The notes below the pieces were generated by a model. That model made no database searches. It saw only the letters and a list, made by a program, of their open reading frames with translations, and was not told where the DNA came from. DNA of 64,000 nucleotides, taken from positions 47,706 to 111,705 of the IMG/VR virus record IMGVR_UViG_3300043411_002995, one strand, 5' to 3'. The DNA is from a virus. Shown here one piece after another: positions 1 through 64,000 of the stretch. The position numbers were made by a program, and so were the translations under genes. How positions within the stretch are numbered: the stretch's first letter is position 1; each line of letters opens with the position of its first letter.

Positions 1-464
1 CGCAGAAGGATGCGGGCGCGCGGCGCTCGCGCGAAGAGGTGCGCCAGCGGGCGGAGGCTGTCGACAAGGCGCTCGCCGAGGCCGGCCTCCTCGACGATGC
101 CGACAAGCGCCTCCAGGCGAAGCTCTCGCAGTCCGTGCAGCCGATCGTCTACGCGTCGTTCCGCGTGCCCGGCTCGAAGTGGCGGCTCGAGCACGCGCGC
201 GCCGGCGACGACTACGTCATCCAGCTGTTCCCGCTGAAGCCGCCGCGGCTGGTCTGGCAGGATGTGGTCCTCGCGATCATCGCGACGATGGACACGATCT
301 TCCCGCGCAACATCAAGATCACCTACCGCCCACCGCGCGAGGACTACCAGATCAAGTACTACACCATCACGGTGGAGAAGGTGGTCGGGCAACCCGGATG
401 GGAACGAGCCTGCAAGGAGCGGGCACTACGTGGCCTCGCCGCGATCGACGTCTGGTCGGAGTAG
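1..464 (+). CDS. hypothetical protein, 5'-truncated or starting at GTG 39
   Basis: Frame open to the window edge, strong GC3 bias, protein-like composition, TAG at 462-464. Confidence 0.7.
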   Translation, partial: QKDAGARRSREEVRQRAEAVDKALAEAGLLDDADKRLQAKLSQSVQPIVYASFRVPGSKWRLEHARAGDDYVIQLFPLKPPRLVWQDVVLAIIATMDTIFPRNIKITYRPPREDYQIKYYTITVEKVVGQPGWERACKERALRGLAAIDVWSE

Positions 465-707
465 CCGACCTCGAGGATGGGGGGTCGAGGTCAAGTCGGG
501 CCGCCGAGCTCGGTGGACCGCGCTGGTGCGCCCCGGGACCGAGACGGTCATGTCCACGTCCTTGGCCTGCGCGCGGGCCTGGGCGGCGGACTACGCGGCC
601 CGCGGCTGCCTGGTGCGGCTGGTGGAGCTGCAGCAGCCCCGTGGTCATCCCTGCCGCCCGCCGGCGACCGCTGACGCAGCGCCGCTGCCGGGCCAGCTGG
701 TGCTGTT

Positions 708-1007
708 CTAGGGCCGACGGCGGTTGGCCATCCGCCCCAGGGCCTTGAGGAGCACGGCGGCCAGGGCGCCGCCGGCCGCCCCCTTGCCCAGGGCCCCCAG
801 CGCCGTCCCCTCCGGTCCGTCGTAGGGGTTGCCGGTGGCGAGGGCCTTGGCCTTGGAGGCGCCGTGGAGCACGCCCGAACTCAGGGCGCCGGTCGCCACC
901 AGGCGCTCGACCAGGCGGTCTGGGCGCGGCGCCAGGAAGCCGGCGGTCTTCCGCAGCGGGCTGACCGCGGTCCGAACGAGCTCGTCGCTGAAGGCCTGGA
1001 GCTTCAT
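708..1007 (-). CDS. small basic putative head/internal protein with AFSDELVRTA...RKTA tag
   Basis: ATG at 1007 overlaps the tube stop (TGATG); MKLQAFSDELVRTA matches the N-terminal motif shared by many ORFs here. Confidence 0.75.
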   Translation of the reverse strand: MKLQAFSDELVRTAVSPLRKTAGFLAPRPDRLVERLVATGALSSGVLHGASKAKALATGNPYDGPEGTALGALGKGAAGGALAAVLLKALGRMANRRRP

Positions 1008-1798
1008 CACTGGTTCGCGTAGAGCGGCTGGCCGGCGCCGGCGAGCCGCATGCGGATGGGGCGGATCTGGTCGAACTGCAGCGACACGCCCTCCATCAGC
1101 AGGACCGAGCCCGAGGAGATCGAGAGCTGGTGGCCCTGGATGTAGCACTCCTCGAGGTAGACGGCGCCCACCGTCATGTCGAGCTGGTTGCGGAAGTAGA
1201 TCGCCAGCCCGGTCGGCTGGTTGAAGATGTCCGACGCCAGGTTGAGCCACAGGTCGTCGTAGCCCGGGTTGTACTTCACCCGGTGCAGCTGGGACTGCAG
1301 GAGGGGCAGGTCCAGCATCGAGGCGTTGGGGTCGGGCACCTCGACGCCGCCGACGTTGATCGTCGCGCCCTTGGGCTTGTGGTTGAACTGGAACGGCGCG
1401 TCCGCCGCCGACTGCTTGTAGTGAGCGTAGAGCGCCTTCATCAGCGACGGCCCGTGGTAGAGCACGCGGCCGAGGGTGACCGAGCCGACGGTCCGGCCCG
1501 GGATGAAGTAGCTGCGGTTCGAGCCGATCTCGAAGATGCGCTGCAGCTGCTTCGACTGCGAGAGGCCGACGTTCTCGAGGACGCCGATCGGGAAGACCAT
1601 GTCCCCTTCGTCGGTGGTGTCGAGATCGCCCTCGGCGCCGGGCGGGCCGCCGGTGATGTCCGTGAGGCGCGGCGGCCCGGCGGCGATGAGCGTCGTCTCG
1701 GCGGAGACGAACTCGCCGCCGAGCAGCTCGGCCTGGACGTGGTGGTTGTGGAAGTCCCAGTTGTTGAAGGACGTGGTGGCTGCGGGGCGAAGGGGCAT
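1007..1798 (-). CDS. tail tube protein
   Basis: Directly downstream of sheath; IGVLENVGLSQSKQLQRIFEIGS..YFIPGR and C-terminal LEECYIQGHQLSIS are tube-like. Confidence 0.75.
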   Translation of the reverse strand: MPLRPAATTSFNNWDFHNHHVQAELLGGEFVSAETTLIAAGPPRLTDITGGPPGAEGDLDTTDEGDMVFPIGVLENVGLSQSKQLQRIFEIGSNRSYFIPGRTVGSVTLGRVLYHGPSLMKALYAHYKQSAADAPFQFNHKPKGATINVGGVEVPDPNASMLDLPLLQSQLHRVKYNPGYDDLWLNLASDIFNQPTGLAIYFRNQLDMTVGAVYLEECYIQGHQLSISSGSVLLMEGVSLQFDQIRPIRMRLAGAGQPLYANQ

Positions 1799-1827
1799 CG
1801 GCGGGTCTCCTTACCGGAACCGGTCCA

Positions 1828-4653
1828 TCAGACCAGGAGGGTCAGCGTGATGTTGTTGAGGGGCAGCGGCACGCTGATGTCGATGTCGACCTCGACGGTG
1901 TCCGGCTGCGAGGAGGATTCCTCGATCCGCGACATCTGCCCGCCGCGGAGCGGCGCCCCGACGCGCGGCGCGCGCTGGGACTTGAGGAACTCGATGCCGC
2001 CCTCGCCGCGGGTCTTCAGGACGTCCATCAGGCCGTCCGTGATGTTGTAGATCCCGAGGAACGGCCGGAACAGCCCGCGGAAGAACCGGGCGATCAGGTC
2101 GACGTTCTTCGTGACCGAGAACTCCTGGAAGTAGATGGTGGAGACGTCGGTGGTGAGCTGGTGGCGGATGCTCAGGGCGGCGTCGACCACCGGCTGGACG
2201 AACACCATGTTGCCGCCGCCGGCGATGGTGTCGAGCTGGGTGTCCGAGAACAGGTCGTCGGAGTGCTCGCGGCCGACGAAGCCGGTCACCGCCAGGTTGG
2301 TCATGCCGGCCTGGCTGGGCAGCCCGGCGGTGAGCCCGGCGATGACCGGCCCAGCGAAGTACCCCGGGACCTTCGTCGCCAGGGCGTTCACCGAGATCGC
2401 CAGGACGTCGGGCCAGGTGTGGACGCACCGACGCGACGCGAACGACGTCGCGTAGCCGGCGATGAGCTGGGCCTGCTCGGTCAGGCTGAGGTCGCGGGTG
2501 ATCCGGTACTCGACGTCCTCGAGCGTGCCGCCGAAGCCGGCCGTCGGGTCGGAGGCCAGGGTGAGCTGGCTCTCCGAGACGATCGCCTCGATCTCGTGGC
2601 GGGTGCCGGTGATGTACGCCTCCTCGTCCGCGGACGGCTCGATCGAGACGATGTCGAGCACGGTCAGCGTGGTGGTGGTGAGGCCGTTGAACTCCTCGGT
2701 CACCGGCACGGTCGTGTTGTCGGTCTTCACCTGGGTGGGCGAGATGACCGTCTCGATCACGTGGTCGTCGTTGTTGGCCCCGTTGGTGGCGCCGGCGACG
2801 CGCAGGACGCGGCCGACGTCGGCCGCCGTGAAGGCCGCGCCGAGGACGGTCCACACCCGCGAGGTGCCGTTGACGCCGTCCGCGTTGACGTCGCGCCCGG
2901 GCTCGCGGTTGATGCCGTAGACGGCCTGGGTGACGCCGCCACCGAAGGTCTCGTTGGCGCCGGGGGCCTCGACCGTCAGCACCGAGGTGGTGCTGACGAC
3001 CGTGCCGATCGTGAACGCGCCGTTGTTGCCGGCGTTGGCGGCGCCGCGCACGAAGAGCAGCTTGCCGACGTCGCCGGCGACGAAGGCCCCGTTGACGAAC
3101 GACCAGGCCTTGGTCGCCGCCACCACCGCGTCCGCGGCGTTGTGGGCGACCTCGCGGTCGAGGTCGCAGATCCACGCTCGCGTGGTCGACAGCATGACCT
3201 CGGGGGTGTCGGGCTCCGGGTCGACCGTGACGCGCGCGCCGCTGACGATCGTGAGGATCTCGTACTCGACGTCGTTGAGGGCCGTGGTCGCGCCGTCGAC
3301 GATGATGAACCGGCCGACGTCGGTGCCGGTGAAGGACGCCGCCGTCATCTGGATCACGTCGGCCGGCGCGTCGTCGAACCAGTCGCGCTCGTTGGGGGTG
3401 ACCGAGCGGTGGACGCCCTCGACGGGGAGGTAGTCGGTGATCTCGAGGAAGTACCCGACGCCGACGTCGTCGGTGATGAACTGCCCGTTGGTGGGGTCCT
3501 TGAAGGTCAGGTTGGTCGCACCGCTGGTACCGTTGCCGGTGCCGGCGCTGGTCGCGACGCCGAGGCCGCTGGCCGGCACGACGACCTCGAGCTCGACGAG
3601 CTTCCGGTTGAAGATGCCGACGCGCTCCTTGCCGACGGTCGACGCCGACATCCCATCGACGTGCGCCTTCACCAGCTGGTGCACCGCGGTGTTGTGGGTC
3701 ATCACCGCGATGGCGTAGACGTCCTTGGCCTCGAGGTACTCGAGCGCGTCCTGGAACGCCTGCTCCTCGTCGTCGAGGAAGCCTTCGTCCAGGCCGACGA
3801 AGCTGACCTCGGTGGTCGTGTTCTGGATCGCCAGGTTGACGCCGTAGGCGCCGACGTTGGAGGGGACCACGGCGCCGACGCCGAAGACCGCCTCGATCGA
3901 GTCGAGGTCGGTGAAGACGGTCAGGGCGTTGGCCAGGTCGGGGCGGATGGCGCGCCACGACAGGACGACGTTGCCCTCGACGACGTCGAGCGGGGTCGCG
4001 TCGGTCACCGACTGGAGGCCCGAGGCGATCTGGACGCCGGTCGCGGTCGGGGTGATGCTGCGGTCGCCGAACGAGGTGACGGGGTAGACCTCCTCCTCGC
4101 GGAACTCGAGCACGCGGTAGACGATGTTCGAGAGGGGCAGGCCTCCGCTCTGCCACTCGGCGGCGACGATCAGCTCGTTGTCGCTGTTCTTGCCGATGAC
4201 GAGCTTCCGCCCGAGGTCCGCGGCGGTGACGCCGCCGCCGGAGATGATGTCGACGTAGAACGTCGGGGCGCCGGCGGCATCGGGGTCGAACGCGGCGAAC
4301 GCGTCGGTGGTCACGTCCTGGAAGAGGTTGGGCGTCGCCAGCTTCCCGGTGATGGCCTGCGCCTTCTTCACCAGGTAGGCGTCGGTCAGGGTCACGCCGA
4401 CCGGCTTGTGGGCGTTCGCCTCGGCCTCGGCCTCCGGCACGTCGGAGAGGTCGACGACGGCGCCGGTGGTCAGCCCCGTGTACGGGAAGATGCTGGTGCC
4501 GAGCTCGTCCTCGGAGTAGATCCCCGCCACCACCTCATCGGCGATCTGGAAGCCCGGGGCCACGACGCACACGGGGAGGCTGGGAAGGGACAGCGAGACG
4601 GCGGCATCCTGGAACTCCTGGATGACTTCGATTGCGGGGCGGCGGTAGGCCAT
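1828..4653 (-). CDS. tail sheath protein with inserted repeat domains
   Basis: 941 aa; C-terminal sheath-like core (VPGYF...AGL, IRHQLTTD, QEFSVTKNVD, PLPLNNITLTL); followed by tube gene. Confidence 0.85.
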   Translation of the reverse strand: MAYRRPAIEVIQEFQDAAVSLSLPSLPVCVVAPGFQIADEVVAGIYSEDELGTSIFPYTGLTTGAVVDLSDVPEAEAEANAHKPVGVTLTDAYLVKKAQAITGKLATPNLFQDVTTDAFAAFDPDAAGAPTFYVDIISGGGVTAADLGRKLVIGKNSDNELIVAAEWQSGGLPLSNIVYRVLEFREEEVYPVTSFGDRSITPTATGVQIASGLQSVTDATPLDVVEGNVVLSWRAIRPDLANALTVFTDLDSIEAVFGVGAVVPSNVGAYGVNLAIQNTTTEVSFVGLDEGFLDDEEQAFQDALEYLEAKDVYAIAVMTHNTAVHQLVKAHVDGMSASTVGKERVGIFNRKLVELEVVVPASGLGVATSAGTGNGTSGATNLTFKDPTNGQFITDDVGVGYFLEITDYLPVEGVHRSVTPNERDWFDDAPADVIQMTAASFTGTDVGRFIIVDGATTALNDVEYEILTIVSGARVTVDPEPDTPEVMLSTTRAWICDLDREVAHNAADAVVAATKAWSFVNGAFVAGDVGKLLFVRGAANAGNNGAFTIGTVVSTTSVLTVEAPGANETFGGGVTQAVYGINREPGRDVNADGVNGTSRVWTVLGAAFTAADVGRVLRVAGATNGANNDDHVIETVISPTQVKTDNTTVPVTEEFNGLTTTTLTVLDIVSIEPSADEEAYITGTRHEIEAIVSESQLTLASDPTAGFGGTLEDVEYRITRDLSLTEQAQLIAGYATSFASRRCVHTWPDVLAISVNALATKVPGYFAGPVIAGLTAGLPSQAGMTNLAVTGFVGREHSDDLFSDTQLDTIAGGGNMVFVQPVVDAALSIRHQLTTDVSTIYFQEFSVTKNVDLIARFFRGLFRPFLGIYNITDGLMDVLKTRGEGGIEFLKSQRAPRVGAPLRGGQMSRIEESSSQPDTVEVDIDISVPLPLNNITLTLLV

Positions 4654-4677
4654 CGTCGGTTCTCCTGGTCGCGGCGG

Positions 4678-5340
4678 CTACGGGGTGCTTATCCGGGTGA
4701 CGACGGTGCGCAGCTTCTGATCGCCTTGCGGCTCGACGCTCCAGCGTCGTTGAACTCTCGCCTGGAAGGCGACGGGAACTACAGAGATCTCGGGTCGAGC
4801 GCCCCCCTTGACGAGGGCCTCTTCGCCCATCTGGGTGGCTTCGATCTTGAAGAAGCCCAGGTGGGAGGCCTGCATGATACCGCGACTGGCCAATTTCCGC
4901 AGGACGTCGCGGAGCGCCTGGAAGGATTCGAACAGGTACCCGGCGATGAGCTCGGCCTCCGCGCCCGACCGCGAGAAGCAGCTCAGGACCATGCTGCCTG
5001 CCACCAGATCCGTGTAGGTTCGCCGATCCGTTCGCAGGTCCAGCGACTGCATCTGGCGGAAGCCGCTCGTCCTCGACCACTGCATCGGCCCGCGGTTGGC
5101 GACGATCGCCGGCGTCGTCCCGACCCGGGCCAGGTTGAAGGCGTACTTGTCGCAGATCGTGATCTGGGTCTTCTCCTCCTCGGGGGACCAGACCAGGTTC
5201 CCGAGCGGGTTGCCCTCGTAGAACAGGAGCTGGGCCACCTCGAGGGCGAACCCCTTGATGACCTCGTGGGGCCAGACGTACCGACGGTCCTCGTCGTGGA
5301 GGCTGCGGGCGTTCTCCTGCTGCACGACCGGCTCGCTCAC
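4678..5340 (-). CDS. putative tail completion/terminator protein
   Basis: 220 aa between neck genes and sheath; function from position. Confidence 0.5.
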   Translation of the reverse strand: MSEPVVQQENARSLHDEDRRYVWPHEVIKGFALEVAQLLFYEGNPLGNLVWSPEEEKTQITICDKYAFNLARVGTTPAIVANRGPMQWSRTSGFRQMQSLDLRTDRRTYTDLVAGSMVLSCFSRSGAEAELIAGYLFESFQALRDVLRKLASRGIMQASHLGFFKIEATQMGEEALVKGGARPEISVVPVAFQARVQRRWSVEPQGDQKLRTVVTRISTP

Positions 5341-5861
5341 GGGGCACCCGGGTGGCGGCGGTTGACGGTGGCCGTGGCCTGGTCGTAGGCGTCGACCACG
5401 CCGTTCCGCAGGACGTCCGTCGTGGTCTGCTCCACGACCCGATCCTGCTCCTGCTGCTTCTGCTCACCAAACAGGGCGGCGAGCGAGATCGTGCGGAAGG
5501 TCAGCTTGGTCTCGCCGTCGGCCCCCTGGGCTGCGCTGGGCACCCCGGAGCCGGGCGCGAACAACTCCTCGACCGACCCGGCCTCGTCGCCGAGCTCGCC
5601 GGCGACCATCTCCGAGCTCGCGGCCAGGACCGCGCCCTGGTCCTCGGAGTCGATCACCATCCGGTCACCCTCGCTGGTCACGCGCACCGCCTGGGCCCGC
5701 AGGGCGGCCGCGACGTCGATGCCCGGGTCGATGCGACCACGCAAGCGGGTCTGGAGGTTGCCCGCCAGGATCGTCCGCGCCTCGGCGTCGACCTCATCCA
5801 GCCGGGCGACGCCGGCGGTGTCCTTCGGGCCGAAGAAGATCCAGTCGTTGAACCCGCTCAC
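5337..5861 (-). CDS. hypothetical protein (neck region)
   Basis: 4-nt overlaps with both neighbours, GC3 bias. Confidence 0.65.
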   Translation of the reverse strand: MSGFNDWIFFGPKDTAGVARLDEVDAEARTILAGNLQTRLRGRIDPGIDVAAALRAQAVRVTSEGDRMVIDSEDQGAVLAASSEMVAGELGDEAGSVEELFAPGSGVPSAAQGADGETKLTFRTISLAALFGEQKQQEQDRVVEQTTTDVLRNGVVDAYDQATATVNRRHPGAP

Positions 5862-6115
5862 TCACCGCCCCCGCTCTTCGAGGCGTAGTCCACCATCTGG
5901 TTCGGCGAGGTCAGGGGCGTGGGCGCGCGCTTCGCGGACGCGGGCTTGGGCTGCAGCGGCGCACCGGACTTCAGCCCTGTCTTGGCGTTGGGGCCCTGGG
6001 TCTGGTCCATGACGTCAGCGACGCCGGCGTCGTACGGCGCCGGCGCCTCGTGCTGCTGGGGGAACGCCCCCAGCTTCACGAGCTCGTCCACGAATCCACG
6101 GAGGTAGGGTCCCAT
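5858..6115 (-). CDS. small putative head/internal protein with GFVDELVKLG tag
   Basis: ATG at 6115 coupled to the upstream stop; MGPYLRGFVDELVKLG. Confidence 0.75.
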   Translation of the reverse strand: MGPYLRGFVDELVKLGAFPQQHEAPAPYDAGVADVMDQTQGPNAKTGLKSGAPLQPKPASAKRAPTPLTSPNQMVDYASKSGGGE

Positions 6116-6993
6116 CAGAACATCCGCTCTTCCTTGAGCCGTTCCCATTCTTGCACGACGGCCCGGAGGGTTTCGGCCGGAATGCGCTGGACCAGCACCT
6201 GGTACTCGACCTCGTCACGGCCGACCGCCGAGATCCGGCAGACGTGTTGGATCGTGGTCCCCTGCGGCTGGATCGTGTGGACCTTCGAGACCGCCCAGAG
6301 CGTGCCGGGCATGACCTCGTAGATGATGTCCCCCGGCTTCATCTGGGGGTAGGCCGAGAACCAGCAGTCCTTCTCCTTCTGCTGCATCTCGCCGAAGCTG
6401 GTGATCGACGTCAGCTTCTCGTCGGGGTTGTAGTCGACGTAGAAGGGGATCGGCTCGAAGAACGGGTGCTGCCGACCGGTGTTGAGGCAGAGCGTGCACC
6501 TCGAGGTGGTCTGCCGCTGCATGGTGACGTCCCAGCAGGGGCAACGCGCCGAGTCGGCGGTGCGCTCGATGAAGGCGAAGCTCGGCGTGCCCTGCAGGTA
6601 GCGCAGCACGAAGTCGTGCTGCTCGATGATGCAGAGCTCGTGAGGACGCGGCGAGGTCTCCCAGGTCCGCGTCTCGGAGACGACCTCGCCCTCCGGCGTC
6701 GTCGCCACCACCCGGTAGTAGTACTTCCGCCACCAGCTGATCAGGTTGGGCGTGACGTCGTCGAACTCGTAGACCAGCTGGCGCGCTACGCCTGCGACCT
6801 CGGCCACGAGCTCGACGAACTCGCCGGCGGTGAACTGCGGCGAGAGCGAGCGCTCGACGCGGAAGGTCACCTCCGACAGCCCGCTGTGCTGGGTCACCAG
6901 CTCCCAGCAGACCATCACGGTCGCGTTCCCATCCGGTGGCGACCCCGGTTGGGCAACGATGATGTCGAGCCGTCGGAAGGCCAGCATGGTCAC
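6115..6993 (-). CDS. putative head-closure/neck protein
   Basis: N-terminal beta-sandwich-like part, CPC...CTLC motif, KPGDIIYE..GTLWAV barrel; position after adaptor gene. Confidence 0.55.
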   Translation of the reverse strand: MTMLAFRRLDIIVAQPGSPPDGNATVMVCWELVTQHSGLSEVTFRVERSLSPQFTAGEFVELVAEVAGVARQLVYEFDDVTPNLISWWRKYYYRVVATTPEGEVVSETRTWETSPRPHELCIIEQHDFVLRYLQGTPSFAFIERTADSARCPCWDVTMQRQTTSRCTLCLNTGRQHPFFEPIPFYVDYNPDEKLTSITSFGEMQQKEKDCWFSAYPQMKPGDIIYEVMPGTLWAVSKVHTIQPQGTTIQHVCRISAVGRDEVEYQVLVQRIPAETLRAVVQEWERLKEERMF

Positions 6994-7466
6994 CAGAAGT
7001 AGTTCAGCAGGGCGTACTCCGACGCCACCCCGCCGGCGAGCGCGTTCATCACGTTGAGGGAGATCTTGTAGTTCGACTTCTTCCGCTCGTACTCGGCGAC
7101 GAACTGGGCGATCCAGGCCTGGTAGTTCTGGGTCTTGTCGAAGATCCTCACGGAGACGCCGCCCGAGCTGTACGTGAGCTCGTTGCGCGACTGCAGGATG
7201 CCGGCGCTACGCAGGACCTGGATGGTCGCGCCGTAGATCAGCATGTACAACGACGGGAAGGTCTCGACCCGGTAGGTCGAGATCAACGGCGAGGTGATGT
7301 TGAAGTCGTCCAGGGCCAGCGCGATGGCCAGGTCGAGCTTCGGGTCGTCCGACTCCTGGCGGCGGATGAGCCGGTTGAGCTCGGGCGTGTCGTTCAGGAA
7401 CATGCGCAGCAGGCGCCGAGCCTGTTGCTGCGCCCTGTCTGCCGCCGTTCCGGTAGTCGTTGCCAC
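6990..7466 (-). CDS. putative head-tail adaptor protein
   Basis: 158 aa helical protein downstream of MCP; RMFLND.PELN, YSSGGVSV motifs typical of adaptors. Confidence 0.55.
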   Translation of the reverse strand: MATTTGTAADRAQQQARRLLRMFLNDTPELNRLIRRQESDDPKLDLAIALALDDFNITSPLISTYRVETFPSLYMLIYGATIQVLRSAGILQSRNELTYSSGGVSVRIFDKTQNYQAWIAQFVAEYERKKSNYKISLNVMNALAGGVASEYALLNYFW

Positions 7467-7494
7467 GGGCTACTCCCGGCGTCGCCGGGGACGC

Positions 7495-8025
7495 CTAGTT
7501 CTTCTTGCCGACGCGGAGGTTGTCATGGAACCCGGCGACCGCGGCGATCGGCGTCGGCCGCGGGTCCACGAGATCCTCGAGCTTGCCCTTGGCCACGTCG
7601 GCCTTGGTGACCGACGGGATGTCCAGGTCGTCCTCGTCGTCCGAGGACGCCGCCAGGACCTCGGCCTCGCTGGCGTCCTCGTCGTCGGCCCCCGCGGCGC
7701 GCAGCGGCACGACCTTCGACGACTTCCGCTTGTCGACCGTGACCAGCGTCGCGCGCTCCGTCGACGGCGCCGCCTTGGGGCGCGGCGCGTCGTCGTCGTC
7801 CTTGTCGACGACCTTCGCCTTCTTCGGCGGGACGTAGGGCGGGAACGCCCCCTCCTCGACCTTCAGGTCGAGGCAGTCGACGAGCTCGGAGGTTCCCTTG
7901 TCGAGCCGGTTGATCGGCGCGGCATCTCCTGGCTGGAGCAACCGACCCGCCTCCGTGAGGAAGATCGGCCGCGCGTGGGCGGGCCCACGATCAGCGGAGG
8001 TGTTGGTGACCCTGTACTTGTACAT
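7495..8025 (-). CDS. hypothetical protein
   Basis: ATG 7 nt after a TACCGT -10 box (leaderless); charged low-complexity C-terminus. Confidence 0.7.
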   Translation of the reverse strand: MYKYRVTNTSADRGPAHARPIFLTEAGRLLQPGDAAPINRLDKGTSELVDCLDLKVEEGAFPPYVPPKKAKVVDKDDDDAPRPKAAPSTERATLVTVDKRKSSKVVPLRAAGADDEDASEAEVLAASSDDEDDLDIPSVTKADVAKGKLEDLVDPRPTPIAAVAGFHDNLRVGKKN

Positions 8026-8032
8026 GCCTGAA

Positions 8033-8062
8033 ACGGTAAGCCCGCGCAGGCGCCCTGGTCAA
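8033..8062 (-). promoter_or_regulatory. sigma70-type promoter TTGACC-N18-TACCGT, leaderless
   Basis: -35 at 8057-8062, -10 at 8033-8038, ATG at 8025. Confidence 0.7.
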
Positions 8063-8109
8063 GGCGCGAGCGCGGGCCCCTCAGCCAGCGTCGGATCAGC
8101 TCGAGCCGA

Positions 8110-9006
8110 TCAGGTCAGCGTCATCTTGGCCGCGGCGCGCAGGTTGCCGTAGCCCATGCCGACGTACTCCCAGGTCTGCCACGACACCATGTCACCGCGC
8201 TTCTCGATGTAGAACTTGGTGTCGTTCAGGATGTAGAAGTTGCCGAGGTACTTCGGGTCCGTGAAGATGTACAGGGTGCCGGGCACCACGATCGACGACT
8301 TGATCGTCACCACCAGCTTGTGGCCGAGGATGGTGTTGTACTTGTAGCCGTTGACCAGGATCTCGCTGGCCAGCGGGGAGCCGATCACGGCGCCCTCCTG
8401 GGTCATGAAGTCGTCCCAGTCGGCCTTGTGCATCAGGATGGTGCCGACGGCGAGCTCGTCGGTGTCCAGCGCCTTGAAGAGCTTGACCAGGTTCTCGCTG
8501 GTCGCCGGGCCGGCGGCCGCGGGGGCGATGGTCTTGCCGTTCGCCGCGATCACCGCGTCGGTGAACTCGATGAACTTGCCGTCCTCGATCTTCTGGATGT
8601 CCTTGACCGAGTTCTCCTCGATGACCTTGGTCACCGGGTAGTCGTAGGCCAGGAGCTCCGCCTCGTTCTTCTTGAACTTGTCGGACTCGATCTTGAAGAA
8701 CGGGATCTCGTAGCGGTCGCTCTCGATGTACCGCTCGTGGGTCTTGCCCCGGAAGTTGACCGCGGCCGCCGAGCTCTGCGGCTCGATGTCGACGATCTTG
8801 ACCAGGGTGTCGTGGTTGACCGACCGCTGGCAGTCGGCCTTGGTGAGGTACTCCGGCGGCAGGATGCTGCGCACGAAGCTGACCTCGCGGAGGCGCTCGC
8901 GCACGAAGGCACCGCCGGCCTGGGCGGCCTTCTCGAGGCCGTCCGCCGTGTCCAGGCGCGAGACGAAGAGGTTGTTGAAGGTGGCCGCGTCGATCTGGGG
9001 GTCCAT
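8110..9006 (-). CDS. major capsid protein (HK97-fold expected)
   Basis: 298 aa; order protease...decoration-MCP-adaptor; F.R.RLRE..F.R.ILPP and C-terminal WEYVGMGYGN; GGAG RBS. Confidence 0.75.
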   Translation of the reverse strand: MDPQIDAATFNNLFVSRLDTADGLEKAAQAGGAFVRERLREVSFVRSILPPEYLTKADCQRSVNHDTLVKIVDIEPQSSAAAVNFRGKTHERYIESDRYEIPFFKIESDKFKKNEAELLAYDYPVTKVIEENSVKDIQKIEDGKFIEFTDAVIAANGKTIAPAAAGPATSENLVKLFKALDTDELAVGTILMHKADWDDFMTQEGAVIGSPLASEILVNGYKYNTILGHKLVVTIKSSIVVPGTLYIFTDPKYLGNFYILNDTKFYIEKRGDMVSWQTWEYVGMGYGNLRAAAKMTLT

Positions 9007-9059
9007 CTGGTCGTTCTCCTGGCGCTGAGGTGGTTGGTGGGGGTGGGCCTACCGTGGCC

Positions 9060-9566
9060 TCAGAGACCCGGCGACTCGTAGTGGAGGACGCCGCTGGCGA
9101 CCTCGATGACGCGCCCGACGACGCCCTGCAGCTGGCGCGCGTCCATGGTCGCCGGGTTGGGGGCGTCGAGGTAGCCGCGGTCCTCGGCGGCGTCGAACAC
9201 GACGACCAGGAGGTAGCCGGGGGCGAAGGTGCCGCCGGTGTTGTAGAACGTGGTCTTGGCCTGGTACGTCCCGCTCAGGACGGTGATCGCGCCGGTGGCC
9301 AGGGTGTCGGACTGGCCATCGCCGCCCGGCACGCGGAGGGTCCAGCAGACCTTGGCGCCGAGGGCGGGCGAGTTGATGTCGTCGGCGACGACGACCTTGG
9401 CGGCCTTGGTGACGCCACCGCTGGTGGCGGGCTTGACCCACTCGCCCGGATCGAACCGGAGGGTGGTGTCGACGACGAGCAGGTCCTGGCGGAGCATCTC
9501 GTCGCCGCCACGGACGATCTCGAAGTCGCGGGCGGCGCGGACATCCTTGGGAACGGGGAAGGTCAT
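9060..9566 (-). CDS. putative capsid decoration/cement protein
   Basis: 168 aa beta-rich protein immediately upstream of MCP. Confidence 0.55.
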   Translation of the reverse strand: MTFPVPKDVRAARDFEIVRGGDEMLRQDLLVVDTTLRFDPGEWVKPATSGGVTKAAKVVVADDINSPALGAKVCWTLRVPGGDGQSDTLATGAITVLSGTYQAKTTFYNTGGTFAPGYLLVVVFDAAEDRGYLDAPNPATMDARQLQGVVGRVIEVASGVLHYESPGL

Positions 9567-9588
9567 CTGTCTCTCCTGGGGTCTGGGG

Positions 9589-9915
9589 TCAGTCGGCCAG
9601 CGTGTGGAAGAACGCCGTCACCGCAGAATCGCCGCCGGCAACCGTGCCGCCAGCGCTGGCGACCTTGCCGAGATCCGGCATGTCGACGTCGAGCTCGAGC
9701 GCCTGCTCGAGCACCTCGAGGTTCTTCTCGAGGAGCGAGGCCACCTTGATCTGGAAGGCCTCGTAGGACTCGAAGGGCGGGATCTTCCCCCGCTCCACCA
9801 TCGAGAACGCGAGCTTCGTCGCGTCCTCGCGCTTCTGCGCCCGGTCCAGCGCGTCAGCCGCCTCCTTCAGGAGGTCGTTCTTGTCGTCGATCTTGATCAC
9901 GTCGTTGGTCGCCAT
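9589..9915 (-). CDS. small helical protein, possible scaffold component
   Basis: ATG 9915 with GAGGAG RBS (MATNDV); contains KEA/KLA/KVA sites. Confidence 0.65.
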   Translation of the reverse strand: MATNDVIKIDDKNDLLKEAADALDRAQKREDATKLAFSMVERGKIPPFESYEAFQIKVASLLEKNLEVLEQALELDVDMPDLGKVASAGGTVAGGDSAVTAFFHTLAD

Positions 9916-9966
9916 GTTCTCCTCGGGGTCGTGTCGATGATCGGCTGACCGTCCGGGAGTCGCAGC

Positions 9967-9996
9967 TTGAGATCCCATCCTCTCACGGGATCTCAA
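9967..9996. repeat. perfect 10-bp inverted repeat TTGAGATCCC-N10-GGGATCTCAA
   Basis: Intergenic, upstream of the capsid genes, next to a minus-strand TTGACG at 9999-10004. Confidence 0.8.
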
Positions 9997-10005
9997 TACG
10001 TCAAC

Positions 10006-10863
10006 TCAGCCGTTGACGATGACCACGCCGGACTTCTTCTTCTCGGGCTCGGACTTCCCGCCGTTGATCGCGCGGTACGCGAGCGCGCCGCCGCCGAGGT
10101 ACAGCGCCGGCTTCTTCATCTTCTTGAGCTGGTCGTTGGTCACGCCGAGCTGCGTGCCGCCGATGTTGACGCCGAGCGCCTTGCCACCGGCCGCCCCGCC
10201 GCTCGCCGCCGAGGCGGCGGGCGTGACCGCCTGCCGGAGCTCCTTCATGGCGGGCAGGTGGGCGAAGCCCTTGTTGTCGCCCAGGATCGCGTGGACGGTG
10301 GCGTCGGGGTACTTCTTCCGGAGCTTCTCGACGAACTTCATCTTCTCGATGTCGCCGAGGCCATCGTAGGCCCGCGCCGAGCTCTTCCAGCTGCGGAGCG
10401 CGCTCTCCGCATGCTGCTTCGCCTTGTCGACGGTGGACCCGGCGCGACTGGAGCGCAGGCTCGAGCCGATCTCGCCGAAGAACCGGCGGATGCCGCCGGG
10501 TGCCGCGGCCTTCTCGAGGAACTCGGCGATCGCCTCGGGCGAATGGCCGGCCTCGAGCGCCACCTTGATGAAGGCGGCGGTGTCCACGGTGGGCGCCGCC
10601 GGCGCCGCCGTCTTGGTCTGGCCGCCGTCGATGGCGGCGATCTCCGCCATCGTCCGACGGATGATCTCGACGGACGCGACCTTCTCGGCCAGGGTCGCGT
10701 TCCCCGCCGCGACCTGGTCGGCCGGCGAGGCCTCGGCTGCACGGCGACACCGCGCGGCGAGCTTGGAGAAGTCGGGCTTCGCCGGCGCCGCCGTCTTGGT
10801 GTGCCGAGCGCCGAGGTTGTTCACCCCGGTCTCGTTGAGCAGCTCGTCGAGTGTGAAGCCCAT
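10006..10863 (-). CDS. putative head/internal protein with multiple K-x-A sites
   Basis: KTAA, KLAA, EKVA, KTAA, KVA, EKAA followed by a basic Gly/Ala-rich C-terminal part. Confidence 0.7.
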   Translation of the reverse strand: MGFTLDELLNETGVNNLGARHTKTAAPAKPDFSKLAARCRRAAEASPADQVAAGNATLAEKVASVEIIRRTMAEIAAIDGGQTKTAAPAAPTVDTAAFIKVALEAGHSPEAIAEFLEKAAAPGGIRRFFGEIGSSLRSSRAGSTVDKAKQHAESALRSWKSSARAYDGLGDIEKMKFVEKLRKKYPDATVHAILGDNKGFAHLPAMKELRQAVTPAASAASGGAAGGKALGVNIGGTQLGVTNDQLKKMKKPALYLGGGALAYRAINGGKSEPEKKKSGVVIVNG

Positions 10864-10901
10864 GTGAGTTCCCCCGGATCGAAGATCGGAAGCGACGGGG
10901 C

Positions 10902-11387
10902 TCAGCGGCCCATGTGCTTGGCGAGCAGCCGCGACACGTACTGCGGATCCGCCGCCATCTTGGCGAGGATCTTCTTCTTCCGCGCCCGGACCTTGGCGGC
11001 CGAGGTCTTCTCCTCGCCGCTGTCCTCCTTGGACTCGCGCGGCTCGGTCTTCTCCTCGTACTCGGAGTCGTCCTCCTCGTCGCCCTCCTTCTTCTCCTTC
11101 TTCTTGCCGCCCATGGCCGCGGCCATGGCCTCCTCGAAGGCGGACTTCTTGTCCGCCTCGCCGGCGCCCGGCATCGCCTCGTCGACGGCGATCTTCACCA
11201 TGTCGGCGAAGACGTGGTGGGCGAGGGTACGACCGATCGCGTCGTAGTCCTGCGCCTGCTTGAGGAGGCCGGGGTCGACCTGGCTGAGGTCGCGGGCGGG
11301 CGGGAGCCCCTGCGCGGCGCGCACCTGCGCGACCTTCTCGTGATCGCGCGACTGCATCGCGCCGAAGACTGCCTTGAGCGAGTTCAT
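10902..11387 (-). CDS. scaffold-like paralog A
   Basis: ATG 11387 with GGAG RBS; KQAQDYDAIGRTLAHHVFADMVKIA; acidic stretch. Confidence 0.7.
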   Translation of the reverse strand: MNSLKAVFGAMQSRDHEKVAQVRAAQGLPPARDLSQVDPGLLKQAQDYDAIGRTLAHHVFADMVKIAVDEAMPGAGEADKKSAFEEAMAAAMGGKKKEKKEGDEEDDSEYEEKTEPRESKEDSGEEKTSAAKVRARKKKILAKMAADPQYVSRLLAKHMGR

Positions 11388-11433
11388 GGTGTGCTCCGCG
11401 TTCGTGGGGGGAGGTGGGTCGGCTACGCCAGGC

Positions 11434-12147
11434 TCAGGCCTGGAGGTCGCGGACCGTGGCGAAGCCGAGCGGCGAGCCGCCACCCAGGCCGATCGCGGCC
11501 GCCTCGGGGTCGGTGCCGGTGCCCTGGCCGGCCGAGATGGTCTTGGTCGGGGCGAGGGTGTCCGAGTAGGTCTGCTTCGGGCCGGGGCCCGAGGTGACCA
11601 TCTTCTCGTCGTGGTTCGCCGACCCGGCGAAGTTGGTCTCGAGCGTGGGCAGGCCGCGCTCGCCGAGCGCCGGGGTCTTCGCCCCCGACTCCGACTCGGT
11701 CATCTGGTTGTCGGGGGCGGTCGTCGCCAGGCCCTCGGCCAGCTTGTGGAACTCGGAGAAGAAGCCGCGCGCCATGATGCGGCCGGCGGCGTCGTACTCC
11801 TGCGCGACCTTCATGATCTGGCCGTCGTCCTCGTCGGCGACCTGCTCCTCGGCCTCGGCGGCCGCGAGCTTCTCCGCCATGGCGGCGAAGTCGACGTCGT
11901 CCTGCTCGACCTCGGGCGCCGGCGCGTGAGCGGCGGCCGCGGCCTGCTTGACGTGATCCTGATCGGTGAGCGCGAGGTAGAGGCTGGCGAGCGAGTTCAT
12001 CTGGTCTCCTCCGGAGGCGAGCTTGGTGTGGTCGCCGCCGGTGGCGGCAGGCTTGCGCGCCGGCGGCGCGCCGGTCGCGGAATCGTGGGTCGTGGTCTCG
12101 GTGCTGGCGGACGCGAACTTGTTCATCAGGTCGCTGAGGGTGGGCAT
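11434..12147 (-). CDS. scaffold-like paralog B (possible internal start at 12000)
   Basis: KVAQEYDAAGRIMARGFFSEFHKLA; GGAGGAG RBS before internal Met. Confidence 0.7.
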   Translation of the reverse strand: MPTLSDLMNKFASASTETTTHDSATGAPPARKPAATGGDHTKLASGGDQMNSLASLYLALTDQDHVKQAAAAAHAPAPEVEQDDVDFAAMAEKLAAAEAEEQVADEDDGQIMKVAQEYDAAGRIMARGFFSEFHKLAEGLATTAPDNQMTESESGAKTPALGERGLPTLETNFAGSANHDEKMVTSGPGPKQTYSDTLAPTKTISAGQGTGTDPEAAAIGLGGGSPLGFATVRDLQA

Positions 12148-12149
12148 GG

Positions 12150-13967
12150 TCAGATCTCCTTCATGCGCCGCGCGAGCCGCTGGACCGACTCGAGGATCGA
12201 GGCGTCGAGAGCCGGATCGCTCATCAGCCCGCCGAACTTGGTGAGGTGGTGAGTCGCGCGATCGTGCGGTGCTGCAACAGACGCGAGTCGCTCGAAGCCT
12301 CCACGGCTCCCGGCTTGCGATCGTTGCTGTTGAACACCTGCATGGATGTACGCGAGTGGGATCAATCCTGTGATCCCGGCCGTCTTGCGCTGATGGTAGG
12401 CTGGGCCGTTTTTTGCGTCAAGTCCGGCACCTGTGCCGTGGGGCTCCAGATCCCGCGGCGCCCCCAGCTGTTGCGCTGCCACGGTCGCCCCGACACCTGC
12501 GCTGATCAGGAGCGGGAGCATCCAAGGGTGCTTCGCGATCGCGCGCACCGGCGACGGCGCCTTCTCGACCAGCTGGGGGAACGCCCGACGGAAGACCATG
12601 AACCCGGCGGCGAGTGCGAGGCTGGCGGGCACCACGCCGGGCATACCCGACGAGAGCCGTCGCTGCTCGTTCGTCATGGGATACCACTGGCTGTCGCGGT
12701 TGTACCCCTCGATCTCCCCGCGCTTCTCCATCCGCTCGAGGCGGGCGGCGAGGATCTCGGGATAGCAGCTCCGGTCGGCGATGTAGGGGCGCAGCTGCAG
12801 CGCGACCTTCTCGCTGACGTCGTGCTCGCTCAGGTGCTCGAGCTCGCGTGCCCACTTCGGCATCGGGCCAGGCCGGTGCTCGTCGAACACCAGGCGGTGG
12901 GCCGCCAGCTTGTCCGCGAGGGCACGGGCGCCCTGCTTGACCAGGATGATCCGCTGGAACTCCTGCGGGCGCAGGTCGATCCCCAACGCGGCGAGCGTGG
13001 CGAAGATCTCGCGCAGCGGGAAGCCCGTGAGCTGGTTGAGCAGCGCCGGCGGCAACGCCGGCTCGGTCGACTTGACCGCACCGGCGTCCTCCATGAAGGC
13101 GTCGACCTTCGCCTGGTCGGACGGCGTCACGCCCTCGATCTTCGTCTCGCCCGCCGGGACCTCCTTGGTCAGGTCGGCGGTCTTGCGCGCCGAGCTCGCC
13201 TTCTCGGCGGCCGCGTACTTGGCGTAGAAGCTCTCGCCGAGCTCGGCCGAGCTCGGCCGGATCTCGTAGATGCACCCATCGTGCGCGACCTTCTTCAAGA
13301 CGTGGCTCGCCTTCTCGGCACCGATCGTCACGAAGGAAATGTCGAAGAACTTCGGCTTGTCGTTGAACGCGAAGACCCGCCGTCCGTCCGGCAGGATCTT
13401 GTTCATCTGGTAGCGGAGGTGCGGGCAGTACTCGGCCCGGTTCTTCGCGCGGTTGCCGCAGACGGAGCAGCGGTCCCACGGGACCCGGCACCCCATCGAG
13501 ACGTCCCAGTACCGGTTCGCGGCGAGGTCGCCGAGGATGTCCTGGCACTTCGCGTCGTCGACGCGGACGATCAGCAGGACGCGGTGCATGCCCGGGTCGT
13601 AGGCCGAGAGCGTGACCTTCTCGCCGTACGCCCGCGCCGGGTCCTTGTTGACGTGGTGCTTGAACGGGTAGGCGTAGTGCTGGAACGTCTCGTAGCCGTA
13701 CTCGGGACCGGGGTGGCGCAGCGCCTCCTCGGGGAAGTAGTCGCCGTTGACGTTCGACCCGTAGTACTCGCCCGACCCCATCGCGTCGATGAGCAGCTGG
13801 GTCTTGCCCGGGATCGGCGCCGCCGATCGCAGGTACTGCTCGATGGACGCGGGGAGCTCGCGCGCCATCTTGATGTGGCCGATCGACCGCTCGAGGTTGG
13901 CCTCGATCGGGAAGATGTGCGGGCCGGTCCGCGCGTCGTACCCAGCGTAGTTGATCAGCTTGTACAA
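12150..13967 (-). CDS. prohead maturation protease with Zn-finger insertion and long C-terminal extension
   Basis: Probable TTG start 13967; FKHH, VSMGC (putative catalytic Ser), CSVC...CPH, FFDISFV.IGA resemble HK97/assemblin-fold prohead proteases; upstream of MCP. Confidence 0.7.
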   Translation of the reverse strand: MYKLINYAGYDARTGPHIFPIEANLERSIGHIKMARELPASIEQYLRSAAPIPGKTQLLIDAMGSGEYYGSNVNGDYFPEEALRHPGPEYGYETFQHYAYPFKHHVNKDPARAYGEKVTLSAYDPGMHRVLLIVRVDDAKCQDILGDLAANRYWDVSMGCRVPWDRCSVCGNRAKNRAEYCPHLRYQMNKILPDGRRVFAFNDKPKFFDISFVTIGAEKASHVLKKVAHDGCIYEIRPSSAELGESFYAKYAAAEKASSARKTADLTKEVPAGETKIEGVTPSDQAKVDAFMEDAGAVKSTEPALPPALLNQLTGFPLREIFATLAALGIDLRPQEFQRIILVKQGARALADKLAAHRLVFDEHRPGPMPKWARELEHLSEHDVSEKVALQLRPYIADRSCYPEILAARLERMEKRGEIEGYNRDSQWYPMTNEQRRLSSGMPGVVPASLALAAGFMVFRRAFPQLVEKAPSPVRAIAKHPWMLPLLISAGVGATVAAQQLGAPRDLEPHGTGAGLDAKNGPAYHQRKTAGITGLIPLAYIHAGVQQQRSQAGSRGGFERLASVAAPHDRATHHLTKFGGLMSDPALDASILESVQRLARRMKEI

Positions 13968-13971
13968 GCGA

Positions 13972-14811
13972 TCACTTCCACCGGGCGTTCCCGCCCGCGA
14001 CGGACGCTGACGGCCTGACCCGCGGCGTCTGCGGCGCCTGCTCGCTCCGAGCTTCGGCCGCCTGCATCCGCTGCACCTTCTCCTCGATGGTGACCGGCCC
14101 ACGCTTCGGCGCCGTCGGCCGGACTGCGCCGCCCATCCGCCCCTCGCGGATCTCGCCCACGTTGCGGTTGGCATCGGACCAGCGCTGAGCCTTGTTCGAG
14201 GGGGCGTTGTAGGCGGCCTCGGCGCGCGCCTTGGTCGCGGTGTAGTCCGTCCTCCGCGCCTGCATCCGCGCCTTGCGCGCGTCGGCCTCGGCCTGCGTGA
14301 GCTGCTTCCCAGAACCTGACGCGCGCGCCTGGGCGTTGACCAGCTCGCCGCCGACCATCACCTTGCGGCCCGGCGCGTTGTTGGCGTCGAACTTCTTGTT
14401 GTAGGCCTGCTCGCTGATGACGCGCTGCGCGCGCTGCGGGGCTGTCTCCCACGGCACGCCGGGGTCACCGCGACCGCCACCGCCCCCCTGCTTCTTCGGG
14501 GTGGCGGGCGGTGGAGTCGGATCTCCGGCCTTGCTCGGGCGGTAGCCGGGCGACGGACGCCATCCCTGGGGTGCGTTCTTCGCCGGCGACTCCATCTTCT
14601 GGGTCGGGATGGCGCCGAGCAGGTTGCCGCCGGGCGCGCCCATCTGGTTGGGCGGCTTGGGCGCCGGCGCGCCGGGGACGCCGGTCGAAGGAGGGCGAAC
14701 GATGCCGCCGGGCGGCGGCGGACGTGGAACCGACGGCACGCCAGCCGGCGCACCCCAAGGCCCTGCGACCTTGAGGAGCTCGTCGGCGAAGCCTGCGAGG
14801 TATCGGTTCAC
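13972..14811 (-). CDS. Pro/Gly-rich basic putative internal protein with GFADELLKVA tag
   Basis: GTG start, MNRYLAGFADELLKVAG. Confidence 0.75.
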   Translation of the reverse strand: MNRYLAGFADELLKVAGPWGAPAGVPSVPRPPPPGGIVRPPSTGVPGAPAPKPPNQMGAPGGNLLGAIPTQKMESPAKNAPQGWRPSPGYRPSKAGDPTPPPATPKKQGGGGGRGDPGVPWETAPQRAQRVISEQAYNKKFDANNAPGRKVMVGGELVNAQARASGSGKQLTQAEADARKARMQARRTDYTATKARAEAAYNAPSNKAQRWSDANRNVGEIREGRMGGAVRPTAPKRGPVTIEEKVQRMQAAEARSEQAPQTPRVRPSASVAGGNARWK

Positions 14812-14823
14812 GTCGATGGCCGA

Positions 14824-15228
14824 TCAGCCGCCCTGCGGGCGCGGCGGGAGCGGACCGTTGCCCAGGGTGACCTTGGCCTTCGGCGCGGCCTTCGGCGCGG
14901 GCATGCCCGGGTTCTTGTGCTGGCCGGTGACCGGGTTCATCTTGGTCTTGCTGCCGAACGCCTGGCCGGGGGCGTTGGTGTCGGTGGGCGCCGGGACCTT
15001 GGGCACGCCGCCGCCCGGGCCCTTGCGGCCGGCGCGGCCACCCGCGAACGGGTCGTAGCCCGAACCGGTGGCGTCGGCGAGCTTGCTCAGCTCGTCGGCG
15101 AACGCGCGCGCGGTGATCCGGCCCGCGGCGTCCTCCTCCTCCGCCTGCTTGATGATCTCGGCAGCCTGCTTCTCGAGCTCGGCATCCTTCGACGCCATGG
15201 TGTCGTACACGTCCGTGAGGGTTCGCAT
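14824..15228 (-). CDS. scaffold-like paralog C
   Basis: KQAEEEDAAGRITARAFADELSKLA; GGAG RBS. Confidence 0.75.
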   Translation of the reverse strand: MRTLTDVYDTMASKDAELEKQAAEIIKQAEEEDAAGRITARAFADELSKLADATGSGYDPFAGGRAGRKGPGGGVPKVPAPTDTNAPGQAFGSKTKMNPVTGQHKNPGMPAPKAAPKAKVTLGNGPLPPRPQGG

Positions 15229-15246
15229 CTCCGTGTCTCCTTCGGG

Positions 15247-16236
15247 CTAGCGCCCCGTGATCAGTTTTCGCACGCCGCCCAGAACAGTACCAGCGGCGTT
15301 GACAGGCGGCTTGCGCCCGAACATCCGCCCCACCCGGCGCGTCGCGCCGCCGGCGAGGCCCAGGCCCATCTTGCCGAGGACCAGGGCGGCGATGGCCGAC
15401 CCCTGTGGGCTGCTGGTGATGGCCTTCACGGCCTCGTCGGCCTTGCCGGCCGCGCCGCGCGCGGCGATGCCGACGTTCTTCTTGAACTCGCTGCCGCGAT
15501 CGCCGATGTAGTTCGAGGCGCGGTTCGCGTACTCCTCGGCGGAGGCGGCGCTCTTCTCGATCCCGAAGGACGTGCCGAGGAACCGGGGCGAGGCGTGCTT
15601 GCCCATCTGCGAGCTCGAGGTTGCGCGGAGCGACATCGAGCCGCCCTCCACGAGCCCGTGCTTCGCGCCGGGGGCGCCGTGGCTGGGCGCGCGCGCCTCG
15701 CTGCTGTGGAAGCGCTCGCCACCGGCCTCGAGCGGCGCCGGCTGCTCCTTGGCCGGACGGTGGAACCCGGTCGGCAGGCCGCTGTCGGCGTCCCAGTCGC
15801 TGGGCGCCGCGCCCGCGCACTTCACCGCGCCCTTCTTCTTGGGCTGGCCGGTGCCGTACATGCCGCCGCCGGCCTCCTCGCCACCGGAGTCCATCCCGCC
15901 AGGGGTCACGGCGGGGCTGGCGCCGGCCGGCTCGCTCGGCTTGGCCGGCTTGGTCGACGGGTCGTCCTTCGCGGCCTCCGCCATCTTCTGGTGGAAGGTC
16001 GCGTCGTCACGCCCGGGGAGGTCGCGGAAGAACCGCCCGCCGCGCGGCTGCGCGGCCTTCTGGAAGAACATCCCATCGCCAGCGACCTTCCCGAGCGGCT
16101 GGCGCTCGGGGTTGGTCTGCGGGTGCTTCTTCTCGGGGAGGTCGCTCATGTTCGGGGTCTCCTTCGCCCACTCTCGCGCCTTCTTGGGGTTCGTGGCGAA
16201 GAAGAGGCGCTGCTGGGCCTTGGACTCGAAGGGCAC
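15247..16236 (-). CDS. putative head/internal protein
   Basis: MPFESKAQQRLFFA N-terminus; KVA, KAA, KMA, KCA, KHA, KSA sites; basic amphipathic C-terminus. Confidence 0.7.
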   Translation of the reverse strand: MPFESKAQQRLFFATNPKKAREWAKETPNMSDLPEKKHPQTNPERQPLGKVAGDGMFFQKAAQPRGGRFFRDLPGRDDATFHQKMAEAAKDDPSTKPAKPSEPAGASPAVTPGGMDSGGEEAGGGMYGTGQPKKKGAVKCAGAAPSDWDADSGLPTGFHRPAKEQPAPLEAGGERFHSSEARAPSHGAPGAKHGLVEGGSMSLRATSSSQMGKHASPRFLGTSFGIEKSAASAEEYANRASNYIGDRGSEFKKNVGIAARGAAGKADEAVKAITSSPQGSAIAALVLGKMGLGLAGGATRRVGRMFGRKPPVNAAGTVLGGVRKLITGR

Positions 16237-16240
16237 GCGA

Positions 16241-17092
16241 TCAGCCTTCGCTGGCGCCGCCGCGGAGGCGCTCCTGCAGGGCGGTGTGGTAGGCCATCAC
16301 GCCCTCCTTCCGACCGAGCATCCGGGCCTTCTGGGCGACCTCCATCACGTCGTTGGTCCCCTCGTCGTAGCCCTTCTGCTTGCCCTTGCTGCTGCCGAGC
16401 GCCGCACCACCGACACCGGCGGCGGCGCCGAGGCCGAGCATCTTGGCGACGCCGCGGCCGGCGCTGGGCGCGGTCTGCGCGGCCGGGCGCCCGAAGCGCA
16501 TCATGCGGGCGAGGCGCCCCGCACCGGGCGAGGCGACCTTGACGAGTTCGTCCTGGAATCCGCGCATGAAGTTCATCGGCATCGCCTTCTTCTCCTGGGG
16601 CTGACTCGACTGCTCGAGCATACAGCGGACGAACGCCGCCTTGGGTGGAACTGCCTTGCGTGTCGCTACGTGATCGATGAGGTACTCGCTGAACGTGTCG
16701 GCGAAGTCCTCTTCCGGGCTCGTCTTGGCGTACTCGTCGACGAACCCAGCGCCGGCGGTGGACGCCGTCCACGCGGCGAGCAGCCGCGGGTTCGTTCGCA
16801 CGATCGTGTGGGCGAGTTCATGAAAGACAGATCGCCGAAACTGCTCAGGATCGATCCGGTCGCCATCGTACACGCCCTTGTCGTAAACGACAATTGCACC
16901 CTCGGCCGGCTCGTACTTCGAGTGCCCCGGTGCGCTCGGCGGCGCATCTTCGAGGACCGGGCGCCGGACGAGCGTGCGGAGGTTCGGGTTCTCCTCGAGC
17001 CAGCGCGCGGGGAGCGGTGCGAGGAACCGCTGCAGCTCGGCCACCTCCGCCGGCGTCCAACGGCCCTCGAGCTCGAGCCCGCGAACCCTCAC
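16241..17092 (-). CDS. zincin metallopeptidase domain fused to a GFQDELVKVA-tagged module
   Basis: VFHELAH...YAKTSPEEDFADTF; internal MPMNFMRGFQDELVKVA at 16582 with upstream GGAG. Confidence 0.7.
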   Translation of the reverse strand: MRVRGLELEGRWTPAEVAELQRFLAPLPARWLEENPNLRTLVRRPVLEDAPPSAPGHSKYEPAEGAIVVYDKGVYDGDRIDPEQFRRSVFHELAHTIVRTNPRLLAAWTASTAGAGFVDEYAKTSPEEDFADTFSEYLIDHVATRKAVPPKAAFVRCMLEQSSQPQEKKAMPMNFMRGFQDELVKVASPGAGRLARMMRFGRPAAQTAPSAGRGVAKMLGLGAAAGVGGAALGSSKGKQKGYDEGTNDVMEVAQKARMLGRKEGVMAYHTALQERLRGGASEG

Positions 17093-18576
17093 AGGACCTT
17101 CTTGAGGTCGGCGAAGAGCTTCGTGAGGATGCCGCCGGCGAGCGCCGACCCAAGGCCGACCAGGCCGGCGAATCGGAGCGGGTGCTGCTCGCGCCAGCTC
17201 TCGGACGCGTGGCGAATCCCCGGCGTCGGCGTCTTGATGGTGGGGAGCAGCTCGTAGGGGTGTCGCCCGGTGATGAACGCGTCGCGCTCGGAGGGATGGA
17301 TGCGGGCGCGGATGTGCTTGCCGGACTCGGTGCCGTAGAGGTACATCGCGCCCATCGCGGCGGGGATCGCGGTGGTCAACGCGCCGGCGACGAAGTCCGG
17401 GGAGGTCCCGACCTCCTTGGCGGCGCCGGCGATCCGACGGCCGGCACCAGGTGAACCCATGATCTCGGCGGACTGGTGTCCGATCTGCGAGCCGATGTGC
17501 TTGAGGTCGTCCCAGGTATCACCGACGAAGCGGCCGATGCCGATGGCTCCACCTCTGGCGGCGTCGATGATGCCGCTGGTCTTCTCGATGTCCTCCGGCG
17601 GCTCCTGCGCCTCCACCCGCGCCTGCCGCATGTACTTCCGCGCGAGCGCCAGGCCGACGATCGGCGGGATGGTGCCCAGGAGGTAGCTCGCCCAAGCCGG
17701 ACCGAGCCGCTTGAACGACGCCCGCGCGGCCGCGGGGCCTTCGGTCTTGGCGATGTGCGAGAGGGCGAGGATCGAGGCCTTGGCCTCGGGGTAGAGCTGC
17801 GTCGCGGCCAGCGTGGCGCCCATGATCTCCGGGGCGTTGTCCTGCATGAAGGAGATCGCCTTGTCGTCGATCGTGCCTGGCATCATCTCCTTGATGCGGT
17901 CGCCAGCGATCAGCGCGATCGGCAGCGCCGCGTAGGCGGCGCGCTGCAGGCCGGGGCCGACCTTGGAGCGCACCTTGCCGAGCCGGCTGCCGGTGAAGTC
18001 GGCGGCATGGCCGAGTTCGTGGAGGACCTTCTCCTTGCCGATCTCCTTGAGGAAGACCTCCTTGGTCGCGTGGTTGTAGTAGTTCCCGCTGAGCAGGCCG
18101 TTCTGGAAGTTCAGGCGAACGCCCTTGTTGGCCAGGTCGTGCTTGCCGATGAAGGAGTCGACGACCTTCTGGATCTCGGGGATCTTCTTCGCCGCCTCCA
18201 TGATGGCGTCCTTGTCCGCGGCATCGTGGGCCAGCCGCAGACGGGCGGAGACGTTGAAGAGGCCCATCAGCTTGGACGGCTGCACCTGCGGCCGCGCTTC
18301 CGCCAGCGTGGGCGCGTTGCGGAGCTGCAGCGCGTTGTGCCAGGAGACCGATCCCTTGTCCGCCACGTTCCCGAGCGCCCAGCCGGCCCCCATCGTCGCG
18401 AGCCGGCGCGCGAACGGCGCGGTGCCGAGCGCGACGAGGCTCGCGATCGCGCGCTCGCCAGGATCGAGGCTGGTCGGGCTCGTCTCCCGCTCGGGCGGCA
18501 GGTACGGCGCCGTCGACGGCGCGTCGACGGCCGTCTTCTCGCTCAAGAAGACGCGGAGCGGGTCAGGGCGGGCCAT
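17089..18576 (-). CDS. membrane-associated zinc metallopeptidase (YugP/Zn_peptidase_2-like), paralog of 30766-31869
   Basis: VLHELGHA, EAKAS..AL, WASYLL; several hydrophobic helices; SEKTA near the N-terminus. Confidence 0.65.
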   Translation of the reverse strand: MARPDPLRVFLSEKTAVDAPSTAPYLPPERETSPTSLDPGERAIASLVALGTAPFARRLATMGAGWALGNVADKGSVSWHNALQLRNAPTLAEARPQVQPSKLMGLFNVSARLRLAHDAADKDAIMEAAKKIPEIQKVVDSFIGKHDLANKGVRLNFQNGLLSGNYYNHATKEVFLKEIGKEKVLHELGHAADFTGSRLGKVRSKVGPGLQRAAYAALPIALIAGDRIKEMMPGTIDDKAISFMQDNAPEIMGATLAATQLYPEAKASILALSHIAKTEGPAAARASFKRLGPAWASYLLGTIPPIVGLALARKYMRQARVEAQEPPEDIEKTSGIIDAARGGAIGIGRFVGDTWDDLKHIGSQIGHQSAEIMGSPGAGRRIAGAAKEVGTSPDFVAGALTTAIPAAMGAMYLYGTESGKHIRARIHPSERDAFITGRHPYELLPTIKTPTPGIRHASESWREQHPLRFAGLVGLGSALAGGILTKLFADLKKVL

Positions 18577-18583
18577 GTGGAGA

Positions 18584-19288
18584 TCACACCCCCATCGCCT
18601 TCGTCGCGAACTCGCCGGCCTTGATCGGCGAGGGGCGCCCGCTGCCGCGGCGCTGCTCGTTCATCTCGTCGATGCTGGCCTGGGCCTCGGCGAGCATCTT
18701 GACCTCGCCGGGGGCGACGTTCCGGCTCATCGTGCTCGCGGTCAGCCACGTGCCCGCGACGAGCGGATCGGCGGCGAGGGTGGGGGCGTAGCGGGCGAGC
18801 ACCCCGAAGTGGCTCGCCACCAGCCCCGGCTTGGTCTCCTCGACGTCCTTCAGGTTCGGATGCACGTCGTAGAGCTGCGCGTAGGACGACTGGATGTCGT
18901 TGTCGACCTGCTTGTCGCGGCTGTGGCGCAGCAGGCCCTGCACGCCCGCGGTGGCGCCCGCGGTCATCGCGGACAGCGCGAGCATCTTGGCCAGGTTGAG
19001 CCCGACGTCCGACCAGCCCGGCGAGAGCCGGCCCGCGCCCTCGGCCACCTCCTTCACGCCGGTCGCTCCGCCCGTGCGGAGCTTCTCGAGGAGGCTCAGC
19101 GGTGGCTGGACGACCTTCTTGGCCACGTCGTCGGCGCCGCCGCGGAGCCGACTGAACCAGCTGGCAGCCTCTTTCTGGAGGGCCTGCTTGATCAGGCGCT
19201 GGCGAACGGTCGCGACCTCGTCCGCGGCCTGCTTGGACAGGAGACCGTTGGCGAGGCAGGCATCAAGGAGCTCGGCGGACGTGGCCAT
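18584..19288 (-). CDS. putative head/internal protein
   Basis: ATG 19288 with GAGG RBS; SKQAA, QKEAA; central hydrophobic helix. Confidence 0.7.
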   Translation of the reverse strand: MATSAELLDACLANGLLSKQAADEVATVRQRLIKQALQKEAASWFSRLRGGADDVAKKVVQPPLSLLEKLRTGGATGVKEVAEGAGRLSPGWSDVGLNLAKMLALSAMTAGATAGVQGLLRHSRDKQVDNDIQSSYAQLYDVHPNLKDVEETKPGLVASHFGVLARYAPTLAADPLVAGTWLTASTMSRNVAPGEVKMLAEAQASIDEMNEQRRGSGRPSPIKAGEFATKAMGV

Positions 19289-19292
19289 CTGA

Positions 19293-19631
19293 TCACCTCT
19301 TGAACTTGGCGGCATCGTAGTCCCGGTGGAGCCGCTTCAGCTGGCCCTTGGCGGGGCGCTTGTTGAAGAGGTCGTTGAAGTTCGTGTAGGCGGCCTCGCT
19401 CGCCTGTGCGTGGCCCGTGTTCGGGTCGACGGCCGCGGCCAGGTAGCGCGGCTTGTCGCCACCGCGGAGCCCGCGCTTGTAGGCGCTCGAGCTCGCCATG
19501 CCCGTGGCCGCGACCGTGCCGGCCGCGGTGACCGCGATCAAGGGGTGCTTGACCGTGAACTTGCCCACGCCCTTCAGCACGCCGCCGACCTTGACGAGCT
19601 CGTCCGCGAAGCCGGTGAGGAACGCATCCAT
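19293..19631 (-). CDS. small basic putative internal protein with GFADELVKVG tag
   Basis: ATG 19631 coupled to the upstream stop; MDAFLTGFADELVKVGG. Confidence 0.75.
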   Translation of the reverse strand: MDAFLTGFADELVKVGGVLKGVGKFTVKHPLIAVTAAGTVAATGMASSSAYKRGLRGGDKPRYLAAAVDPNTGHAQASEAAYTNFNDLFNKRPAKGQLKRLHRDYDAAKFKR

Positions 19632-20566
19632 CACAGATCCCGGAGCTTCTGCTGGTTGATCGTGATCTCGTCGTCGATGCGCAGGATGTCGCGCAGGCCG
19701 TTCTTGATCTCGTCGGTCTTGCGCTGGATGGTGTCGAGCGACACGAGCACCGGGTGCGCGCCGTTGATGATGGTCGTGTTGCCGAGGTTCTCGCTGATCA
19801 GGTCGGCGGCGACCGGCGCGATCGCGAGCTTCACCAGCCGGGACCGCACGTCCCCGTGCGTGTCGGCGATGAGGCGGGCCTCGAACTTGGGGATGAGCTC
19901 GCCCGCGAGCTTGGCGTGCCCGGCGATCACCGAGGCGACCAGGACCTGGCGCATCGTGGCGCCACCGAGCACGGTCTGCTTGACCTGCTCGAACGCCCGC
20001 TTCTCGAGGGACTCGACCTCCATGCCCAGGCGCATGACCTGGTCGGCGAGCTGCTGGCGTGCGGCCGCCTGCTTCTGCAGGATGACGATCACTCGCTGGC
20101 GATCGCTGGGCCCCGCGAGCCCGTTGTGCACCGCGGCGGGGTCGACGCCCATCATCGAGGCCATCGATGGGCCGGGCTGCGGGATGCCGCGCGGCGGGCC
20201 GGCGTAGTCGGAGGTGGTGACAGGCAGCGTCTCCGGGTCGACCGATCCGTCGCCGGCCCCGCAGCCGCAGGCTGCGAGCACGACCTTCGAGTCGGCGAGG
20301 GGGAAGGCGATCTTCTCCTTCTGCGCGGTCTTCGACCAGAGCCCCTGGTGCGTGGCGATGTTCGCCATCTCGCAGACCCGGGCGATCTGGTTCGCGTTGA
20401 GCTCGTTCTCCTTCGCGAGCTTCGTGATCACGTCGTTGAGCTTGGAGCCCTCCTCGAGGTAGCGCTTCGCCGCGATCTTGGCGAACGACTCGAGCCGATC
20501 CGACGCCACCTTCGAGACCTGCGGCTTGCGGCCCTCGAGCAGGTATGAGAAATGCCCAACGTTCAT
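19631..20566 (-). CDS. helical putative head protein
   Basis: ATG 20566 with GAGG; first gene of the head operon; KVA/KLA/KQA sites. Confidence 0.7.
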   Translation of the reverse strand: MNVGHFSYLLEGRKPQVSKVASDRLESFAKIAAKRYLEEGSKLNDVITKLAKENELNANQIARVCEMANIATHQGLWSKTAQKEKIAFPLADSKVVLAACGCGAGDGSVDPETLPVTTSDYAGPPRGIPQPGPSMASMMGVDPAAVHNGLAGPSDRQRVIVILQKQAAARQQLADQVMRLGMEVESLEKRAFEQVKQTVLGGATMRQVLVASVIAGHAKLAGELIPKFEARLIADTHGDVRSRLVKLAIAPVAADLISENLGNTTIINGAHPVLVSLDTIQRKTDEIKNGLRDILRIDDEITINQQKLRDL

Positions 20567-20594
20567 CGAGGCCTCGCTTCTGGTGTTGACGTCG

Positions 20595-20623
20595 AGGGTA
20601 TAGGCTACGCCAGGTCGGGTCAA
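20595..20623 (-). promoter_or_regulatory. sigma70-type promoter TTGACC-N17-TACCCT
   Basis: -35 at 20618-20623, -10 at 20595-20600, heading the head-gene operon. Confidence 0.65.
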
Positions 20624-20654
20624 GGAAGCGGAAGTACACCGAAAGGACCGCCAG

Positions 20655-21329
20655 ATGAAGTTCTGTCCTCACTGCGGGGGCGACCTCTCGCAGTACAGCA
20701 TGGCCGGCGCGCCACACGCGCCGGCCACCACCGGCACCGTCTACAACCAGACCACGATGTGGAAGGCGCTCGTGGAGCGCGCTCGTGCGATCGAGGGCAC
20801 GCCGCCGCCGCTCGAGAACCTGGTGCTGCCCATCGTCTCTCAGATGACTGCGGCGTTCGCGGCGCGCCCGGACCGGGAACGAGACGCGCCGCTGAAGACG
20901 GTCGTGCACTTGGCCTTCGACCGCGACGTCGTGCCACGCGGCGGCGCGCTCCACTACATCACGATGACCGAGGGTCGGGGCGCGATGGACCTCGGCCGCC
21001 TGCAGGCGATGGGCTACGCCGTGCTGGACGGGAAGGTCCAGGTGGTCGACGACGTGCCCGTGGGGCCGGCCTACCAGCTGCTCAGCTACTGGGGCGGCGC
21101 TCGGCAGCACAAGCGCTGGCACCTCGAGGCGCCCTGCGAGATCAACCCGTCGCGGAACGGGGACCCGGCGTTCATGGACGCGAACATGATCGGATTCGTG
21201 GCGACGTGGAAGGACACGGAGCGGATGACGGAGGCGCTGATCGAGCTGCTCGAGATGTTCGCGCACGGGTTCGGCGAGCATCGCGTGACGATCGCCATGC
21301 CGCTGGTGCTCGAGCTGGCGGCGCGCTGA
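20655..21329 (+). CDS. hypothetical protein with N-terminal CPHC
   Basis: AAAGGA RBS, GC3 bias. Confidence 0.75.
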   Translation: MKFCPHCGGDLSQYSMAGAPHAPATTGTVYNQTTMWKALVERARAIEGTPPPLENLVLPIVSQMTAAFAARPDRERDAPLKTVVHLAFDRDVVPRGGALHYITMTEGRGAMDLGRLQAMGYAVLDGKVQVVDDVPVGPAYQLLSYWGGARQHKRWHLEAPCEINPSRNGDPAFMDANMIGFVATWKDTERMTEALIELLEMFAHGFGEHRVTIAMPLVLELAAR

Positions 21330-21351
21330 TCGGGATCACTCCTCCTTTGCG

Positions 21352-21370
21352 GGCATAAGAAAGGACAGAA
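21352..21370 (+). promoter_or_regulatory. phage-specific promoter candidate GGCATAAG-N8-GAA
   Basis: One of six copies located just upstream of plus-strand genes. Confidence 0.7.
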
Positions 21371-21381
21371 GGAGCCACACC

Positions 21382-21717
21382 ATGTCCATCGATCCCAAGT
21401 CGCAGTCCACCGTTTCCCCCATCACCCCGCCGACGAAGGTCGACGAGTCCCCCACCCGCGAGCAGCAGGCGTTGGACCTCCACAGCAAGCTGCTGTCCGC
21501 CAACCCCGGCTGCGATCTGGAGGTGACGCTCGGTGCCAAGTACGGCCCCGACGCGATCAACCTCGAGACGCGCAACCGGGGTGCGGACAAGTTCGCTGCG
21601 GGGGTCCTCGCCGGCATCGCGTTCGCGGGACTCGCCGGCCTCATCGGCGTGGCGGTGGCGAAGGCCGTGACGCCGCGCCCCCAGGTCAAGAGCCTCGGGG
21701 ACGACGACACCAAGTAG
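21382..21717 (+). CDS. small membrane protein
   Basis: AAGGAG RBS; C-terminal hydrophobic helix FAAGVLAGIAFAGLAGLIGVAVA. Confidence 0.75.
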   Translation: MSIDPKSQSTVSPITPPTKVDESPTREQQALDLHSKLLSANPGCDLEVTLGAKYGPDAINLETRNRGADKFAAGVLAGIAFAGLAGLIGVAVAKAVTPRPQVKSLGDDDTK

Positions 21718-21726
21718 CAACCTCAA

Positions 21727-21793
21727 CCACCACTCGTGAGAGTGTTTTCCGCCGCGCAAGCGGCGAAACACCCTCGCGGGTGGTTTCTTACCC
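21727..21793 (+). terminator. long GCAA-loop hairpin followed by TTTCTTACCC
   Basis: CCACTCGTGAG/CTCGCGGGTGG stem with G-U pairs, CGCCGC-GCAA-GCGGCG top. Confidence 0.7.
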
Positions 21794-21813
21794 ATGACCA
21801 GGATCGCTCCGCG

Positions 21814-21830
21814 GGCATAAGAAGAGGGAA
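21814..21830 (+). promoter_or_regulatory. phage-specific promoter candidate GGCATAAG-N6-GAA
   Basis: Exact motif upstream of ATG 21852. Confidence 0.75.
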
Positions 21831-21851
21831 CCCCCAACCAAAGGATTCCCC

Positions 21852-22274
21852 ATGCGCAACAAGCTCGTGGCGACGCTCGACATCGTGTTGAGCGCCCGCC
21901 TCATCCATGCAGAGATTGAACGCACCGTGGAGCAGGCCCACAAGGTCTGCGACCCCCACCTGGCGATCTCGTTCGCCAACGCCCGGCAGACCGTGTCGAA
22001 CCCCGTCGACATGGCCGTCGAGCTCGAGATGCTCGACGCCGCCATCGACCTCTCGAAGGAGAACCTGGCAGAGATCGAGGGCCTGAAGCGCTCGATCGCC
22101 AAGTCGCTCCAGGGCCACGAGGTCCTGGAAGCGCTCGGCAGCGCGCTCGTGTCGCAAGACATGATCGACGCCGTCGAGGAGAAGTTCCAGGTCACCGGGC
22201 TCAGGCTCGAGGAGATGGAGAAGCTGCGGGACCTCACCGTGTCCCGCGCCCGCGACCTCACCAGCCAGCTCTAG
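21852..22274 (+). CDS. hypothetical coiled-coil protein
   Basis: AAAGGA RBS, GC3 bias. Confidence 0.75.
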   Translation: MRNKLVATLDIVLSARLIHAEIERTVEQAHKVCDPHLAISFANARQTVSNPVDMAVELEMLDAAIDLSKENLAEIEGLKRSIAKSLQGHEVLEALGSALVSQDMIDAVEEKFQVTGLRLEEMEKLRDLTVSRARDLTSQL

Positions 22275-22302
22275 GGCTGGTGGGTGCGCGGGGCTTCTCT
22301 GC

Positions 22303-22312
22303 TCTCTTAGCC
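22303..22312 (+). terminator. conserved 3' element TCTCTTAGCC
   Basis: Follows an imperfect hairpin around the 22274 stop and a pyrimidine tract. Confidence 0.55.
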
Positions 22313-22331
22313 TTCGGGTACACTCGCCACC

Positions 22332-22829
22332 ATGACGCCGTTCCTCCAGGCCTTCACCGATGAGCTGGTCAAGCTCGGCGCGGACAACGACCTGGTCGAC
22401 GTCTTCCGGGAGGCCAAGAAGGAGACCCGGAGGCAGCCGGCGCGGGACAGCGCCCTGAGCGCGCTGCGCGGGAACGGCACCCCGGTCAGCCGCAACTACC
22501 TCGCGTCGATGTTGATCGGCGGGATCTCGGTGCCGGCGGTGGCGGTCATGAGCAAGCGGATCTCGCGGGCCCTGAACAACAAGACCGTGCAGCGTGAGCT
22601 CCGCGGCCTTGGGCCGATGGCGCACCCGAAGAAGGTCCGGGCGCTGCGCGACGAGTTGCACACCGGCCCGTCGTTCGGGCGCGCGCGCCCCGGCACGCCG
22701 TTGAACACCCGGCCGCTCATCACGCACGGCGAGGCCGCCGGTCTTGCGGCGAGCGGCGTCGCGACCGGTGGCCTGGTGCAGATGATCCGGGACTACTTCG
22801 CGGGCAGCGCGCCGACGACCCCGCGCTAG
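22332..22829 (+). CDS. putative internal head protein with AFTDELVKLG tag
   Basis: MTPFLQAFTDELVKLGA; TACACT 7 nt before the ATG (leaderless). Confidence 0.75.
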   Translation: MTPFLQAFTDELVKLGADNDLVDVFREAKKETRRQPARDSALSALRGNGTPVSRNYLASMLIGGISVPAVAVMSKRISRALNNKTVQRELRGLGPMAHPKKVRALRDELHTGPSFGRARPGTPLNTRPLITHGEAAGLAASGVATGGLVQMIRDYFAGSAPTTPR

Positions 22830-24601
22830 AAGCGGTTCGAGCTGATGTCGGCGGCGAGCTTGCAGTAGACCAGCGAGTGCAGCCCGTCGTCGGGCTGGTC
22901 GATCGGGTGGTCGTAGTTCATCGTGCGCGTGCGCTCGTTGTACTCGATGTACTCGGCGAGGATGTCCTTGCCGAAGGACTCGAACTCGGCCCACTCGGGG
23001 AGGATGAACTTCTTCTGCTTGAAGCCGAGGAAGGTGTCGGCGAGGACGGCGTTGCGGTTGATGATGAACTTGTGGGCCTCAGGGTCGTACTTCTTCCGCT
23101 CGCCGAGGCTGGTGGAGTAGGCGAACTGCATGACGCCGGTGCGGCCGCGGGCCTTGAAGAGGCGGCTGTTGACGCCCCAGCCGTGGCCCCAGTCGGCGCC
23201 GAGGACCTCGACACCCCAGTGGCCGCAGATGTTGAGCACGTCGGGGACGATGATCTCGGGATCGATGTCCTTGCCGGTGTAGCGCTTCCAGAGGAAGGGC
23301 CAGAAGAGCTCGTCGTTGACGTAGGCCCCGAGCGTGAGCACGGTCCACGACGCGAACTTCTTCCGCCCCTTCTCGGCCGAGCCCTCCTGGCGTCCTTCGC
23401 CCCAGTCGATCCCGCCGAAGATGCGGAGGCCGTGCATCTTCGAGTTCTTGGTGTGGATGATCTTGCGCGTCTCGCGCGTGGGGATCTGCTTGTCGGGGTA
23501 GCAGCACTTCTGCAGGTCCATCCGCGTCACGGGGGCGGACGCGGTGTCGTACGAGAAGCCGAGGATCTCGTTCTGGAACTTGTTCTCGGGCCACTTCTCG
23601 TAGGGGAGGACGATCTCCTTCCGCCAGGCGTTCTCCCCCTGCTTCCAGGGGACCATCAGCTGGGAGATGTGGTAGCCGACGTAGTACTCGCCGGGGCAGA
23701 AGGTGACCCACTGACCCTGGGAGGCGTCGAGGGCCTTGCCGCAGTTGGAGCAGATCAGGCCGGTCTTGCCGATGTTCCGCTCGTCGAGGAAGTTCCAGTA
23801 GCTCCCCGCCTCGCCGCTCTTGCAGTCGCAGGGGACGAGCCACTCGTTCTGCGTGGACCACTGCCAGTACTCCTCGAGGGTGTTGGAGTGGGTCAGCGGC
23901 GTGCCGGTGATCATCTCCGAGCCCTGGACGCCGGCGGAAAGCAACGAGGCCGACAGCGACTGGCTGATGACCTTGATGTTGTCCTTGAGCAAGTCCTGGG
24001 CTTCGTCGAAGAACACGCGCGACGCCGGGATGCCGCGGGCGCGGGCGGCGGTCAGGTACGCCGCGCGCAAGAAGATGTACGACCCGTTCATCAGGGTCTT
24101 CTCGAAGACCTGATCGATGACGCCCTTGCCGAGGTACAGGTTCTTCAGGAAGGGCGAGTCGTAGAGGGTCGGCCGCAGCTTCTCGTTCGAGTACTGCCGG
24201 GTCTGTTGGTGCGACGGCGAGACGTAGAGCGTGCGCCAGTGGGGGTGGAGCACGGCCTCGAGGATCTGGAGGCAGCAGACCGTCGTCGACTTCGCGACCT
24301 GGCGCGAGGTCTTCATGACCAGCTGGCTGTCCTGGTCGTTGTAGATCGGGATCAGGAAGGCGTGGTTGTCGAGCCGGAGCGGCTTGCCGAGGTGGTAGAG
24401 GATCGCCTGGGCGATGTCGGATCGGCGCCCGTGGAACGTGGGGATGCCGCCCTCGGACTTCGCGGCGAACTCCTTCAGCTGCGGCGCCCACTTGTAGGCC
24501 GCGTTCCAGTTGATGTCCCGGATCATCGCCGGGCGCGCTTCCCCCTTGCCCTCGAAGTCGAAGGGGTCGTCCTCGAGGACGCCATCGGCTTCGTCCAGCA
24601 C
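22826..24601 (-). CDS. terL: terminase large subunit
   Basis: GTG 24601 with AAGGAG; KTSRQVAKST (Walker A), VFFDEAQD (Walker B), ITGTP, FGGIDWG and PDDGLH nuclease motifs. Confidence 0.9.
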   Translation of the reverse strand: MLDEADGVLEDDPFDFEGKGEARPAMIRDINWNAAYKWAPQLKEFAAKSEGGIPTFHGRRSDIAQAILYHLGKPLRLDNHAFLIPIYNDQDSQLVMKTSRQVAKSTTVCCLQILEAVLHPHWRTLYVSPSHQQTRQYSNEKLRPTLYDSPFLKNLYLGKGVIDQVFEKTLMNGSYIFLRAAYLTAARARGIPASRVFFDEAQDLLKDNIKVISQSLSASLLSAGVQGSEMITGTPLTHSNTLEEYWQWSTQNEWLVPCDCKSGEAGSYWNFLDERNIGKTGLICSNCGKALDASQGQWVTFCPGEYYVGYHISQLMVPWKQGENAWRKEIVLPYEKWPENKFQNEILGFSYDTASAPVTRMDLQKCCYPDKQIPTRETRKIIHTKNSKMHGLRIFGGIDWGEGRQEGSAEKGRKKFASWTVLTLGAYVNDELFWPFLWKRYTGKDIDPEIIVPDVLNICGHWGVEVLGADWGHGWGVNSRLFKARGRTGVMQFAYSTSLGERKKYDPEAHKFIINRNAVLADTFLGFKQKKFILPEWAEFESFGKDILAEYIEYNERTRTMNYDHPIDQPDDGLHSLVYCKLAADISSNRF

Positions 24602-25497
24602 TAGGACTCCTTCTTGTCGGCGGTCTTCTTCGTGGGAACCGCGACCTGGCCGGCCAGCTGCGCCAGGGAGATGTGGGAGGACTTCTCGGGCTTCACCGAG
24701 AAGAGCCCCTGGAAGTCGGCGGTGCTGGGGGTGCCGTCGCTCTTCGGCACGCCGAGCCCGGCGGTCTTCTTGACGCTGAGCGCGCGCAGGGTGAGCTCGG
24801 CCCACCGCATGGCGCCAGCGAGCTCGGGTTGGGGGGTGTCCATCGCCAGCTTGAACTGCTGGTACGTCTTGTTGATGATCGTGTTGACGATCTGCTCGTC
24901 GCTGTGGACCGACGCGACGCCGAGCATGTCCCGCACCTCCTCCGCGGTGGGCGAGGCGACGCCGAAGGCGACGTAGCTGCGCTCCTCCTGGGAGATGAGC
25001 TTCTTGTAGAAGTCGTCCCAGGCCTTGCGGCTGAGCAGCTTGACGTCCCAGTAGATGTGCCGGTAGGTGCTCAGGGCGTCGTTGCTGAGCTCGATCCCGT
25101 AGTGCTCGAAGAGGAGCTTCTGGATCTCGCCGGCGCTGGCGCGCGAGAGCAGCAGGCAGCCCAGGATGGCGCGCGTGTGGACGTTCGTGAAGAGCCGGAA
25201 GGCCAGGTCGGCGTGGGGCGGCGCGGCCGCGCGGCCGAACTCGCGCTGCATCCGCCAGAGGTCACCGACGCCCTCGGCGTCGGCCCAGGCGAGCACTCCC
25301 TCCAGGTCGGTGATCTCGGTGTCGGTGCCGTCGATGAACGCGCCGACCGACGTCGGCGCGGTGTCGCGGAGGTGCTGGCGGCAGTCGGCGAGCCACAGGT
25401 CGCCGACGCGCGGCAGCTCGTAGCGCTCAAGCGTCGAGTTGATCTCGATCTTGCGCGAGACGAGGAACCGGAGGAATCGCTCGTAGGGGTACCTCAC
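24601..25497 (-). CDS. hypothetical protein, possible terminase small subunit
   Basis: Coupled directly upstream of terL; helical; function from position only. Confidence 0.55.
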   Translation of the reverse strand: MRYPYERFLRFLVSRKIEINSTLERYELPRVGDLWLADCRQHLRDTAPTSVGAFIDGTDTEITDLEGVLAWADAEGVGDLWRMQREFGRAAAPPHADLAFRLFTNVHTRAILGCLLLSRASAGEIQKLLFEHYGIELSNDALSTYRHIYWDVKLLSRKAWDDFYKKLISQEERSYVAFGVASPTAEEVRDMLGVASVHSDEQIVNTIINKTYQQFKLAMDTPQPELAGAMRWAELTLRALSVKKTAGLGVPKSDGTPSTADFQGLFSVKPEKSSHISLAQLAGQVAVPTKKTADKKES

Positions 25498-25503
25498 GCG
25501 AGC

Positions 25504-27684
25504 TCATCGAGCCATCCCGATGGGCTGGCCGTCTCGCAGGAGGCGGCCCCCCACGTGTCGGGGCGCCACCGCGGCCGCGGTCTTGGTCTTCTGTTCCTCG
25601 AGCATCCTCAGGCGGCTGAGGCCATCGATGACGCGCTGCAGGTGCCCGAGCGCCGAGCGCACCGCCTCTTCCGGGATGTCGTCCATCCCGAGCCGGCTCG
25701 CCAGCAGCAGGTTCGCCAGCATGTGGCTGGTCTCCCAGAGCAGCGGCTTGACCGAGGCGAAGCGGGCGATGTTCTCCTCGTTGACGAACCCCAGGGACAG
25801 GACCGAGTCAACGGTCTGCGCGTCCTCGAGGTTGGCGGCGATCTTGAGCAGCTCGCTGAATGGCGCACGCATGCTGGCCACGACCATCTGGCGCATGGGG
25901 CTGGCGACCTTCTCGGCCCGGCCCGGCAGATCCCGCGTCCGCAGGTGGTGGAGCTGCAGCTCGAGGCGATCGCGGACGCCATCGAGCACCTGCGCGCGCT
26001 TCTCCCCGGGCAGGCCCCAGGTGGCGAGCAGGAAGTCGGCCTCGTGCCGCGGCAGCGAGGCGAAGTCGAAGGCCGCCTTGACCATCTTGGCGTTGCCGCG
26101 GATGGGCGTCTGGCGGCACGCCGCGTACTTCTCGAGGCGGCCACCCCGGAAGATGTAGCGCCCGTTGGCGGCCGCCACCTTCACCGGCTGGGTGTCGAGC
26201 CACGAGGCGGTGATCCGCTTGAAGTCGTCGGGCGCCTCCGACACCGGGCACAGCCGCGGCATGCGGATGAACGACATCTTGGCCGAGACGATGTAGTTCG
26301 CCTTCGGGCCCAGCAGCGGTCGCATCTCCGGCGACTTGTTGGTGTCGGAGAGCCGGACGATCCCGTCGACCGTCGGCGAGATGATCAGGTTGATGATGTT
26401 GCCCTTGTAGTCGACCGCCGCGATCGCGCGGAGGTTCTTGTAGACCGTCACCCCGGTGACCTGGAAGGGCACGGTCGCGAGGACGTCCTTCCCGTCGCGG
26501 TAGACCAGGGTGCCCATCTTGCCCGGCTCGGGCCGGTCGGCCTGCAGGCTGGTGTCGGGGTCGTCGGGCAGCGGGATGCCGGCGAAGCGCGACTGGATGG
26601 AGGCCAGGGCCTTGCCGAGGAAGAGCTTGGTGTCGGCCTTCCCGCCCTCGAACGTGACCACGTTGGGGATGACCCAACCCTTGGCCATGACGCCGTCCCG
26701 ATCGCGCACGCCGTAGCGGCCGTACTCGTCGATCTGCTTGACGGTGCGGTCGTCGCTGCGCGGGTCGAAGACGAACGGGTTCTTGTGCACGCCCAGCTCG
26801 CCGGGCGGTCCCTCCATGTCCTTGCCGTAGACGGTCGCCGGCGGGTCGAGGGTGAAGTGGCCGACCTGGTCGGCGACGGTCAGTGGGTCCTTCTCGTAGT
26901 TCTGGAGCTCGGCCTTCCGCAGCTCGAGGAGCGAGCGGATGCCCTGCCGGTTGGTCGTGATGATGACCGGGTCGAAGACCTCGTCCGAGGAGGTGTAGAG
27001 CCGGTAGACGTCGGGGCCGTCCTTCTTGACGGTGAAGACCGCCTGCGCGCGCTCCTTGTTGAGCTCGTCCTGCTCGGTCACCGCCGGCGTCTCCGCCGCG
27101 TACTTCTTCAGGACGTCGAAGGTCTTGCGGCGGTAGAAGCCACCGAGCAGCGTCGGCTGCTCCGCCACGGCCTGCTTGAACAGGCGGAGGTCGTCGGCGC
27201 CCAGGGTGCCGCCGAGGAGGTCCACCATCGACAGCGGCGCGGAGTAGGAGTACTTGCCGCCCAGGGGCGGGTTGCGGCTGTCGGCGAAGGTGTCGTCCGC
27301 CATGCTCGGCGGCGGCGTCGCCGATGCCACGCCCGCGCCCAGGCTGTTCTGGTAGAAGATCTTCGCCAGGTTGTCGTCCGTGAGCGGGTAGAGCTTCCCG
27401 CTCTCGAAGAACAGGTCGAGCGGCGCCATGTGCCACGACTTGATGATGATCGGGACGCCGATCGACGACCCGTCGTTGCCCGCCTTGGCGATCGCCGTGC
27501 CGTAGCCGTAGCCCTTCTCGTCGTCGAGGTCCTGGAAGACGACCGTGACGGTGACGCCCAGGTCCTTCGGGAGCTTCTCCGCGACCATCGCGGAGATCTC
27601 CTGCTGCCACTCGCGGACGTTGTCCGAGAGCTTCTTGTACTGGGTCCGGCGGAACATCGGATCGTCGGAGAACAGGTTGTCCAT
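25504..27684 (-). CDS. large virion/head-associated protein of unknown function
   Basis: 726 aa, strong GC3; KAA, KVA, FSELLKIA, KTAA in the C-terminal part. Confidence 0.7.
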   Translation of the reverse strand: MDNLFSDDPMFRRTQYKKLSDNVREWQQEISAMVAEKLPKDLGVTVTVVFQDLDDEKGYGYGTAIAKAGNDGSSIGVPIIIKSWHMAPLDLFFESGKLYPLTDDNLAKIFYQNSLGAGVASATPPPSMADDTFADSRNPPLGGKYSYSAPLSMVDLLGGTLGADDLRLFKQAVAEQPTLLGGFYRRKTFDVLKKYAAETPAVTEQDELNKERAQAVFTVKKDGPDVYRLYTSSDEVFDPVIITTNRQGIRSLLELRKAELQNYEKDPLTVADQVGHFTLDPPATVYGKDMEGPPGELGVHKNPFVFDPRSDDRTVKQIDEYGRYGVRDRDGVMAKGWVIPNVVTFEGGKADTKLFLGKALASIQSRFAGIPLPDDPDTSLQADRPEPGKMGTLVYRDGKDVLATVPFQVTGVTVYKNLRAIAAVDYKGNIINLIISPTVDGIVRLSDTNKSPEMRPLLGPKANYIVSAKMSFIRMPRLCPVSEAPDDFKRITASWLDTQPVKVAAANGRYIFRGGRLEKYAACRQTPIRGNAKMVKAAFDFASLPRHEADFLLATWGLPGEKRAQVLDGVRDRLELQLHHLRTRDLPGRAEKVASPMRQMVVASMRAPFSELLKIAANLEDAQTVDSVLSLGFVNEENIARFASVKPLLWETSHMLANLLLASRLGMDDIPEEAVRSALGHLQRVIDGLSRLRMLEEQKTKTAAAVAPRHVGGRLLRDGQPIGMAR

Positions 27685-27694
27685 GAGAGGGCTC

Positions 27695-28144
27695 CTAGAG
27701 CAGGGGGGCGATGACGCCCGGCGGCACCGTCACCTTGACGGCCCCCAAGGTCAGGCGGCTGATGAGCAGGGCCACGCCGTTGGCTTGCTGCTCCGGGGTG
27801 GCGTTGGCAGGCTGCGGGCTGTTGAGGTTGGTGGTGGTGGGGATGAAGGCCGTCACGACGCCGGCCTGGGCGGGGATGGTCATCCCCATCCAGTAGAGCT
27901 GCAGCGCGCTCATGAAGAGCACCGGGCCGCTGCCGGCGAGCTCGGGGGCGAAGGCCCGCTCGAGCGAGTTCGCCAGCGAGGACCTCCGGGACTGCGCCTC
28001 GGGGATGCCGCCGGCGACGAGGTAGCCGGCGTAGGCCTTGGCCCAGTCGACGGCCGCCTTGCGCGTCGAGGTCGGCGCGGTCGCGGCTCGGAAGAGCGGG
28101 ACCAGGCCGGCGGTCAGGACCGGGGTGACGACGGCGACAGGCAT
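27695..28144 (-). CDS. small protein downstream of spike gene
   Basis: ATG 28144, 4 nt after the upstream stop. Confidence 0.6.
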   Translation of the reverse strand: MPVAVVTPVLTAGLVPLFRAATAPTSTRKAAVDWAKAYAGYLVAGGIPEAQSRRSSLANSLERAFAPELAGSGPVLFMSALQLYWMGMTIPAQAGVVTAFIPTTTNLNSPQPANATPEQQANGVALLISRLTLGAVKVTVPPGVIAPLL

Positions 28145-28148
28145 GGGG

Positions 28149-29138
28149 CTAGAGGTCCGCGGGATCTTTCGAGAAGAAGGCGAAGGTCGACAGGATCTTA
28201 TCAGAAAGCTCGGAGCGCAGTTTCTCGAGATCGATGGGCGTCGGTGGCAGCGGCGGCGTGGACGGCCCCCACGCCGTGTTGACCTTGAGCGCCTTGATGA
28301 TGTCGAACAGCCGCCCGAAGACCTCGACGAGCGCCAGCCCGAGCACGGCCGGCTCGTTGGCGCCCGCGCCGCCCCACTGGTACTTCGGCCCGGATCCGAC
28401 CCACTCGCCATCGCGGTTGTAGGTCTCGCGGGTCTTCACCGTGACGGTCTCAGCTCCGGCCACGGTCGCCACCGCAGCGAGCTCGAGCTCACGCCGGACG
28501 CCGTCCTCGAGGGCGCCGTGGCGCACGGTGAACCGGTCGGCGCTCGGGCCCACCTGGTGGAGGAACGTCTCGTCGTGCACGGTCGCCGGGTCGGTCTTGC
28601 CGACGACCTTGCGTCCCCGCGCGGCGCTGTAGCCGTCGGCGATGTGACCGAAGTTCGTCGCGCGGAGGGTCATCGTGTTGTTCAAGGGGTTGAGGATCAC
28701 CCCCGTGCCTGCGCCGCCTTCGATGATCACCGCCCCCCCGCGCTTCAGGATCAGCGTGGCCTCGCCCGCTGTGCGGTAGACCTTGTCGCCGGCCGACTGG
28801 TTGTCGTCGGGGTTGCCGACCGAGGGAGGATCGTCGGTCTCCTCGTCGACCGTGGGCAGGCGCAGGAAGCCGATGATGCAGCACTGGGCGCCGTTGGTCG
28901 TCATGACGGCGATGCAGTAGGAGCCCGGCCGGGGCCGGGTGTTCTCGCCACCGCCGTCCGTGTCCACATCGGGGCTGAGGATGTGAGCGTCGTTGACGAC
29001 GAACCCATCGCTCGAGGAGAACCGGTAGGTGCCGGGGTGGTTCGGGTGTTCCTCGCCCAGCCGCCCGAACAGGATGGCGCCGGCGGGGACTCCTCGTCCT
29101 GCCCAGAACTTGTCGTTCACGAGGCCATCGTACAGCAA
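28149..29138 (-). CDS. baseplate central spike/hub protein (gp5/gpV-like)
   Basis: TTG 29138 with GAGGAG; N-terminal OB-like part (PRPGSYCIA...IIGF), beta-strand repeats, C-terminal EPAVLG...TAWGPSTPP. Confidence 0.6.
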   Translation of the reverse strand: MLYDGLVNDKFWAGRGVPAGAILFGRLGEEHPNHPGTYRFSSSDGFVVNDAHILSPDVDTDGGGENTRPRPGSYCIAVMTTNGAQCCIIGFLRLPTVDEETDDPPSVGNPDDNQSAGDKVYRTAGEATLILKRGGAVIIEGGAGTGVILNPLNNTMTLRATNFGHIADGYSAARGRKVVGKTDPATVHDETFLHQVGPSADRFTVRHGALEDGVRRELELAAVATVAGAETVTVKTRETYNRDGEWVGSGPKYQWGGAGANEPAVLGLALVEVFGRLFDIIKALKVNTAWGPSTPPLPPTPIDLEKLRSELSDKILSTFAFFSKDPADL

Positions 29139-29157
29139 AGAGGACTCCTCCCCCCCT

Positions 29158-29174
29158 GGCATAAGGAACACGAA
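29158..29174 (+). promoter_or_regulatory. phage-specific promoter candidate GGCATAAG-N6-GAA
   Basis: Exact motif upstream of ssb. Confidence 0.75.
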
Positions 29175-29209
29175 GCAGCATCCAATCTGCTGAGAACAAG
29201 GAGCCAACC

Positions 29210-29665
29210 ATGTCTTCCGTGAACAAGATGATCCTGATCGGCCACCTCGGAGCCGATCCCGAACTCAAGCACATCCCATCGGGGCAGCCCGTCTGCACCT
29301 TCACGATCGCCACCAACGAGGTCTGGAAGGACAAGTCGGGTGAGAAGCAAGAGCGCGTCGAGTGGACCAACATCGTCGCGTGGGGTCCGCTCGCCGAGGT
29401 CTGCGCGAAGTACCTGGCCAAGGGCCGGCAGGTCTACGTCGAGGGCCGCAAGCAGACGCGGACCTACGACGACAAGGAGGGCGTGAAGCGCTACTTCACC
29501 GAGTGCGTCGCCCAGGAGGTGAAGTTCCTCGGCGACGGCAAGGGTGACGGGGACGGTCGCGGTGAGAGCCGCGGCCGCAGCGACAGCAAGCCGTCGGGCC
29601 GCCGCGATGACGGCCCTCCGCCCCGTGGCCCGGGCCCCGGCGCGGACGACGACATCCCGTTCTGA
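29210..29665 (+). CDS. ssb: single-stranded DNA-binding protein
   Basis: [28 protein letters not shown]-terminal DDDIPF. Confidence 0.97.
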
Positions 29666-29691
29666 TCCCCTGCAACCAATGGGGGTGATCA

Positions 29692-30201
29692 ATGTCTTCG
29701 TATCTCGTCATCATGAGACACCGAGCCAAGTCTCTCGTGGCTAAGGCCACGGATTGTCGGCTCACCCTGGGCGAGTTCCTGCTCGACCAGACGGGCATCG
29801 TGGCGCGGCTCAACGGCGCGCTGGCGAAGTACTCGCGCCACATCGGCTGGCCCTACGTGCCCATCGGGTTCGCGACGCTGCGCGCCCTGATGGAGGACAT
29901 CCGCTACGGCGAGGCCGACACGTTCGATCTGGTCTGCCGGCGGTTCGGGTTCTCGGAGTCCGCCTCAGCGCCGATCGTCGAACGGGCGATCGGCCGGGTC
30001 GAGTGGCACATCGGTCCTGACGCACCGTGCGAGACCATGTGGCACGAGTCCGACCTGATCGAGGACGCCCAACGGCTCATCCGCTGGGGCGAGAGCCTCG
30101 TCACCCGCTGCCCCAACGGCGTCGTCGCGCACCAGCTGCAGGCGCTGGTGGCGATGTCGCGCGAGGACCTCGGGCGGTACGTCGCCCGCGCTCTGGGGTA
30201 G
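29692..30201 (+). CDS. hypothetical protein
   Basis: GC3 bias, follows ssb. Confidence 0.65.
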   Translation: MSSYLVIMRHRAKSLVAKATDCRLTLGEFLLDQTGIVARLNGALAKYSRHIGWPYVPIGFATLRALMEDIRYGEADTFDLVCRRFGFSESASAPIVERAIGRVEWHIGPDAPCETMWHESDLIEDAQRLIRWGESLVTRCPNGVVAHQLQALVAMSREDLGRYVARALG

Positions 30202-30211
30202 CATCCTCGGG

Positions 30212-30691
30212 ATGCGGAAGCCCCCCGAGGACATGACCAGCACGGAGGACCTCTGGCTCCGTGCGCTCGATCGCCAATGGCAGGAAACCCCCGAGCACCT
30301 CAAGGAGCTCGGGCAGGTCCTGCGCCGCAGCGTCGACCACGATGTGGACGAGCTCGCGGCATTCCTTTCCAAGCACGAGATCCAGGTCGCCGCGGAACAC
30401 CTCGCGGAGTTCCGCGACGTCCTGATCGTCAAGCGCATCGACATGAAGGACCTCGAGCCAGCGGCGCGCGCCCGCCTGCGCGCCCGCCTCCTTCAAGCCG
30501 ACGACCCGCGCCACATGACGGCGGACTACGCCGCGGCCATCCAGGCCGGCGAAGTCCCGCGGTGCCGCAGCTGCCGATGGTTCGTCACCGCACCCGGTGA
30601 CACCACCGCCGGCGGCGACAAGCCCTGCACCAGCTTCGGAACCAAGGGCGCCGACCAGGCGTGCTTCGGCTTCACGAAGACCGATCTCTGA
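30212..30691 (+). CDS. hypothetical protein with C-terminal Cys4 cluster
   Basis: CRSC...C...C; TAGCAT 7 nt before the ATG. Confidence 0.7.
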   Translation: MRKPPEDMTSTEDLWLRALDRQWQETPEHLKELGQVLRRSVDHDVDELAAFLSKHEIQVAAEHLAEFRDVLIVKRIDMKDLEPAARARLRARLLQADDPRHMTADYAAAIQAGEVPRCRSCRWFVTAPGDTTAGGDKPCTSFGTKGADQACFGFTKTDL

Positions 30692-30722
30692 AAAGGCTCT
30701 CGCTCCTTCATGAGCCTTTTCG

Positions 30723-30771
30723 ACGGCGCACGGGGCGGTTGGCTCCCAACCCCTGCGCCGTTTTTTTAGCC
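30723..30771 (+). terminator. intrinsic terminator hairpin plus T-run ending TTAGCC
   Basis: ACGGCGCA...TGCGCCGT stem then TTTTTTTAGCC. Confidence 0.8.
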
Positions 30772-31869
30772 TGAGGGCGTCGCGAGCCGCGAGCCGCGAG
30801 CCGGGTTGTAGAGCGACTCGACCATGTCCTTGTAGAAGGCGGTCTTGCTCGGCGGCTTCGCCTGGGCGCGCTCCTTCGCCGGCCCGCCGACCTGCCCAGG
30901 ACCGATGCTCTTCGGCTTGGGCGGGCTGGTCCCCATGCGCCAGGCCGAGCTCGCGCTCGAGCGCAAGGCCCCCGGTGCCTTGACCTCGGCGCCGGCCGCC
31001 GCCGCCCCGAGCTTCTCCTCCTGCGCTTCGAGCTCGCCCGCCCGCCGCTTCGCCGCCGCCCCTTCCCTCAGCGCCTCGACCAGCCGCTTGGCCAGGATGG
31101 TCGCCAGGACCGGCGCCGCCGCCGCCGCGACGTAGGTGCCGAAGGACGGGGCGAGCTCCTTCAGTGCGCGCATGGTGCCGTAGCCGCTGTGGCGAGCCCC
31201 CTGCAACGCCTTGTAGGACGCCCGCGCCTCCTCGATGAGTTCGGGGGCGGTGGTGGCGGCCACCAGCGCGGGGGCGTGGTCGTAGACGAACCGCCGGACC
31301 CGCTCCCCCTCCTGGGGCTCCGAGATCGTGCTGGCCGCGAGCCCCGCCCGAACCAGGTGGCCGATGGTGGACCCCGTGCCGAGCGTCTTGCCCATCGACT
31401 GGAGGGCCCGCCGCAGGTCGTGGCTGCCGGCGATCGGCGAGGCGTGGCCGATCTCGTGGAACGCCTGTGGGACCGACGACCGGTTGAGCCCGATGTGGGG
31501 GGTGACGTCGCCGACGGGCTCGCCGGCGATGCGCATGAGCAGGCTGCGGAGCGGGCCGGGGCGGTCCATGAAGTAGCCGGACTCGAACCCCGGCCCACCG
31601 GCGATGATGGGGACGGTGACGCCGCTCTTGCGGGCGAAGTCGGCGATTGCCTCCGCCTCGGCGCGCGTGAACTTCGAGAGCCGCTTCAGCGGCGTGCCGG
31701 TGTCGTCGTCGAGCGGCACGCCGGACATGAGCAGCTTCGCGAGCCCGTGCGGAGCGTCGCTCGTGAGCGGAGAGATCACGCGAGGAAGCCCTTCGTACGC
31801 GGCCGCGGCCGCGAGCGCTGGCGCGACGCCGAGCCCCCCACCGTCTTCCTGGTCCCGATCGTCGGACAT
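30766..31869 (-). CDS. membrane-associated zinc metallopeptidase (YugP/Zn_peptidase_2-like)
   Basis: AFHEIGHA, LIEEARASYKAL, FGTYVAAA; start overlaps the RNAP stop. Confidence 0.7.
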   Translation of the reverse strand: MSDDRDQEDGGGLGVAPALAAAAAYEGLPRVISPLTSDAPHGLAKLLMSGVPLDDDTGTPLKRLSKFTRAEAEAIADFARKSGVTVPIIAGGPGFESGYFMDRPGPLRSLLMRIAGEPVGDVTPHIGLNRSSVPQAFHEIGHASPIAGSHDLRRALQSMGKTLGTGSTIGHLVRAGLAASTISEPQEGERVRRFVYDHAPALVAATTAPELIEEARASYKALQGARHSGYGTMRALKELAPSFGTYVAAAAAPVLATILAKRLVEALREGAAAKRRAGELEAQEEKLGAAAAGAEVKAPGALRSSASSAWRMGTSPPKPKSIGPGQVGGPAKERAQAKPPSKTAFYKDMVESLYNPARGSRLATPSG

Positions 31870-34800
31870 CAGTAGACGCCTTCCTTCCTGGAACGACCCT
31901 GCGGGGCATCACCGAACTCGGCGCCGTAGGCGAAGGCCGGGACCGGTGAGTACCCGTGGAGGTCTGACTCGCTCATGGTGGCAGCGCCTTCGATGAGGCC
32001 CCTGGCCAGCTCACGATACCCCATCTGCCCCATCCAGTCGTCGCGGAGGAGGGGTACCCGCTGGATGCCGGCGAGGAAGGGTTCGTGGACGACCCGCTTC
32101 GGGCCCACGCCGATCGTCTTCTTCCCGCGGCGCTCCAAGACCGCCTTCATCGTCTCGTCGAAGGTCTCGCCCTTGGTAGCGCCGGGCACATCGTCCTCGT
32201 GCACGACATGCCCGACGGCTTCCTCGAGAGGCAGGTCACCGACCTTCTTGTTGTTGTAGTCGTTGACGACGGTCCACGACGCCACGTCACCCGGCAGGTA
32301 GGGGCCATCGCCAGGATCCAACACCCGCGTGGTGTTCCCCGCCGCGCGCACGACGGTCTCGATCGCCCGCCGCTTCAGCTTCACACCCTGGCCGTCGAAG
32401 GCCTTGTGGATCTCCTCGACGACGTAGTTCATCGCAGGGAGCATGCCCTTGAGGCGAACGAGGTCCTGCGGCTGCGCGATGCCCTTCGACAGGATGTCAC
32501 CACGCTTCACCTCGGACCCGACCCGGACGCGATCGCTGTCCCAGAGCCCCTGCTCGACGAAGACCGGCTCCTTCGAACCGCGGATGAAGATGTTCGTGCC
32601 GCCGCCGCCGGGCACGTCCTCGATCCGGTCGACCTTGCCGTCGGCCTCGGCCAAGGCCGCGCGGCCGCGCTTGATCTGGTGCAGCTTGAAGAGCTTGTCG
32701 ATCGCGGCGTACCCATCGAGGACGCCGCGCGTGCCCGAGACGCCGCCCTGGTGGAAGGTGCGCATCGTCATCTGGGTCAGCGGCTCGGACATCGCCTGAC
32801 CGGAGATCGCCCCGACGTTGTCGCCGATCGCCGGCAGCTTGCCGTTCTCGGTGATGCCGTAGCTCTTGGCGCTGATGCCGTGGGGCGTCGGGTCGGTCAA
32901 CGGCGACATCACCCACAGCGTCTTCTGCTTGCGGTCGCGCAGGGTGTTCAGCAGCGCCGCGGTGACCTGGTCGCCGGCGTGGGCGATGACCGTCCCGCCG
33001 ATGCGGATGTCCTTCGACAGGAAGCGGTCCTCGAGGTCGTTCGACCGGTTGTCGACCGGCAGCTCGATGCCTTCCTGCGGCCCCGAGTCGTGCCGCGAGA
33101 CCACCTGGGTCACCGAGGTGGCCATGATGTCCTTGTTGAAGGCGCCGGGCTCGGAGGTCTGCATCTGCTTGTCCACCGCGGCGGCCCGCGCGCCGTAGAG
33201 GGTCGCCCAGTAGTCGGACAGCGGCAGCCCCTCGGCGAACGAGCGCATCACCGGCGCGAGCTGGGCGTTGCCCCGGTGGTCGTCGACCATGAACGGCGCC
33301 GAGACGATCTGCTTGAGCTGGTTGCGGTTGCCGCGCGCGCCCGACCGCACCATCAGGTCGAAGTTGTTGTCCTGCTCGGGCAGGCGGACCTTGAGCATCG
33401 CGTTGAGCTCGTCGTTGGCCGCCGAGATGAGCTGCTCGCCGCTCGCACGCCCCTCGGGGGTGTCGAGCTTCAGCCCCAAGAGCCCCTTCCGGGTGCGCTC
33501 GAAGATCGCCTTCTTCTCGGGCAGGTCGGGGAGCAGGTCCTTCAGGCTCACGGTGAACCCGGTCTTGTAGGTGTGGAGGTCCCCCATCTTCTTGAGCTTG
33601 TCGACGACCCCGCCGTGGTCCTTCGGCAGCACGCGCGCGAGGTCGCGCATCAGCTCGTCGAGCCCCTTGCTGTCGAGCTCGCGGTCCGCGAACTTCGTCT
33701 GCAGCTCGGGTGGCAGCACCTGCAGCAACTCGGGCTTGTACTTCGGGTCGCGCGACATCTGGTACAGCCCCAGCGCCGCCTCGTTCTGCGGCTTGATCAT
33801 GATGCCGCCGGTGCCCGGGTTGAAGAGGTTCCGCGACGGCATCATCCGGTACGCCTCCTCGATCGCGTCCTCGAGGATGGGCACGTGGACGTTCATGGCG
33901 TCGCCGTCGAAGTCGGCGTTGAAGCCCTTCACGACGAGCGGCGGGATCTTGATCGCCCTCCCATCGGTCATCTGCGGCGTGAAGCCCATCACCGAGAACT
34001 TGTGGAGCGAGGGGGCGCGGTTGAGCAGCACCGGGCGCGAGGCCATCTCGGCCTGCAGCGCCGATAGCGCGATGGGGGATCGCTTGTCGATCTCCTCCTC
34101 CGCGGCGAGCGGCTTCATGCCCGAGTGGTTCACCAAGCGCCGGGTCACGAACGGGCGGAAGAGCGTCCAGGACATCTCCTCGGGGAGTCCGACCTCGTCG
34201 ACGCCGAGCTTGGGCTCGGGGATGATGGTGCCGCGGCCGACCAGGTTCTGTCGCCGGCGCAGCACCTCGTACTGGAAGTAGCCGGTCTTCGCCGGCTTGC
34301 CCTTGACCTGCTCGAGCACGCCCTTGGGCCGGCGGGCCTCGGGGTAGAAGGCGATCGGCTTGCCGATGCCCGAGAGCGCCTGCATGCCCTTGTAGAGGTC
34401 CTCGCGGAGCGGCGCGCTCACCGAGTCGGGGATGAACGGGATGTCGTTCTGCCACTTCAGCTCGTTGTTCACGAGCGCAAGGTCGCGGTAGAGCGTGTTG
34501 AGCCCGGGCGTCGACAACGACCCATCCTCCATCTCGACGACGGGGCGGAAGTTGGGGGGGATGACGGGGAGCTTCGTCTGGACGTAGGCGTCCTCGGGGC
34601 GGATCTTGAGCTTCTTGAGCGCGGAGAGGTACTTCAGGCTCTTGTTCGCCTTGTCGAGCTCCTCGGGGGTCCGTGCCTGCTTGGCCTCCTCGGTCCACTG
34701 GGAGATCTGGTCGTCGACGTTGATCTTGCCGAGCAGCGCCTTCACGGCGGCGCCGCTGGTGACGGTGACGGGATCCTTCTCGTCGCCGAACTCCCCGGTC

Positions 34801-37800
34801 TCGGGGTTCACCCAGAGCTTGCCGGTGACCAGGCCACTGAACTGCTGCTCGTTGAGCCCGGTGAGCTGTCGGATCGGCTTCTCGAAGATGGGGTTCGGGA
34901 CGGGCTCGGCCAGATCGATGTGCCCCCAGCGGTCGCCCTTGCGGCCGCCGAAGACCGTGCGGTCGAGCAACCCGCCGCGCTCCTCCTTCAGGTCCTTGGC
35001 GTTGACGAAGACCGGATCGACGACCGCGCCGTTGCTGATCTTGTCGACGTCGGCGTCCGTCATCGGCTGCAGGACCATCTTCGAGCCGTTCCGCTTCACG
35101 TTGATGCCGGCGGCCTGGAGGTAGCCCTCGAACTTCTTGTAGGCGAAGGTCGGGGTCGGCGGCGGCTTCATCAGCCCTGAGCCGGCGCCGCCGGCGAGCC
35201 AGGTCCAGAACGGCTCGTTCTTGGACGCCTTGTAGGTCGCCATCTCGCGCAGGTTCGCGCGCGCGCCATGCGACAGCATCGAGTAGAAGGTGATGAGGTC
35301 GAGCGCCTTGGCGCCTTCCTCGCCGCCGCTCACGGGGTTCCCGTTGGAGTCGTACTTGCCCTCGCCGCGCGCCGAGTACTGGGTAGTCGCCTGCTTTCCG
35401 AGCTTCAGGATGTACTGCGGCCCGGTCATGACCTGCCCCAACGCCTCCTTGCTGTGGGGGTCGTAGAGCGTCTCGGTGTCGGAGACGCCGGCCTTGGCCA
35501 GCTCGTCGCTGACCCGCTGGGCGTACCCGTCCTTGCTCGTGATCGCGTTGTCGACGATGTAGGGCTTGCCCCGGTGCTCGGCGAGCTTGGCGGCCGCCGT
35601 CTCGAGCATCTGGGACGGGTTCACGCGGCTGGTGATGCCGTGCGGGTTGAGGAGGATATCGATCGGCTCGTGCGTGCCGTCGGGCTTGATCGAGTACGGC
35701 GCCTCCGCATCCTCGATGATCTTCGTGATGATGCCCTTGCCGCCGTGACGGTTCGTGACCTTGTCGCCGATCTGCGCTGGCTCGCGCGTGCGGACGTAGA
35801 CCTTCACCTTCTTGCCCGTGCGGACGACGTCGACGACCTCGCCGTCGTAGTCCTCGGTCCACTCCTCGGCGACCCCCCGCTTCGGGGGCATGTTGGCGCC
35901 GAGGCGACGCATCGCGAGGTAGTCGGGGTCGTTCTTGTTGTCCTTGGTGCCGACCCAGAGCGGGTCGCCCTTGCGGACGATCTGTCCCTTCCGGATGACC
36001 CCATCCTTGTCGAGCTTGGCCGAGGTCTCGTCGTCGATCGCCCCGGGCTTCCACGCCCGGTACTGGTCGAGCGAGAGGGTCGTCTGCTCGTTGAGCATCG
36101 TCGAGTACTGGTGCATGTGCTCGCTGGTGAGCTTTTTGCGCGCGCTCTCGGTGATGACGATGCCGTCCTCGAAGTTGTAGCCCTTCCAGGGGATGTAGGC
36201 GGCCTTGAGGTTGGTGCCGATCGCCATCACCCCGTCGGAGGTGAAGTTGGTGTCGGCCAGGGTCTCGCCCTTCTTGACGGCCTGCCCCTCGACCACGCGC
36301 ACCGTCGAGTCGACGAACGCCTTGTTGTTCAGCGGGAGGTTGCTGAACAGCGGATGCTCGTTCTCGCCGTCCTTGGTCTTGACCACGATCTTGTTCTTCG
36401 AGATCGACTGGACGACGCCGTCCTCGAGGGCGGCGGTGGAGAAACTCCCGCCGATCGCCCGCTCGATCGTGCCGCCCCCGACCTTCACCTGCACGAGCGG
36501 CGCCTCGCGGTTGACCAGCGGGATCGCCTGCTCGAGCATCTTGGTCGCCATCTGCGCCCGGACGCCCATGGCGGCGGGCAAGAAGGGGATGGTGTTCGAG
36601 GCGATCGAGAAGGCCTGCCGTGGTGAGTGCAGCACCACGTCGACCTGGTCGGCATCGACCAGCCGGCGCTCCCCGTTGACGTGGGCCAGCACCTTCTTGT
36701 CGATCGCCACGCCGTCCTCGAACTGGTCGGAGAAGGAGAGCGTGAGGTTCGCGGCCTCGGCCGCGGTGATCTTCCGGTTCTTCTTCGTCTTGACGTCGTA
36801 GACGGTGGTCTCGAGCTCGTCGCCGCGCTTGCTCACGCCCACCGGCAGGTGCATCGTCAGGCCGATGTGGCCGGAGTCGGGCGTGTGGATCGGATCGATG
36901 AACCCGAGCTGCGACGGGTGGACGGCGCGCTCCTCCGCCCGGACGTTCTGCGCGTTGGACCCCGCGCCGCCCTCGCCCATGATGGTGACCTTGGTCATCC
37001 CGTTGAGCATGTGGATCGGGTTCGTCTGATCGGGCACGTGGGCGTGCCCGCCGGTCTGCGTGAAGAACGACGAGAGCGTCGAGGAGAGCTGGTTCGAGCT
37101 CACGAGCTGCCCGACCTGCGTCGGGGGCTGCCGCTGGTTGTTCAGCTTCCGCAGGATCTTCCTGCGGTACTCGTTGAGGAACGGCTGGATCTCGCCGTTG
37201 TCCTTGACGAGACGCTCGCGCATCAGGTCCGAGACGGACATGATCTTCTTGAACTCGAGGGACTGGCGATCGTCGGGCGCCCGCTTCCCAGCGGCGGCGG
37301 CGATCAGCTCCTTGGAGCTGGCGACGATGGCCTCGGGGGAGACCTTGTCGAAGGCCTGGCCCACCGTCTTCTTGGTGACCTCGGGGCGGAGCTCGGTCTG
37401 GTCGAAGTAGGCCAGGAGCGCCTTGCCGGCCTCGTCAGGCGTCTCGAACCGCGGGCGCGTGTCACCCGCCCGCAGCCGCTTCAGGTCGGCGGCCTTGTCG
37501 GCGGCGAAGTACTCGGCGGCCTTCTTGACGGACTCGTTCGCCTTCTTCTTCGAGGCGGCCTTGTTCGCGCTGAGGATCTGGTCGCCCCAGGCCCGCGCCA
37601 GGGTTGAGTCGGCCACGCCCATGGCCGAGAGGATGGGGTAGAGCGCCGGGCCGCTCTTGTCCTCGGCGCCGCCGGCGCGGCGGGCGAGGCGGAAGACCGT
37701 GGAGGCGGGGTTGAACTCGACGTCGAAGGCGCGGCCGGCGACGTTGATCTCGGCCTTCGTCTCGCCGTTCTTCTTCTCGGTGACGTAGATGCCCGGCTTG

Positions 37801-38156
37801 CGGCGCAGCTGGCTCTGCACCTGGTAGTGCTTGCCGTCGACGATGAAACTGCCGAAGTTGGTGGCCTTGGGCAGGGTCGCGATCTTCATGCGCTTCTGCG
37901 TGGAGATCACCTTCCCGGTCTTGCGGTCGGTGAGCTCGAGGTTCGCGTAGACCGGGACGCCCCAGGTCTTGTCCTTCCGCACGGCCTCGCGCTGGCCCTC
38001 GGCGTCCCCGGGATCAGCCGAGTCGTCGACCCAGACCTCCTTGGCCCGGAGGCGGAGGCCGGTCTGCTCGGCCTGGACGTCGAGGGCCTTGGTGAAGGCC
38101 TCCGCGATGTCCTTCTTCACCTTCTCGAACTGGCTCTGGTAGTCGAAGCTCTCCAT
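31869..38156 (-). CDS. rpoBC: single-chain beta/beta' fusion DNA-directed RNA polymerase
   Basis: beta motifs GYNFEDGI, GDKVTNRHGGKG, LNPHGITSRVN; beta' motifs LLNRAPSLH, NADFDGD (33900-33920), SGARG, EPLTQMTMRTFH; no stop between halves. Confidence 0.95.
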   Translation of the reverse strand: MESFDYQSQFEKVKKDIAEAFTKALDVQAEQTGLRLRAKEVWVDDSADPGDAEGQREAVRKDKTWGVPVYANLELTDRKTGKVISTQKRMKIATLPKATNFGSFIVDGKHYQVQSQLRRKPGIYVTEKKNGETKAEINVAGRAFDVEFNPASTVFRLARRAGGAEDKSGPALYPILSAMGVADSTLARAWGDQILSANKAASKKKANESVKKAAEYFAADKAADLKRLRAGDTRPRFETPDEAGKALLAYFDQTELRPEVTKKTVGQAFDKVSPEAIVASSKELIAAAAGKRAPDDRQSLEFKKIMSVSDLMRERLVKDNGEIQPFLNEYRRKILRKLNNQRQPPTQVGQLVSSNQLSSTLSSFFTQTGGHAHVPDQTNPIHMLNGMTKVTIMGEGGAGSNAQNVRAEERAVHPSQLGFIDPIHTPDSGHIGLTMHLPVGVSKRGDELETTVYDVKTKKNRKITAAEAANLTLSFSDQFEDGVAIDKKVLAHVNGERRLVDADQVDVVLHSPRQAFSIASNTIPFLPAAMGVRAQMATKMLEQAIPLVNREAPLVQVKVGGGTIERAIGGSFSTAALEDGVVQSISKNKIVVKTKDGENEHPLFSNLPLNNKAFVDSTVRVVEGQAVKKGETLADTNFTSDGVMAIGTNLKAAYIPWKGYNFEDGIVITESARKKLTSEHMHQYSTMLNEQTTLSLDQYRAWKPGAIDDETSAKLDKDGVIRKGQIVRKGDPLWVGTKDNKNDPDYLAMRRLGANMPPKRGVAEEWTEDYDGEVVDVVRTGKKVKVYVRTREPAQIGDKVTNRHGGKGIITKIIEDAEAPYSIKPDGTHEPIDILLNPHGITSRVNPSQMLETAAAKLAEHRGKPYIVDNAITSKDGYAQRVSDELAKAGVSDTETLYDPHSKEALGQVMTGPQYILKLGKQATTQYSARGEGKYDSNGNPVSGGEEGAKALDLITFYSMLSHGARANLREMATYKASKNEPFWTWLAGGAGSGLMKPPPTPTFAYKKFEGYLQAAGINVKRNGSKMVLQPMTDADVDKISNGAVVDPVFVNAKDLKEERGGLLDRTVFGGRKGDRWGHIDLAEPVPNPIFEKPIRQLTGLNEQQFSGLVTGKLWVNPETGEFGDEKDPVTVTSGAAVKALLGKINVDDQISQWTEEAKQARTPEELDKANKSLKYLSALKKLKIRPEDAYVQTKLPVIPPNFRPVVEMEDGSLSTPGLNTLYRDLALVNNELKWQNDIPFIPDSVSAPLREDLYKGMQALSGIGKPIAFYPEARRPKGVLEQVKGKPAKTGYFQYEVLRRRQNLVGRGTIIPEPKLGVDEVGLPEEMSWTLFRPFVTRRLVNHSGMKPLAAEEEIDKRSPIALSALQAEMASRPVLLNRAPSLHKFSVMGFTPQMTDGRAIKIPPLVVKGFNADFDGDAMNVHVPILEDAIEEAYRMMPSRNLFNPGTGGIMIKPQNEAALGLYQMSRDPKYKPELLQVLPPELQTKFADRELDSKGLDELMRDLARVLPKDHGGVVDKLKKMGDLHTYKTGFTVSLKDLLPDLPEKKAIFERTRKGLLGLKLDTPEGRASGEQLISAANDELNAMLKVRLPEQDNNFDLMVRSGARGNRNQLKQIVSAPFMVDDHRGNAQLAPVMRSFAEGLPLSDYWATLYGARAAAVDKQMQTSEPGAFNKDIMATSVTQVVSRHDSGPQEGIELPVDNRSNDLEDRFLSKDIRIGGTVIAHAGDQVTAALLNTLRDRKQKTLWVMSPLTDPTPHGISAKSYGITENGKLPAIGDNVGAISGQAMSEPLTQMTMRTFHQGGVSGTRGVLDGYAAIDKLFKLHQIKRGRAALAEADGKVDRIEDVPGGGGTNIFIRGSKEPVFVEQGLWDSDRVRVGSEVKRGDILSKGIAQPQDLVRLKGMLPAMNYVVEEIHKAFDGQGVKLKRRAIETVVRAAGNTTRVLDPGDGPYLPGDVASWTVVNDYNNKKVGDLPLEEAVGHVVHEDDVPGATKGETFDETMKAVLERRGKKTIGVGPKRVVHEPFLAGIQRVPLLRDDWMGQMGYRELARGLIEGAATMSESDLHGYSPVPAFAYGAEFGDAPQGRSRKEGVY

Positions 38157-38174
38157 GGTCACCTGGTGCCGTCG

Positions 38175-38191
38175 GGCATAAGCCTCGTGAA
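38175..38191 (+). promoter_or_regulatory. phage-specific promoter candidate GGCATAAG-N6-GAA
   Basis: Exact motif, divergent from the RNAP start. Confidence 0.75.
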
Positions 38192-38300
38192 GGAGGGATG
38201 TTACGCGTGAGCCATCGTAGCAAGAACCCCCCGCGGCCGCTGCGCTCCGTCACCGTCGGAGCGTTCGATGCCGTCTTGACCTGCTGGCACGAGGAGATAC

Positions 38301-38525
38301 ATGTCCGCGCTGATCGTCCTGCTCAACCCGCGGCCGCGGGGCCGCTCTGCACCCAGTCGCCAGTCGCCCCCGACCCGGATCCGGGCACTGGCCGACGCTA
38401 GCATCCAGTTCGGCCGCACCCTGATCGCAGGCTGGATGCTGCTGGCCTGGGTCCTCATCCTGACGAAAGAGGCGATGCGCGGCATCGCGTGGCTCACCGG
38501 CGCCACCGCCGATCTGTCGGCATAA
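38301..38525 (+). CDS. small membrane protein
   Basis: GAGGAG RBS; TLIAGWMLLAWVLIL helix. Confidence 0.6.
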   Translation: MSALIVLLNPRPRGRSAPSRQSPPTRIRALADASIQFGRTLIAGWMLLAWVLILTKEAMRGIAWLTGATADLSA

Positions 38526-38536
38526 GCCAGGGAGAA
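38519..38536 (+). promoter_or_regulatory. phage-specific promoter candidate GGCATAAG-N7-GAA
   Basis: Overlaps the TAA of the preceding ORF, upstream of ATG 38544. Confidence 0.65.
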
Positions 38537-38543
38537 GGAGACT

Positions 38544-38999
38544 ATGTCCTCGTACATCTGCCTGAGGCGCTACGGCCTCATCCGCAAGGCGGCGCCGGCA
38601 CCCCAGCCCGTCCGCTTCTACAAGACCATGCAGAGCCTCGCGGCGATCACCGCGAGCGTCACGGTGCCAGCCCACGGCATGCTGGTCTCGGGCTTCTCCC
38701 ACCAGTCCATCCCCATGCGATCCCAGATCTGGACCTTCTTCAAGCAGCTCCTCCGGGGGTGCGCTTGGGCCGCGGCGATCGCCGCGGGCATGTTGGTCTA
38801 CACGGCGTTCGTCTCCAAGTGGAAGGAGAACGGCTTCCCCACCATCCCCATCAGCGCGCTCGTGGCGATCGATCAGGCCATGCCCAAGAACGGTCCGTCG
38901 AACGTCGTCACGCTCGGTGGCGGCAGTGCGCAGGTCCCATCTCCGCGACCCGCCAACACCCGGCAGACGAACCTCATCGACATCGAGTACGAGGGCTAG
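38544..38999 (+). CDS. hypothetical membrane protein
   Basis: AAGGAG RBS; one hydrophobic helix. Confidence 0.65.
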   Translation: MSSYICLRRYGLIRKAAPAPQPVRFYKTMQSLAAITASVTVPAHGMLVSGFSHQSIPMRSQIWTFFKQLLRGCAWAAAIAAGMLVYTAFVSKWKENGFPTIPISALVAIDQAMPKNGPSNVVTLGGGSAQVPSPRPANTRQTNLIDIEYEG

Positions 39000-39460
39000 T
39001 CGAGCGCGCGCGCTACCAGCATCCCCGCCAACAAGGAGGTCGAGATCGCAGCAACCGTCCACGCGACCGGCGACCCCCACATCGGCTTGACCCGCTCGAG
39101 CTGGTACTTCTTGTCGAGTGCGATCAGATCGGAGGAGAGCTTGTCGGTGCGTGCGACAAGCAGCGCCTGGCTCTTGGCGTAGGTCGCCACCTGGTCCTGC
39201 AGGGACGTCACCTGCAGCGCCAGGTTGGCGGCGCGCTCGCCCTCTTTCTTAGCCACCACCCGCTGGTGGATCAGCTCGGCGTCGACCTCGAGGACGGCCT
39301 TCCAGTCGTCGATGTTGACGTAGCCGCAGATGGTTCCGATTCCCGGCACCACGTACTTCGTGCAGGGGGGAACCAGCTGCGGCTGGTAGACGTCGTCAGC
39401 GTGTGCCGGGGACGTCGTCCCAAGAACGGATGCGATCGATAGCGCGACGATCAGCCTCAT
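38996..39460 (-). CDS. secreted coiled-coil protein with C-terminal TM helix, spanin-partner candidate
   Basis: ATG 39460 with GAGGAGG; signal peptide ending AHA-D, two Cys, coiled coil, hydrophobic C-terminus. Confidence 0.6.
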   Translation of the reverse strand: MRLIVALSIASVLGTTSPAHADDVYQPQLVPPCTKYVVPGIGTICGYVNIDDWKAVLEVDAELIHQRVVAKKEGERAANLALQVTSLQDQVATYAKSQALLVARTDKLSSDLIALDKKYQLERVKPMWGSPVAWTVAAISTSLLAGMLVARALD

Positions 39461-39845
39461 AGCGTGCCTCCTCGGCCCGTAGGTCGGCCGCGATGACCCG
39501 CAGGGTCTCCTGCGCAGCGTCGATCTCCTTCTGGCGCTCGGCGAGCACCAGGCTGTCCTTGGCGATCTGGGCGTGCATGGTGGCCTGGTCGGCCTGGATG
39601 CGCGCCTTCTCCTTCTCGTGGCGCAGCATCGCGAGCTCGCGGTTCCGCCGCCACGAGACCCAGGCCCAGATGGCGGCGGCCGCGAGCACCACCGCGAGGA
39701 TGATGATCGTCCCCAGCCACGACTTGCTGCCGCCGCCCGCCGCCGCGGGTTGCTGGTTGCGCTTGATGACCGCCTCGAGCTTCGAGAGGATCTCGGCCGG
39801 GTCGAGGGGCGGCTTCGCGACGCCCGTCGTGTCCTGGTCAGGCAT
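39396..39845 (-). CDS. i-spanin-like protein
   Basis: Single TM (WLGTIIILAVVLAAAAIWAWV) then long coiled coil; 3' end overlaps next gene. Confidence 0.55.
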   Translation of the reverse strand: MPDQDTTGVAKPPLDPAEILSKLEAVIKRNQQPAAAGGGSKSWLGTIIILAVVLAAAAIWAWVSWRRNRELAMLRHEKEKARIQADQATMHAQIAKDSLVLAERQKEIDAAQETLRVIAADLRAEEARYEADRRAIDRIRSWDDVPGTR

Positions 39846-40434
39846 GCGTCAGACCTTCTCGGGCGCCGCGGAGGCCTTCGACGCGCAGCTTGAAGAGCTC
39901 GGCCTCGATGAGGCCCTCGAGGCGGCCGCGGGCGAGCTCGGGCAGCCCCTGGGACACGGCCATGTCGGTGGCCCAGTTGACGGCGACATCGAGCACCTCG
40001 GGACCCGGGACCTTCTTGTCGTCCGTCAGCTCCTTGGCCTTCTTGCGCGCCCACTCGGCGCCGCGCAGCGCGGCCTGGCGCGCCAACGACTTCCACTGCT
40101 CGGTCGTCTTGTCGGAGACGTCGAGGTGCAGCTTCTGCTTCGCCTTGTTGAGGAGCAGTCCGACGAGGCCAGCGATGAAGGTCGCGAACACGGGGATCAG
40201 CACGGCCAGCAGCTGGTCGCTCAGATTCTGGAGCCCCGTCTTGGCCGCCGGCGTCGGGGCGACCGTGGCGGGGGGCGTGGTGACCGCGATGGGTGCCGGA
40301 GCGGCTGGCTCCGTCACGGCGGCAACACCGCCATCGTCCGCCACTGCCGGCGCCGGCGCGCCGGCCAGGCAGCACAGGACCAGCAGGCTACCCAGCAGGC
40401 GCGATACGGCGGCGGTCTTCTTCGTCATCTTCAT
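39838..40434 (-). CDS. holin-like membrane protein (LL-H-like)
   Basis: TM helix then AALRGAEW...GPEVLDVA...LIEAEL pattern; preceded by a signal-like segment. Confidence 0.5.
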   Translation of the reverse strand: MKMTKKTAAVSRLLGSLLVLCCLAGAPAPAVADDGGVAAVTEPAAPAPIAVTTPPATVAPTPAAKTGLQNLSDQLLAVLIPVFATFIAGLVGLLLNKAKQKLHLDVSDKTTEQWKSLARQAALRGAEWARKKAKELTDDKKVPGPEVLDVAVNWATDMAVSQGLPELARGRLEGLIEAELFKLRVEGLRGAREGLTHA

Positions 40435-40732
40435 CGGAGTCTCCTCTGGTACGGGAAGGGGTCTTGGCCCAGTAGTGAACGAGGAGGATGATCTCCTCGG
40501 TCGTCGTGCTGATGTTGCTCCCGCCCTCCATCGTCTCGGTGATGGTCTTCTTGCGAGAGTACTCCTTGATCATGTCGACCTTGATCCCTTCGGAGAGGTC
40601 GTTCATCCGGTTGCGGAGCTCCGCGTAGGCCTCGCGATCCCCCTGCTCGAAGAGGTTGAACTCCTCGCAGTAGAACGTCCCGAGGTTGCGCCCGCCGACG
40701 CCGCCGAAGTTGACGGGGGTAGCCTTCGCCAT
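40388..40732 (-). CDS. hypothetical protein
   Basis: Start coupled to the portal stop. Confidence 0.65.
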   Translation of the reverse strand: MAKATPVNFGGVGGRNLGTFYCEEFNLFEQGDREAYAELRNRMNDLSEGIKVDMIKEYSRKKTITETMEGGSNISTTTEEIILLVHYWAKTPSRTRGDSDEDDEEDRRRIAPAG

Positions 40733-42765
40733 CAGATCGGCCCTCCGTCACGCCGCGGAGGCGCCGCCTGGGGCAGTGGCTTCTGCTGGTCGGCGACGTC
40801 GCCGGCGGTGGCGCCGGGCGCCATCTGGGACAGGAGCTGCTCGACCAGGCGGGCCATGTTGGGCATCTTCGCGCGCAGCTCGTTGAGGACCTGGACGCGC
40901 TGGCCCTGGTCCATCTTGGAGATCTTGTTGGCCCACTGCTTGGCGACCCGGGCCGCATCGAGCTGCACGACCTGGCCGCCCTGGCCGCCCACGTCCGTCC
41001 CGCCGGCTTGAGTCCCCGCCTCGCCGGCGACGGCCGCCTGCTGCTGGGATGCCTGTTGCTGGGCCGCCTGCTGCGCCATCTGCTGGTCCTGGGCCATCTG
41101 CTCGGGCCCTGCGGCAGGCGCCGGCGCGCCGCCCATGGCCGGGTCCTGGGCCTGCCCTGGAGGCAACGCGCCCTGAGGCCCGGCGTTGCCCTGCTGCTCG
41201 TTCTGGGCCTGCCCCTCCATGCCCGGCTGTCCGCCGGCGGACGCGCCCTGGGCCTCCGCGAAGGCTTCCTGGGCGCGGGCCTGGTAGCGGGCCTGGACGA
41301 TCGACGACTCTCCCTGGGCCTCGGTCTGGGCCTTCATGGTGATCGCCTGGATGCGGTTCCGCTGCTCCGCCTCCTTCTCGATCATGTTGAGCTCGTCGTC
41401 GTAGTCGAACCCGAGCTCGGTGAGCATCGTGTGGTCCGAGATCTTGTTGGCAGCGTTCAGCTGGATGACGATCTGCTTGCGCTGGATGTCGTCCGCCATC
41501 TTGAACTCGGTGAACCCGATGACGACATCGGGCATCCCGAGGTAGAGGCGCACGCGGTTCTTCGCCCAGTTGACGAAGCGCAGCAGCAGCCGGCGGTACA
41601 AGAGGAAGTGGTTCTCGAGGGTGCGCAGCGAGACGGAGCTGCCCGACCACGAGAGGCCGCCGAAGACGAACTCGAGCGGCACGCCCATGCCGCCGGTGAT
41701 CTCCTTGTTCGTCACCTCGATCTCGGGCCCAAGGAGTAGGGCCCGGCCGTCGCCGCCCAAGCGCTCGAACCCGAGCGGTACAGCGACGACCGAGACGTAG
41801 TTCGGGTCGATGCGCCACTTGCGGATCTCCTCCTGCACCGTGCCCTGCCACGTGGACAGGTTGACGTGCTGGTAGGGGTCCTGCTGGGCGTTCGCCTGGG
41901 GGAAGATGAACTCGAGCGGGAGGATGCGCTGCAGCGCGATCGCCTCCTGCGCGCGGCGCAGGACGTAGAGGTAGAACATCCGCCCCATCGAGTGGATGAT
42001 CAGCGGCTTGCCCCACCCCATGTCCTGCTCGGCCAAGGTCGGGCGCTTGAAGTGGAAGAGGTTCTGGTCCGAGAGCGCGACGTCGCGGCTCAGCTTCAGC
42101 GCCAACAGGAAGACCGCGGGGATGTCGACCAAGATCTCGCGCGACCCTTCCTGGATCGCCTTGCGGATCTTGTTCGGGATCTTGTAGCGGTACTTCGACC
42201 GCCCCGTGATCGGGTTGTAGTGGATGTCGATGTTCTTCGGGTCCCACCGAACGAAGTTGATGCCGGTCCGGTCCTTGATCGGCCTGTCGACGATCTCCCC
42301 GACGACCTCGGCGCGGCAGGCCTGGCAACCGTAGTGGAACTGGAAGTTGCGGAACTTGTAGCTGAACGACTCGTCGGAGAGTCGAGCCATCGACTTGCAG
42401 GCTGGGCAGCGCAGCCACCGCACGAACGGCAGGTTCATCGAGATGAACGCGTTGCCGTAGCAGAAGTAGTCGAGGCCGATCTCGATCAGGAAGGGCTTGA
42501 GGTTGAGCTCGTCCTCGAGGAGGGTCTTCCACCCGTCACGGACGTGCTTCTCGTCGGCGTTGTAGACGAAGTCCGTGACCGGGTACTCGGCGATCTTGGT
42601 GACCACCGACCCGATCATCGGGTCCTTGTAGAAGAAGTACTGGCACCACCGGAAGAGCTCCTTCACGGTCGGCGGCATGTACGTCTGCGCGATGTCGAAG
42701 AACGGGGACGGGTACACCGTCCCCCGTCGCCGATCGAGTCGCCCTTGGAACATGCCGTCGGACAT
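40732..42765 (-). CDS. portal protein
   Basis: 677 aa; KIAEYPVT, DYFCYGNAF, LFHFK....GWGKP, ITGGMGVPLEF portal-like motifs; Gln/Ala-rich tail. Confidence 0.8.
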   Translation of the reverse strand: MSDGMFQGRLDRRRGTVYPSPFFDIAQTYMPPTVKELFRWCQYFFYKDPMIGSVVTKIAEYPVTDFVYNADEKHVRDGWKTLLEDELNLKPFLIEIGLDYFCYGNAFISMNLPFVRWLRCPACKSMARLSDESFSYKFRNFQFHYGCQACRAEVVGEIVDRPIKDRTGINFVRWDPKNIDIHYNPITGRSKYRYKIPNKIRKAIQEGSREILVDIPAVFLLALKLSRDVALSDQNLFHFKRPTLAEQDMGWGKPLIIHSMGRMFYLYVLRRAQEAIALQRILPLEFIFPQANAQQDPYQHVNLSTWQGTVQEEIRKWRIDPNYVSVVAVPLGFERLGGDGRALLLGPEIEVTNKEITGGMGVPLEFVFGGLSWSGSSVSLRTLENHFLLYRRLLLRFVNWAKNRVRLYLGMPDVVIGFTEFKMADDIQRKQIVIQLNAANKISDHTMLTELGFDYDDELNMIEKEAEQRNRIQAITMKAQTEAQGESSIVQARYQARAQEAFAEAQGASAGGQPGMEGQAQNEQQGNAGPQGALPPGQAQDPAMGGAPAPAAGPEQMAQDQQMAQQAAQQQASQQQAAVAGEAGTQAGGTDVGGQGGQVVQLDAARVAKQWANKISKMDQGQRVQVLNELRAKMPNMARLVEQLLSQMAPGATAGDVADQQKPLPQAAPPRRDGGPI

Positions 42766-42779
42766 GGTGGCCTACCGGC

Positions 42780-44108
42780 TCAGATGATGCCTTCGCCGCC
42801 GGTGACCGCGCCCTTGCCGGTGACCATGCGGTAGCCCGCGGCGCCGAGCGCGCCGGCACGGATGAGCGCGCCCTTCTCCTGCGGGCTCAGCGAGCCCCAG
42901 CCGTTGTTCGTCCACTTCTTGAACGAGTCCATCGCCTTGACCTCGCCCGGAGGATCCGCCGGCGGTTTGGGGCCGTCGGCGTCGACCTTGGCCTTCGGCG
43001 AGATGTCCGGCGCGGGACCGTCGGTCCCCGTCCCCTTGCCGCCCTGAACGACTGCCAGCTCGGGCTTGCCACGATCGGCCTTGGGCGAGGCCGCGTCGGC
43101 CGCATCGGCGGTCGCCTTGGCACGCTCGCCCTCGGCCTTGACGACCTTCGCCTCGCCGAGCTGCGCCGGGGGCGGCGTCGGGGCCTTGGTCGCGTTGGCG
43201 GGACTGCCCGCCGCGGCGTTGCCGCGCGCCACCGACGTGTTCGCCGGCGCGGCCGGGGCATCGTCCCAGCCAGCGTCGATCTTCTTCATCGTGGTGTCGC
43301 GCTTGTCGATCGCCCGCCGCGCCTTCTCCTGGGCCACCGCGACGTTCTTCTGCGCGGCCGGCAAGGCACCCTTCGCGGCCGCGCCGCGGAGGCCGGCCGC
43401 CTGGGTCGCGGCCTGGACCCGCGCGAGTTCGGCCCGCGCCTTGTCGGGCGCGTTGATCGTGCGCAGGTGGCGAGCCTCGCGAGCCTTGGTACCGACGAAG
43501 GGGGCGTTCTTGGCGACGCTGCGGCCCGCGGCCGCCACGGGCTTCGCAGCCGCCCGCGCCGCACCTGCGACGGGCTTCGCAACCGCCCGCGCCGCGCCGC
43601 CACCGAGGTGGCGTGCCACGCCCTTGAGGGCGCCGAAGCCGCCGCGGATGGCGCCGATCAGCGCCTCCTTCTCCATCATGGCCATGGAGACGAGGTCGTG
43701 GCCCACCTTGGCCAGCTCGGCCTCGACCACCGGATGCAGGTCCGGGGGGACCTCGCTGCAGAGCGAGGCGAACATCGCCTCGAGGTCGCCCTGGATCGCT
43801 GCCGCCGCGACCTTGTCGAACACCTCGCCGAACTCCTCCGGGCTCAGGTCGACCTGGTTGAGGATCTGGTCGATGTAGACGTCGGCGCGCTTCTGCATGC
43901 CGGCGTTGGCGCCGCGCATCCCGACCGATCGAAGGATCTCGATGTCACGGTCCAGTCGCCGCGCCACCTTCTCGAACGGGGTGGCCGCGGCTGCGGTCTT
44001 CGCCATCGGCGCCGGCGCGCGCGGCTTCACGCCGGCCTCGGCGTTCGCCAGCTTCTGGAAGAAGGCGTTGCTGGACTCGGCGGTGAGGTAGGAGAAGTGG
44101 TCGCGCAT
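42780..44108 (-). CDS. putative internal head protein
   Basis: N-terminal region with QKLA, KTA, EKVA, QKRA, DKVA, EKEA, then a basic Ala-rich part with AKPVA repeats. Confidence 0.7.
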   Translation of the reverse strand: MRDHFSYLTAESSNAFFQKLANAEAGVKPRAPAPMAKTAAAATPFEKVARRLDRDIEILRSVGMRGANAGMQKRADVYIDQILNQVDLSPEEFGEVFDKVAAAAIQGDLEAMFASLCSEVPPDLHPVVEAELAKVGHDLVSMAMMEKEALIGAIRGGFGALKGVARHLGGGAARAVAKPVAGAARAAAKPVAAAGRSVAKNAPFVGTKAREARHLRTINAPDKARAELARVQAATQAAGLRGAAAKGALPAAQKNVAVAQEKARRAIDKRDTTMKKIDAGWDDAPAAPANTSVARGNAAAGSPANATKAPTPPPAQLGEAKVVKAEGERAKATADAADAASPKADRGKPELAVVQGGKGTGTDGPAPDISPKAKVDADGPKPPADPPGEVKAMDSFKKWTNNGWGSLSPQEKGALIRAGALGAAGYRMVTGKGAVTGGEGII

Positions 44109-44110
44109 GG

Positions 44111-44311
44111 TCAGCCTCCGGCGGCCCAGGCCGGGCCGCGGCCGCGGCCGCGCGCAGGGTCGAAGCCGTCTTCGACTACCTGGGCGAGTTCGCGTTCGAA
44201 GTCCTGGCGGGTCTTGTCCATGAACTCTCTGCGGAACTCGGAGATCGTGGCCGCCAGTTCTCTGGCTGCCTCGACTTCCGAGGGCGGGGTCGGGTCGTCA
44301 GACTGCATCAT
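44111..44311 (-). CDS. small hypothetical protein
   Basis: ATGA overlap with the upstream gene; fills the gap. Confidence 0.5.
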   Translation of the reverse strand: MMQSDDPTPPSEVEAARELAATISEFRREFMDKTRQDFERELAQVVEDGFDPARGRGRGPAWAAGG

Positions 44312-45348
44312 GGCACAGGAGGCGCAACCGTTGAAGCGCCGGCCGGGGCTCCGGGCACCGCCTGGCGTAGCACGCCGCGCTCGTCCAGGTACGCCTTGAC
44401 CACCACGAGCTTCAGCAGGTGGATGTCCAGCGGGTGATCCGGTCGCCATTCGATCGTGGTTGGGTCGACGTCCTTGATCCGCTCCCACGCCGCGGCGACG
44501 TCCATGCGGAAGCCGACGGTCCACTTCTTCCGGTCGAGGAGCCCCTGCACCGGCCCGAAGAACTCCTCGGGAGCGTAGACCCAGCCGTGGTCCTCGAGGA
44601 TCGCCCCGATGTACGCGATGACCTCGGCGTCGAACTCCTCATCGGCGCGGATCGCGCGGAGGATGGACACGGCGAACGCCGTCTGCGCAGGGCTCATCGG
44701 CTGGAAGGCACCGATGATCGGGACGATGTCGTTCCAGGCCAGGCCGCTGTCCTCGAAGATGTCCCAGTCCAGCCACGGCATGTCGCTTGTCACGGCGACC
44801 CGCAGGGCCATGATCTTGTTGCGGGTCAGGTCTCCGACCGGGCCGAAGTCCTTGCGCAGTGCCCACCACAGCGTGGCGGGCTCCCAGTCGGCCCAGGCGG
44901 TGCGATAGCGCATCGTGAGGGTGTCGAGCAGCTGCAGCGGGTGGGCGCGCTTGTCGGTGAAGATCCGCCCGTGCGTCCGGCGGGATGGCAGCGCCGGCTC
45001 GGGCGCCGGCTCTTCGCCCTCCTCGAGCTCGGGCTCAGCGTCCGCGCGATCGAACCCGTCCACTTCCATGGCCGCCGATGGGGCGACGGCCTCGAGGCCA
45101 TCGTCCTGGGCATCCTGGGCCTCCTGGACCTCCTGGGGCTCTTGGGCTGTGTCTGCCACCGCCGGCGCCGTGGTGGCCGCCGGCGCCTGCCGCTCGAGCT
45201 CCTTCAGGATCGATGGCGAAACGGTCGGCAGGTCCAGCGCCTCGGCCACGCCGGGGTCAAGGTCGACGGCGGTCTTCGCCAGTGGGCCGCGCCCCATGAC
45301 CGTGGCGAAGAAGCTCTGCTCCGCCGAGTTGGGGATGTGCCGGGTCAA
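44308..45348 (-). CDS. hypothetical virion-associated protein
   Basis: AKTA site, acidic linker, globular C-terminal domain. Confidence 0.7.
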   Translation of the reverse strand: MTRHIPNSAEQSFFATVMGRGPLAKTAVDLDPGVAEALDLPTVSPSILKELERQAPAATTAPAVADTAQEPQEVQEAQDAQDDGLEAVAPSAAMEVDGFDRADAEPELEEGEEPAPEPALPSRRTHGRIFTDKRAHPLQLLDTLTMRYRTAWADWEPATLWWALRKDFGPVGDLTRNKIMALRVAVTSDMPWLDWDIFEDSGLAWNDIVPIIGAFQPMSPAQTAFAVSILRAIRADEEFDAEVIAYIGAILEDHGWVYAPEEFFGPVQGLLDRKKWTVGFRMDVAAAWERIKDVDPTTIEWRPDHPLDIHLLKLVVVKAYLDERGVLRQAVPGAPAGASTVAPPVP

Positions 45349-45349
45349 G

Positions 45350-46495
45350 CTACGCCTCGCCGGAGATGACCTGCTTGATCAGCGCCTTCTCGGGGGCCGG
45401 GAGCGACTCGTAGATCTCGACCGGGTTGGCCGCGAACTGGCTGGCGAAGCTCGACCCCATGTAGCCGGCGATCTTCTTCTGGACAGCCTCCTTGCGCAGG
45501 TCGGCCTCGGTGATCGTCATCCCGTCGACCTCGTCGGACCACCCCTCGGCGACCTTGCCCATGGTGCTGGCATAAGGGTCGCTGAGCCCCCGATCGTAGT
45601 ACCGCGACAGCCCGGTCGCGGCGTCGATGGCCTGGAGGGCTGCTGCAGCGTCCTCCGGGCTGGTCTCCCCCAGGGAGGCCGCCAGCTTGTCGAGGACCGA
45701 CCGAGCGTCCTGGTTGCGAGGAAGGAGGGACTTGCGCTGCTCGATGTGGGCCAGCACGTGGCGGTTCCAGCCCGGCGACGCCCACTTCTCGAGGAGGTCG
45801 TGACCGGAGACGTCCACCTCGAGCTCGGCCGCGCGGGCCTGCACGTTGCGCGCGAACTGGTGACGGTGCGGAGGCGAGAGGTCCATGGCGTACTTGTCGA
45901 AATACTCGGCCGCCACCTTCACGTACTCGGCCGTCGGCATCGCGTACTTGCGCAGGATGGTCCCGTCCTCCGAGCGCACCACGAGCCCCCAGTGCTCGTT
46001 GGGCAGGTTGACGAAGGCCTCGATCTCCGCGGCCTGGGCCTGCTTCTCGATGAACTCGCGCTCGGCGAGCTTGCGCAGCATCCACCCAGTCTCCGATCCC
46101 TCGACGAAGGTGTTGCTCGTCGCCTCGTCATCACCCACCCGCGCCGCGTACGCGGCCACCATCTTCGAGTTCGGCACCCCGTACGCGTCGCATGCGGTCT
46201 TGATGAACTTGGCGGCGATGAACCTCGCCGGCCAGGCCAGCTTCTCGTGCGTCGCCTGGAAGTACTGGGCGCTCAACCAGGCGTTGCCCGGGTCGTTCAC
46301 CGGGTAGCGCCGCATCACCGCCGCGCGCTTGGTCAGGACGATCAAGCCGAAGTCGGTGTCCGGCAACGCGGCGTGCTGGTCCGCCGTCAAGACCGTGGTC
46401 TGCGCGCGCGCGATCGCGGCAGGCATGGCGATCTTGCTCATCAACTCGTGCTTGCTGTCGTCGTAGAAGTCGAGGACCGCGGCTGCGATGGTCAT
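45350..46495 (-). CDS. hypothetical head-associated protein with internal duplication
   Basis: LPDTDFGLIV...RRYPV and LPNEHWGLVV...RKYAM repeats; many K-x-A. Confidence 0.7.
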   Translation of the reverse strand: MTIAAAVLDFYDDSKHELMSKIAMPAAIARAQTTVLTADQHAALPDTDFGLIVLTKRAAVMRRYPVNDPGNAWLSAQYFQATHEKLAWPARFIAAKFIKTACDAYGVPNSKMVAAYAARVGDDEATSNTFVEGSETGWMLRKLAEREFIEKQAQAAEIEAFVNLPNEHWGLVVRSEDGTILRKYAMPTAEYVKVAAEYFDKYAMDLSPPHRHQFARNVQARAAELEVDVSGHDLLEKWASPGWNRHVLAHIEQRKSLLPRNQDARSVLDKLAASLGETSPEDAAAALQAIDAATGLSRYYDRGLSDPYASTMGKVAEGWSDEVDGMTITEADLRKEAVQKKIAGYMGSSFASQFAANPVEIYESLPAPEKALIKQVISGEA

Positions 46496-46523
46496 TCTGA
46501 TCGCCTTTCCCTGCGCAGCAGGA

Positions 46524-46553
46524 ACGGTATCACGCGCCTCGAAGGGGGGTCAA
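46524..46553 (-). promoter_or_regulatory. sigma70-type promoter TTGACC-N18-TACCGT
   Basis: Same hexamers as at 8033-8062; heads the portal operon. Confidence 0.7.
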
Positions 46554-46579
46554 CGCAGGGGAACCACTCGACCTTTCCA

Positions 46580-46596
46580 GGCATAAGAACCTTGAA
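46580..46596 (+). promoter_or_regulatory. phage-specific promoter candidate GGCATAAG-N6-GAA
   Basis: Exact motif upstream of the lone plus-strand gene at 46686. Confidence 0.75.
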
Positions 46597-46685
46597 CGAG
46601 GAGCAATACCTCGATCACCTCCGTCGATGGTGCGCCACCACCGCCGGAGTTTCTTCAACGGCGCAGATACAGGGAGCCACCCATC

Positions 46686-47027
46686 ATGACCACCGCCGCC
46701 AACACCGCCGCCAAGTCCGAGTCCGCCACCCCCGTCGTCGAGAAGCCCGGGCTGTTCAGCCGCGTCGGTTCCTCGCTCACCGACTTCCAGACCAACGTCA
46801 CGGTCGCCAACCCCTTCCTCGGCACTGCCGCCGGGGTCGCCCTCTACTCCGGGGTCGCCGCTGTCGCGGCGCCCCTGGCCAAGAAGGCGATCTCCGGCGC
46901 GCAGAGCCTGTTCGGGCGCGGCGCCAAGACGGCGGTCGAGGAGGCGAGCAAGGAAGCCGCGCAGGAGCAGGCCGCGAACTTCGCGAGCGGCGGGGGCAGC
47001 ATCCTCGGCCTCTTCGGCCGCAAGTAG
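46686..47027 (+). CDS. small Ala/Gly-rich membrane-type protein
   Basis: GGGAG RBS; FLGTAAGVALYSGVAAVAAPL. Confidence 0.75.
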   Translation: MTTAANTAAKSESATPVVEKPGLFSRVGSSLTDFQTNVTVANPFLGTAAGVALYSGVAAVAAPLAKKAISGAQSLFGRGAKTAVEEASKEAAQEQAANFASGGGSILGLFGRK

Positions 47028-47036
47028 CGCCACCGT

Positions 47037-47084
47037 CACCCCCGCCCGCAAGGGCGGGGGTGGTCTCACCCGTTTCTCTTAGCC
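47037..47084 (+). terminator. GCAA-loop hairpin plus TCTCTTAGCC
   Basis: 11-bp stem CACCCCCGCCC-GCAA-GGGCGGGGGTG; motif at 47075-47084. Confidence 0.75.
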
Positions 47085-47085
47085 T

Positions 47086-47376
47086 TCAGATCAGCGTCGT
47101 GAAGTCGACGGTGACCTGGGCGGGGACGAGGATCTCCTTGCGGAGGTTGATCGTCGGGATCTCGAGCAGCACCGTGGCGCCCTGGATGAGATCGATCCCG
47201 AAGCTCCCGTCGTCCTCGCTGAACGCCTCGATCGGATCCGAGACAACGCCCTTCGTGCCCGCGACCTGGCCGCCCTGGTCCTGCTGCGTCGACTTGATCG
47301 TGGCCTTCACCAGCTGGTTCGCCAGCGGGGTCTCGTCGGCCTTGCAGATGGTGCCGGTCACGGTACAGATCGCCAT
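47086..47376 (-). CDS. small beta-sandwich protein, paralog of the C-terminal domain of 48207-48827
   Basis: CTVTGTI...DGSFGIDLIQGA vs CSVQGTI...QGEFDLPLVRGG. Confidence 0.7.
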   Translation of the reverse strand: MAICTVTGTICKADETPLANQLVKATIKSTQQDQGGQVAGTKGVVSDPIEAFSEDDGSFGIDLIQGATVLLEIPTINLRKEILVPAQVTVDFTTLI

Positions 47377-47378
47377 GG

Positions 47379-47687
47379 CTACTGGGCCTCCTTCTTGCGC
47401 TGGTCAGGGAACCGGAGCTTCGAGCGGTGGAAGGCGTAGTGCGCGCAGAGCGCCGTCAGGATCGACGCGCCGGCCGTCGAGTAGACGACCAGGTCGACGT
47501 CGGCGGCGCCGGTGATCAGCCAGATCCCAGCGATCGCCCACCACATGATGAGCAAGATCGCCGCCGCCAGCGCGAGGCTCACCGGGTTGCTGCGACGGCG
47601 CCACTGCGCCAGGAAGTTGCGGAGGATCGGGGCCCAGAGCAGCACGCTGATCCCGGCGACCACGCCGTAGTAGTAGGAGTTCGACAT
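47379..47687 (-). CDS. three-TM membrane protein (holin-like topology)
   Basis: Three hydrophobic segments, basic C-terminus. Confidence 0.65.
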   Translation of the reverse strand: MSNSYYYGVVAGISVLLWAPILRNFLAQWRRRSNPVSLALAAAILLIMWWAIAGIWLITGAADVDLVVYSTAGASILTALCAHYAFHRSKLRFPDQRKKEAQ

Positions 47688-47690
47688 GGG

Positions 47691-47954
47691 CTAGCGGTGC
47701 TTCGCGGCCTTCTTCGTCGGAGGGTACCAGGAGACGTGGGCCTGCCTTGGACCGGCGGGCTGCGGGAGGTTGGTGGGCGGCCTGCCGAAGCGGGCGGTGT
47801 GGGCGCGCTCGGCGATCTCGCCGATCTGCGGCAGGGTCTGCTGCGCCACCCGTTCGGTCTCGTCCTGGACGACGTCGCGGCGGTGGCGCGTCGTGCGCGC
47901 GAGGATGAGCACCGTCACGACGAACATCACGAGGAACACGACGAAGGTGATCAT
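47691..47954 (-). CDS. small single-TM protein
   Basis: ATG 47954, MITFVVFLVMFVVTVLIL. Confidence 0.6.
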   Translation of the reverse strand: MITFVVFLVMFVVTVLILARTTRHRRDVVQDETERVAQQTLPQIGEIAERAHTARFGRPPTNLPQPAGPRQAHVSWYPPTKKAAKHR

Positions 47955-48184
47955 GGTGTCTTGCCCTCCTGCAGCACCGGGTGGGGCCCGGTGAGGTTCG
48001 CTCGGTGAGGATGGACGAGGTGATCGTCCACCGACTTGGCGAGCAACGCCGTCGCTTGCATGAGCGAGGTCATCAGCTCGAACAGGCGATCCATCCGCTT
48101 CTCCAGCCTCCACATGAACCACATGGAGACGAAGACCGGGAAGCCGAACTCCCGCAGGAGGGCAACGCCTGATTCGAACGTCAC
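47951..48184 (-). CDS. YvrJ/BhlA-like small holin-type protein
   Basis: FGFPVFVSMWFMWRLEKRMDRL; extended -10 TGTTAGCCT 6 nt before GTG. Confidence 0.6.
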   Translation of the reverse strand: MTFESGVALLREFGFPVFVSMWFMWRLEKRMDRLFELMTSLMQATALLAKSVDDHLVHPHRANLTGPHPVLQEGKTP

Positions 48185-48206
48185 GGCCTCAGGCTAACAC
48201 GGTGGG

Positions 48207-48827
48207 TCAGAGAGCGGTGAACAGGACCGAGGTGGCGTCAGGGATGGTGACCTTGCGGTCGAACCCCACCGCCAGAACCTGCAAGCGGAACACCCCTCCG
48301 CGGACCAGGGGAAGATCGAATTCCCCTTGCGCGTTCGTGTAGGTCGTCATCACCCGCTCCGACTGGACGCTCCGGCCCTGGGCGTCCAGGAACGACGGCA
48401 CCAGGGTGGCCTGCACCATCGCGTTCCGCACCGCGATCCCGTCCGGCGTGAAGATCGTCCCCTGCACCGAGCACAGCTGCAGCGCGGCCGCGCCGGCGAG
48501 CGGCCCGAAGACCAGGTCCTCGTACTCGGTCCGCGCGCTCCCGCCCAGGTTGGTCTTCCGGACGATGTACGTGACCGACCCCTCTTCCTCGTCCAGCGAC
48601 TGGTCGAAGTCGAAGTAGTACCGGCCGGGCAGGTTCACCGCGTCGAGCTGCGCCATGGCGTTCTGGACGACGGTCGACTGCCAGGTCCCGTCAGACGCCT
48701 GGAACCAGTAGTCGTCCGCCACCCGGCGGATGGCGATCGTCGGGGTCTGGCTGATGACGCCGGCGCCGGCGGTGACGACATCGAGGTAGAGGCGCACGGT
48801 GGCGCCGAGGCTGTGGCGGCTAGACAT
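48207..48827 (-). CDS. two-domain beta-rich virion protein
   Basis: ATG 48827 with GGAG; downstream of tail fibre genes. Confidence 0.65.
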   Translation of the reverse strand: MSSRHSLGATVRLYLDVVTAGAGVISQTPTIAIRRVADDYWFQASDGTWQSTVVQNAMAQLDAVNLPGRYYFDFDQSLDEEEGSVTYIVRKTNLGGSARTEYEDLVFGPLAGAAALQLCSVQGTIFTPDGIAVRNAMVQATLVPSFLDAQGRSVQSERVMTTYTNAQGEFDLPLVRGGVFRLQVLAVGFDRKVTIPDATSVLFTAL

Positions 48828-49131
48828 CGGAGGCTCCCTTCCGGACCAGGCGGGTCTTCGGCTGATCGTAGACCCACTCCCCCTCGGGGAGCTGCAGGAC
48901 CTGCGAGATCCGCTGCACGATGCTGCGGTGCTGCACCTCGGCCTGGCGTGCCCGCGCGGAGACCCGCCGCAGGTGCGCTTCCGCCTTCTCGAAGGCTGCG
49001 CGCATCTCCTCGAAGCGCAGGTAGGCCTCCCCGAGCTCCGCACGCGCCGTGTCGACGAACTTGGCCGCCTCCTCGAGCCCGCGGCTCTGGTCGGGCGTCA
49101 GCACCAGCTCGTCGACCAGCTCCGGCATCAC
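48820..49131 (-). CDS. small coiled-coil protein, possible fibre chaperone
   Basis: Coupled to the fibre gene stop. Confidence 0.55.
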   Translation of the reverse strand: MMPELVDELVLTPDQSRGLEEAAKFVDTARAELGEAYLRFEEMRAAFEKAEAHLRRVSARARQAEVQHRSIVQRISQVLQLPEGEWVYDQPKTRLVRKGASDV

Positions 49132-52100
49132 GCCTTCCTGGTGGTGGTGGCGATCTCGACGACGTCCCAGACCAGGACCGCCGTGTCCAGCCCGCCCTCG
49201 TACGACCTCCCCGTCGGTCCCAGGTCACCGGAGAGCACGGCCAGCACGCCCGTGGTCTGCAGGTCGCCGCTCGCCACCGGCGCCGAGGTCAAGTCGGTGG
49301 AGATCGCCCAGGACGCCTCGGTGGCGCTCTTCCAGGCGATCCAGAACCAGTACATCACGCCGACCGTCGGCGTGAAGCCGGTGCTCACGACCGCGTACGC
49401 CGGCGTCACGTTGCAGAGCGAGAAGCGCAGCACGGCGTCGCCGTAGCTCGCCGTCGACTGGGAGAAGTAGGCGACCAGCGTGCCATCGCTGGGCCGCCGC
49501 AGACCGATGGTGTAGGCGTTGAGGGCCGCCGCCGCCGTGGTGAACGCCGCGCGCGCGCGGAACAGCGGCTTGCTGGTCCACGGCCCCACGACGCCTTGCA
49601 CCGTGGTCATCTGCGCCGTGCCACCGGCACCACCACCCGAGTCGAGCTGGGCTCGATGGGGCGCCAGCCAGGTGGTCACGCCGCCCGCGGCGTCGGAAGT
49701 GTGCTCCCAGACCGTGTTGTCGGCGTCGACCGGGTTGTCGTGGAAGTCGTCGTAGAAGTACTCGCCCAGGTGGGCAAGCTGCCCCCCTCGGTCGATCATC
49801 GTCTGGAGCCCGAGGGTCGCGAAGTAGCTCGAGCTGCGGAGCTCGAGCGGCCCTTCCATCGTGTCGCCGGCCTTGAGCACGCGCTCGTTGACGGCCGTGG
49901 TGATCACGTCCTCGGTCGCCCCGTTGAACTTGTCGTTCGGCGCGGCCGCGCTGAGCTTGATCGCATCGTCCGTGATGCCCGCACCGCGGGTGTTGTCGTC
50001 CTCGAACGCCAGCGCGTCCGCATCCGCCGGCACCCGCAGCGTCTTCCCGACGGTCGTCGCGAGGAAGGCCGTGTCACCGGTGACACGCCCCGTGCAGTTG
50101 GCCAGGTAGACCGGGGTCGACCGACCTGCCTCGATGTCCCAGACCACCGCAGCGCCATTGCTGCCGTCGCCGCCGCAGTCGATGAAGACCGGGGTCTGCG
50201 CCTCCGCGGTGACCCGAACCCGCCCCTTCCCATCGACCAGGCGGATGCCGCGGAAGCAGCCGTTCCCGTCGCGCGAGTGCTCGCCGCTGCCACGTACACG
50301 GAACGCGTACGCCGCCGCGTCGGCGGCGAGGCCGCGCAAGTCGATGTTCTCGATGACGGGCTGGTGGCAGGCGTTGAGATCCACCGCGGCGCCGGTCGCC
50401 GCGGCGGTCATGCTGCCCTCGATGCGGAGGTTCCTGATCGACGGCTGATACAGCCCCGCGCAGAGCAGGTGGAAGTGCGTCGCGCCACTCAGGGCGGCGC
50501 GGATCGTGAGGTTCTCGATCTTCACCCCGGCGGCGTACGCGTACGTGGCCGCGCCGAGCGCCGGCGCGCCGTTCTCGTTGTTCTCGAGGAGGTAGCGCAC
50601 GTCGGTGCCGACCGGCGCGAGGATCGCGCGGATCGTGTGGAACCCGCTGCCACCGTCGGCCAGATCGATGATGTCGCCGACCCGTGGCACGTAGCCGATG
50701 CCGGCGCCGAGGAGTTCGGCCTTGGCCAGCGTCACGATGTTGCCAGAGACCGCGTGGCCGATGACCACCCGGTTGCTGCCCGACGACACGAGCCCCACGC
50801 TCGAGGGGAACTCGAGGTAGGCGTTCGGCTCGCCTCGGAGCGAGACGCCGCCGCCGACCGTGAAGTAGTCGGTGCCCGCCGTGGTGTGGATCTTGTGGTA
50901 GCCGGCGCGCACCACGACGTCACCACCGCCGAGGCGCTGCGCCTCCGCGAGCGCTCGCCGCAGCGAGCCGAACCCCTGGTAGTCGCCCCGGTCGCCGACC
51001 AGGAATGGGTAGTTCATCTTCTTCGGCCGCACGTGCTGGACGGCGAAGATGCCGTCCTCGGCGAGAGGCCCGTTGCTGGCGAACGGGGCGGCGTCGCGGT
51101 CTGTGTCCGCGCCAACCTCGTACTGGAGCAGCGGCAGGTCCTTCGGGTGGTACTCGACCTGGAGGCTGTTCCACGACCCGCTGTAGAGCGGCGCGGTCGG
51201 CCGCAGGCCGCCCTGGCGTTGCGAGCAGGCGTTCATCGCGCCGCCGGCGCCCGTCCGCGAGAGCAACACGACATCGCCGGCCATGCCGAGCTCGATGCCG
51301 TAGTCGTCGAACGTGCCCAGCGAACCGGTCGTGACGATGTTCGCGCCGTAGGGCAACGATCGCTTCTCGAAGAAGCCGTTGCGGAACGGCTGGGGGTTGA
51401 GCGTGAAGAGGTGGTGGCGCGGGGCGGCGTGCGACGAGATGAGCCCGATGTGCAGCTGGCCCAGCTCGCCGGCGACGATGTCGCAGCTGTTCAGCGACCC
51501 AAGGTTCGCGGTGTAGCTGGCCTCGAGCAGCCCCGCGGTCGTCGCAACCGAGACGATCGGGAACCCGATGGCGCGCTGGAAGTCCGGGTGGAAGAGCAGG
51601 AGCTGATCGACCACCGGCGAGGACGCCGTCGACTCACCGAGCAGCGCGATGTAGACCTCGTCGTGTGGCGTGACGGTGATGTGGCAGTTCGTGAAGGCGT
51701 CGAAGGCCTCCGCGACGAACCCGCCGGCGCCGGCGTCCGGGTCGAGCAGCACCGAATCGTCCGTCGTACCGACGTGGACGCTCGGCGCGTAGGTCACGGT
51801 CGCGATCTCGATGTCACCGTTCGCGTCGCGCACCTGGTACTTCAGATCGCCGTCGATGCCGGTCACCCCGTTGACCCAGCAGACGTGGGCGCGGCCGTAG
51901 CGGTCGTGCGCCACGTCCGGCCACAGCGAGATCGATCCCTCTGCCGCGCCCTCGATGTAGTTCGGCGCCACCGCGGCCGTACCGAAGGACGTCACGGCGT
52001 AGCTGAACTTGCCGTAGTAGATCTCGCCGTTGCCGCCCTCCTGGCGACGGTAGACGACGCTGAAGGTCTCGCCGTTGGCGCGCGCGGCGCGCAGCTGGGT

Positions 52101-53147
52101 CTTGACCCCGACGTCCGAGTTCAGCGTGACCGCCGCGTCGATCACGGTGCCCGCCGCGGCGTCGAAGCTCACCATCTTGAGCTCGTTGCCGTTGTCGATG
52201 TAGATCAGGATGATCGCGTCGTCGCTGACGCGCTGTCCGACGATCCAGACCTGAGAGATCGTGCCACCGCCGACCAGTAGCGTCGTCGCGGCGAACCCGT
52301 CACCGGCCGGTCCTCCGATGATGCGGAGGTTCGACGGGGGACCGCCGGATGCCCACGCCCACCACTGATCGTTGTAGCCCCCACCGCGCTTGCCGTAGTA
52401 GTGAGGCCGGCAGACGCCGGAGGTGGTCTGCAGCACGGCGAGACCCTCCTCGCCATGCAGCGACCCCTGCAGGTGGACGATCTCCGACAGGTTCGCGTCC
52501 ACCTGGCGGCGGACGATGTGGTCGGTGCGGTCCCAGAGCGGATCGGGCGAGGTGGGCGTGAGGTTGAACGCCTCCGCGGTCGAGGCCGCGCCAGCGGCGA
52601 GGCGCCGGCGGACGCCGTCCGGGTCGACGACCTGGCCGCGCTCGACGTCGAGACCGGTGACGTAGGGGATCGGTGGCACGCCCGACGCCACGACGGTCGC
52701 GCGCCCGTTGGCACCGTCCTCGAGACCGGACTCCGATGCCCGCATCGCCGGGCCGGTCAGGTCAACCGGCACGGGGTTCTGCCAGGCGCCGCCGGCCTTG
52801 AAGGCGATGACGACCGAGTTGGTGGCGAGGGCGAGGCTGCCCGTCACCGTCACCGCCACCTCGGAGGCCGGGTTGTCGTCGGGCGTGCCGGCGATCACCC
52901 ACGCCGGCTCGATGAGGTCGGTGCCGTCGAGCAGCTCGGCGGGGATCGTGATGTCGACCCCGCCCGTCTCGCAGATGATGCCGCGCTGGACGAAGACGAA
53001 CGGCTGCAGCGTGATCTCGCCGAGCTCGTCCGCGCAGCCGCCGCCGCTGAGATAGCCGTCGCGCCCGTAGATCAGCTCGGTGAGGCGCTGGAAGGTCGCA
53101 CCCGTGTAGGGCGACTTGAAGGACACGGTCTTGGTGGCAAGCGCCAT
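49128..53147 (-). CDS. tail fibre/receptor-binding protein
   Basis: 1339 aa, beta-rich; SLRRALAEA...GGGDVVVRAGYH...VSLRGE start of a parallel beta-helix; VLKAGDTMEGPL fibre motif. Confidence 0.7.
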   Translation of the reverse strand: MALATKTVSFKSPYTGATFQRLTELIYGRDGYLSGGGCADELGEITLQPFVFVQRGIICETGGVDITIPAELLDGTDLIEPAWVIAGTPDDNPASEVAVTVTGSLALATNSVVIAFKAGGAWQNPVPVDLTGPAMRASESGLEDGANGRATVVASGVPPIPYVTGLDVERGQVVDPDGVRRRLAAGAASTAEAFNLTPTSPDPLWDRTDHIVRRQVDANLSEIVHLQGSLHGEEGLAVLQTTSGVCRPHYYGKRGGGYNDQWWAWASGGPPSNLRIIGGPAGDGFAATTLLVGGGTISQVWIVGQRVSDDAIILIYIDNGNELKMVSFDAAAGTVIDAAVTLNSDVGVKTQLRAARANGETFSVVYRRQEGGNGEIYYGKFSYAVTSFGTAAVAPNYIEGAAEGSISLWPDVAHDRYGRAHVCWVNGVTGIDGDLKYQVRDANGDIEIATVTYAPSVHVGTTDDSVLLDPDAGAGGFVAEAFDAFTNCHITVTPHDEVYIALLGESTASSPVVDQLLLFHPDFQRAIGFPIVSVATTAGLLEASYTANLGSLNSCDIVAGELGQLHIGLISSHAAPRHHLFTLNPQPFRNGFFEKRSLPYGANIVTTGSLGTFDDYGIELGMAGDVVLLSRTGAGGAMNACSQRQGGLRPTAPLYSGSWNSLQVEYHPKDLPLLQYEVGADTDRDAAPFASNGPLAEDGIFAVQHVRPKKMNYPFLVGDRGDYQGFGSLRRALAEAQRLGGGDVVVRAGYHKIHTTAGTDYFTVGGGVSLRGEPNAYLEFPSSVGLVSSGSNRVVIGHAVSGNIVTLAKAELLGAGIGYVPRVGDIIDLADGGSGFHTIRAILAPVGTDVRYLLENNENGAPALGAATYAYAAGVKIENLTIRAALSGATHFHLLCAGLYQPSIRNLRIEGSMTAAATGAAVDLNACHQPVIENIDLRGLAADAAAYAFRVRGSGEHSRDGNGCFRGIRLVDGKGRVRVTAEAQTPVFIDCGGDGSNGAAVVWDIEAGRSTPVYLANCTGRVTGDTAFLATTVGKTLRVPADADALAFEDDNTRGAGITDDAIKLSAAAPNDKFNGATEDVITTAVNERVLKAGDTMEGPLELRSSSYFATLGLQTMIDRGGQLAHLGEYFYDDFHDNPVDADNTVWEHTSDAAGGVTTWLAPHRAQLDSGGGAGGTAQMTTVQGVVGPWTSKPLFRARAAFTTAAAALNAYTIGLRRPSDGTLVAYFSQSTASYGDAVLRFSLCNVTPAYAVVSTGFTPTVGVMYWFWIAWKSATEASWAISTDLTSAPVASGDLQTTGVLAVLSGDLGPTGRSYEGGLDTAVLVWDVVEIATTTRKA

Positions 53148-53149
53148 GA

Positions 53150-54694
53150 CTACCTCCGCGCGATCACGCGCATCTCACCGGTCGTCTGATCGTTGTTCGA
53201 CGAATCGGTGAAGAGCGCGTCGGGGTTCGCCGGATCCGTGCTGGCGTTCAGGATGGCCACGGTCACGTTGATCTCGGAGGAGTGGACGTAGACCGAGGGC
53301 AGGAGGAACGTCGTGGTCTTCGTGTCGCCGGGATCGAGGGTGACGTCGCCCTCGTCCACCGCGGTGACGACCTGGCGCTGCACCATGCCGCGGTACTGCC
53401 GCCCGGCCGCCGCATCCACGCGGAACCAGACCTGGACGTCCGACGGGTAGGTGCCGAGGTTGTGGATCACCGTCTTGGGGAAGTCGAGGCTGGCGTCGAC
53501 CGGCATCCAGCCGGAGTCGAACACGCCGCCATGGGCGAAGGTGACGATCGACGTCGGGTTGCCGCCGGTGTTGTGCGCGGCGCGGGCGAAGTAGACGCGG
53601 CCAGCGACCTGTGGAGGGAGCGTGGTCGGGTCGGTGTCCGTGACCACCGCACCGATGTTCGGGTGCCAGTTGTCGCGGATGTACCAGCTGGCCCCGGAAG
53701 CGCTGGCCTTGAACGCGCCCTTGATCGTGAGCTTCGTGTCGGGCGTGACGCCGTCGAGCGCGTCGATCACGTACTCGCCGGCGGCGGCGGTGTTCGTGAT
53801 CACGAGGGTGTCACCCTCCTTGATCTTCCCGAGGAACGCGGTGTTGAACAGCGCGCTCGCGCTGGTGAAGGTGCTCGTCGAGGTGACGCCGTCCGAGCCC
53901 GACTGGAGCTTCCGCAGGTCCTTCGTGGCGATCACGCCACCCGGCCCCTTGTAGCGGTAGTTCCCGTTGTTGTAGTCGCCCTCGACGCGGCTGACGTAGA
54001 TCCAGACGTACTCCCCGTTCGCCGGCGCGCCACCACCGTCGATGAGGTTCCAGTCCAGATCGAGGATCTCCCTCAGGCGGAAGATGTAGCCGTCGATGTT
54101 GAAGATCGCGGGCGTGGCGTCGGCCGTGATGCGGACCTGGCCGATGGCGATGCCGGTGACCAGCGGGTTGGCGCCACCCATCATCAGCCCGGGCGCCCAG
54201 GGCACGAACGGGGCCGCGATGGGGTTGCCGAACGGGCCACTGAAGTCCGCGGTCTGGAGCGCCATCGCGGAAGCGAACGACTCGGGCGGGAAGGCCGCGG
54301 TGGGACCGCCGGCCGGCATCGGCACGAAGCGGCCGCCGAGCACGGGCTGCGCGGCATCGTAGGCCTCGAAGTCGCCTGCGTCGAGCCGGTCGCGGGGGCT
54401 GCTGTACGCGCCGCGGACAGCCGACGTGGCCATCTCCAGGACGCCGGGGGACCCGGAGACATCGATGGTGCCGTCGGGGTTGATCGAGACGTCCAGGCGA
54501 TCGGCCAAGTTGTCGTGGGTGCCCACGAGGTCGGCCCACGTCGCAGACGCACCAGTGCCGACCAGGCCGGCGTGCAGGTCCTTGATCCAGTCGTCGAGGT
54601 CCTCGAAGTTCTGGTTCAGCGGCTCGTGCCACTTGTTCAGGAACTCGTTGAGCTCCGGCAGCGTCAGTTCGAGGAAGGCGGTGAAGTCAGGCAT
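53150..54694 (-). CDS. tail fibre/baseplate-attached protein
   Basis: LTLP...WHEPLNQNFEDLD N-terminus and FDSGW...IHNLGTYP C-terminal domain seen in phage fibres. Confidence 0.65.
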   Translation of the reverse strand: MPDFTAFLELTLPELNEFLNKWHEPLNQNFEDLDDWIKDLHAGLVGTGASATWADLVGTHDNLADRLDVSINPDGTIDVSGSPGVLEMATSAVRGAYSSPRDRLDAGDFEAYDAAQPVLGGRFVPMPAGGPTAAFPPESFASAMALQTADFSGPFGNPIAAPFVPWAPGLMMGGANPLVTGIAIGQVRITADATPAIFNIDGYIFRLREILDLDWNLIDGGGAPANGEYVWIYVSRVEGDYNNGNYRYKGPGGVIATKDLRKLQSGSDGVTSTSTFTSASALFNTAFLGKIKEGDTLVITNTAAAGEYVIDALDGVTPDTKLTIKGAFKASASGASWYIRDNWHPNIGAVVTDTDPTTLPPQVAGRVYFARAAHNTGGNPTSIVTFAHGGVFDSGWMPVDASLDFPKTVIHNLGTYPSDVQVWFRVDAAAGRQYRGMVQRQVVTAVDEGDVTLDPGDTKTTTFLLPSVYVHSSEINVTVAILNASTDPANPDALFTDSSNNDQTTGEMRVIARR

Positions 54695-54706
54695 CAGCTT
54701 CTCCGT

Positions 54707-55351
54707 TCACGACGAGATCGTGATGGTCCAGGTGACCGTGATGGTCACGTCTTCCGCCGGGTCGAAGGAGACCGACCGGAACGTTCGCATGGAGACCATG
54801 ATCTCGTCCGCGTCGATGGTGTCGGGCGGGACCTTGTTCACCTGCTTCTTGTCGTCGCCGACCGTCAGCACGCCATCGCCGATGATCAGCGCCGCCTCGT
54901 TGATCACCCGATCGGCGAGCGAGAAGCTCGTCACGTCGACGTCGACGGAGTTGAAGGCGGCCACGAAGCGCATCGTGGAGGCGGTGGGCGTGGTGAAGAC
55001 CGAGATGTCCTGGCGGATCACCTCGTGGAAGAGGTCCGTCTTCGCCGGCCAGGTCGCGTCCGGTGGCTTCGGATTGAACAGCTCACCGACCGGCACGCCG
55101 CCGTCGCCGACGGCCATGCGGAAGATCGAGCCGGCGAACCCCGCGCCGTTCACGCCGATGAGGACGTCACGGATGGCCGTGATGCCGGCGTCGACGATGA
55201 AGTTCTTGCTGTCGTAGACGGTCTCGAGCTCGCCGCCGCGGGGCTGCCGCTGCACGAGCAGGTGACCGCGCATGCGCAGCCCATCGCTCTCCGGTTCGAC
55301 CCGACGGGCGAGCCGGGGTCGAAGAAACTCGAGGAAACGGGGCAAGCGCAT
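54707..55351 (-). CDS. baseplate/tail-collar protein
   Basis: NFIVDAG, MAVGDG, INEAAL, ITVTWTI pattern. Confidence 0.65.
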   Translation of the reverse strand: MRLPRFLEFLRPRLARRVEPESDGLRMRGHLLVQRQPRGGELETVYDSKNFIVDAGITAIRDVLIGVNGAGFAGSIFRMAVGDGGVPVGELFNPKPPDATWPAKTDLFHEVIRQDISVFTTPTASTMRFVAAFNSVDVDVTSFSLADRVINEAALIIGDGVLTVGDDKKQVNKVPPDTIDADEIMVSMRTFRSVSFDPAEDVTITVTWTITISS

Positions 55352-55363
55352 GATTCACCTCGG

Positions 55364-55393
55364 ATTCTAGTGGCGCGTCGCTGGGGCCGTCAA
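55364..55393 (-). promoter_or_regulatory. sigma70-type promoter TTGACG-N18-TAGAAT
   Basis: -35 at 55388-55393, -10 at 55364-55369. Confidence 0.7.
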
Positions 55394-55401
55394 TCCGGCC
55401 A

Positions 55402-57798
55402 CTAGATCTCGACCGCGTCCGTGACAGTTGGACCCGTGTTGTCGACGCGCACCAGTGCCGCCGACGCGAGCTTGTGACCCTGGAAGGCGATGGCCGGCGC
55501 CGCGGCGACGGTCAGATCACCGGTGGTGACGTCGGCGGCGGTGATCTCCTGGACCTCGGCCCCGCCGTTCGTGATGTCGATCAGCAGGAGCGCCGTCACC
55601 TCCGTGTTGGAGAGCCAGCTGAGGTCGGCGTCGGTCTTGGTGTTGAACCCCCCGCCGGGCGCCGAGTAGCTGAAGCCCGTGCGAGCGATGTGCTCGTTGC
55701 GGAGGCAGACGGCGTCGTGGTTGAGGCGGCTCTGCTCCTCGGTGAGAACGGCGTAGGTGAGGTTGAGCACGGTCTGCAGGTCGGCGTCGGGGATGTCGAT
55801 CGCCAGCAGCGTGGAGCTGAACCTGGCGAGCACCGCCCGGTAGCCGTAGAACGGCCCCGACGGGATCCAGATCGTGTCGCCGGCGTCGACGCCGAGCGTG
55901 ACGAAGTTGGCCATGTTGTCGAAGAAGTTGCCGGTGGCCTGGCTGCCGGAGCCGTCGATCCCGCCCGTGTGGACGAATCGGTAGAAGTGATCGAACGAGA
56001 AGGTGCTGTTGAACTCGTTGTTCGCGACGAGGGTGCTCAGGTCGATCGCGACGTCGAGGTCGACGTCGTCCTCGGTGACGGTGAGGGTCTCGGTCTCCTC
56101 GGACTGGAAGGAGAAGACGTACTCGGTCCACTGCGGCTTCATGTTGTCGAGGAACGTCACCAGCTCGGTGACGTTCACGCGGCGGGTCACCGCCTCGACC
56201 AGGATCTGCGGCAAGAAGAGGTGGTGCTCGAGCAGCCGCAGGGCCTTCGTCTCGTCGGTGTCGCCTGGCCCGCGGCTCGCGTCCGACGTGAGGAACCGGT
56301 TGATGCCGGCGCGGCCGAGGCGGTTCGCCACGAAGCCCGGCTCGTTGTTCCGGTCGATGATGCTGACGCCGGTGGTGAGCGAGTCGAACCGCGCGACCGC
56401 ATCACCGCGGGCGACCACGGGGGCGAGGCCGGTGGGGATCAGGTAGGTGATGACCTGGCCGCGTGGGTCGGTGACGTCGACCTCCCCGAGCGTCGTGTCG
56501 AGGCGGGTGACGGTGCCGGCGCGCTTGGCGAAGGGGAGGCCCAGCAGGATGTGCATGCCTCGCTGGAGATTCCCAGGCGTCGAGCCCGTCCAGAACGTGT
56601 ACCAGAGACCCTGCAGCGCGAGCTTGTACTCCTCGGAGTTCTCCCGGAAGAAGTCGATCAACACCCCGAAGTTGCGGTACGGCGTCTCGCGGTTGACCTG
56701 CGTGACCTCGGCCCACATCTGCCGGCGCCGGTCGGCCTCGGGGCCGAGCGACGAGACCCGGAAGGCCACGCGCGAGGCGAGCAGGCCGCCCTGCACGACG
56801 TAGTCGACGCCCTCGATCAGCACCTGGGTGGGGTCGTCGACCAGGTCGCGGAGGTTGGGGATCGAGACGATCGCCTTGTCGACCTTCAGGCCGTGGGGGA
56901 AGGCGTTGATGGTGTAGGGCACATCCCCGGCCTGGGTCGAGGGGAAGACTTCGGCGACGGTCAGCGCGATCGGGCTGACCACGGCGTTGATGGTGTAGGT
57001 CCCCGCGTTCGGCCCGCCGGTGATGACGAGCGTGCGCCCGGCCTTCACCGCGCTGAAGTCCGCGTTCACGTCGGTGAGCGTCGAGTCCTCGACCTCGCCG
57101 CTCGATCCGGTCATCGGCAGGGTCGCCGTGCCGTTGTAGGTGTACATCGCCCGCACCGTGGCGCCGTCGGCGATCGTGGTGCCGGCGATGCGGGCCACGG
57201 TGCCAGCCACCTCGTCGAGCTCGTAGTCGAGGTCACGCGTGTAGTAGCGGTGCTGGTAGCGGACGGTGACGGTCTCGTCGGTCGGGATGCGTCCGTCGTC
57301 GAGAGCCTGGATCACGCCCGTCGCCAGGTTGATCGCGTAGTCCCGGTTCAGCGTGAACTGCTGGCCACCCAGGACGACGGCCACCGTGCCCGGGATGATG
57401 TCGCCGTACCGCAGCGATCGCGCGGCGGTGTCGAAGAAGCGGAGGGTCTCCTCGTGGAAGATCTGGCCCGAGCTCGAGGTGAGCTGCAGCGTGTCGAAGA
57501 ACGCTGTCTCCCTCGAGACCGAGACCGCCGCCAGCAGCACGAGGGTGAGCTCGTCGGTCTGCGGGAAGAGGTCGCAGGTCTCGTCGTCCATGACGAGACG
57601 GTTCCAGCGCTCGCTGAGGAACACGGGGACCTTGGCGATCTCGGTCGAGAGGCCCGCCTCCATGACCTTCTGCTCGAGGTTCGAGGCGATCTGCACCTGC
57701 GCCGACCAGAAGGTCTCGAAGAGCTTGCGGTCCTCCGTCGGCAGGAGGTCCCACACGTCCTCGAGGAACCTCCACAGGAAGCCAGCGGAGACGCTCAC
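55402..57798 (-). CDS. baseplate wedge protein
   Basis: 798 aa after J-like gene; GSTPGNL..G..ILLG and FLDNMKPQWT wedge-like motifs. Confidence 0.65.
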   Translation of the reverse strand: MSVSAGFLWRFLEDVWDLLPTEDRKLFETFWSAQVQIASNLEQKVMEAGLSTEIAKVPVFLSERWNRLVMDDETCDLFPQTDELTLVLLAAVSVSRETAFFDTLQLTSSSGQIFHEETLRFFDTAARSLRYGDIIPGTVAVVLGGQQFTLNRDYAINLATGVIQALDDGRIPTDETVTVRYQHRYYTRDLDYELDEVAGTVARIAGTTIADGATVRAMYTYNGTATLPMTGSSGEVEDSTLTDVNADFSAVKAGRTLVITGGPNAGTYTINAVVSPIALTVAEVFPSTQAGDVPYTINAFPHGLKVDKAIVSIPNLRDLVDDPTQVLIEGVDYVVQGGLLASRVAFRVSSLGPEADRRRQMWAEVTQVNRETPYRNFGVLIDFFRENSEEYKLALQGLWYTFWTGSTPGNLQRGMHILLGLPFAKRAGTVTRLDTTLGEVDVTDPRGQVITYLIPTGLAPVVARGDAVARFDSLTTGVSIIDRNNEPGFVANRLGRAGINRFLTSDASRGPGDTDETKALRLLEHHLFLPQILVEAVTRRVNVTELVTFLDNMKPQWTEYVFSFQSEETETLTVTEDDVDLDVAIDLSTLVANNEFNSTFSFDHFYRFVHTGGIDGSGSQATGNFFDNMANFVTLGVDAGDTIWIPSGPFYGYRAVLARFSSTLLAIDIPDADLQTVLNLTYAVLTEEQSRLNHDAVCLRNEHIARTGFSYSAPGGGFNTKTDADLSWLSNTEVTALLLIDITNGGAEVQEITAADVTTGDLTVAAAPAIAFQGHKLASAALVRVDNTGPTVTDAVEI

Positions 57799-58085
57799 CG
57801 GCGGTCCTTGTACGCCCGGTTGAACTTCTCGCGGTCGATCGGCTCGCGGGTCGTGGCAGGCGCGCCGAGCTGCCCCGGAACGACGGCGATCGGCGAGGCG
57901 GCGGTCAGCGGCAGGCGCGTGCCGGCGAGCGCCGGGTTGAGCAGGATGGACGGCGGGGTCACGCCCGGGGACATCATCCCGTGGGGGATCTCGCTGGTGT
58001 TGATCTCGCCGTCCTCCGCCCGCTTGTACAGGCAGCCCATCGCCCCGACCTTCACCAGCTCATCGACGAAGCTGAGCAAGTTCAT
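57795..58085 (-). CDS. small protein with SFVDELVKVG tag
   Basis: MNLLSFVDELVKVGA...YKRA; 4-nt overlaps on both sides. Confidence 0.7.
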   Translation of the reverse strand: MNLLSFVDELVKVGAMGCLYKRAEDGEINTSEIPHGMMSPGVTPPSILLNPALAGTRLPLTAASPIAVVPGQLGAPATTREPIDREKFNRAYKDRR

Positions 58086-60136
58086 ACGAGGCTCCGGGCC
58101 AGGGTGATGTCCCGGGCGATGAACCGGGCGATGCGCGGCGACAGCGGCTTCTCGGTGGGATCGGGGATCTCGTCGTCGGGGATGCGGACGACGCCCTGGG
58201 CATCCGGGTTCGTGAAGATGACCGAGCCGTCGTGGTTGTGGATCTCCCCGCGGAGCGTCTGGATCGTCCCCATGTCCACGCGGGTCGCGCCGTTGTCGTA
58301 GAGGAGGTCGATCAGGTCGGAGAGCTCGAGGGCGTTTCCCTCGTCGATGTCGTCGATGAACGCCTTCAGCAGGTCGGTCATCTCGTCGACGGTGATGGCC
58401 GTCGTCGACGTCGACGTCGGGATGTCGTAGGTGATGGCGGTGGTCCCGTCGACGTAGACGGGGATGAAGTGACGGGCGAGCAGGGAGGCGGTCTCGCTCT
58501 GGTTGTTCCGGTCGTCCATGAAGGCCTGGATCGCCTGGATCGCGGACGCGTACTTGTAGTTCACGCGGAGCGATGCGCCGACCTGGGTGTCGGCCAGCTC
58601 GATGTAGTTGTCCTCGCGCTCGGAGTGCCGCAGCGTGGACTCGGTGACGATCAGCTGGAAGTCCGGGGACGAGCCGACACCGTAGCCGCCCGCGCCGTAG
58701 CCGCCCGCGCCGTAGCCGCCGACGCCGCTCAGCACGTCGCCGGTGGGGTCGCCCGAGAGCGGGTCGAGCACCTCGATGGAGGCGATGTACATCAGCGGCA
58801 CGTCGGTGATCGTGAAGTCGGTGCGGTCCACCGCCCGCGCCTCCTTGATCACGTCGATGGCGACGGGGTTGTACTCGTAGGAGACCGTCAGGTTGTCGTC
58901 CATCTGGAAGTCGACGCCCGTCTCGGCCGCGATCGGGAAGGAGCCGTAGATCTCGACGGTGTCGTCGTCGATCTTCCGCTTGATGGTGTAGGTGCCGGCG
59001 ACGGAGGCCGGGGTGTCGATCGTCAGGATCATCCCCGCCCGGGCCGAGACGAAGTCGCCGGTGGACTCGAAGATCTTCAGCCCCGTCACGTCAGCGCCGG
59101 TACCGTCGACGTGCACGATGCCCGAGCCGATCGGCCGGGAGATCAGGTTGTCGACGATCTCGTAGTCGATGGTGACGGCGTAGGTGACGGCGCCGTCGAT
59201 GCTCCGGACGACGGGCGCGACCTCCGAATCGTCGACCGGGTGCCCGAGGTCGTACCCCACGCCCTGGTCGAGCAGCACCACCGTGGTGGTCGTCGCGCGG
59301 CGGCGCGACGTGTCGACCTCGAGGCCGAAGAAGTCCGCGGCCCCGTCCGAGAGGGTGGCGGTCTTGATGTACACGTCGACGTTGCCGCCGATGTGCACGT
59401 TGTAGACGATGTCCCGCATCATCTCCGGCTGGCCGAAGCCGATGGGCTCGATCTCGACGATCGTCGTGAAGTTCTCGGTGAGCGTGACGATGATGCCACG
59501 GCCGGTGACGAGCGCCCGCACCGTGACGGCGACCTTGATGCGGTCGATCAGCTCGGTGTTGGTCTCGCGGTTTCGGCCCTGGTCGATGCCGAAGAGGTTG
59601 GTCGTGTTGGCGACGCCGGCGGGCTCCGACTCCATCGTCGTGATGGAGCCCTTGTCGGCGTTGAAGTCCTCGCCCTCCTCGAGCGCGATGATCGGGATGT
59701 CGAGGTAGTAGAGGGTGCCCTCCTGGTTCAGCGCCATCTCGGCGCTGGTCACGGAGACGGCCTCGGAGTTCGAGTAGCGCTGGCCCGTGGCGCCCCGGAA
59801 GATCAACACGCCCTTCTGCGCACCGAAGTCCTGGGGGCGGAAGAAGCGGATGCGCTGCACGTCCGAGCCGATGGCGCCCGGGATGCGTTCGACGAAGACG
59901 TTCGACGCCAGGCCGTCGACGATGTCCTCGGGGAACGCGTCGGGGTCGTCCGACTCGAGGATCGTGAGGATCGACTGGCTCGCCTGGACGACGGTCAGCT
60001 CGTCGATGATCGGCTGCAGGATGATGGCCTGCGGGTCGATCATCAGGCTCGTGGTGGGAACGCCCGAGCCGACGTCGAAGCTCGGATCGTACTCGAGCAG
60101 GCGCTGGATGATGAAGTCGCGGACGGGAAGGGCCAT
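58082..60136 (-). CDS. baseplate J-like wedge protein
   Basis: IIALEEGEDFN...GSI, GRNRETNTELIDRI, GGNVDVYI. Confidence 0.8.
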   Translation of the reverse strand: MALPVRDFIIQRLLEYDPSFDVGSGVPTTSLMIDPQAIILQPIIDELTVVQASQSILTILESDDPDAFPEDIVDGLASNVFVERIPGAIGSDVQRIRFFRPQDFGAQKGVLIFRGATGQRYSNSEAVSVTSAEMALNQEGTLYYLDIPIIALEEGEDFNADKGSITTMESEPAGVANTTNLFGIDQGRNRETNTELIDRIKVAVTVRALVTGRGIIVTLTENFTTIVEIEPIGFGQPEMMRDIVYNVHIGGNVDVYIKTATLSDGAADFFGLEVDTSRRRATTTTVVLLDQGVGYDLGHPVDDSEVAPVVRSIDGAVTYAVTIDYEIVDNLISRPIGSGIVHVDGTGADVTGLKIFESTGDFVSARAGMILTIDTPASVAGTYTIKRKIDDDTVEIYGSFPIAAETGVDFQMDDNLTVSYEYNPVAIDVIKEARAVDRTDFTITDVPLMYIASIEVLDPLSGDPTGDVLSGVGGYGAGGYGAGGYGVGSSPDFQLIVTESTLRHSEREDNYIELADTQVGASLRVNYKYASAIQAIQAFMDDRNNQSETASLLARHFIPVYVDGTTAITYDIPTSTSTTAITVDEMTDLLKAFIDDIDEGNALELSDLIDLLYDNGATRVDMGTIQTLRGEIHNHDGSVIFTNPDAQGVVRIPDDEIPDPTEKPLSPRIARFIARDITLARSLV
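58681..58720. repeat. 15-nt tandem repeat encoding GGYGA
   Basis: cgtagccgcccgcgc repeated about 2.7 times. Confidence 0.85.
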
Positions 60137-60561
60137 CAGGTCACCACCACGGCTTGCTGCTGCTGCTGTTCCTCGTTGACCACCGCGACCACCAACTCGA
60201 CCTCGGTCGAGGTGTCGTCGGGGACGATGTCCACCAGCTGGAGGTTGCGCAGGCGCTCGGACGGCGGACGCTTGGTCCGCACCTGCTCCTGCTTGATCTG
60301 CTGCTCGACGCGACTCACGATCAGCCGCATGTCGGTCATCAGCTCCGACGGGTCGGAGGGATCGATGTTGCTGCCCAGGAGGGCACGCAGGCCGCCGGCG
60401 CGGCCGGGCGACACGATGGACCGGCCGCCGTTCTCCATGAAGAGCAGCGCGACGATCTGGACCAGCAGATCGATCCCCGAGACGAACCTGGGAGGACGGG
60501 GAAGCCCGAGTCGCAGGCGACCCGTCTCAGCGTCGCGGATGAGGATCTGGAGATCCGGCAT
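60136..60561 (-). CDS. gp25-like baseplate wedge/sheath initiator
   Basis: VSGIDLLVQIV..L....G...PGRAGGL, PPSERL; upstream of J-like gene; extended -10 TGATAGCGT upstream. Confidence 0.7.
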   Translation of the reverse strand: MPDLQILIRDAETGRLRLGLPRPPRFVSGIDLLVQIVALLFMENGGRSIVSPGRAGGLRALLGSNIDPSDPSELMTDMRLIVSRVEQQIKQEQVRTKRPPSERLRNLQLVDIVPDDTSTEVELVVAVVNEEQQQQQAVVVT

Positions 60562-60585
60562 AACCCACGGGAAACGCTATCACAA

Positions 60586-62574
60586 TCAGTCGCAGAGCAC
60601 GACGCCGGCGTTGGGATGGTCCGAGAACTCCTCGAGCCCGGCGGCCAAGCGGCCACCGGCGCCTACCGCCAGGTGATCGATGTTCGCCGCGAACCCGTTC
60701 AGCGCCTGCAGCTGATCGAAGGTCTGCTCCACGGCCTCGCCGGCGGCGAGGAGGATAGTCTTGAGCTCGCTGACGATGCTCTCGACGGTCTTCGCGTTCT
60801 TCTGGATCGACGCGACCTTGCCCTTCAACTTCTTCAGGGTGCGGGTCCGCCCCTGGTCGGCGCCGTCGGCGGCCGCGATGTCCATGTTCGAGCGCTGGGC
60901 GATGAGGCCATCCCGGATCTTCCCGATCTGCTGGCGCGTCTGGGCATCGTCGGTGCCCTTGATGCCGTGCCCCAGGCACTTGATCGCGATGCCGAGGTAA
61001 GACAGGTCCTCGAGGTCAGCGCTCAGGAACTCCTCGAACCCGCCCGTCGTGAGCAGGTCGACGCCGCGGTCCAGGCCGAGTCGACGCAGCGACTCCTGCA
61101 GATCCTCGAGCTTCGCGGAGGTCTTCAGGTCGATCGCCGCGAACGACTCGCAGAGCGCCTTCTGGCGCTTGGCCACGGTGATGGAGCGCTGGATCCGGCT
61201 GGTCTGGGCGGTCGCCGTCGTGACGGCTTCGAGGTGGAACGTGGCGAGGCGGTTCTCGGTCGTCCGGCCGTTCTCGAGGTCCTTCACGATCCGCCGGGCG
61301 CCCTTGGTGAGCGCCAAGACGCGGTCACGCAGCAGGAGCGGGTTCTCGATGCCCGCGGTCGTCTCGTCGTTCTCGATCGCCGTCAGGCCGGTCAGGAGCG
61401 CCTGGAAGGCCTGCTCGAGCTGGTAGGCCTTGTCCGGCCCCTCCACAGAGCCTTCCTGCAGGGTGAGCAGCCTCACCCGGTCCATGGTGGCCAGGATGGT
61501 CTTGACCCGCGCGGACCAGAGGAGCATCTCGCCGGACGCGGCCGACAGCGCCTGGCGACTCCGGGCTAGGTCGATCCGCTCGGCGAGGTTCGCGAGCCGG
61601 GTCTGGATCTCACGGATGGCGCGCGAGCGCTGCTCCGCGACCTTGCTGGCCTGCCCCGACCGCCGGTAGCTGCCGATCACCTCGCCCAGCTTGCCGACGT
61701 AGTAGTTGATCACCTGGACCTGGGTGACAACGGCCGAGATCTCCACCTCGATGAGCTGGATGAGCGACGGGATGACCAGGGTCACGAGCTTGCGGTTGCC
61801 GCGGGTCACGTTGGCGGTCGTGACGCTCCCGTAGAGCAGGATGTCGGTGGCGTCGAGCAAGGACGTGCCGTCCTTGTCGGGCGTGAGCAGGGAGCTGGCG
61901 TCGGTCAGCTGCTGGCGCGCGCGCTCGAACGCCTGGAAGTCGAAGTGCACTTCGCCCGCCTTGACCCGCTGGCTGAGGACCAGGTTCGCCTTGACCTGCG
62001 CCAGCAACGCCGCCACCGCGTCGAGGTCCTCGAAGGTCTCGTCCTTGTAGGTGGTGACGCTCTTCGCCAGGACGAGCACGGCGTTGACCAACTGCACGAT
62101 GTGCTTCCGCAGGCACTCCAGGTTCTTGGTCTTCAGGTCGTCGAGCTCGATGATGACCTCGCACATCTTCTGGCCGGCCGCGTAGGGCATGTCGGACAGC
62201 AGGGCAAGCATGGAGCTGCCGTTCGCGACCACGACGCTCGAGAGGTTGCGGGTCGCGTGGACCCGCTTCGTGACGCTGGGGTACTCCGCCGCCATCGCAC
62301 CCAGGATGTCGCTGGCCTCGCGCCGCACGAGCTGGGCCCCGATGCCGACCGCCGCAGATCCCAGGTTGCTGTAGATGTCCCCCTCGGACAGCGCGGCCAC
62401 GTCGGCGATCAGCGAGTCGACGTTCAGGTCGCCGAGGGCCGCCAGTGGGTCCGTGAACCCCTGGACCGCCGTCGCGATCTCGTCGGTCAACGCGGCGAGC
62501 TCCTTCGCCACGAACTGCGGGAAGACCGTGGAGAGGCAGCCGGCGGCCAGCTTGACGTCGTCGATGCTCGCCAT
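60586..62574 (-). CDS. large all-helical protein of unknown function
   Basis: 662 aa, GC3 bias, coiled-coil character. Confidence 0.7.
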   Translation of the reverse strand: MASIDDVKLAAGCLSTVFPQFVAKELAALTDEIATAVQGFTDPLAALGDLNVDSLIADVAALSEGDIYSNLGSAAVGIGAQLVRREASDILGAMAAEYPSVTKRVHATRNLSSVVVANGSSMLALLSDMPYAAGQKMCEVIIELDDLKTKNLECLRKHIVQLVNAVLVLAKSVTTYKDETFEDLDAVAALLAQVKANLVLSQRVKAGEVHFDFQAFERARQQLTDASSLLTPDKDGTSLLDATDILLYGSVTTANVTRGNRKLVTLVIPSLIQLIEVEISAVVTQVQVINYYVGKLGEVIGSYRRSGQASKVAEQRSRAIREIQTRLANLAERIDLARSRQALSAASGEMLLWSARVKTILATMDRVRLLTLQEGSVEGPDKAYQLEQAFQALLTGLTAIENDETTAGIENPLLLRDRVLALTKGARRIVKDLENGRTTENRLATFHLEAVTTATAQTSRIQRSITVAKRQKALCESFAAIDLKTSAKLEDLQESLRRLGLDRGVDLLTTGGFEEFLSADLEDLSYLGIAIKCLGHGIKGTDDAQTRQQIGKIRDGLIAQRSNMDIAAADGADQGRTRTLKKLKGKVASIQKNAKTVESIVSELKTILLAAGEAVEQTFDQLQALNGFAANIDHLAVGAGGRLAAGLEEFSDHPNAGVVLCD

Positions 62575-62577
62575 GGG

Positions 62578-63426
62578 CTACCAGAACCTGTCGACCTTCT
62601 TCTTGATCTGACTCTTCAGGGAGCGGATCTTCTGCGGCGACAGGTTGAGCTGCTGGGCGAGCGCCAGGTCGTCCTCGATGACCGGCTTGCCGAAGCCCTC
62701 GAAGGTGTGCTCGAGCACGAGCTGCTGTTCGGGGTTCAAGGACCCGTGGAGGAAGACGATCTGGCGCCGGAGCTTGCTGTCCGCATCCACCTCAACCGCG
62801 CCGCCAGCCATCTCGGTGGTGAGATCCTGGCGCAGCTCCTTCCGCAGCGTGCCCACGACCTTCGGCGTGATCCTGTTGTTCTTGAGGTTCGCGGTGTCCT
62901 GCGCCGAGAGGAGCATGTCGTCGGCGAGCTCGGTGTCGGTGGGCACGCGCCCGAGCTTCTCCTTGAGCTCGTTCTCGCGCTGCTGCAGGAGGCCGATCAG
63001 GCCGGCACGCTCTTCGGGGATGCGGCCGACGTTCGTGTAGCGCTGCAGGTACCGACCGGTGCGGCCGACGCCGTTGTAGACGTGCGAGCTGAACTTGGTC
63101 CCGAAGGAGGGGTCGAAGGTCTTGAGCGCCTCCACGTAGCCGCGCAGCAGGCTGCCCTTCACCGCGCTCTTGGGCACCTGCGCCGAGCTGATGTACCGAT
63201 TGCCGGCGGCGTTGATCAGCGGCTGGTGCTTGTTGTACAGCCACTCGAAGTCCTCGGGGTTCGGCGTCTCCTGCCAGCGCTTGATGACCTCGGCCTCGCC
63301 GGCGTAGAGGTCGTTCGGGTCCAGCCCCTGCTCGAGCGCCTCCTTGACGAGCCACGCCGCGAGCTCAGCGTCGACATCGAAGTCGGCGCTCGGGTCGGTG
63401 TGCTCTTGCTCATCCAGTGAAGCCAC
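62578..63426 (-). CDS. phage sigma70-family RNA polymerase sigma factor
   Basis: GTG 63426 with GAGGA; region 2 (YVEALKTFDPSFGTKFSSHV), region 3 (RIPE...LKEKLGRVPTDTELA), region 4-like (LNPEQQLVL...LAQQLNLSPQKIR). Confidence 0.85.
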   Translation of the reverse strand: MASLDEQEHTDPSADFDVDAELAAWLVKEALEQGLDPNDLYAGEAEVIKRWQETPNPEDFEWLYNKHQPLINAAGNRYISSAQVPKSAVKGSLLRGYVEALKTFDPSFGTKFSSHVYNGVGRTGRYLQRYTNVGRIPEERAGLIGLLQQRENELKEKLGRVPTDTELADDMLLSAQDTANLKNNRITPKVVGTLRKELRQDLTTEMAGGAVEVDADSKLRRQIVFLHGSLNPEQQLVLEHTFEGFGKPVIEDDLALAQQLNLSPQKIRSLKSQIKKKVDRFW

Positions 63427-64000
63427 GGGTCCTCGCCAGCTCTTCGCGGTAAGCGTCGATGATCGCCCGGCGCAGGTCAACGACCTGCTTCTCCGACAGC
63501 GGCTGGGGCAGCGCGTGGCGCTCCTCCTGCTCCAGGCCATCGCCGGTTGGCGCCTGCACCTTGGTCGGCATCGAGGTGGTCTTGCGCGCGCGGGCGTCGT
63601 GGCGCCCCTTCTTCTTGCGCGCGTCCTCGTCCTTCTTCCGGGCCTCGATGTCGTCCTTGCGCTTCTGCGCCGACGCCGCACGCTCCTCGGCCGTCTTCGG
63701 TCGGACGATGTTCCCCTTGGGGTCCTCGAGGAAGTAGTCCGACGCCTCCGCGTTCTCCTCGATCTTCCCCCCCGTGGGGGCGAAGCCGGCGTCGCGCAGC
63801 GACTGCTGCCAGAGCCGGAACTCGAAGTCGAACATCAGGGGGCGGCCGTCGTACCGCGCCCGATCGGACAGCGCCCGTTCGGCCCCGCTCTTGATCAGCG
63901 CGTCGCGGGTCTTCTTGTCCGTCGCCTCCTTCCCCGTGTGGATCTTCGTGTCGAAGACCGGGAAGGCTCCGGCCATCCGATCCGGGGGAGGCGCAGCACC
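63410..64000 (-). CDS. C-terminal part of a hypothetical protein
   Basis: Frame open to the window edge; charged composition. Confidence 0.6.
   Translation of the reverse strand, partial: GAAPPPDRMAGAFPVFDTKIHTGKEATDKKTRDALIKSGAERALSDRARYDGRPLMFDFEFRLWQQSLRDAGFAPTGGKIEENAEASDYFLEDPKGNIVRPKTAEERAASAQKRKDDIEARKKDEDARKKKGRHDARARKTTSMPTKVQAPTGDGLEQEERHALPQPLSEKQVVDLRRAIIDAYREELARTRGFTG

Follow-up and report, generated by a model that had tools for sequence, protein, structure and literature searches.

A cysteine-free, single-chain β-β′ RNA polymerase encoded among the virion genes of a large uncultured phage

Introduction

Cellular RNA polymerases (RNAPs) need an α2 scaffold, and the two zinc ions of their β′ subunit are regarded as important to assembly and function. 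In the bacterial enzyme, β and β′ are separate chains held on the α dimer together with ω, whereas a large uncultured phage, represented by an IMG/VR record that is 71% complete, encodes both in one chain. The gene lies in a 64-kb window of that record, which is the whole stretch of DNA analysed here. The locus raises the question of what kind of polymerase such a chain would form and whether it acts only inside the infected cell or travels with the virus particle. The initial annotation, made from the sequence by itself, proposed a compact bacterial-type enzyme that had been fused and stripped of cysteine for encapsidation and transit through the envelope.

Architecture of the fused enzyme

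The fused β-β′ gene is a single intact open reading frame on the minus strand at window positions 31869-38156, as are all of its features described below. It runs from an ATG at 38156 to a stop codon at 31869-31871 and encodes 2095 amino acids, the length of the database copy P0002; an alternative GTG start at 38162 gives a frame of 31869-38162 and a protein of 2097 residues. That one frame holds every core β and β′ motif, as first annotated, is borne out by its translation, by Pfam and by alignments. The Rpb2_3 and Rpb2_6 domains match at residues 377-938 and Rpb1_1, Rpb1_2, Rpb1_4 and Rpb1_5 at residues 1148-1824, with scores of 3.7e-44 for Rpb2_6 and 2.4e-26 for Rpb1_2. The chain is uninterrupted and can be aligned end to end with bacterial β and β′, an alignment that reveals no extra N- or C-terminal domain.

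The β module (35097-38156; residues ~1-1022) aligns with Thermus β residues 80-902 and 969-1061, and neither SI1 nor SI2, the insertions of E. coli β, is present. Alignment locates within it the GFIDPIHTP segment (36858-36908), the DPBB lysine motif GDKVTNRHGGKG (35721-35768) and an altered rifampicin pocket (36975-37067), in which E. coli H526 is replaced by G, S531 by T and R529 by K; the changes at H526 and S531 would predict insensitivity to rifampicin. At the fusion junction (35058-35123; residues 1014-1035), which reads YLQAAGINV-KRNGSK-MVLQPMT, KRNGSK links the AGINV at the C-terminus of β to a β′ that sets in near E. coli residue 18. The halves are indeed joined by only a few residues, as had been claimed, and this short linker is modelled with confidence (pLDDT ~93-95). 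All aligned family members, the window protein included, keep a junction that fits the pattern (A/V)G(I/V)(N/D)V-x-(R/K/Q)-x-GS-(K/R/E).

The β′ module (31872-35075; residues ~1030-2097) lacks SI3 and carries a family-specific C-terminal motif, PVPAFAYGAEFG, at 31911-31946. Its clamp helices (34443-34502), bridge helix (33123-33212) and trigger loop (32742-32789) are all recognised by alignment, as is the NADFDGD motif (33882-33941), present here as PLVVKGFNADFDGD, and the catalytic core contains both DPBB motifs, the latter in β′ and GDKVTNRHGGKG in β. Structure prediction, suggested by the initial annotation as a check, was run for residues 941-2097; the AF2 model (pLDDT 84, pTM 0.80) has a β′-like fold and superimposes on bacterial β′ chains with TM values of 0.72-0.78. 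Judged from motifs and model, the catalytic apparatus appears intact, and the enzyme is presumably active.

Loss of zinc ligands and cysteines

A computational count finds zero cysteines in the 2095-residue protein and 0/2097 from the upstream start. At the rate of the remaining minus-strand genes of the record (0.66% Cys), 13.9 cysteines would be expected, with P(0) ~1e-6, so the absence is not due to chance; the plus-strand, replication-type genes (1.80% Cys) would predict 37.7. Both cysteine replacements quoted by the initial annotation are correct, with GFIDPIHTP standing where Thermus has GRICPVETP and PLVVKGFNADFDGD where PLVC..NADFDGD is usual.

Both β′ zinc sites are missing. The N-terminal zinc-binding domain (ZBD) is cleanly deleted at 34902-34955, where FGGRKG abuts DRWGHIDLAEP and the equivalents of E. 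coli C70, C72, C85 and C88 are gone, and this deletion is common to every family member aligned. At the former second zinc site (Zn2; 32862-33086), S1693, D1757, S1764 and S1767 replace the cysteine tetrad of relatives, which aligns with E. coli β′ C814, C888, C895 and C898; the region is modelled with a pLDDT of 88-92. Almost all fused relatives among the matches listed have exactly four cysteines, those of the Zn2 site. Cysteine has been purged across the family with the Zn2 tetrad alone retained, and its total loss is a derived state of the sub-clade to which the window protein belongs. In the tree, the Zn2 site is lost twice, in this clade (P0001, P0003, P0004, P0005) and independently in P0006.

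A family of fused phage polymerases

The fused phage RNAP family comprises at least 807 matches, of which the best 120 are all fused and, within that subset, are ~2000-2100 aa long, or longer where inteins are present. The window RNAP fits the family in its deleted ZBD, the absence of SI1, SI2 and SI3 and its length of ~2000-2100 aa, and departs from the four-cysteine Zn2 trait with its 0 Cys. Its homologues are phage-borne, fused and Cys-poor, the three properties that the initial annotation had singled out for checking. The fused design is not unique to the window phage and belongs to a family of hundreds, of which Salmonella phage Arash is a cultured member.

The Arash RNAP (gp206 and gp216; PMC10585845) and those of Vibrio phages D69, D148 and D181 belong to the same family, with 31-32% identity over β and N-terminal β′. 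They share with the window phage the β-β′ junction, a portal gene just upstream (gp204-gp206 in Arash) and a sigma homologue. Their β′ is split after the catalytic domain, whereas the window enzyme is unsplit; in Arash the pieces are separated by other genes, and in D181 and D148 the match overlies an annotated homing endonuclease. Their cysteine content is very low (1+4 in Arash, 2+4 in D69), but the four Zn2 cysteines are retained, compared with none in the window RNAP.

By its description, the mReC lineage of Weinheimer and Aylward (2020; PMC7481178) is matched in kind by this family, as its members are uncultured tailed phages, recovered from IMG/VR and metagenomes, whose β/β′ homologues form a deep branch apart from cells. 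Where the mReC enzyme is concerned, their paper is silent on fusion, zinc sites, cysteines, sigma and virions; fusion is mentioned solely for crAssphage, whose enzyme falls outside the COG β/β′ models. A Pfam search of the window record for the mReC capsid marker Gp23 (PF07068) gave no capsid match, though an Arash-like capsid protein is present. In the literature, no paper was found on the fusion, cysteine pattern or biochemistry of the fused family. A 10-kb megablast against a phage collection gave no match, and a search of genome contigs returned, through a shared motif, only cellular Bacteroidota rpoB-rpoC genes at 25-29% identity, with no prophage copy and no clue to the host. The 64-kb window contains no tRNA genes.

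Recent capture of an rpoBC from a cell, contamination by cellular DNA, or the spurious joining of two genes by misassembly or frameshift would account for the bacterial-type motifs and for nothing more, and each of these origins is improbable enough to be rejected. The identity of the window RNAP to any cellular or PDB β/β′ is only 25-30% and its stem to E. coli measures 1.9 substitutions per site, so that it does not nest within cellular RpoBC on a short branch. Its junction, its lack of the ZBD and the PLVV that it has where PLVC is usual are derived traits common to more than 100 phage sequences, and phage genes flank the RNAP gene on both sides. Cellular fused RpoBC proteins of the Helicobacter/Wolbachia type (NF007172, NF011417) also join β and β′ in the same order but, unlike the window RNAP, are ~2840-2890 aa long and have α2 and ω partners. 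Against the equivalog cut-offs of these models, the window RNAP scores 462 vs 5372 bits and 401 vs 4632 bits, respectively; values so far below the cut-offs argue against capture of a Helicobacter-type gene and imply that the two fusions are independent. The description of the protein as a compact, single-chain, Cys-free enzyme of bacterial β-β′ type is upheld by sequence and family comparison.

Genome context, promoters and sigma factor

The placement of the gene within virion operons also holds, as the genes for the portal protein, the terminase large subunit (TerL) and the major capsid protein (MCP) lie on the same strand in an order kept in relatives. The portal gene (40732-42765, minus strand; 6 Cys) is upstream of the RNAP gene, an adjacency conserved across the family, and the TerL gene (22826-24805, minus strand; 11 Cys) is downstream, at the far end of the portal-RNAP-TerL block; the order of these three on a single strand is conserved down to 24-44% protein identity. 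The MCP gene (8110-9006, minus strand) was found via Arash gp226. The start codon of a gene for a 367-aa protein with zero cysteines (30766-31869, minus strand) shares one base with the stop codon of RNAP, and only the closest relatives keep this gene 3′ of RNAP.

A small plus-strand gene island (38175-38526) is inserted between RNAP and the portal operon, and its copies of GGCATAAG at 38175-38182 and 38519-38526 are candidate phage-specific promoters. With this island in between, co-transcription of RNAP with the head genes is not to be assumed. The record holds 13 copies of the non-sigma70 motif GGCAYAAG, all of them on the plus strand and most just 5′ of plus-strand genes, a placement that would suit a phage-specific promoter. 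A search of 30400-40900, the 10.5 kb around the RNAP gene, gave no sigma70-like promoter.

A divergent sigma-70-family factor is encoded at 62578-63426 on the minus strand, with 282 aa from a GTG at 63426. It is a homologue of Arash gp10 (36% identity), contains 0/282 cysteines and is encoded in the structural block of both phages. The longest frame, reaching 63681, was rejected, as its Arg-rich N-terminal extension is spurious, has low GC3 and holds all five of its cysteines. A Pfam Sigma70_r2 search of the record gave no match, and the gene was recognised only through the sigma sequences of relatives and Arash gp10. For α, RNA_pol_A_bac had no match in the window record or in three near-complete relatives, in a search whose positive controls matched 14/14. 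These relatives, G002 (189 kb, with terminal repeats), G003 and G005, each encode one RNAP module and a sigma, with no α and no T7-like RNAP. The missing part of the window record, which is only 71% complete, might hold a second polymerase or early promoters of host type. The fused RNAP most likely pairs with the Cys-free sigma, and it may use host α.

Does the polymerase travel in the virion?

Sequence signatures of the window RNAP and the proteomics of a cultured relative together suggest that the enzyme is probably carried inside the virus particle. Among Arash, D69, D148 and D181, virion mass spectrometry data exist for Arash only. In the Arash data (PMC10585845), gp206 heads all proteins of sucrose-purified particles with 128 unique peptides and 3516 spectra, and gp216 has 40 unique peptides and 1210 spectra, both being among the five proteins richest in spectra, compared with 32 unique peptides and 877 spectra for the portal. 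The sigma gp10 has 100% coverage, and most of the replication enzymes compared have just two unique peptides. On these data, the spectra per residue of the Arash RNAP are at least those of the portal and comparable to those of the major capsid protein.

Cysteine content offers a second line of comparison. Direct counts confirm the earlier statement that the N4 virion RNAP is Cys-free (gp50, 0/3500), and the ejected N4 proteins gp50, gp51 and gp52 together have 0/4294. The ejected proteins gp15 and gp16 of T7 (0/2065) and gp7, gp20 and gp16 of P22 (0/1309) likewise contain none, T7 gp14 having one, whereas the intracellular T7 RNAP has 12/883. The phiKZ virion RNAP has 16 Cys in 2614 aa (0.61%) vs 1.16% in its non-virion paralogue; as it is injected all the same, Cys-freeness is not required for injection. 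The initial reading stands as regards a compact, fused, Cys-free enzyme of bacterial type; its proposal of encapsidation gains real, if indirect, support, and its proposal that cysteine was lost for transit is conjectural.

The same phiKZ enzyme is among the points that favour a less likely, though serious, alternative, according to which host RNAP transcribes the early genes, including the RNAP gene, and the fused enzyme and its sigma take over the middle and late genes. Cysteine poverty would then be an old lineage trait, linked perhaps to oxidation tolerance or evasion of a host factor, and the detection of RNAP in Arash would reflect carry-over. The Arash report lends this some weight, as the particles were purified by sucrose gradient only, the 116 'structural' proteins listed include ribonucleotide reductases, and the authors themselves allow for carry-over of abundant proteins. 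RNAP subunits and sigma are particle-associated in YerA41 (PMC7354516), but numerous replication enzymes were likewise 'contained' in its particles, and its RNAP genes belong to the early class rather than the late. The window RNAP shows neither a packaging signal nor any extra domain, and it lacks the FxDELxK tag that is present on other proteins of the phage; the incompleteness of the record points the same way. Carry-over is harder to reconcile with the excess of Arash RNAP over replication enzymes in unique peptides and with its parity with the portal in spectra per residue. The family-wide fixation of the gene between portal and TerL, the contrast between 0 Cys in RNAP and 1.8% in intracellular enzymes of the same genome, the equally Cys-free sigma in the structural block of both phages and the lack of a sigma70-type promoter around the RNAP gene also argue against a purely intracellular enzyme.

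Another possibility, that the protein is packaged without being ejected in active form, is distinctly improbable; it might, for instance, help to build the head core or to organise the DNA there, with transcription left to newly made copies. An amount per residue close to that of the major capsid protein, as the available Arash data give, is more than a few catalytic copies need and would fit such a role. All catalytic motifs are nevertheless conserved across hundreds of family sequences, and freedom from cysteine fits ejected proteins, whereas portals keep theirs (6 in the window phage, 4 in P22, 3 in T7 and 2 in N4).

On the reading judged most probable, the fused enzyme would be the sole RNA polymerase of the window phage, which would encode neither α nor ω. 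A minimal β-β′ core with neither zinc sites nor cysteines, most likely partnered by the phage sigma, would be expressed from the morphogenesis gene block, most likely packed in the capsid and ejected along with the DNA. It would start phage transcription with no need for new protein synthesis or the host enzyme, and would then serve the remainder of the infection cycle. Fusion would ensure 1:1 delivery and intramolecular assembly without an α scaffold, and the lack of cysteines and zinc ligands could protect the enzyme outside cells and on its passage through tail and envelope. The complete scenario is put forward tentatively, with somewhat less than an even chance of being right as a whole: a metal-site-free, thiol-free single-chain RNAP would be packed in the capsid with a Cys-free sigma, be ejected via a contractile tail, refold without α scaffold or zinc and run the whole programme from GGCAYAAG-type promoters, independently of host RNAP from the first minute, and the absence of cysteine from large phage proteins would be a general predictor of envelope-crossing ejection.

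Relation to known virion polymerases

The closest functional parallels differ from the window enzyme in fold or in composition. N4 gp50 is likewise a giant, Cys-free single chain that leaves the particle together with the DNA and whose gene lies close to the portal, with the late virion genes, but it has a T7-like single-subunit fold and large N- and C-terminal packaging and ejection domains, needs no sigma and shows no homology. The virion RNAPs of phiKZ and AR9 (PMC7598289) are packaged, injected, β/β′-related and α-less, with genes among the head genes; unlike the window enzyme, they consist of four or five polypeptides, lack a sigma and exist beside another set of paralogues that is not part of the virion. 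The crAss-like gp66 and the tape-measure-fused RNAP of P23-45 (10.1101/2020.03.07.982082; PMC10770324) are single-chain, two-barrel, virion-carried enzymes of early transcription. They are extremely divergent, whereas the window RNAP matches six Pfam β/β′ domains.

Implications

An RNAP that is a single chain free of zinc ligands, cysteines and α, yet can still be aligned over its full length with bacterial β and β′, would rank as the simplest 'cellular-type' transcription machine so far known and as a tractable model for minimal RNAP assembly. The fused family spans hundreds of phages that are uncultured and a handful in culture. The nearly complete absence of cysteine from the ejected proteins of N4, T7 and P22, unlike the intracellular enzymes of the same phages, suggests a cheap rule for annotation. 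If virion-borne, the window RNAP would add a further route to host-independent early transcription beside those of N4, phiKZ/AR9, the crAss-like phages and P23-45.

Single-chain RNA polymerase in the head-gene block

The window, 64 kb long, makes up the right-hand end of an IMG/VR virus record of 111.7 kb, estimated by CheckV to be 71% complete, and has a G+C content of about 68%. The RNA polymerase (RNAP) is encoded on the minus strand by an uninterrupted reading frame (31869..38162) with 2097 codons counted from its GTG start, and an alternative ATG at 38156, two codons inside, gives the 2,095-aa protein P0002 of a public protein collection. As the initial annotation had proposed, this one frame carries the core motifs of both β and β′, with Pfam domains Rpb2_3 and Rpb2_6 at residues 377-938 and Rpb1_1, Rpb1_2, Rpb1_4 and Rpb1_5 at residues 1148-1824, and the gene lies inside virion operons, with the portal gene (40732-42765) upstream and those for the terminase large subunit (TerL, 22826-24805) and the major capsid protein (8110-9006) downstream, all on the minus strand. 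The one-strand order of portal, RNAP, a conserved 726-aa protein and TerL recurs in related IMG/VR loci at protein identities down to 24-44%. Three near-complete relatives, one of 189 kb with terminal repeats, each contain a single RNAP module plus a gene of the sigma-70 family, and neither an alpha subunit nor a T7-like RNAP was found in any of the three. In relatives L009-L014 the portal is about 85-87% identical to that of the window phage and the RNAP only 55-62%, indicating that the RNAP is the faster-evolving of the two. The start of a 367-aa protein with zero Cys (30766-31869, minus strand) shares one base with the RNAP stop; it has no Pfam or PHROG match, is kept only in the closest relatives (39-49% identity), and may be an RNAP partner or a co-packaged protein.

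The absence of Cys from the RNAP, noted at first reading, is borne out by a count of 0. With genes called over the whole record by GC3 and Cys counted per strand set, the 56 plus strand genes (ssb included), read as the replication and early-type set, have 218 Cys in 12,140 residues (1.80%), and the 52 other minus strand genes of the morphogenesis block have 118 in 17,828 (0.66%). These rates predict about 38 and 14 Cys in the RNAP, respectively, and even the lower rate gives a probability of only about 1e-6 that none would occur. Cys are kept in non-ejected virion and packaging proteins (portal 6, TerL 11) and are missing from the RNAP, the sigma factor, the translationally coupled 367-aa protein and several large structural proteins. 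Also free of Cys is a 760-aa protein encoded 15.3-17.6 kb left of the window (G000:C1:30079-32361 of the record, minus strand), amid a Cys-rich plus strand region.

The β half aligns nearly end-to-end with the minimal Thermus β (residues 57-869 with 80-902 and 894-983 with 969-1061), and the β′ half is 26-30% identical to bacterial β′ in alignment. The insertions β SI1, β SI2 and β′ SI3 of E. coli are all absent. The two halves meet at residues 1014-1035 (window 35058-35123), where KRNGSK links the β C-terminus AGINV to β′ starting at about its residue 18. The N-terminal zinc site of β′ (E. coli C70, C72, C85, C88) is cleanly excised, FGGRKG joining DRWGHIDLAEP directly, and the ligands of the second site, Zn2 (E. 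coli C814, C888, C895, C898), are replaced by S1693, D1757, S1764 and S1767; alignments also uphold the two replacements of normally conserved Cys quoted in the initial annotation, the first of which has GFIDPIHTP for bacterial GRICPIETP. Retained elements include NADFDGD, the β lysine motif, the bridge helix, trigger loop and clamp helices, and a flap-tip-like segment. Residues 941-2097 were modelled with AlphaFold2 on 36 family sequences, giving a mean pLDDT of 84 (about 93-95 at the junction, 88-92 in the former Zn2 region) and a pTM of 0.80, and Foldseek matches the model to bacterial β′ chains at TM 0.72-0.78. The prediction is a fold that persists without either zinc site. In the rifampicin pocket, G, T and K stand where E. 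coli has H526, S531 and R529, respectively, which, given established resistance genetics, predicts that the enzyme is insensitive to rifampicin.

Sigma factor and candidate promoter

A Pfam region 2 search of the record missed the sigma factor. It was found with gp10, the sigma factor of the cultured Salmonella phage Arash, which matches window 62923-63291 (36% identity, E = 1e-19), and NCBIfam sigma models match the same protein weakly. The likely start is GTG 63426 on the minus strand, behind GAGGA, giving 282 aa with zero Cys. The longest ORF (62578-63681) was rejected: it starts 85 codons early, with an Arg-rich extension whose GC3 of about 0.7, against 0.95 in the remainder of the ORF, marks it as non-coding, and all five Cys of that ORF fall in this extension. 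In Arash, sigma is also encoded among structural genes.

The record contains 13 copies of the sequence GGCAYAAG, all of them on the plus strand, at 21352, 21814, 29158, 38175, 38519, 45569 and 46580 in the window and six more to its left, and the count in the window was reached by no shuffle. Most copies are intergenic, 10-50 nt upstream of plus strand genes such as ssb, and several come after T-runs or after the RBS, in reverse complement, of a divergent gene. The motif is a candidate phage-specific promoter for the Cys-rich plus strand gene set.

A large family with cultured members

The RNAP has at least 807 matches in a 5.8-billion-protein collection, and the best 120, on contigs whose lengths reach about 186 kb, are all fused, with about 2000-2100 aa, or 2400-3200 aa where intein/LAGLIDADG insertions are present. 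Almost all insertion-free members among these 120 have exactly four Cys, which align with the E. coli Zn2 tetrad. In a FastTree phylogeny of 38 fused members together with Arash, Vibrio phage D69 and E. coli, the family is monophyletic and the Cys-free state arose twice, in a clade of the window protein P0001 with P0003, P0004 and P0005 (support 1.0) and in P0006, nested among four-Cys sequences (support 1.0 and 0.993), where H, S, Y and D take the ligand positions instead. Across 185,579 species genomes, the cellular sequences closest to the RNAP are rpoBC of Bacteroidota, with 25-29% identity, and the stem to E. coli measures 1.9 substitutions per site; the RNAP does not nest within cellular RpoBC on a short branch, the outcome named in the initial annotation as contrary to its reading. 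That reading is partly supported: a bacterial-type, fused, Cys-free, phage-borne RNAP stands, but as one of a large family rather than as a unique enzyme.

Phage records matching by tblastn are Vibrio phages D69, D148 and D181 and Salmonella phage Arash. These differ in having β and N-terminal β′ as one protein of 1525-1527 aa and C-terminal β′ as a second of 606-609 aa, separated in Arash by other genes, with Cys counts of 1+4 in Arash and 2+4 in D69; the portal gene is again just upstream. A homing endonuclease is annotated under the RNAP match in D181 and D148, and many fused members reach 2400-3200 aa through intein/LAGLIDADG insertions (PF14528, PF14890, PF05204; P0010, P0039, P0052, P0058, P0079, P0088, P0116 and others), which together mark the RNAP gene as a hotspot for selfish elements. 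The mReC lineage of 97 uncultured Caudovirales contigs has deep-branching β and β′ (Weinheimer and Aylward, PMC7481178), and that paper mentions neither fusion, virions, sigma nor cysteine for the mReC enzyme. A literature search found no paper on the biochemistry of the fused family.

Proposed packaging and ejection

The ejected proteins of phages N4, T7 and P22 are established. In N4, gp50 (vRNAP), gp51 and gp52 together have 0 Cys in 4294 residues, confirming the earlier statement that the N4 virion RNAP is Cys-free. T7 gp15 and gp16 have 0 in 2065, compared with 1 in 196 for gp14 and 12 in 883 for the intracellular T7 RNAP, and P22 gp7, gp20 and gp16 have 0 in 1309, whereas Cys do occur in P22 TerL, portal, gp10 and tailspike. 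The pattern has an exception in the injected vRNAP of phiKZ, where 16 Cys over 2614 residues (0.61%) amount to half the density found in the non-virion paralogue (33 in 2850). Another very large, Cys-poor phiKZ virion protein that acts at the envelope is the tail-associated lysin gp181 (L008:24334-31047; 1 Cys in 2237 aa).

Besides this Cys signature, packaging gains indirect support from the position of the RNAP gene, which throughout the family stays within the block of head genes, and from proteomics of sucrose-gradient purified Arash particles, a preparation for which 116 proteins were listed and the authors allow for carry-over (PMC10585845). There, the larger RNAP piece gp206 has 128 unique peptides and 3516 spectra, the most of all proteins, and the smaller piece gp216 has 40 and 1210, compared with 32 and 877 for the portal and 30 and 1333 for the major capsid protein; sigma gp10 has 100% coverage, and most replication enzymes listed have only 2 unique peptides. 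The Arash 'DNA helicase' gp217 (L138:2262-3680), encoded directly after the C-terminal β′ piece, has 0 Cys in 472 aa and 38 unique peptides, far above most other replication enzymes listed, and no homologue of it was found in the window's record at E <= 1e-3. In the more distant YerA41, with a split RNAP, RNAP subunits and sigma are particle-associated, but so are many replication enzymes, and the RNAP genes are early (PMC7354516). Counting against the full proposal given below for the window phage are the plus strand gene island that separates the portal operon from the RNAP gene, the lack of a visible packaging signal in the RNAP, and the incompleteness of the record. An F-x-D-E-L-x-K motif is shared by otherwise unrelated small proteins with 0-1 Cys (5858-6148, 14824-15228, 16241-17092, 22332-22829 on the plus strand, and 57795-58085) and is absent from the RNAP.

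Overall, it is very probable that the phage encodes a functional single-chain RNAP working with the phage sigma. In the full proposal, this self-contained β-β′ chain, the phage's single RNAP, would be made alongside head proteins, packed, and then ejected together with the DNA, and would start transcription at phage-specific promoters, for which GGCAYAAG is a candidate; fusion, zinc-ligand loss and thiol loss would each make it easier for the enzyme to persist outside the cell and to refold once it has passed through. Packaging and ejection included, this proposal is moderately favoured. Within a large phage RNAP family that is biochemically unexplored but already has a cultured representative, the enzyme is a new variant lacking both zinc sites and all Cys.

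What the first reader, a model, noticed from the sequence alone, without database searches (positions are those of the whole stretch)
62578..63426. Sigma70-family factor inside the baseplate operon with a possible cleavable acidic leader
Seen: sigma regions 2-4 preceded by an acidic leader of about 30 aa ending AWLVKEA, the same K-x-A pattern that ends the leaders of head proteins. It has no Cys and is co-oriented with virion genes. Region 2.3-2.4 diverges from housekeeping sigmas (KFSSHVYNGVGR instead of KFSTYATWWIRQ). Inference: a late-made sigma packaged with the fused RNAP that reads the GGCATAAG promoters in the next infection.
Basis: partly seen in the sequence, partly recalled or inferred. 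Interest (0 to 1): 0.72.

Follow-up and report, generated by a model that had tools for sequence, protein, structure and literature searches.

The report
Phage sigma factor among baseplate genes
An uncultivated large phage encodes a divergent sigma factor among its baseplate genes; it most likely guides the phage's own single-chain RNA polymerase to a conserved phage promoter and is probably carried in the virion, a pairing that reviews say phages lack.

Summary
The ORF at 62578-63426 (-) is a real but divergent sigma70-family protein of 282 aa. It has sigma2, sigma3 and sigma4 domains, no Cys, and an acidic N-terminal extension of 33 residues. It is tightly packed into the baseplate operon.

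The same family sits next to the baseplate-J gene in every relative examined. These include Salmonella phage Arash and Vibrio phage D69. It nearly always co-occurs with one phage-encoded bacterial-type RNAP (fused beta-beta' here).

New here: GG[C/T]ATAAG is conserved and strand-specific across this phage group. The own contig has 13 copies against 0; close relatives have 26 against 0; Arash has 30 against 1. It resembles an extended -10 element with an invariant G at -7, and it heads the non-structural genes.

Published Arash virion proteomics found the sigma and both RNAP pieces in particles. So packaging with the RNAP and reading these promoters is indirectly supported.

The cleavable K-x-A leader is not supported. 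A profile of the phage's F-x-D-E-L-x-K-x-[AG] tag does not detect the leader. The leader is absent from Arash gp10, which was recovered at 100% coverage.

The scan reached a similar reading before on another genome (e1-5942732).

The parts
62578..63426 (-). Sigma70-family gene, 282 aa, GTG start, no Cys
   Evidence: There are 113 homologous clusters.
63328..63426 (-). N-terminal extension, residues 1-33: an acidic tail plus an amphipathic helix (residues 18-32) with the motif D-x-D-A-E-L-x-x-W-L-x-K-E-A-A
   Evidence: L22, W25, L26, K28 and A30 are kept in 88-98% of 105 homologues. The AF2 model gives a helix at residues 18-32. The profile of the phage's shared tag does not detect it.
63022..63324 (-). 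Region 1.2-like segment plus the sigma2 domain (residues about 35-135). Region 2.2 is divergent (S-A-V-K-G-S where bacterial sigmas have D-L-x-Q-x-G), and region 2.3 lacks the W-dyad.
   Evidence: Alignments to RpoS and S. aureus SigB; AF2 helices 44-131.
62833..63015 (-). Sigma3 domain (residues about 138-198). It includes the R-I-P-E-E-R segment at the position of sigma70 region 3.0. R140 is nearly invariant.
   Evidence: Pfam Sigma70_r3 match at residues 149-176; alignment A2; AF2 model.
62581..62775 (-). Sigma4 domain (residues 218-282) with a conserved helix-turn-helix (S-P-Q-K-[IV]-R)
   Evidence: RpoS alignment to residue 271; invariant S263 and K266; AF2 helices 218-281. Residues 204-214 before it are disordered, like a 3.2 linker.
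63410..64000 (-). C-terminal end of a roughly 900-1000-aa upstream protein, cut by the contig end. It takes the place of the hub/lysozyme gene gp8 of Arash.
   Evidence: It matches the last 190 residues of proteins of 891-1005 aa in L004-L006. Arash gp8 is annotated as a structural cell wall hydrolase.
60586..62574 (-). Conserved 662-aa protein of unknown function, immediately downstream of the sigma gene
   Evidence: 30-53% identity in L004-L006. No family hit.
58082..60136 (-). Baseplate J-like gene. It is the conserved neighbour of the sigma gene in all lineages examined.
   Evidence: Pfam PF04865 at its cut-off; synteny in L002, L004-L006 and L008-L011.
31869..38162 (-). Fused beta-beta' RNA polymerase, 2097 aa, no Cys. 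It is the proposed partner of the sigma.
   Evidence: Pfam Rpb2 and Rpb1 domains. The beta' clamp-helix region and a flap-tip-like segment align to bacterial RNAP. It is the only RNAP in the contig.
21352..21359 (+). GGCATAAG site, 30 nt before a + strand gene. Further copies lie at 21814, 29158, 38175, 38519, 45569 and 46580. All are on the + strand.
   Evidence: Seven copies in the window against 1.93 expected; 0 of 100 shuffles reach 7. Thirteen against none in the whole contig.

Best explanation
The gene encodes the promoter-specificity subunit of the phage's own RNA polymerase. It is a sigma70-family protein of group-3-like build (sigma2, sigma3, sigma4).

Proposed mechanism (inferred):
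- The sigma docks on the clamp helices and flap of the single-chain beta-beta' enzyme encoded 24 kb away.
- It directs that enzyme to GG[C/T]ATAAG promoters. These look like extended -10 elements (G at -14, A at -11, invariant G instead of T at -7) and head the non-structural genes on the opposite strand.
- The sigma and the RNAP are both transcribed with virion genes, while the genes they appear to serve must be expressed first. So the holoenzyme is most likely loaded into particles late and delivered with the DNA at the next infection.
- The acidic N-terminal helix is a clade-specific accessory element. It lies in the position of sigma region 1.1, so it may autoinhibit the sigma or bind the polymerase. 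It is probably not a protease-removed propeptide.

Shown here: family membership, gene order, co-occurrence and motif conservation.
Inferred: the binding partner, promoter use, packaging and the role of the leader.

My separate odds: partner of the phage RNAP 0.75; reads GGYATAAG 0.65; is in virions 0.6.
For: - Sigma fold and domains.
- The sigma gene lies upstream of, and on the same strand as, the baseplate-J gene in three close and four distant IMG/VR loci and in Arash; Vibrio D69 shares Arash's gene order by annotation.
- There is one sigma and one RNAP set per genome. Five of five sigma-bearing records carry the RNAP. Eleven of 15 long RNAP-bearing contigs carry the sigma. The own contig has no alpha subunit and no second RNAP.
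- The region 2.2 core-binding motif differs from the bacterial D-L-x-Q-x-G, while the phage beta' keeps an alignable clamp-helix segment.
- GGYATAAG counts, as motif strand against the other strand: own 13/0; in G001, G002, G006 and G008 the motif lies only on the strand opposite the sigma gene (7, 12, 4 and 3 copies against 0); Arash 30/1 (controls 4 and 6); G005 25/0; G003 10/2; also enriched in G009, G015, G020, G022, G023 and G011.
- Arash sites read (T)GGTATAAG-N5-TGTAA, then a Shine-Dalgarno sequence 8-15 nt later.
- The hosts differ (Salmonella versus a host suited to 68% GC), yet the motif is the same.
- Arash virion mass spectrometry: gp206 had the most spectra, gp216 was present, and sigma gp10 gave 24 peptides and 467 spectra (PMC10585845).
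- Cys content: 0.51% in the virion-strand proteins versus 1.77% in the other strand. The sigma has 0 of 282 and the RNAP 0 of 2097.
- Cobetia phage Carin-5 has a sigma-beta-beta' operon, so another phage lineage also pairs a sigma with its own RNAP.
Against: - There are no direct data for this phage.
- The Arash preparation listed 116 'virion' proteins, including ribonucleotide reductases and a kinase. Its authors themselves allow carry-over of abundant proteins.
- Four of 15 long RNAP contigs gave no sigma hit, one of them 91% complete.
- The motif is not enriched in Vibrio D69, G004 and about nine other records.
- In the own phage the motif lies only 6-8 nt before GAAGGAGG. An RNA-level or translational role is therefore not excluded.
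- No promoter was found for the virion-gene strand, so it is open who transcribes the sigma and RNAP genes.
- Bacterial clamp helices are conserved, so binding to the host core cannot be excluded from sequence.
Confidence: 0.55

Rival explanations
1. It is a classical phage sigma that redirects the host RNA polymerase core to phage promoters, as T4 gp55, SPO1 gp28 or the sigmas of RNAP-less jumbo phages do. The phage RNAP would work without it.
For: It is a recognisable sigma70 homologue with all the domains needed to bind a bacterial core. Reviews assign this role to phage sigma homologues (PMC7598289, PMC13282480). TGGTATAAG in Arash has 5 of 6 matches to TATAAT plus the TG, so a host holoenzyme might also use it.
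Against: - In this family the sigma nearly always comes with a phage RNAP.
- The gene sits in a virion operon rather than among early genes.
- The region 2.2 core-binding motif differs from the bacterial consensus.
- The promoter motif keeps G at -7 in phages of unrelated hosts.
- The own-phage version CATAAG is a poor match to a host -10 element.
Confidence: 0.15
2. It partners the phage RNAP but is not packaged. Both are made late and act only inside the producing cell, for example to boost late or continuing transcription. The Arash mass-spectrometry signal would then be carry-over.
For: The Arash virion list holds many evidently non-structural enzymes. No packaging signal was found on the sigma or the RNAP.
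Against: - The motif heads replication and nucleotide-metabolism genes, which are needed early, while the sigma and RNAP lie on the strand that lacks the motif.
- The RNAP follows the portal gene, and the sigma lies in the baseplate operon, in lineages as far apart as 21-36% identity.
- The sigma and RNAP share the virion-like low Cys content.
- The RNAP beta piece gave more spectra than the major capsid protein in Arash.
Confidence: 0.2
3. One reading: the N-terminal 30 residues are a capsid-targeting propeptide that the prohead protease removes after K-E-A.
For: The segment is strongly conserved (K28 in 103 of 105 sequences, A30 in 102 of 105). It is N-terminal and helical. The phage has a protease-like gene and a family of tagged proteins that end in K-x-[AG].
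Against: - The tag profile does not detect the leader. Nine tags score at least 17.9 bits and the sigma ORF scores below -1.2 bits.
- The residues before K differ. The leader is acidic with W-L, while the tags are basic with F-x-D-E-L.
- Arash, D69, L008, L010 and L011 sigmas lack the leader.
- The RNAP has no such leader.
- Conservation of a hydrophobic helix face fits a binding helix equally well.
Confidence: 0.1

Closest known systems
Salmonella phage Arash gp10 ('RNA polymerase sigma factor RpoS', PMC10585845) and the unannotated homologue in Vibrio phages D69, D181 and D148
   Same: It is the same protein family: 36% and 29.5% identity over regions 2-3. It holds the same place among the baseplate genes. 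It co-occurs with the same RNAP family. Arash shares the GGTATAAG motif. Arash gp10 was detected in virion preparations.
   Different: These sigmas are about 230 aa and lack the acidic N-terminal helix. Their RNAP is split (about 1525 aa plus 606 aa) rather than one chain. D69 shows no motif enrichment. The Arash paper reports no promoter analysis or biochemistry.
Bacterial group-3 sigma factors (SigB, SigF, FliA) and RpoS
   Same: The domain order is sigma2-sigma3-sigma4. These are the best profile and structure matches. Like group-3 sigmas, it has no long region 1.1 and no W-dyad.
   Different: It scores far below every curated cut-off (33 bits against 315 for SigB). Region 2.2 lacks D-L-x-Q-x-G. 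It has an extra acidic N-terminal helix. It is encoded in a phage virion operon.
Phage sigmas that redirect host RNAP (T4 gp55, SPO1 gp28 and gp34, sigmas of RNAP-less jumbo phages)
   Same: It is a phage-encoded sigma70 relative that sets phage promoter specificity.
   Different: Those phages have no RNAP of their own, and their sigmas are made before the genes they switch on (own knowledge and PMC7598289). Here a phage RNAP is always nearby and the gene lies in a virion operon.
phiKZ gp68 and AR9 gp226, the fifth subunits of jumbo-phage non-virion RNAPs
   Same: Each is a phage-encoded initiation factor for a phage-encoded multisubunit-type RNAP (for gp226; for both).
   Different: gp226 has no sequence similarity to sigma, and gp68 is linked to sigma factors only through structural homology. 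Both serve the non-virion enzyme. The present protein is a sequence-recognisable sigma70 member, and the phage has only one RNAP.
Virion-packaged phage RNAPs (N4 vRNAP, phiKZ and AR9 vRNAP)
   Same: The proposed strategy is the same: the polymerase is made late, packaged and injected to read early promoters.
   Different: No sigma70 homologue is known as part of those enzymes; the 2026 review states that phage RNAPs lack alpha, sigma and omega homologues. N4 vRNAP is a single-subunit T7-like enzyme (own knowledge).
Cobetia phage Carin-5 sigma-beta-beta' operon
   Same: It is another phage with a bacterial-type RNAP and an adjacent gene annotated as a sigma.
   Different: That sigma has no detectable similarity to this one. 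The operon lies among DNA-metabolism genes, not virion genes.

Membership tests
Sigma70 family | A sigma2 domain (regions 2.1-2.4) recognisable by sequence | tested here: inconclusive
   Pfam Sigma70_r2 does not match this protein. Full-length models do align residues 46-178 (SigB 4e-8, S. aureus SigB structure). Some homologues carry precomputed PF04542 hits.
Sigma70 family | A sigma3 domain | tested here: inconclusive
   Pfam Sigma70_r3 gives E 2e-4 and 21.9 bits, below the 25.3-bit cut-off. Many homologues have PF04539. The AF2 model has a helical domain at residues 138-198.
Sigma70 family | A sigma4 helix-turn-helix domain | tested here: met
   The RpoS alignment runs to residue 271. The cyanobacterial RpoD-type model aligns residues 96-273. 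The AF2 model has four helices at residues 218-281. Pfam Sigma70_r4 itself is not matched.
Sigma70 family | The overall fold of a sigma factor | tested here: met
   Foldseek against the PDB: the 50 best hits listed are sigma factors, each with probability 1.00 (66 matches with E <= 0.001). TM-scores are low (0.2-0.3), as expected for a free multidomain model compared with holoenzyme-bound chains.
Sigma70 family | Binds an RNAP core and confers promoter-specific initiation | not testable with these tools
   This needs pull-down and in vitro transcription. Co-folding of two chains was not available.
Virion-delivered phage RNAP systems | The protein is physically present in purified particles | not testable with these tools
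   Evidence exists only for the distant homologue Arash gp10 (PMC10585845). That preparation listed 116 proteins.
Virion-delivered phage RNAP systems | The genes are co-expressed with virion genes | tested here: met
   The sigma overlaps or abuts its baseplate-operon neighbours. The synteny is conserved. The RNAP lies downstream of the portal gene. The timing itself is inferred from gene order.
Virion-delivered phage RNAP systems | A phage-specific promoter class on the first-expressed genes | tested here: inconclusive
   GGYATAAG is conserved and strand-specific and lies upstream of non-structural genes. No transcript ends or expression timing are available.
F-x-D-E-L-x-K-x-[AG] tagged proteins of this phage (candidate capsid-targeting signal) | A match to the tag profile | tested here: not met
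   Nine members score 17.9-23.9 bits and the next ORF 3.8 bits. The sigma ORF is absent from the 40 best rows, the last at -1.2 bits.

The most novel reading that the evidence does not exclude
A widespread group of large phages (at least 390 IMG/VR contigs carry the RNAP) packages a complete two-protein holoenzyme in the virion: a single-chain beta-beta' core plus a true sigma70-family factor. The phage injects it to read extended -10-like promoters with G at -7. Early transcription would then be independent of the host polymerase. This would be the first sigma70 homologue shown to be a virion component and to serve a virus-encoded core.
Probability: 0.45. Interest if true: 0.8.

Novelty: new variant of a known kind. 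Interest (0 to 1): 0.66.

Why it matters
Current reviews draw a clean line. Phages with their own multisubunit-type RNAP have no sigma homologue, and phages with sigma homologues use the host core. This family crosses that line.

It also offers a minimal bacterial-type transcription machine: one core chain and one sigma, with no alpha found. The promoter is simple and conserved.

A cultivable member (Arash on Salmonella Typhimurium) makes the idea directly testable.

The conserved G at -7, together with the altered regions 2.2 and 2.3, gives a natural experiment on how sigma factors read the -10 element and bind the core.

Tried and rejected
I used the search for related loci and the genome search for context instead.
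- The megablast of the region against phage records found nothing.
- I tested whether the sigma leader belongs to the phage's shared tag, using an HMM of the nine tags. It does not.
- The distant relative G003 has a 145-aa low-complexity N-terminal extension on its sigma, beginning D-D-L-V-E-K-M-A-K-L-G. I asked whether it is a tag shared within that genome. It is not: the best other match scores 24 against 63 for the self-match.
- I looked for a leader or tag on the RNAP N-terminus and found none.
- I searched for a promoter motif upstream of the virion-strand genes in the own contig and in Arash. Nothing was convincing. TTAAACTA occurs three times in Arash.
- I searched the own contig for a second sigma, a second RNAP or an alpha subunit. 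I found only a small protein with a sigma4-like helix-turn-helix, outside the window.
- The Carin-5 sigma is not detectably related to this one.
- The literature searches found no dedicated study of a sigma paired with a phage-encoded RNAP; the only relevant report found earlier is the Arash paper.

Full report
**What is there**

The minus-strand ORF at 62578-63426 starts with GTG and encodes 282 residues. Its start overlaps the stop of the upstream gene by 17 nt. The next gene (60586-62574) begins 4 nt after its stop. It is therefore embedded in a tight operon that continues into a baseplate J-like gene (58082-60136) and tail-fibre-like genes. Close homologues begin with Met at the same position.

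The window is the last 64 kb of a 111.7-kb IMG/VR viral contig estimated to be 71% complete. The contig has 68% GC. It carries a terminase, a portal, a protease-like gene, a sheath-like gene and a 2097-aa fused beta-beta' RNA polymerase.

**Is it a sigma factor?**

Yes, but a divergent one.
- Pfam gives only Sigma70_r3, below its cut-off.
- PHROG_351 'RNA polymerase sigma factor' matches residues 45-280 at 9.5e-9.
- NCBIfam SigB, SigF, FliA and RpoD models match at up to 4e-8, all far below their cut-offs.
- PDB sequence search finds RpoS, SigB, SigF and SigA chains.
- An AlphaFold2 model built from 105 homologues has mean pLDDT 85. It shows helical sigma2 (residues 44-131), sigma3 (138-198) and sigma4 (218-281) domains and a disordered linker at 204-214. 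The best Foldseek hits in the PDB are all sigma factors.

- KFSSHVYNGVGR aligns with RFSTYATWWIRQ of RpoS.
- There is no Cys.
- The first 30 residues hold nine acidic residues and end in AWLVKEA.

**The leader**

In 105 aligned homologues the segment D-x-D-A-E-L-x-x-W-L-x-K-E-A-A is strongly conserved. L22, W25, L26, K28 and A30 are kept in 88-98% of sequences. It is modelled as a helix at residues 18-32. It precedes a stretch, L-D-P-N-D-L-Y, that resembles sigma region 1.2. So it occupies the place of region 1.1.

It is not the tag seen on other proteins of this phage.
- Nine proteins carry F-x-D-E-L-x-K-x-[AG]. A stricter form of the pattern, run on a partial gene set, gave 6 matches against 0.025 expected from shuffles.
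- A profile built from the nine tags scores them at 17.9-23.9 bits and the next ORF at 3.8 bits. The sigma ORF is not among the 40 best rows, the last of which scores -1.2 bits.
- K-x-A alone is two fixed residues and is expected by chance.

The leader is missing from Arash gp10, from the Vibrio D69 homologue and from several distant metagenomic homologues. Other lineages do have it: profile matches start at positions 14-18 in G013, G018, G019, G021 and G022. The RNAP has no comparable N-terminal element.

I therefore read the leader as a clade-specific functional helix. It could be autoinhibitory or polymerase-binding. I give about 0.1 to the idea that it is a protease-removed propeptide.

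**Context in relatives**

The protein search found 113 homologous clusters. All are metagenomic, on contigs up to 178 kb.
- In three close relatives (47-54% identity) the whole operon is collinear. They also show that the window's last ORF is only the C-terminal end of a protein of about 900-1000 aa.
- In four distant IMG/VR relatives (21-27% identity) and in Salmonella phage Arash, the sigma gene again lies on the same strand as, and 1-7 kb upstream of, the baseplate J-like gene. Vibrio phage D69 has the same gene order as Arash by annotation.
- In Arash the upstream neighbour is a structural hub-type lysozyme. In G003 the downstream neighbour is a VanY-like peptidase.

**Partner polymerase**

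All five IMG/VR records that hold the sigma also hold the RNAP, and each of the three that were also searched with the sigma profile has exactly one sigma. In close relatives the RNAP is fused. In distant ones, as in Arash gp206 plus gp216, it is split at about residue 1480.

The own contig has one RNAP, one sigma and no detectable alpha subunit.

Searching from the RNAP side, at least 390 IMG/VR contigs encode this polymerase. The sigma profile was found in 11 of 15 long ones, and in 3 of the 4 that are at least 90% complete.

The phage enzyme keeps a segment that aligns to the beta' clamp helices and a shortened flap-tip-like segment. The sigma's region 2.2 has S-A-V-K-G-S where bacterial sigmas have the core-binding D-L-x-Q-x-G. 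The role of that motif is from my own knowledge. This fits adaptation to a non-host core but does not prove it.

Cobetia phage Carin-5 has an unrelated sigma placed directly before its own beta and beta' genes. Pairing a sigma with a phage RNAP is therefore not unique to this group.

**The promoter**

GGCA[T/C]AAG occurs 13 times in the contig. All copies are on the + strand, and most lie 10-126 nt before + strand (non-structural) genes. In the window there are 7 copies against 1.9 expected.

The same octamer is strand-specific in relatives.
- In the close relatives G001, G002, G006 and G008 it occurs 7, 12, 4 and 3 times. It is always on the strand opposite the sigma gene and never on the sigma strand.
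- Arash has 30 copies against 1, with controls of 4 and 6. G005 has 25 against 0. G003 has 10 against 2.
- G009, G015, G020, G022, G023 and G011 are also enriched.
- It is not enriched in Vibrio D69, G004 and about nine further records. Those presumably use variants.

In Arash the sites read (T)GGTATAAG-N5-TGTAA, followed 8-15 nt later by a Shine-Dalgarno sequence and a start codon. T precedes GG in 18 of 30 sites. This is the layout of a sigma70 extended -10 promoter (TGnTATAAT), but with an invariant G at -7.

In the own phage the motif is followed after 6-8 nt by GAAGGAGG. Transcripts would then begin at the ribosome-binding site. An RNA-level role cannot be excluded.

One motif is shared by phages of Salmonella and of a host suited to 68% GC, and it deviates at a position critical for host sigma70. 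Both points argue that a conserved phage factor reads it. The nearly invariant R140, at the position of sigma70 region 3.0, is a candidate reader of the GG (inference). The Arash paper contains no promoter analysis.

**Packaging**

Evidence is indirect.
- The Arash virion proteome lists gp206 (the RNAP beta piece) as the protein with the most spectra. It also lists gp216 and sigma gp10, the latter at 100% coverage with 24 peptides. But 116 proteins were called, including metabolic enzymes, and the authors allow carry-over.
- The sigma and RNAP lie on the strand that lacks the motif, among virion genes. The motif heads genes that must be expressed early.
- Proteins of the virion strand contain 0.51% Cys against 1.77% for the other strand. 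The sigma (0 of 282), all 105 homologues (0 Cys each) and the RNAP (0 of 2097; homologues 0-7) fit the virion class.

I found no promoter for the virion strand. Who transcribes the sigma and RNAP genes is therefore open.

**Comparison with what is known**

Reviews state that phage multisubunit RNAPs lack alpha, sigma and omega homologues, and that recognisable phage sigmas belong to RNAP-less phages and act on the host core (PMC7598289, PMC13282480). phiKZ gp68 and AR9 gp226 are functional analogues; gp226 has no sequence similarity to sigma, and gp68 is linked to sigma factors through structural homology. The only published trace of the present arrangement that I found is the Arash proteome table.

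An earlier follow-up in this scan reached a similar reading on another genome (e1-5942732).

**Verdict**

The protein is a real, divergent sigma. It is most likely the specificity subunit of the phage's own polymerase, and it is probably carried in the virion. The cleavable-leader idea is not supported. This is a new variant of known kinds, and it is testable in Arash.

Noticed in passing
window 708-1007, 5858-6148, 11434-12147, 13972-14811, 14824-15228, 16241-17092, 19293-19631, 57795-58085 (all -) and 22332-22829 (+): Nine otherwise unrelated proteins share F-x-D-E-L-x-K-x-[AG], mostly within the first 20 residues. A profile scores them at 17.9-23.9 bits and the next ORF at 3.8 bits. One lies in the baseplate operon and one on the + strand, so the tag is not limited to head genes.
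   Followed up: partly
whole contig G000:C1 (window = 47706-111705): Cys content differs sharply by strand. It is 0.51% in the virion-strand proteins and 1.77% in the other strand. Several large virion-strand proteins have none: RNAP 2097 aa, baseplate J 684 aa, and proteins of 514, 495 and 367 aa.
   Followed up: partly
G000:C1:44692-45150 (+), about 2.6-3.0 kb before the window start (L028 1303-1761): A small Cys-containing protein has a sigma region-4-like helix-turn-helix (Pfam Sigma70_r4, E 4e-4, below the cut-off). It lies among the + strand genes and is a candidate transcription regulator, perhaps for the virion-gene strand.
   Followed up: no
window 31869-38162 (-) and loci L040-L119: The fused beta-beta' RNAP family is large. 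At least 390 IMG/VR contigs encode a relative, and most of the 80 fetched have the single-chain form.
   Followed up: partly
L009 9563-10669 (+) (record G003): The sigma homologue of this distant relative has a low-complexity Ser/Pro/Lys-rich N-terminal extension of about 145 aa. It begins 14 nt after the upstream gene and is not repeated elsewhere in that genome.
   Followed up: partly
window 63410-64000 (-): The last ORF of the window is only the C-terminal 190 residues or so of a protein of about 900-1000 aa, cut by the contig end. It has no family match. Its position corresponds to the hub lysozyme gp8 of Arash.
   Followed up: partly
L027 8908-9597 (Vibrio phage D69, OZ195729.1 10995-11684): The sigma homologue and the RNAP pieces of Vibrio phages D69, D181 and D148 are annotated only as hypothetical proteins. 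D181 and D148 have a homing endonuclease within the RNAP region.
   Followed up: no
L029 1172-7997 (Cobetia phage Carin-5, PV155638.1): An annotated sigma gene lies directly upstream of separate beta and beta' genes, among DNA-metabolism genes. This is a second, unrelated case of a phage pairing a sigma with its own RNAP.
   Followed up: partly
window 45569-45576 (+): One GGCATAAG copy lies inside, and antisense to, the gene at 45350-46495 (-), far from any + strand gene. It could be a chance copy or an antisense start.
   Followed up: no
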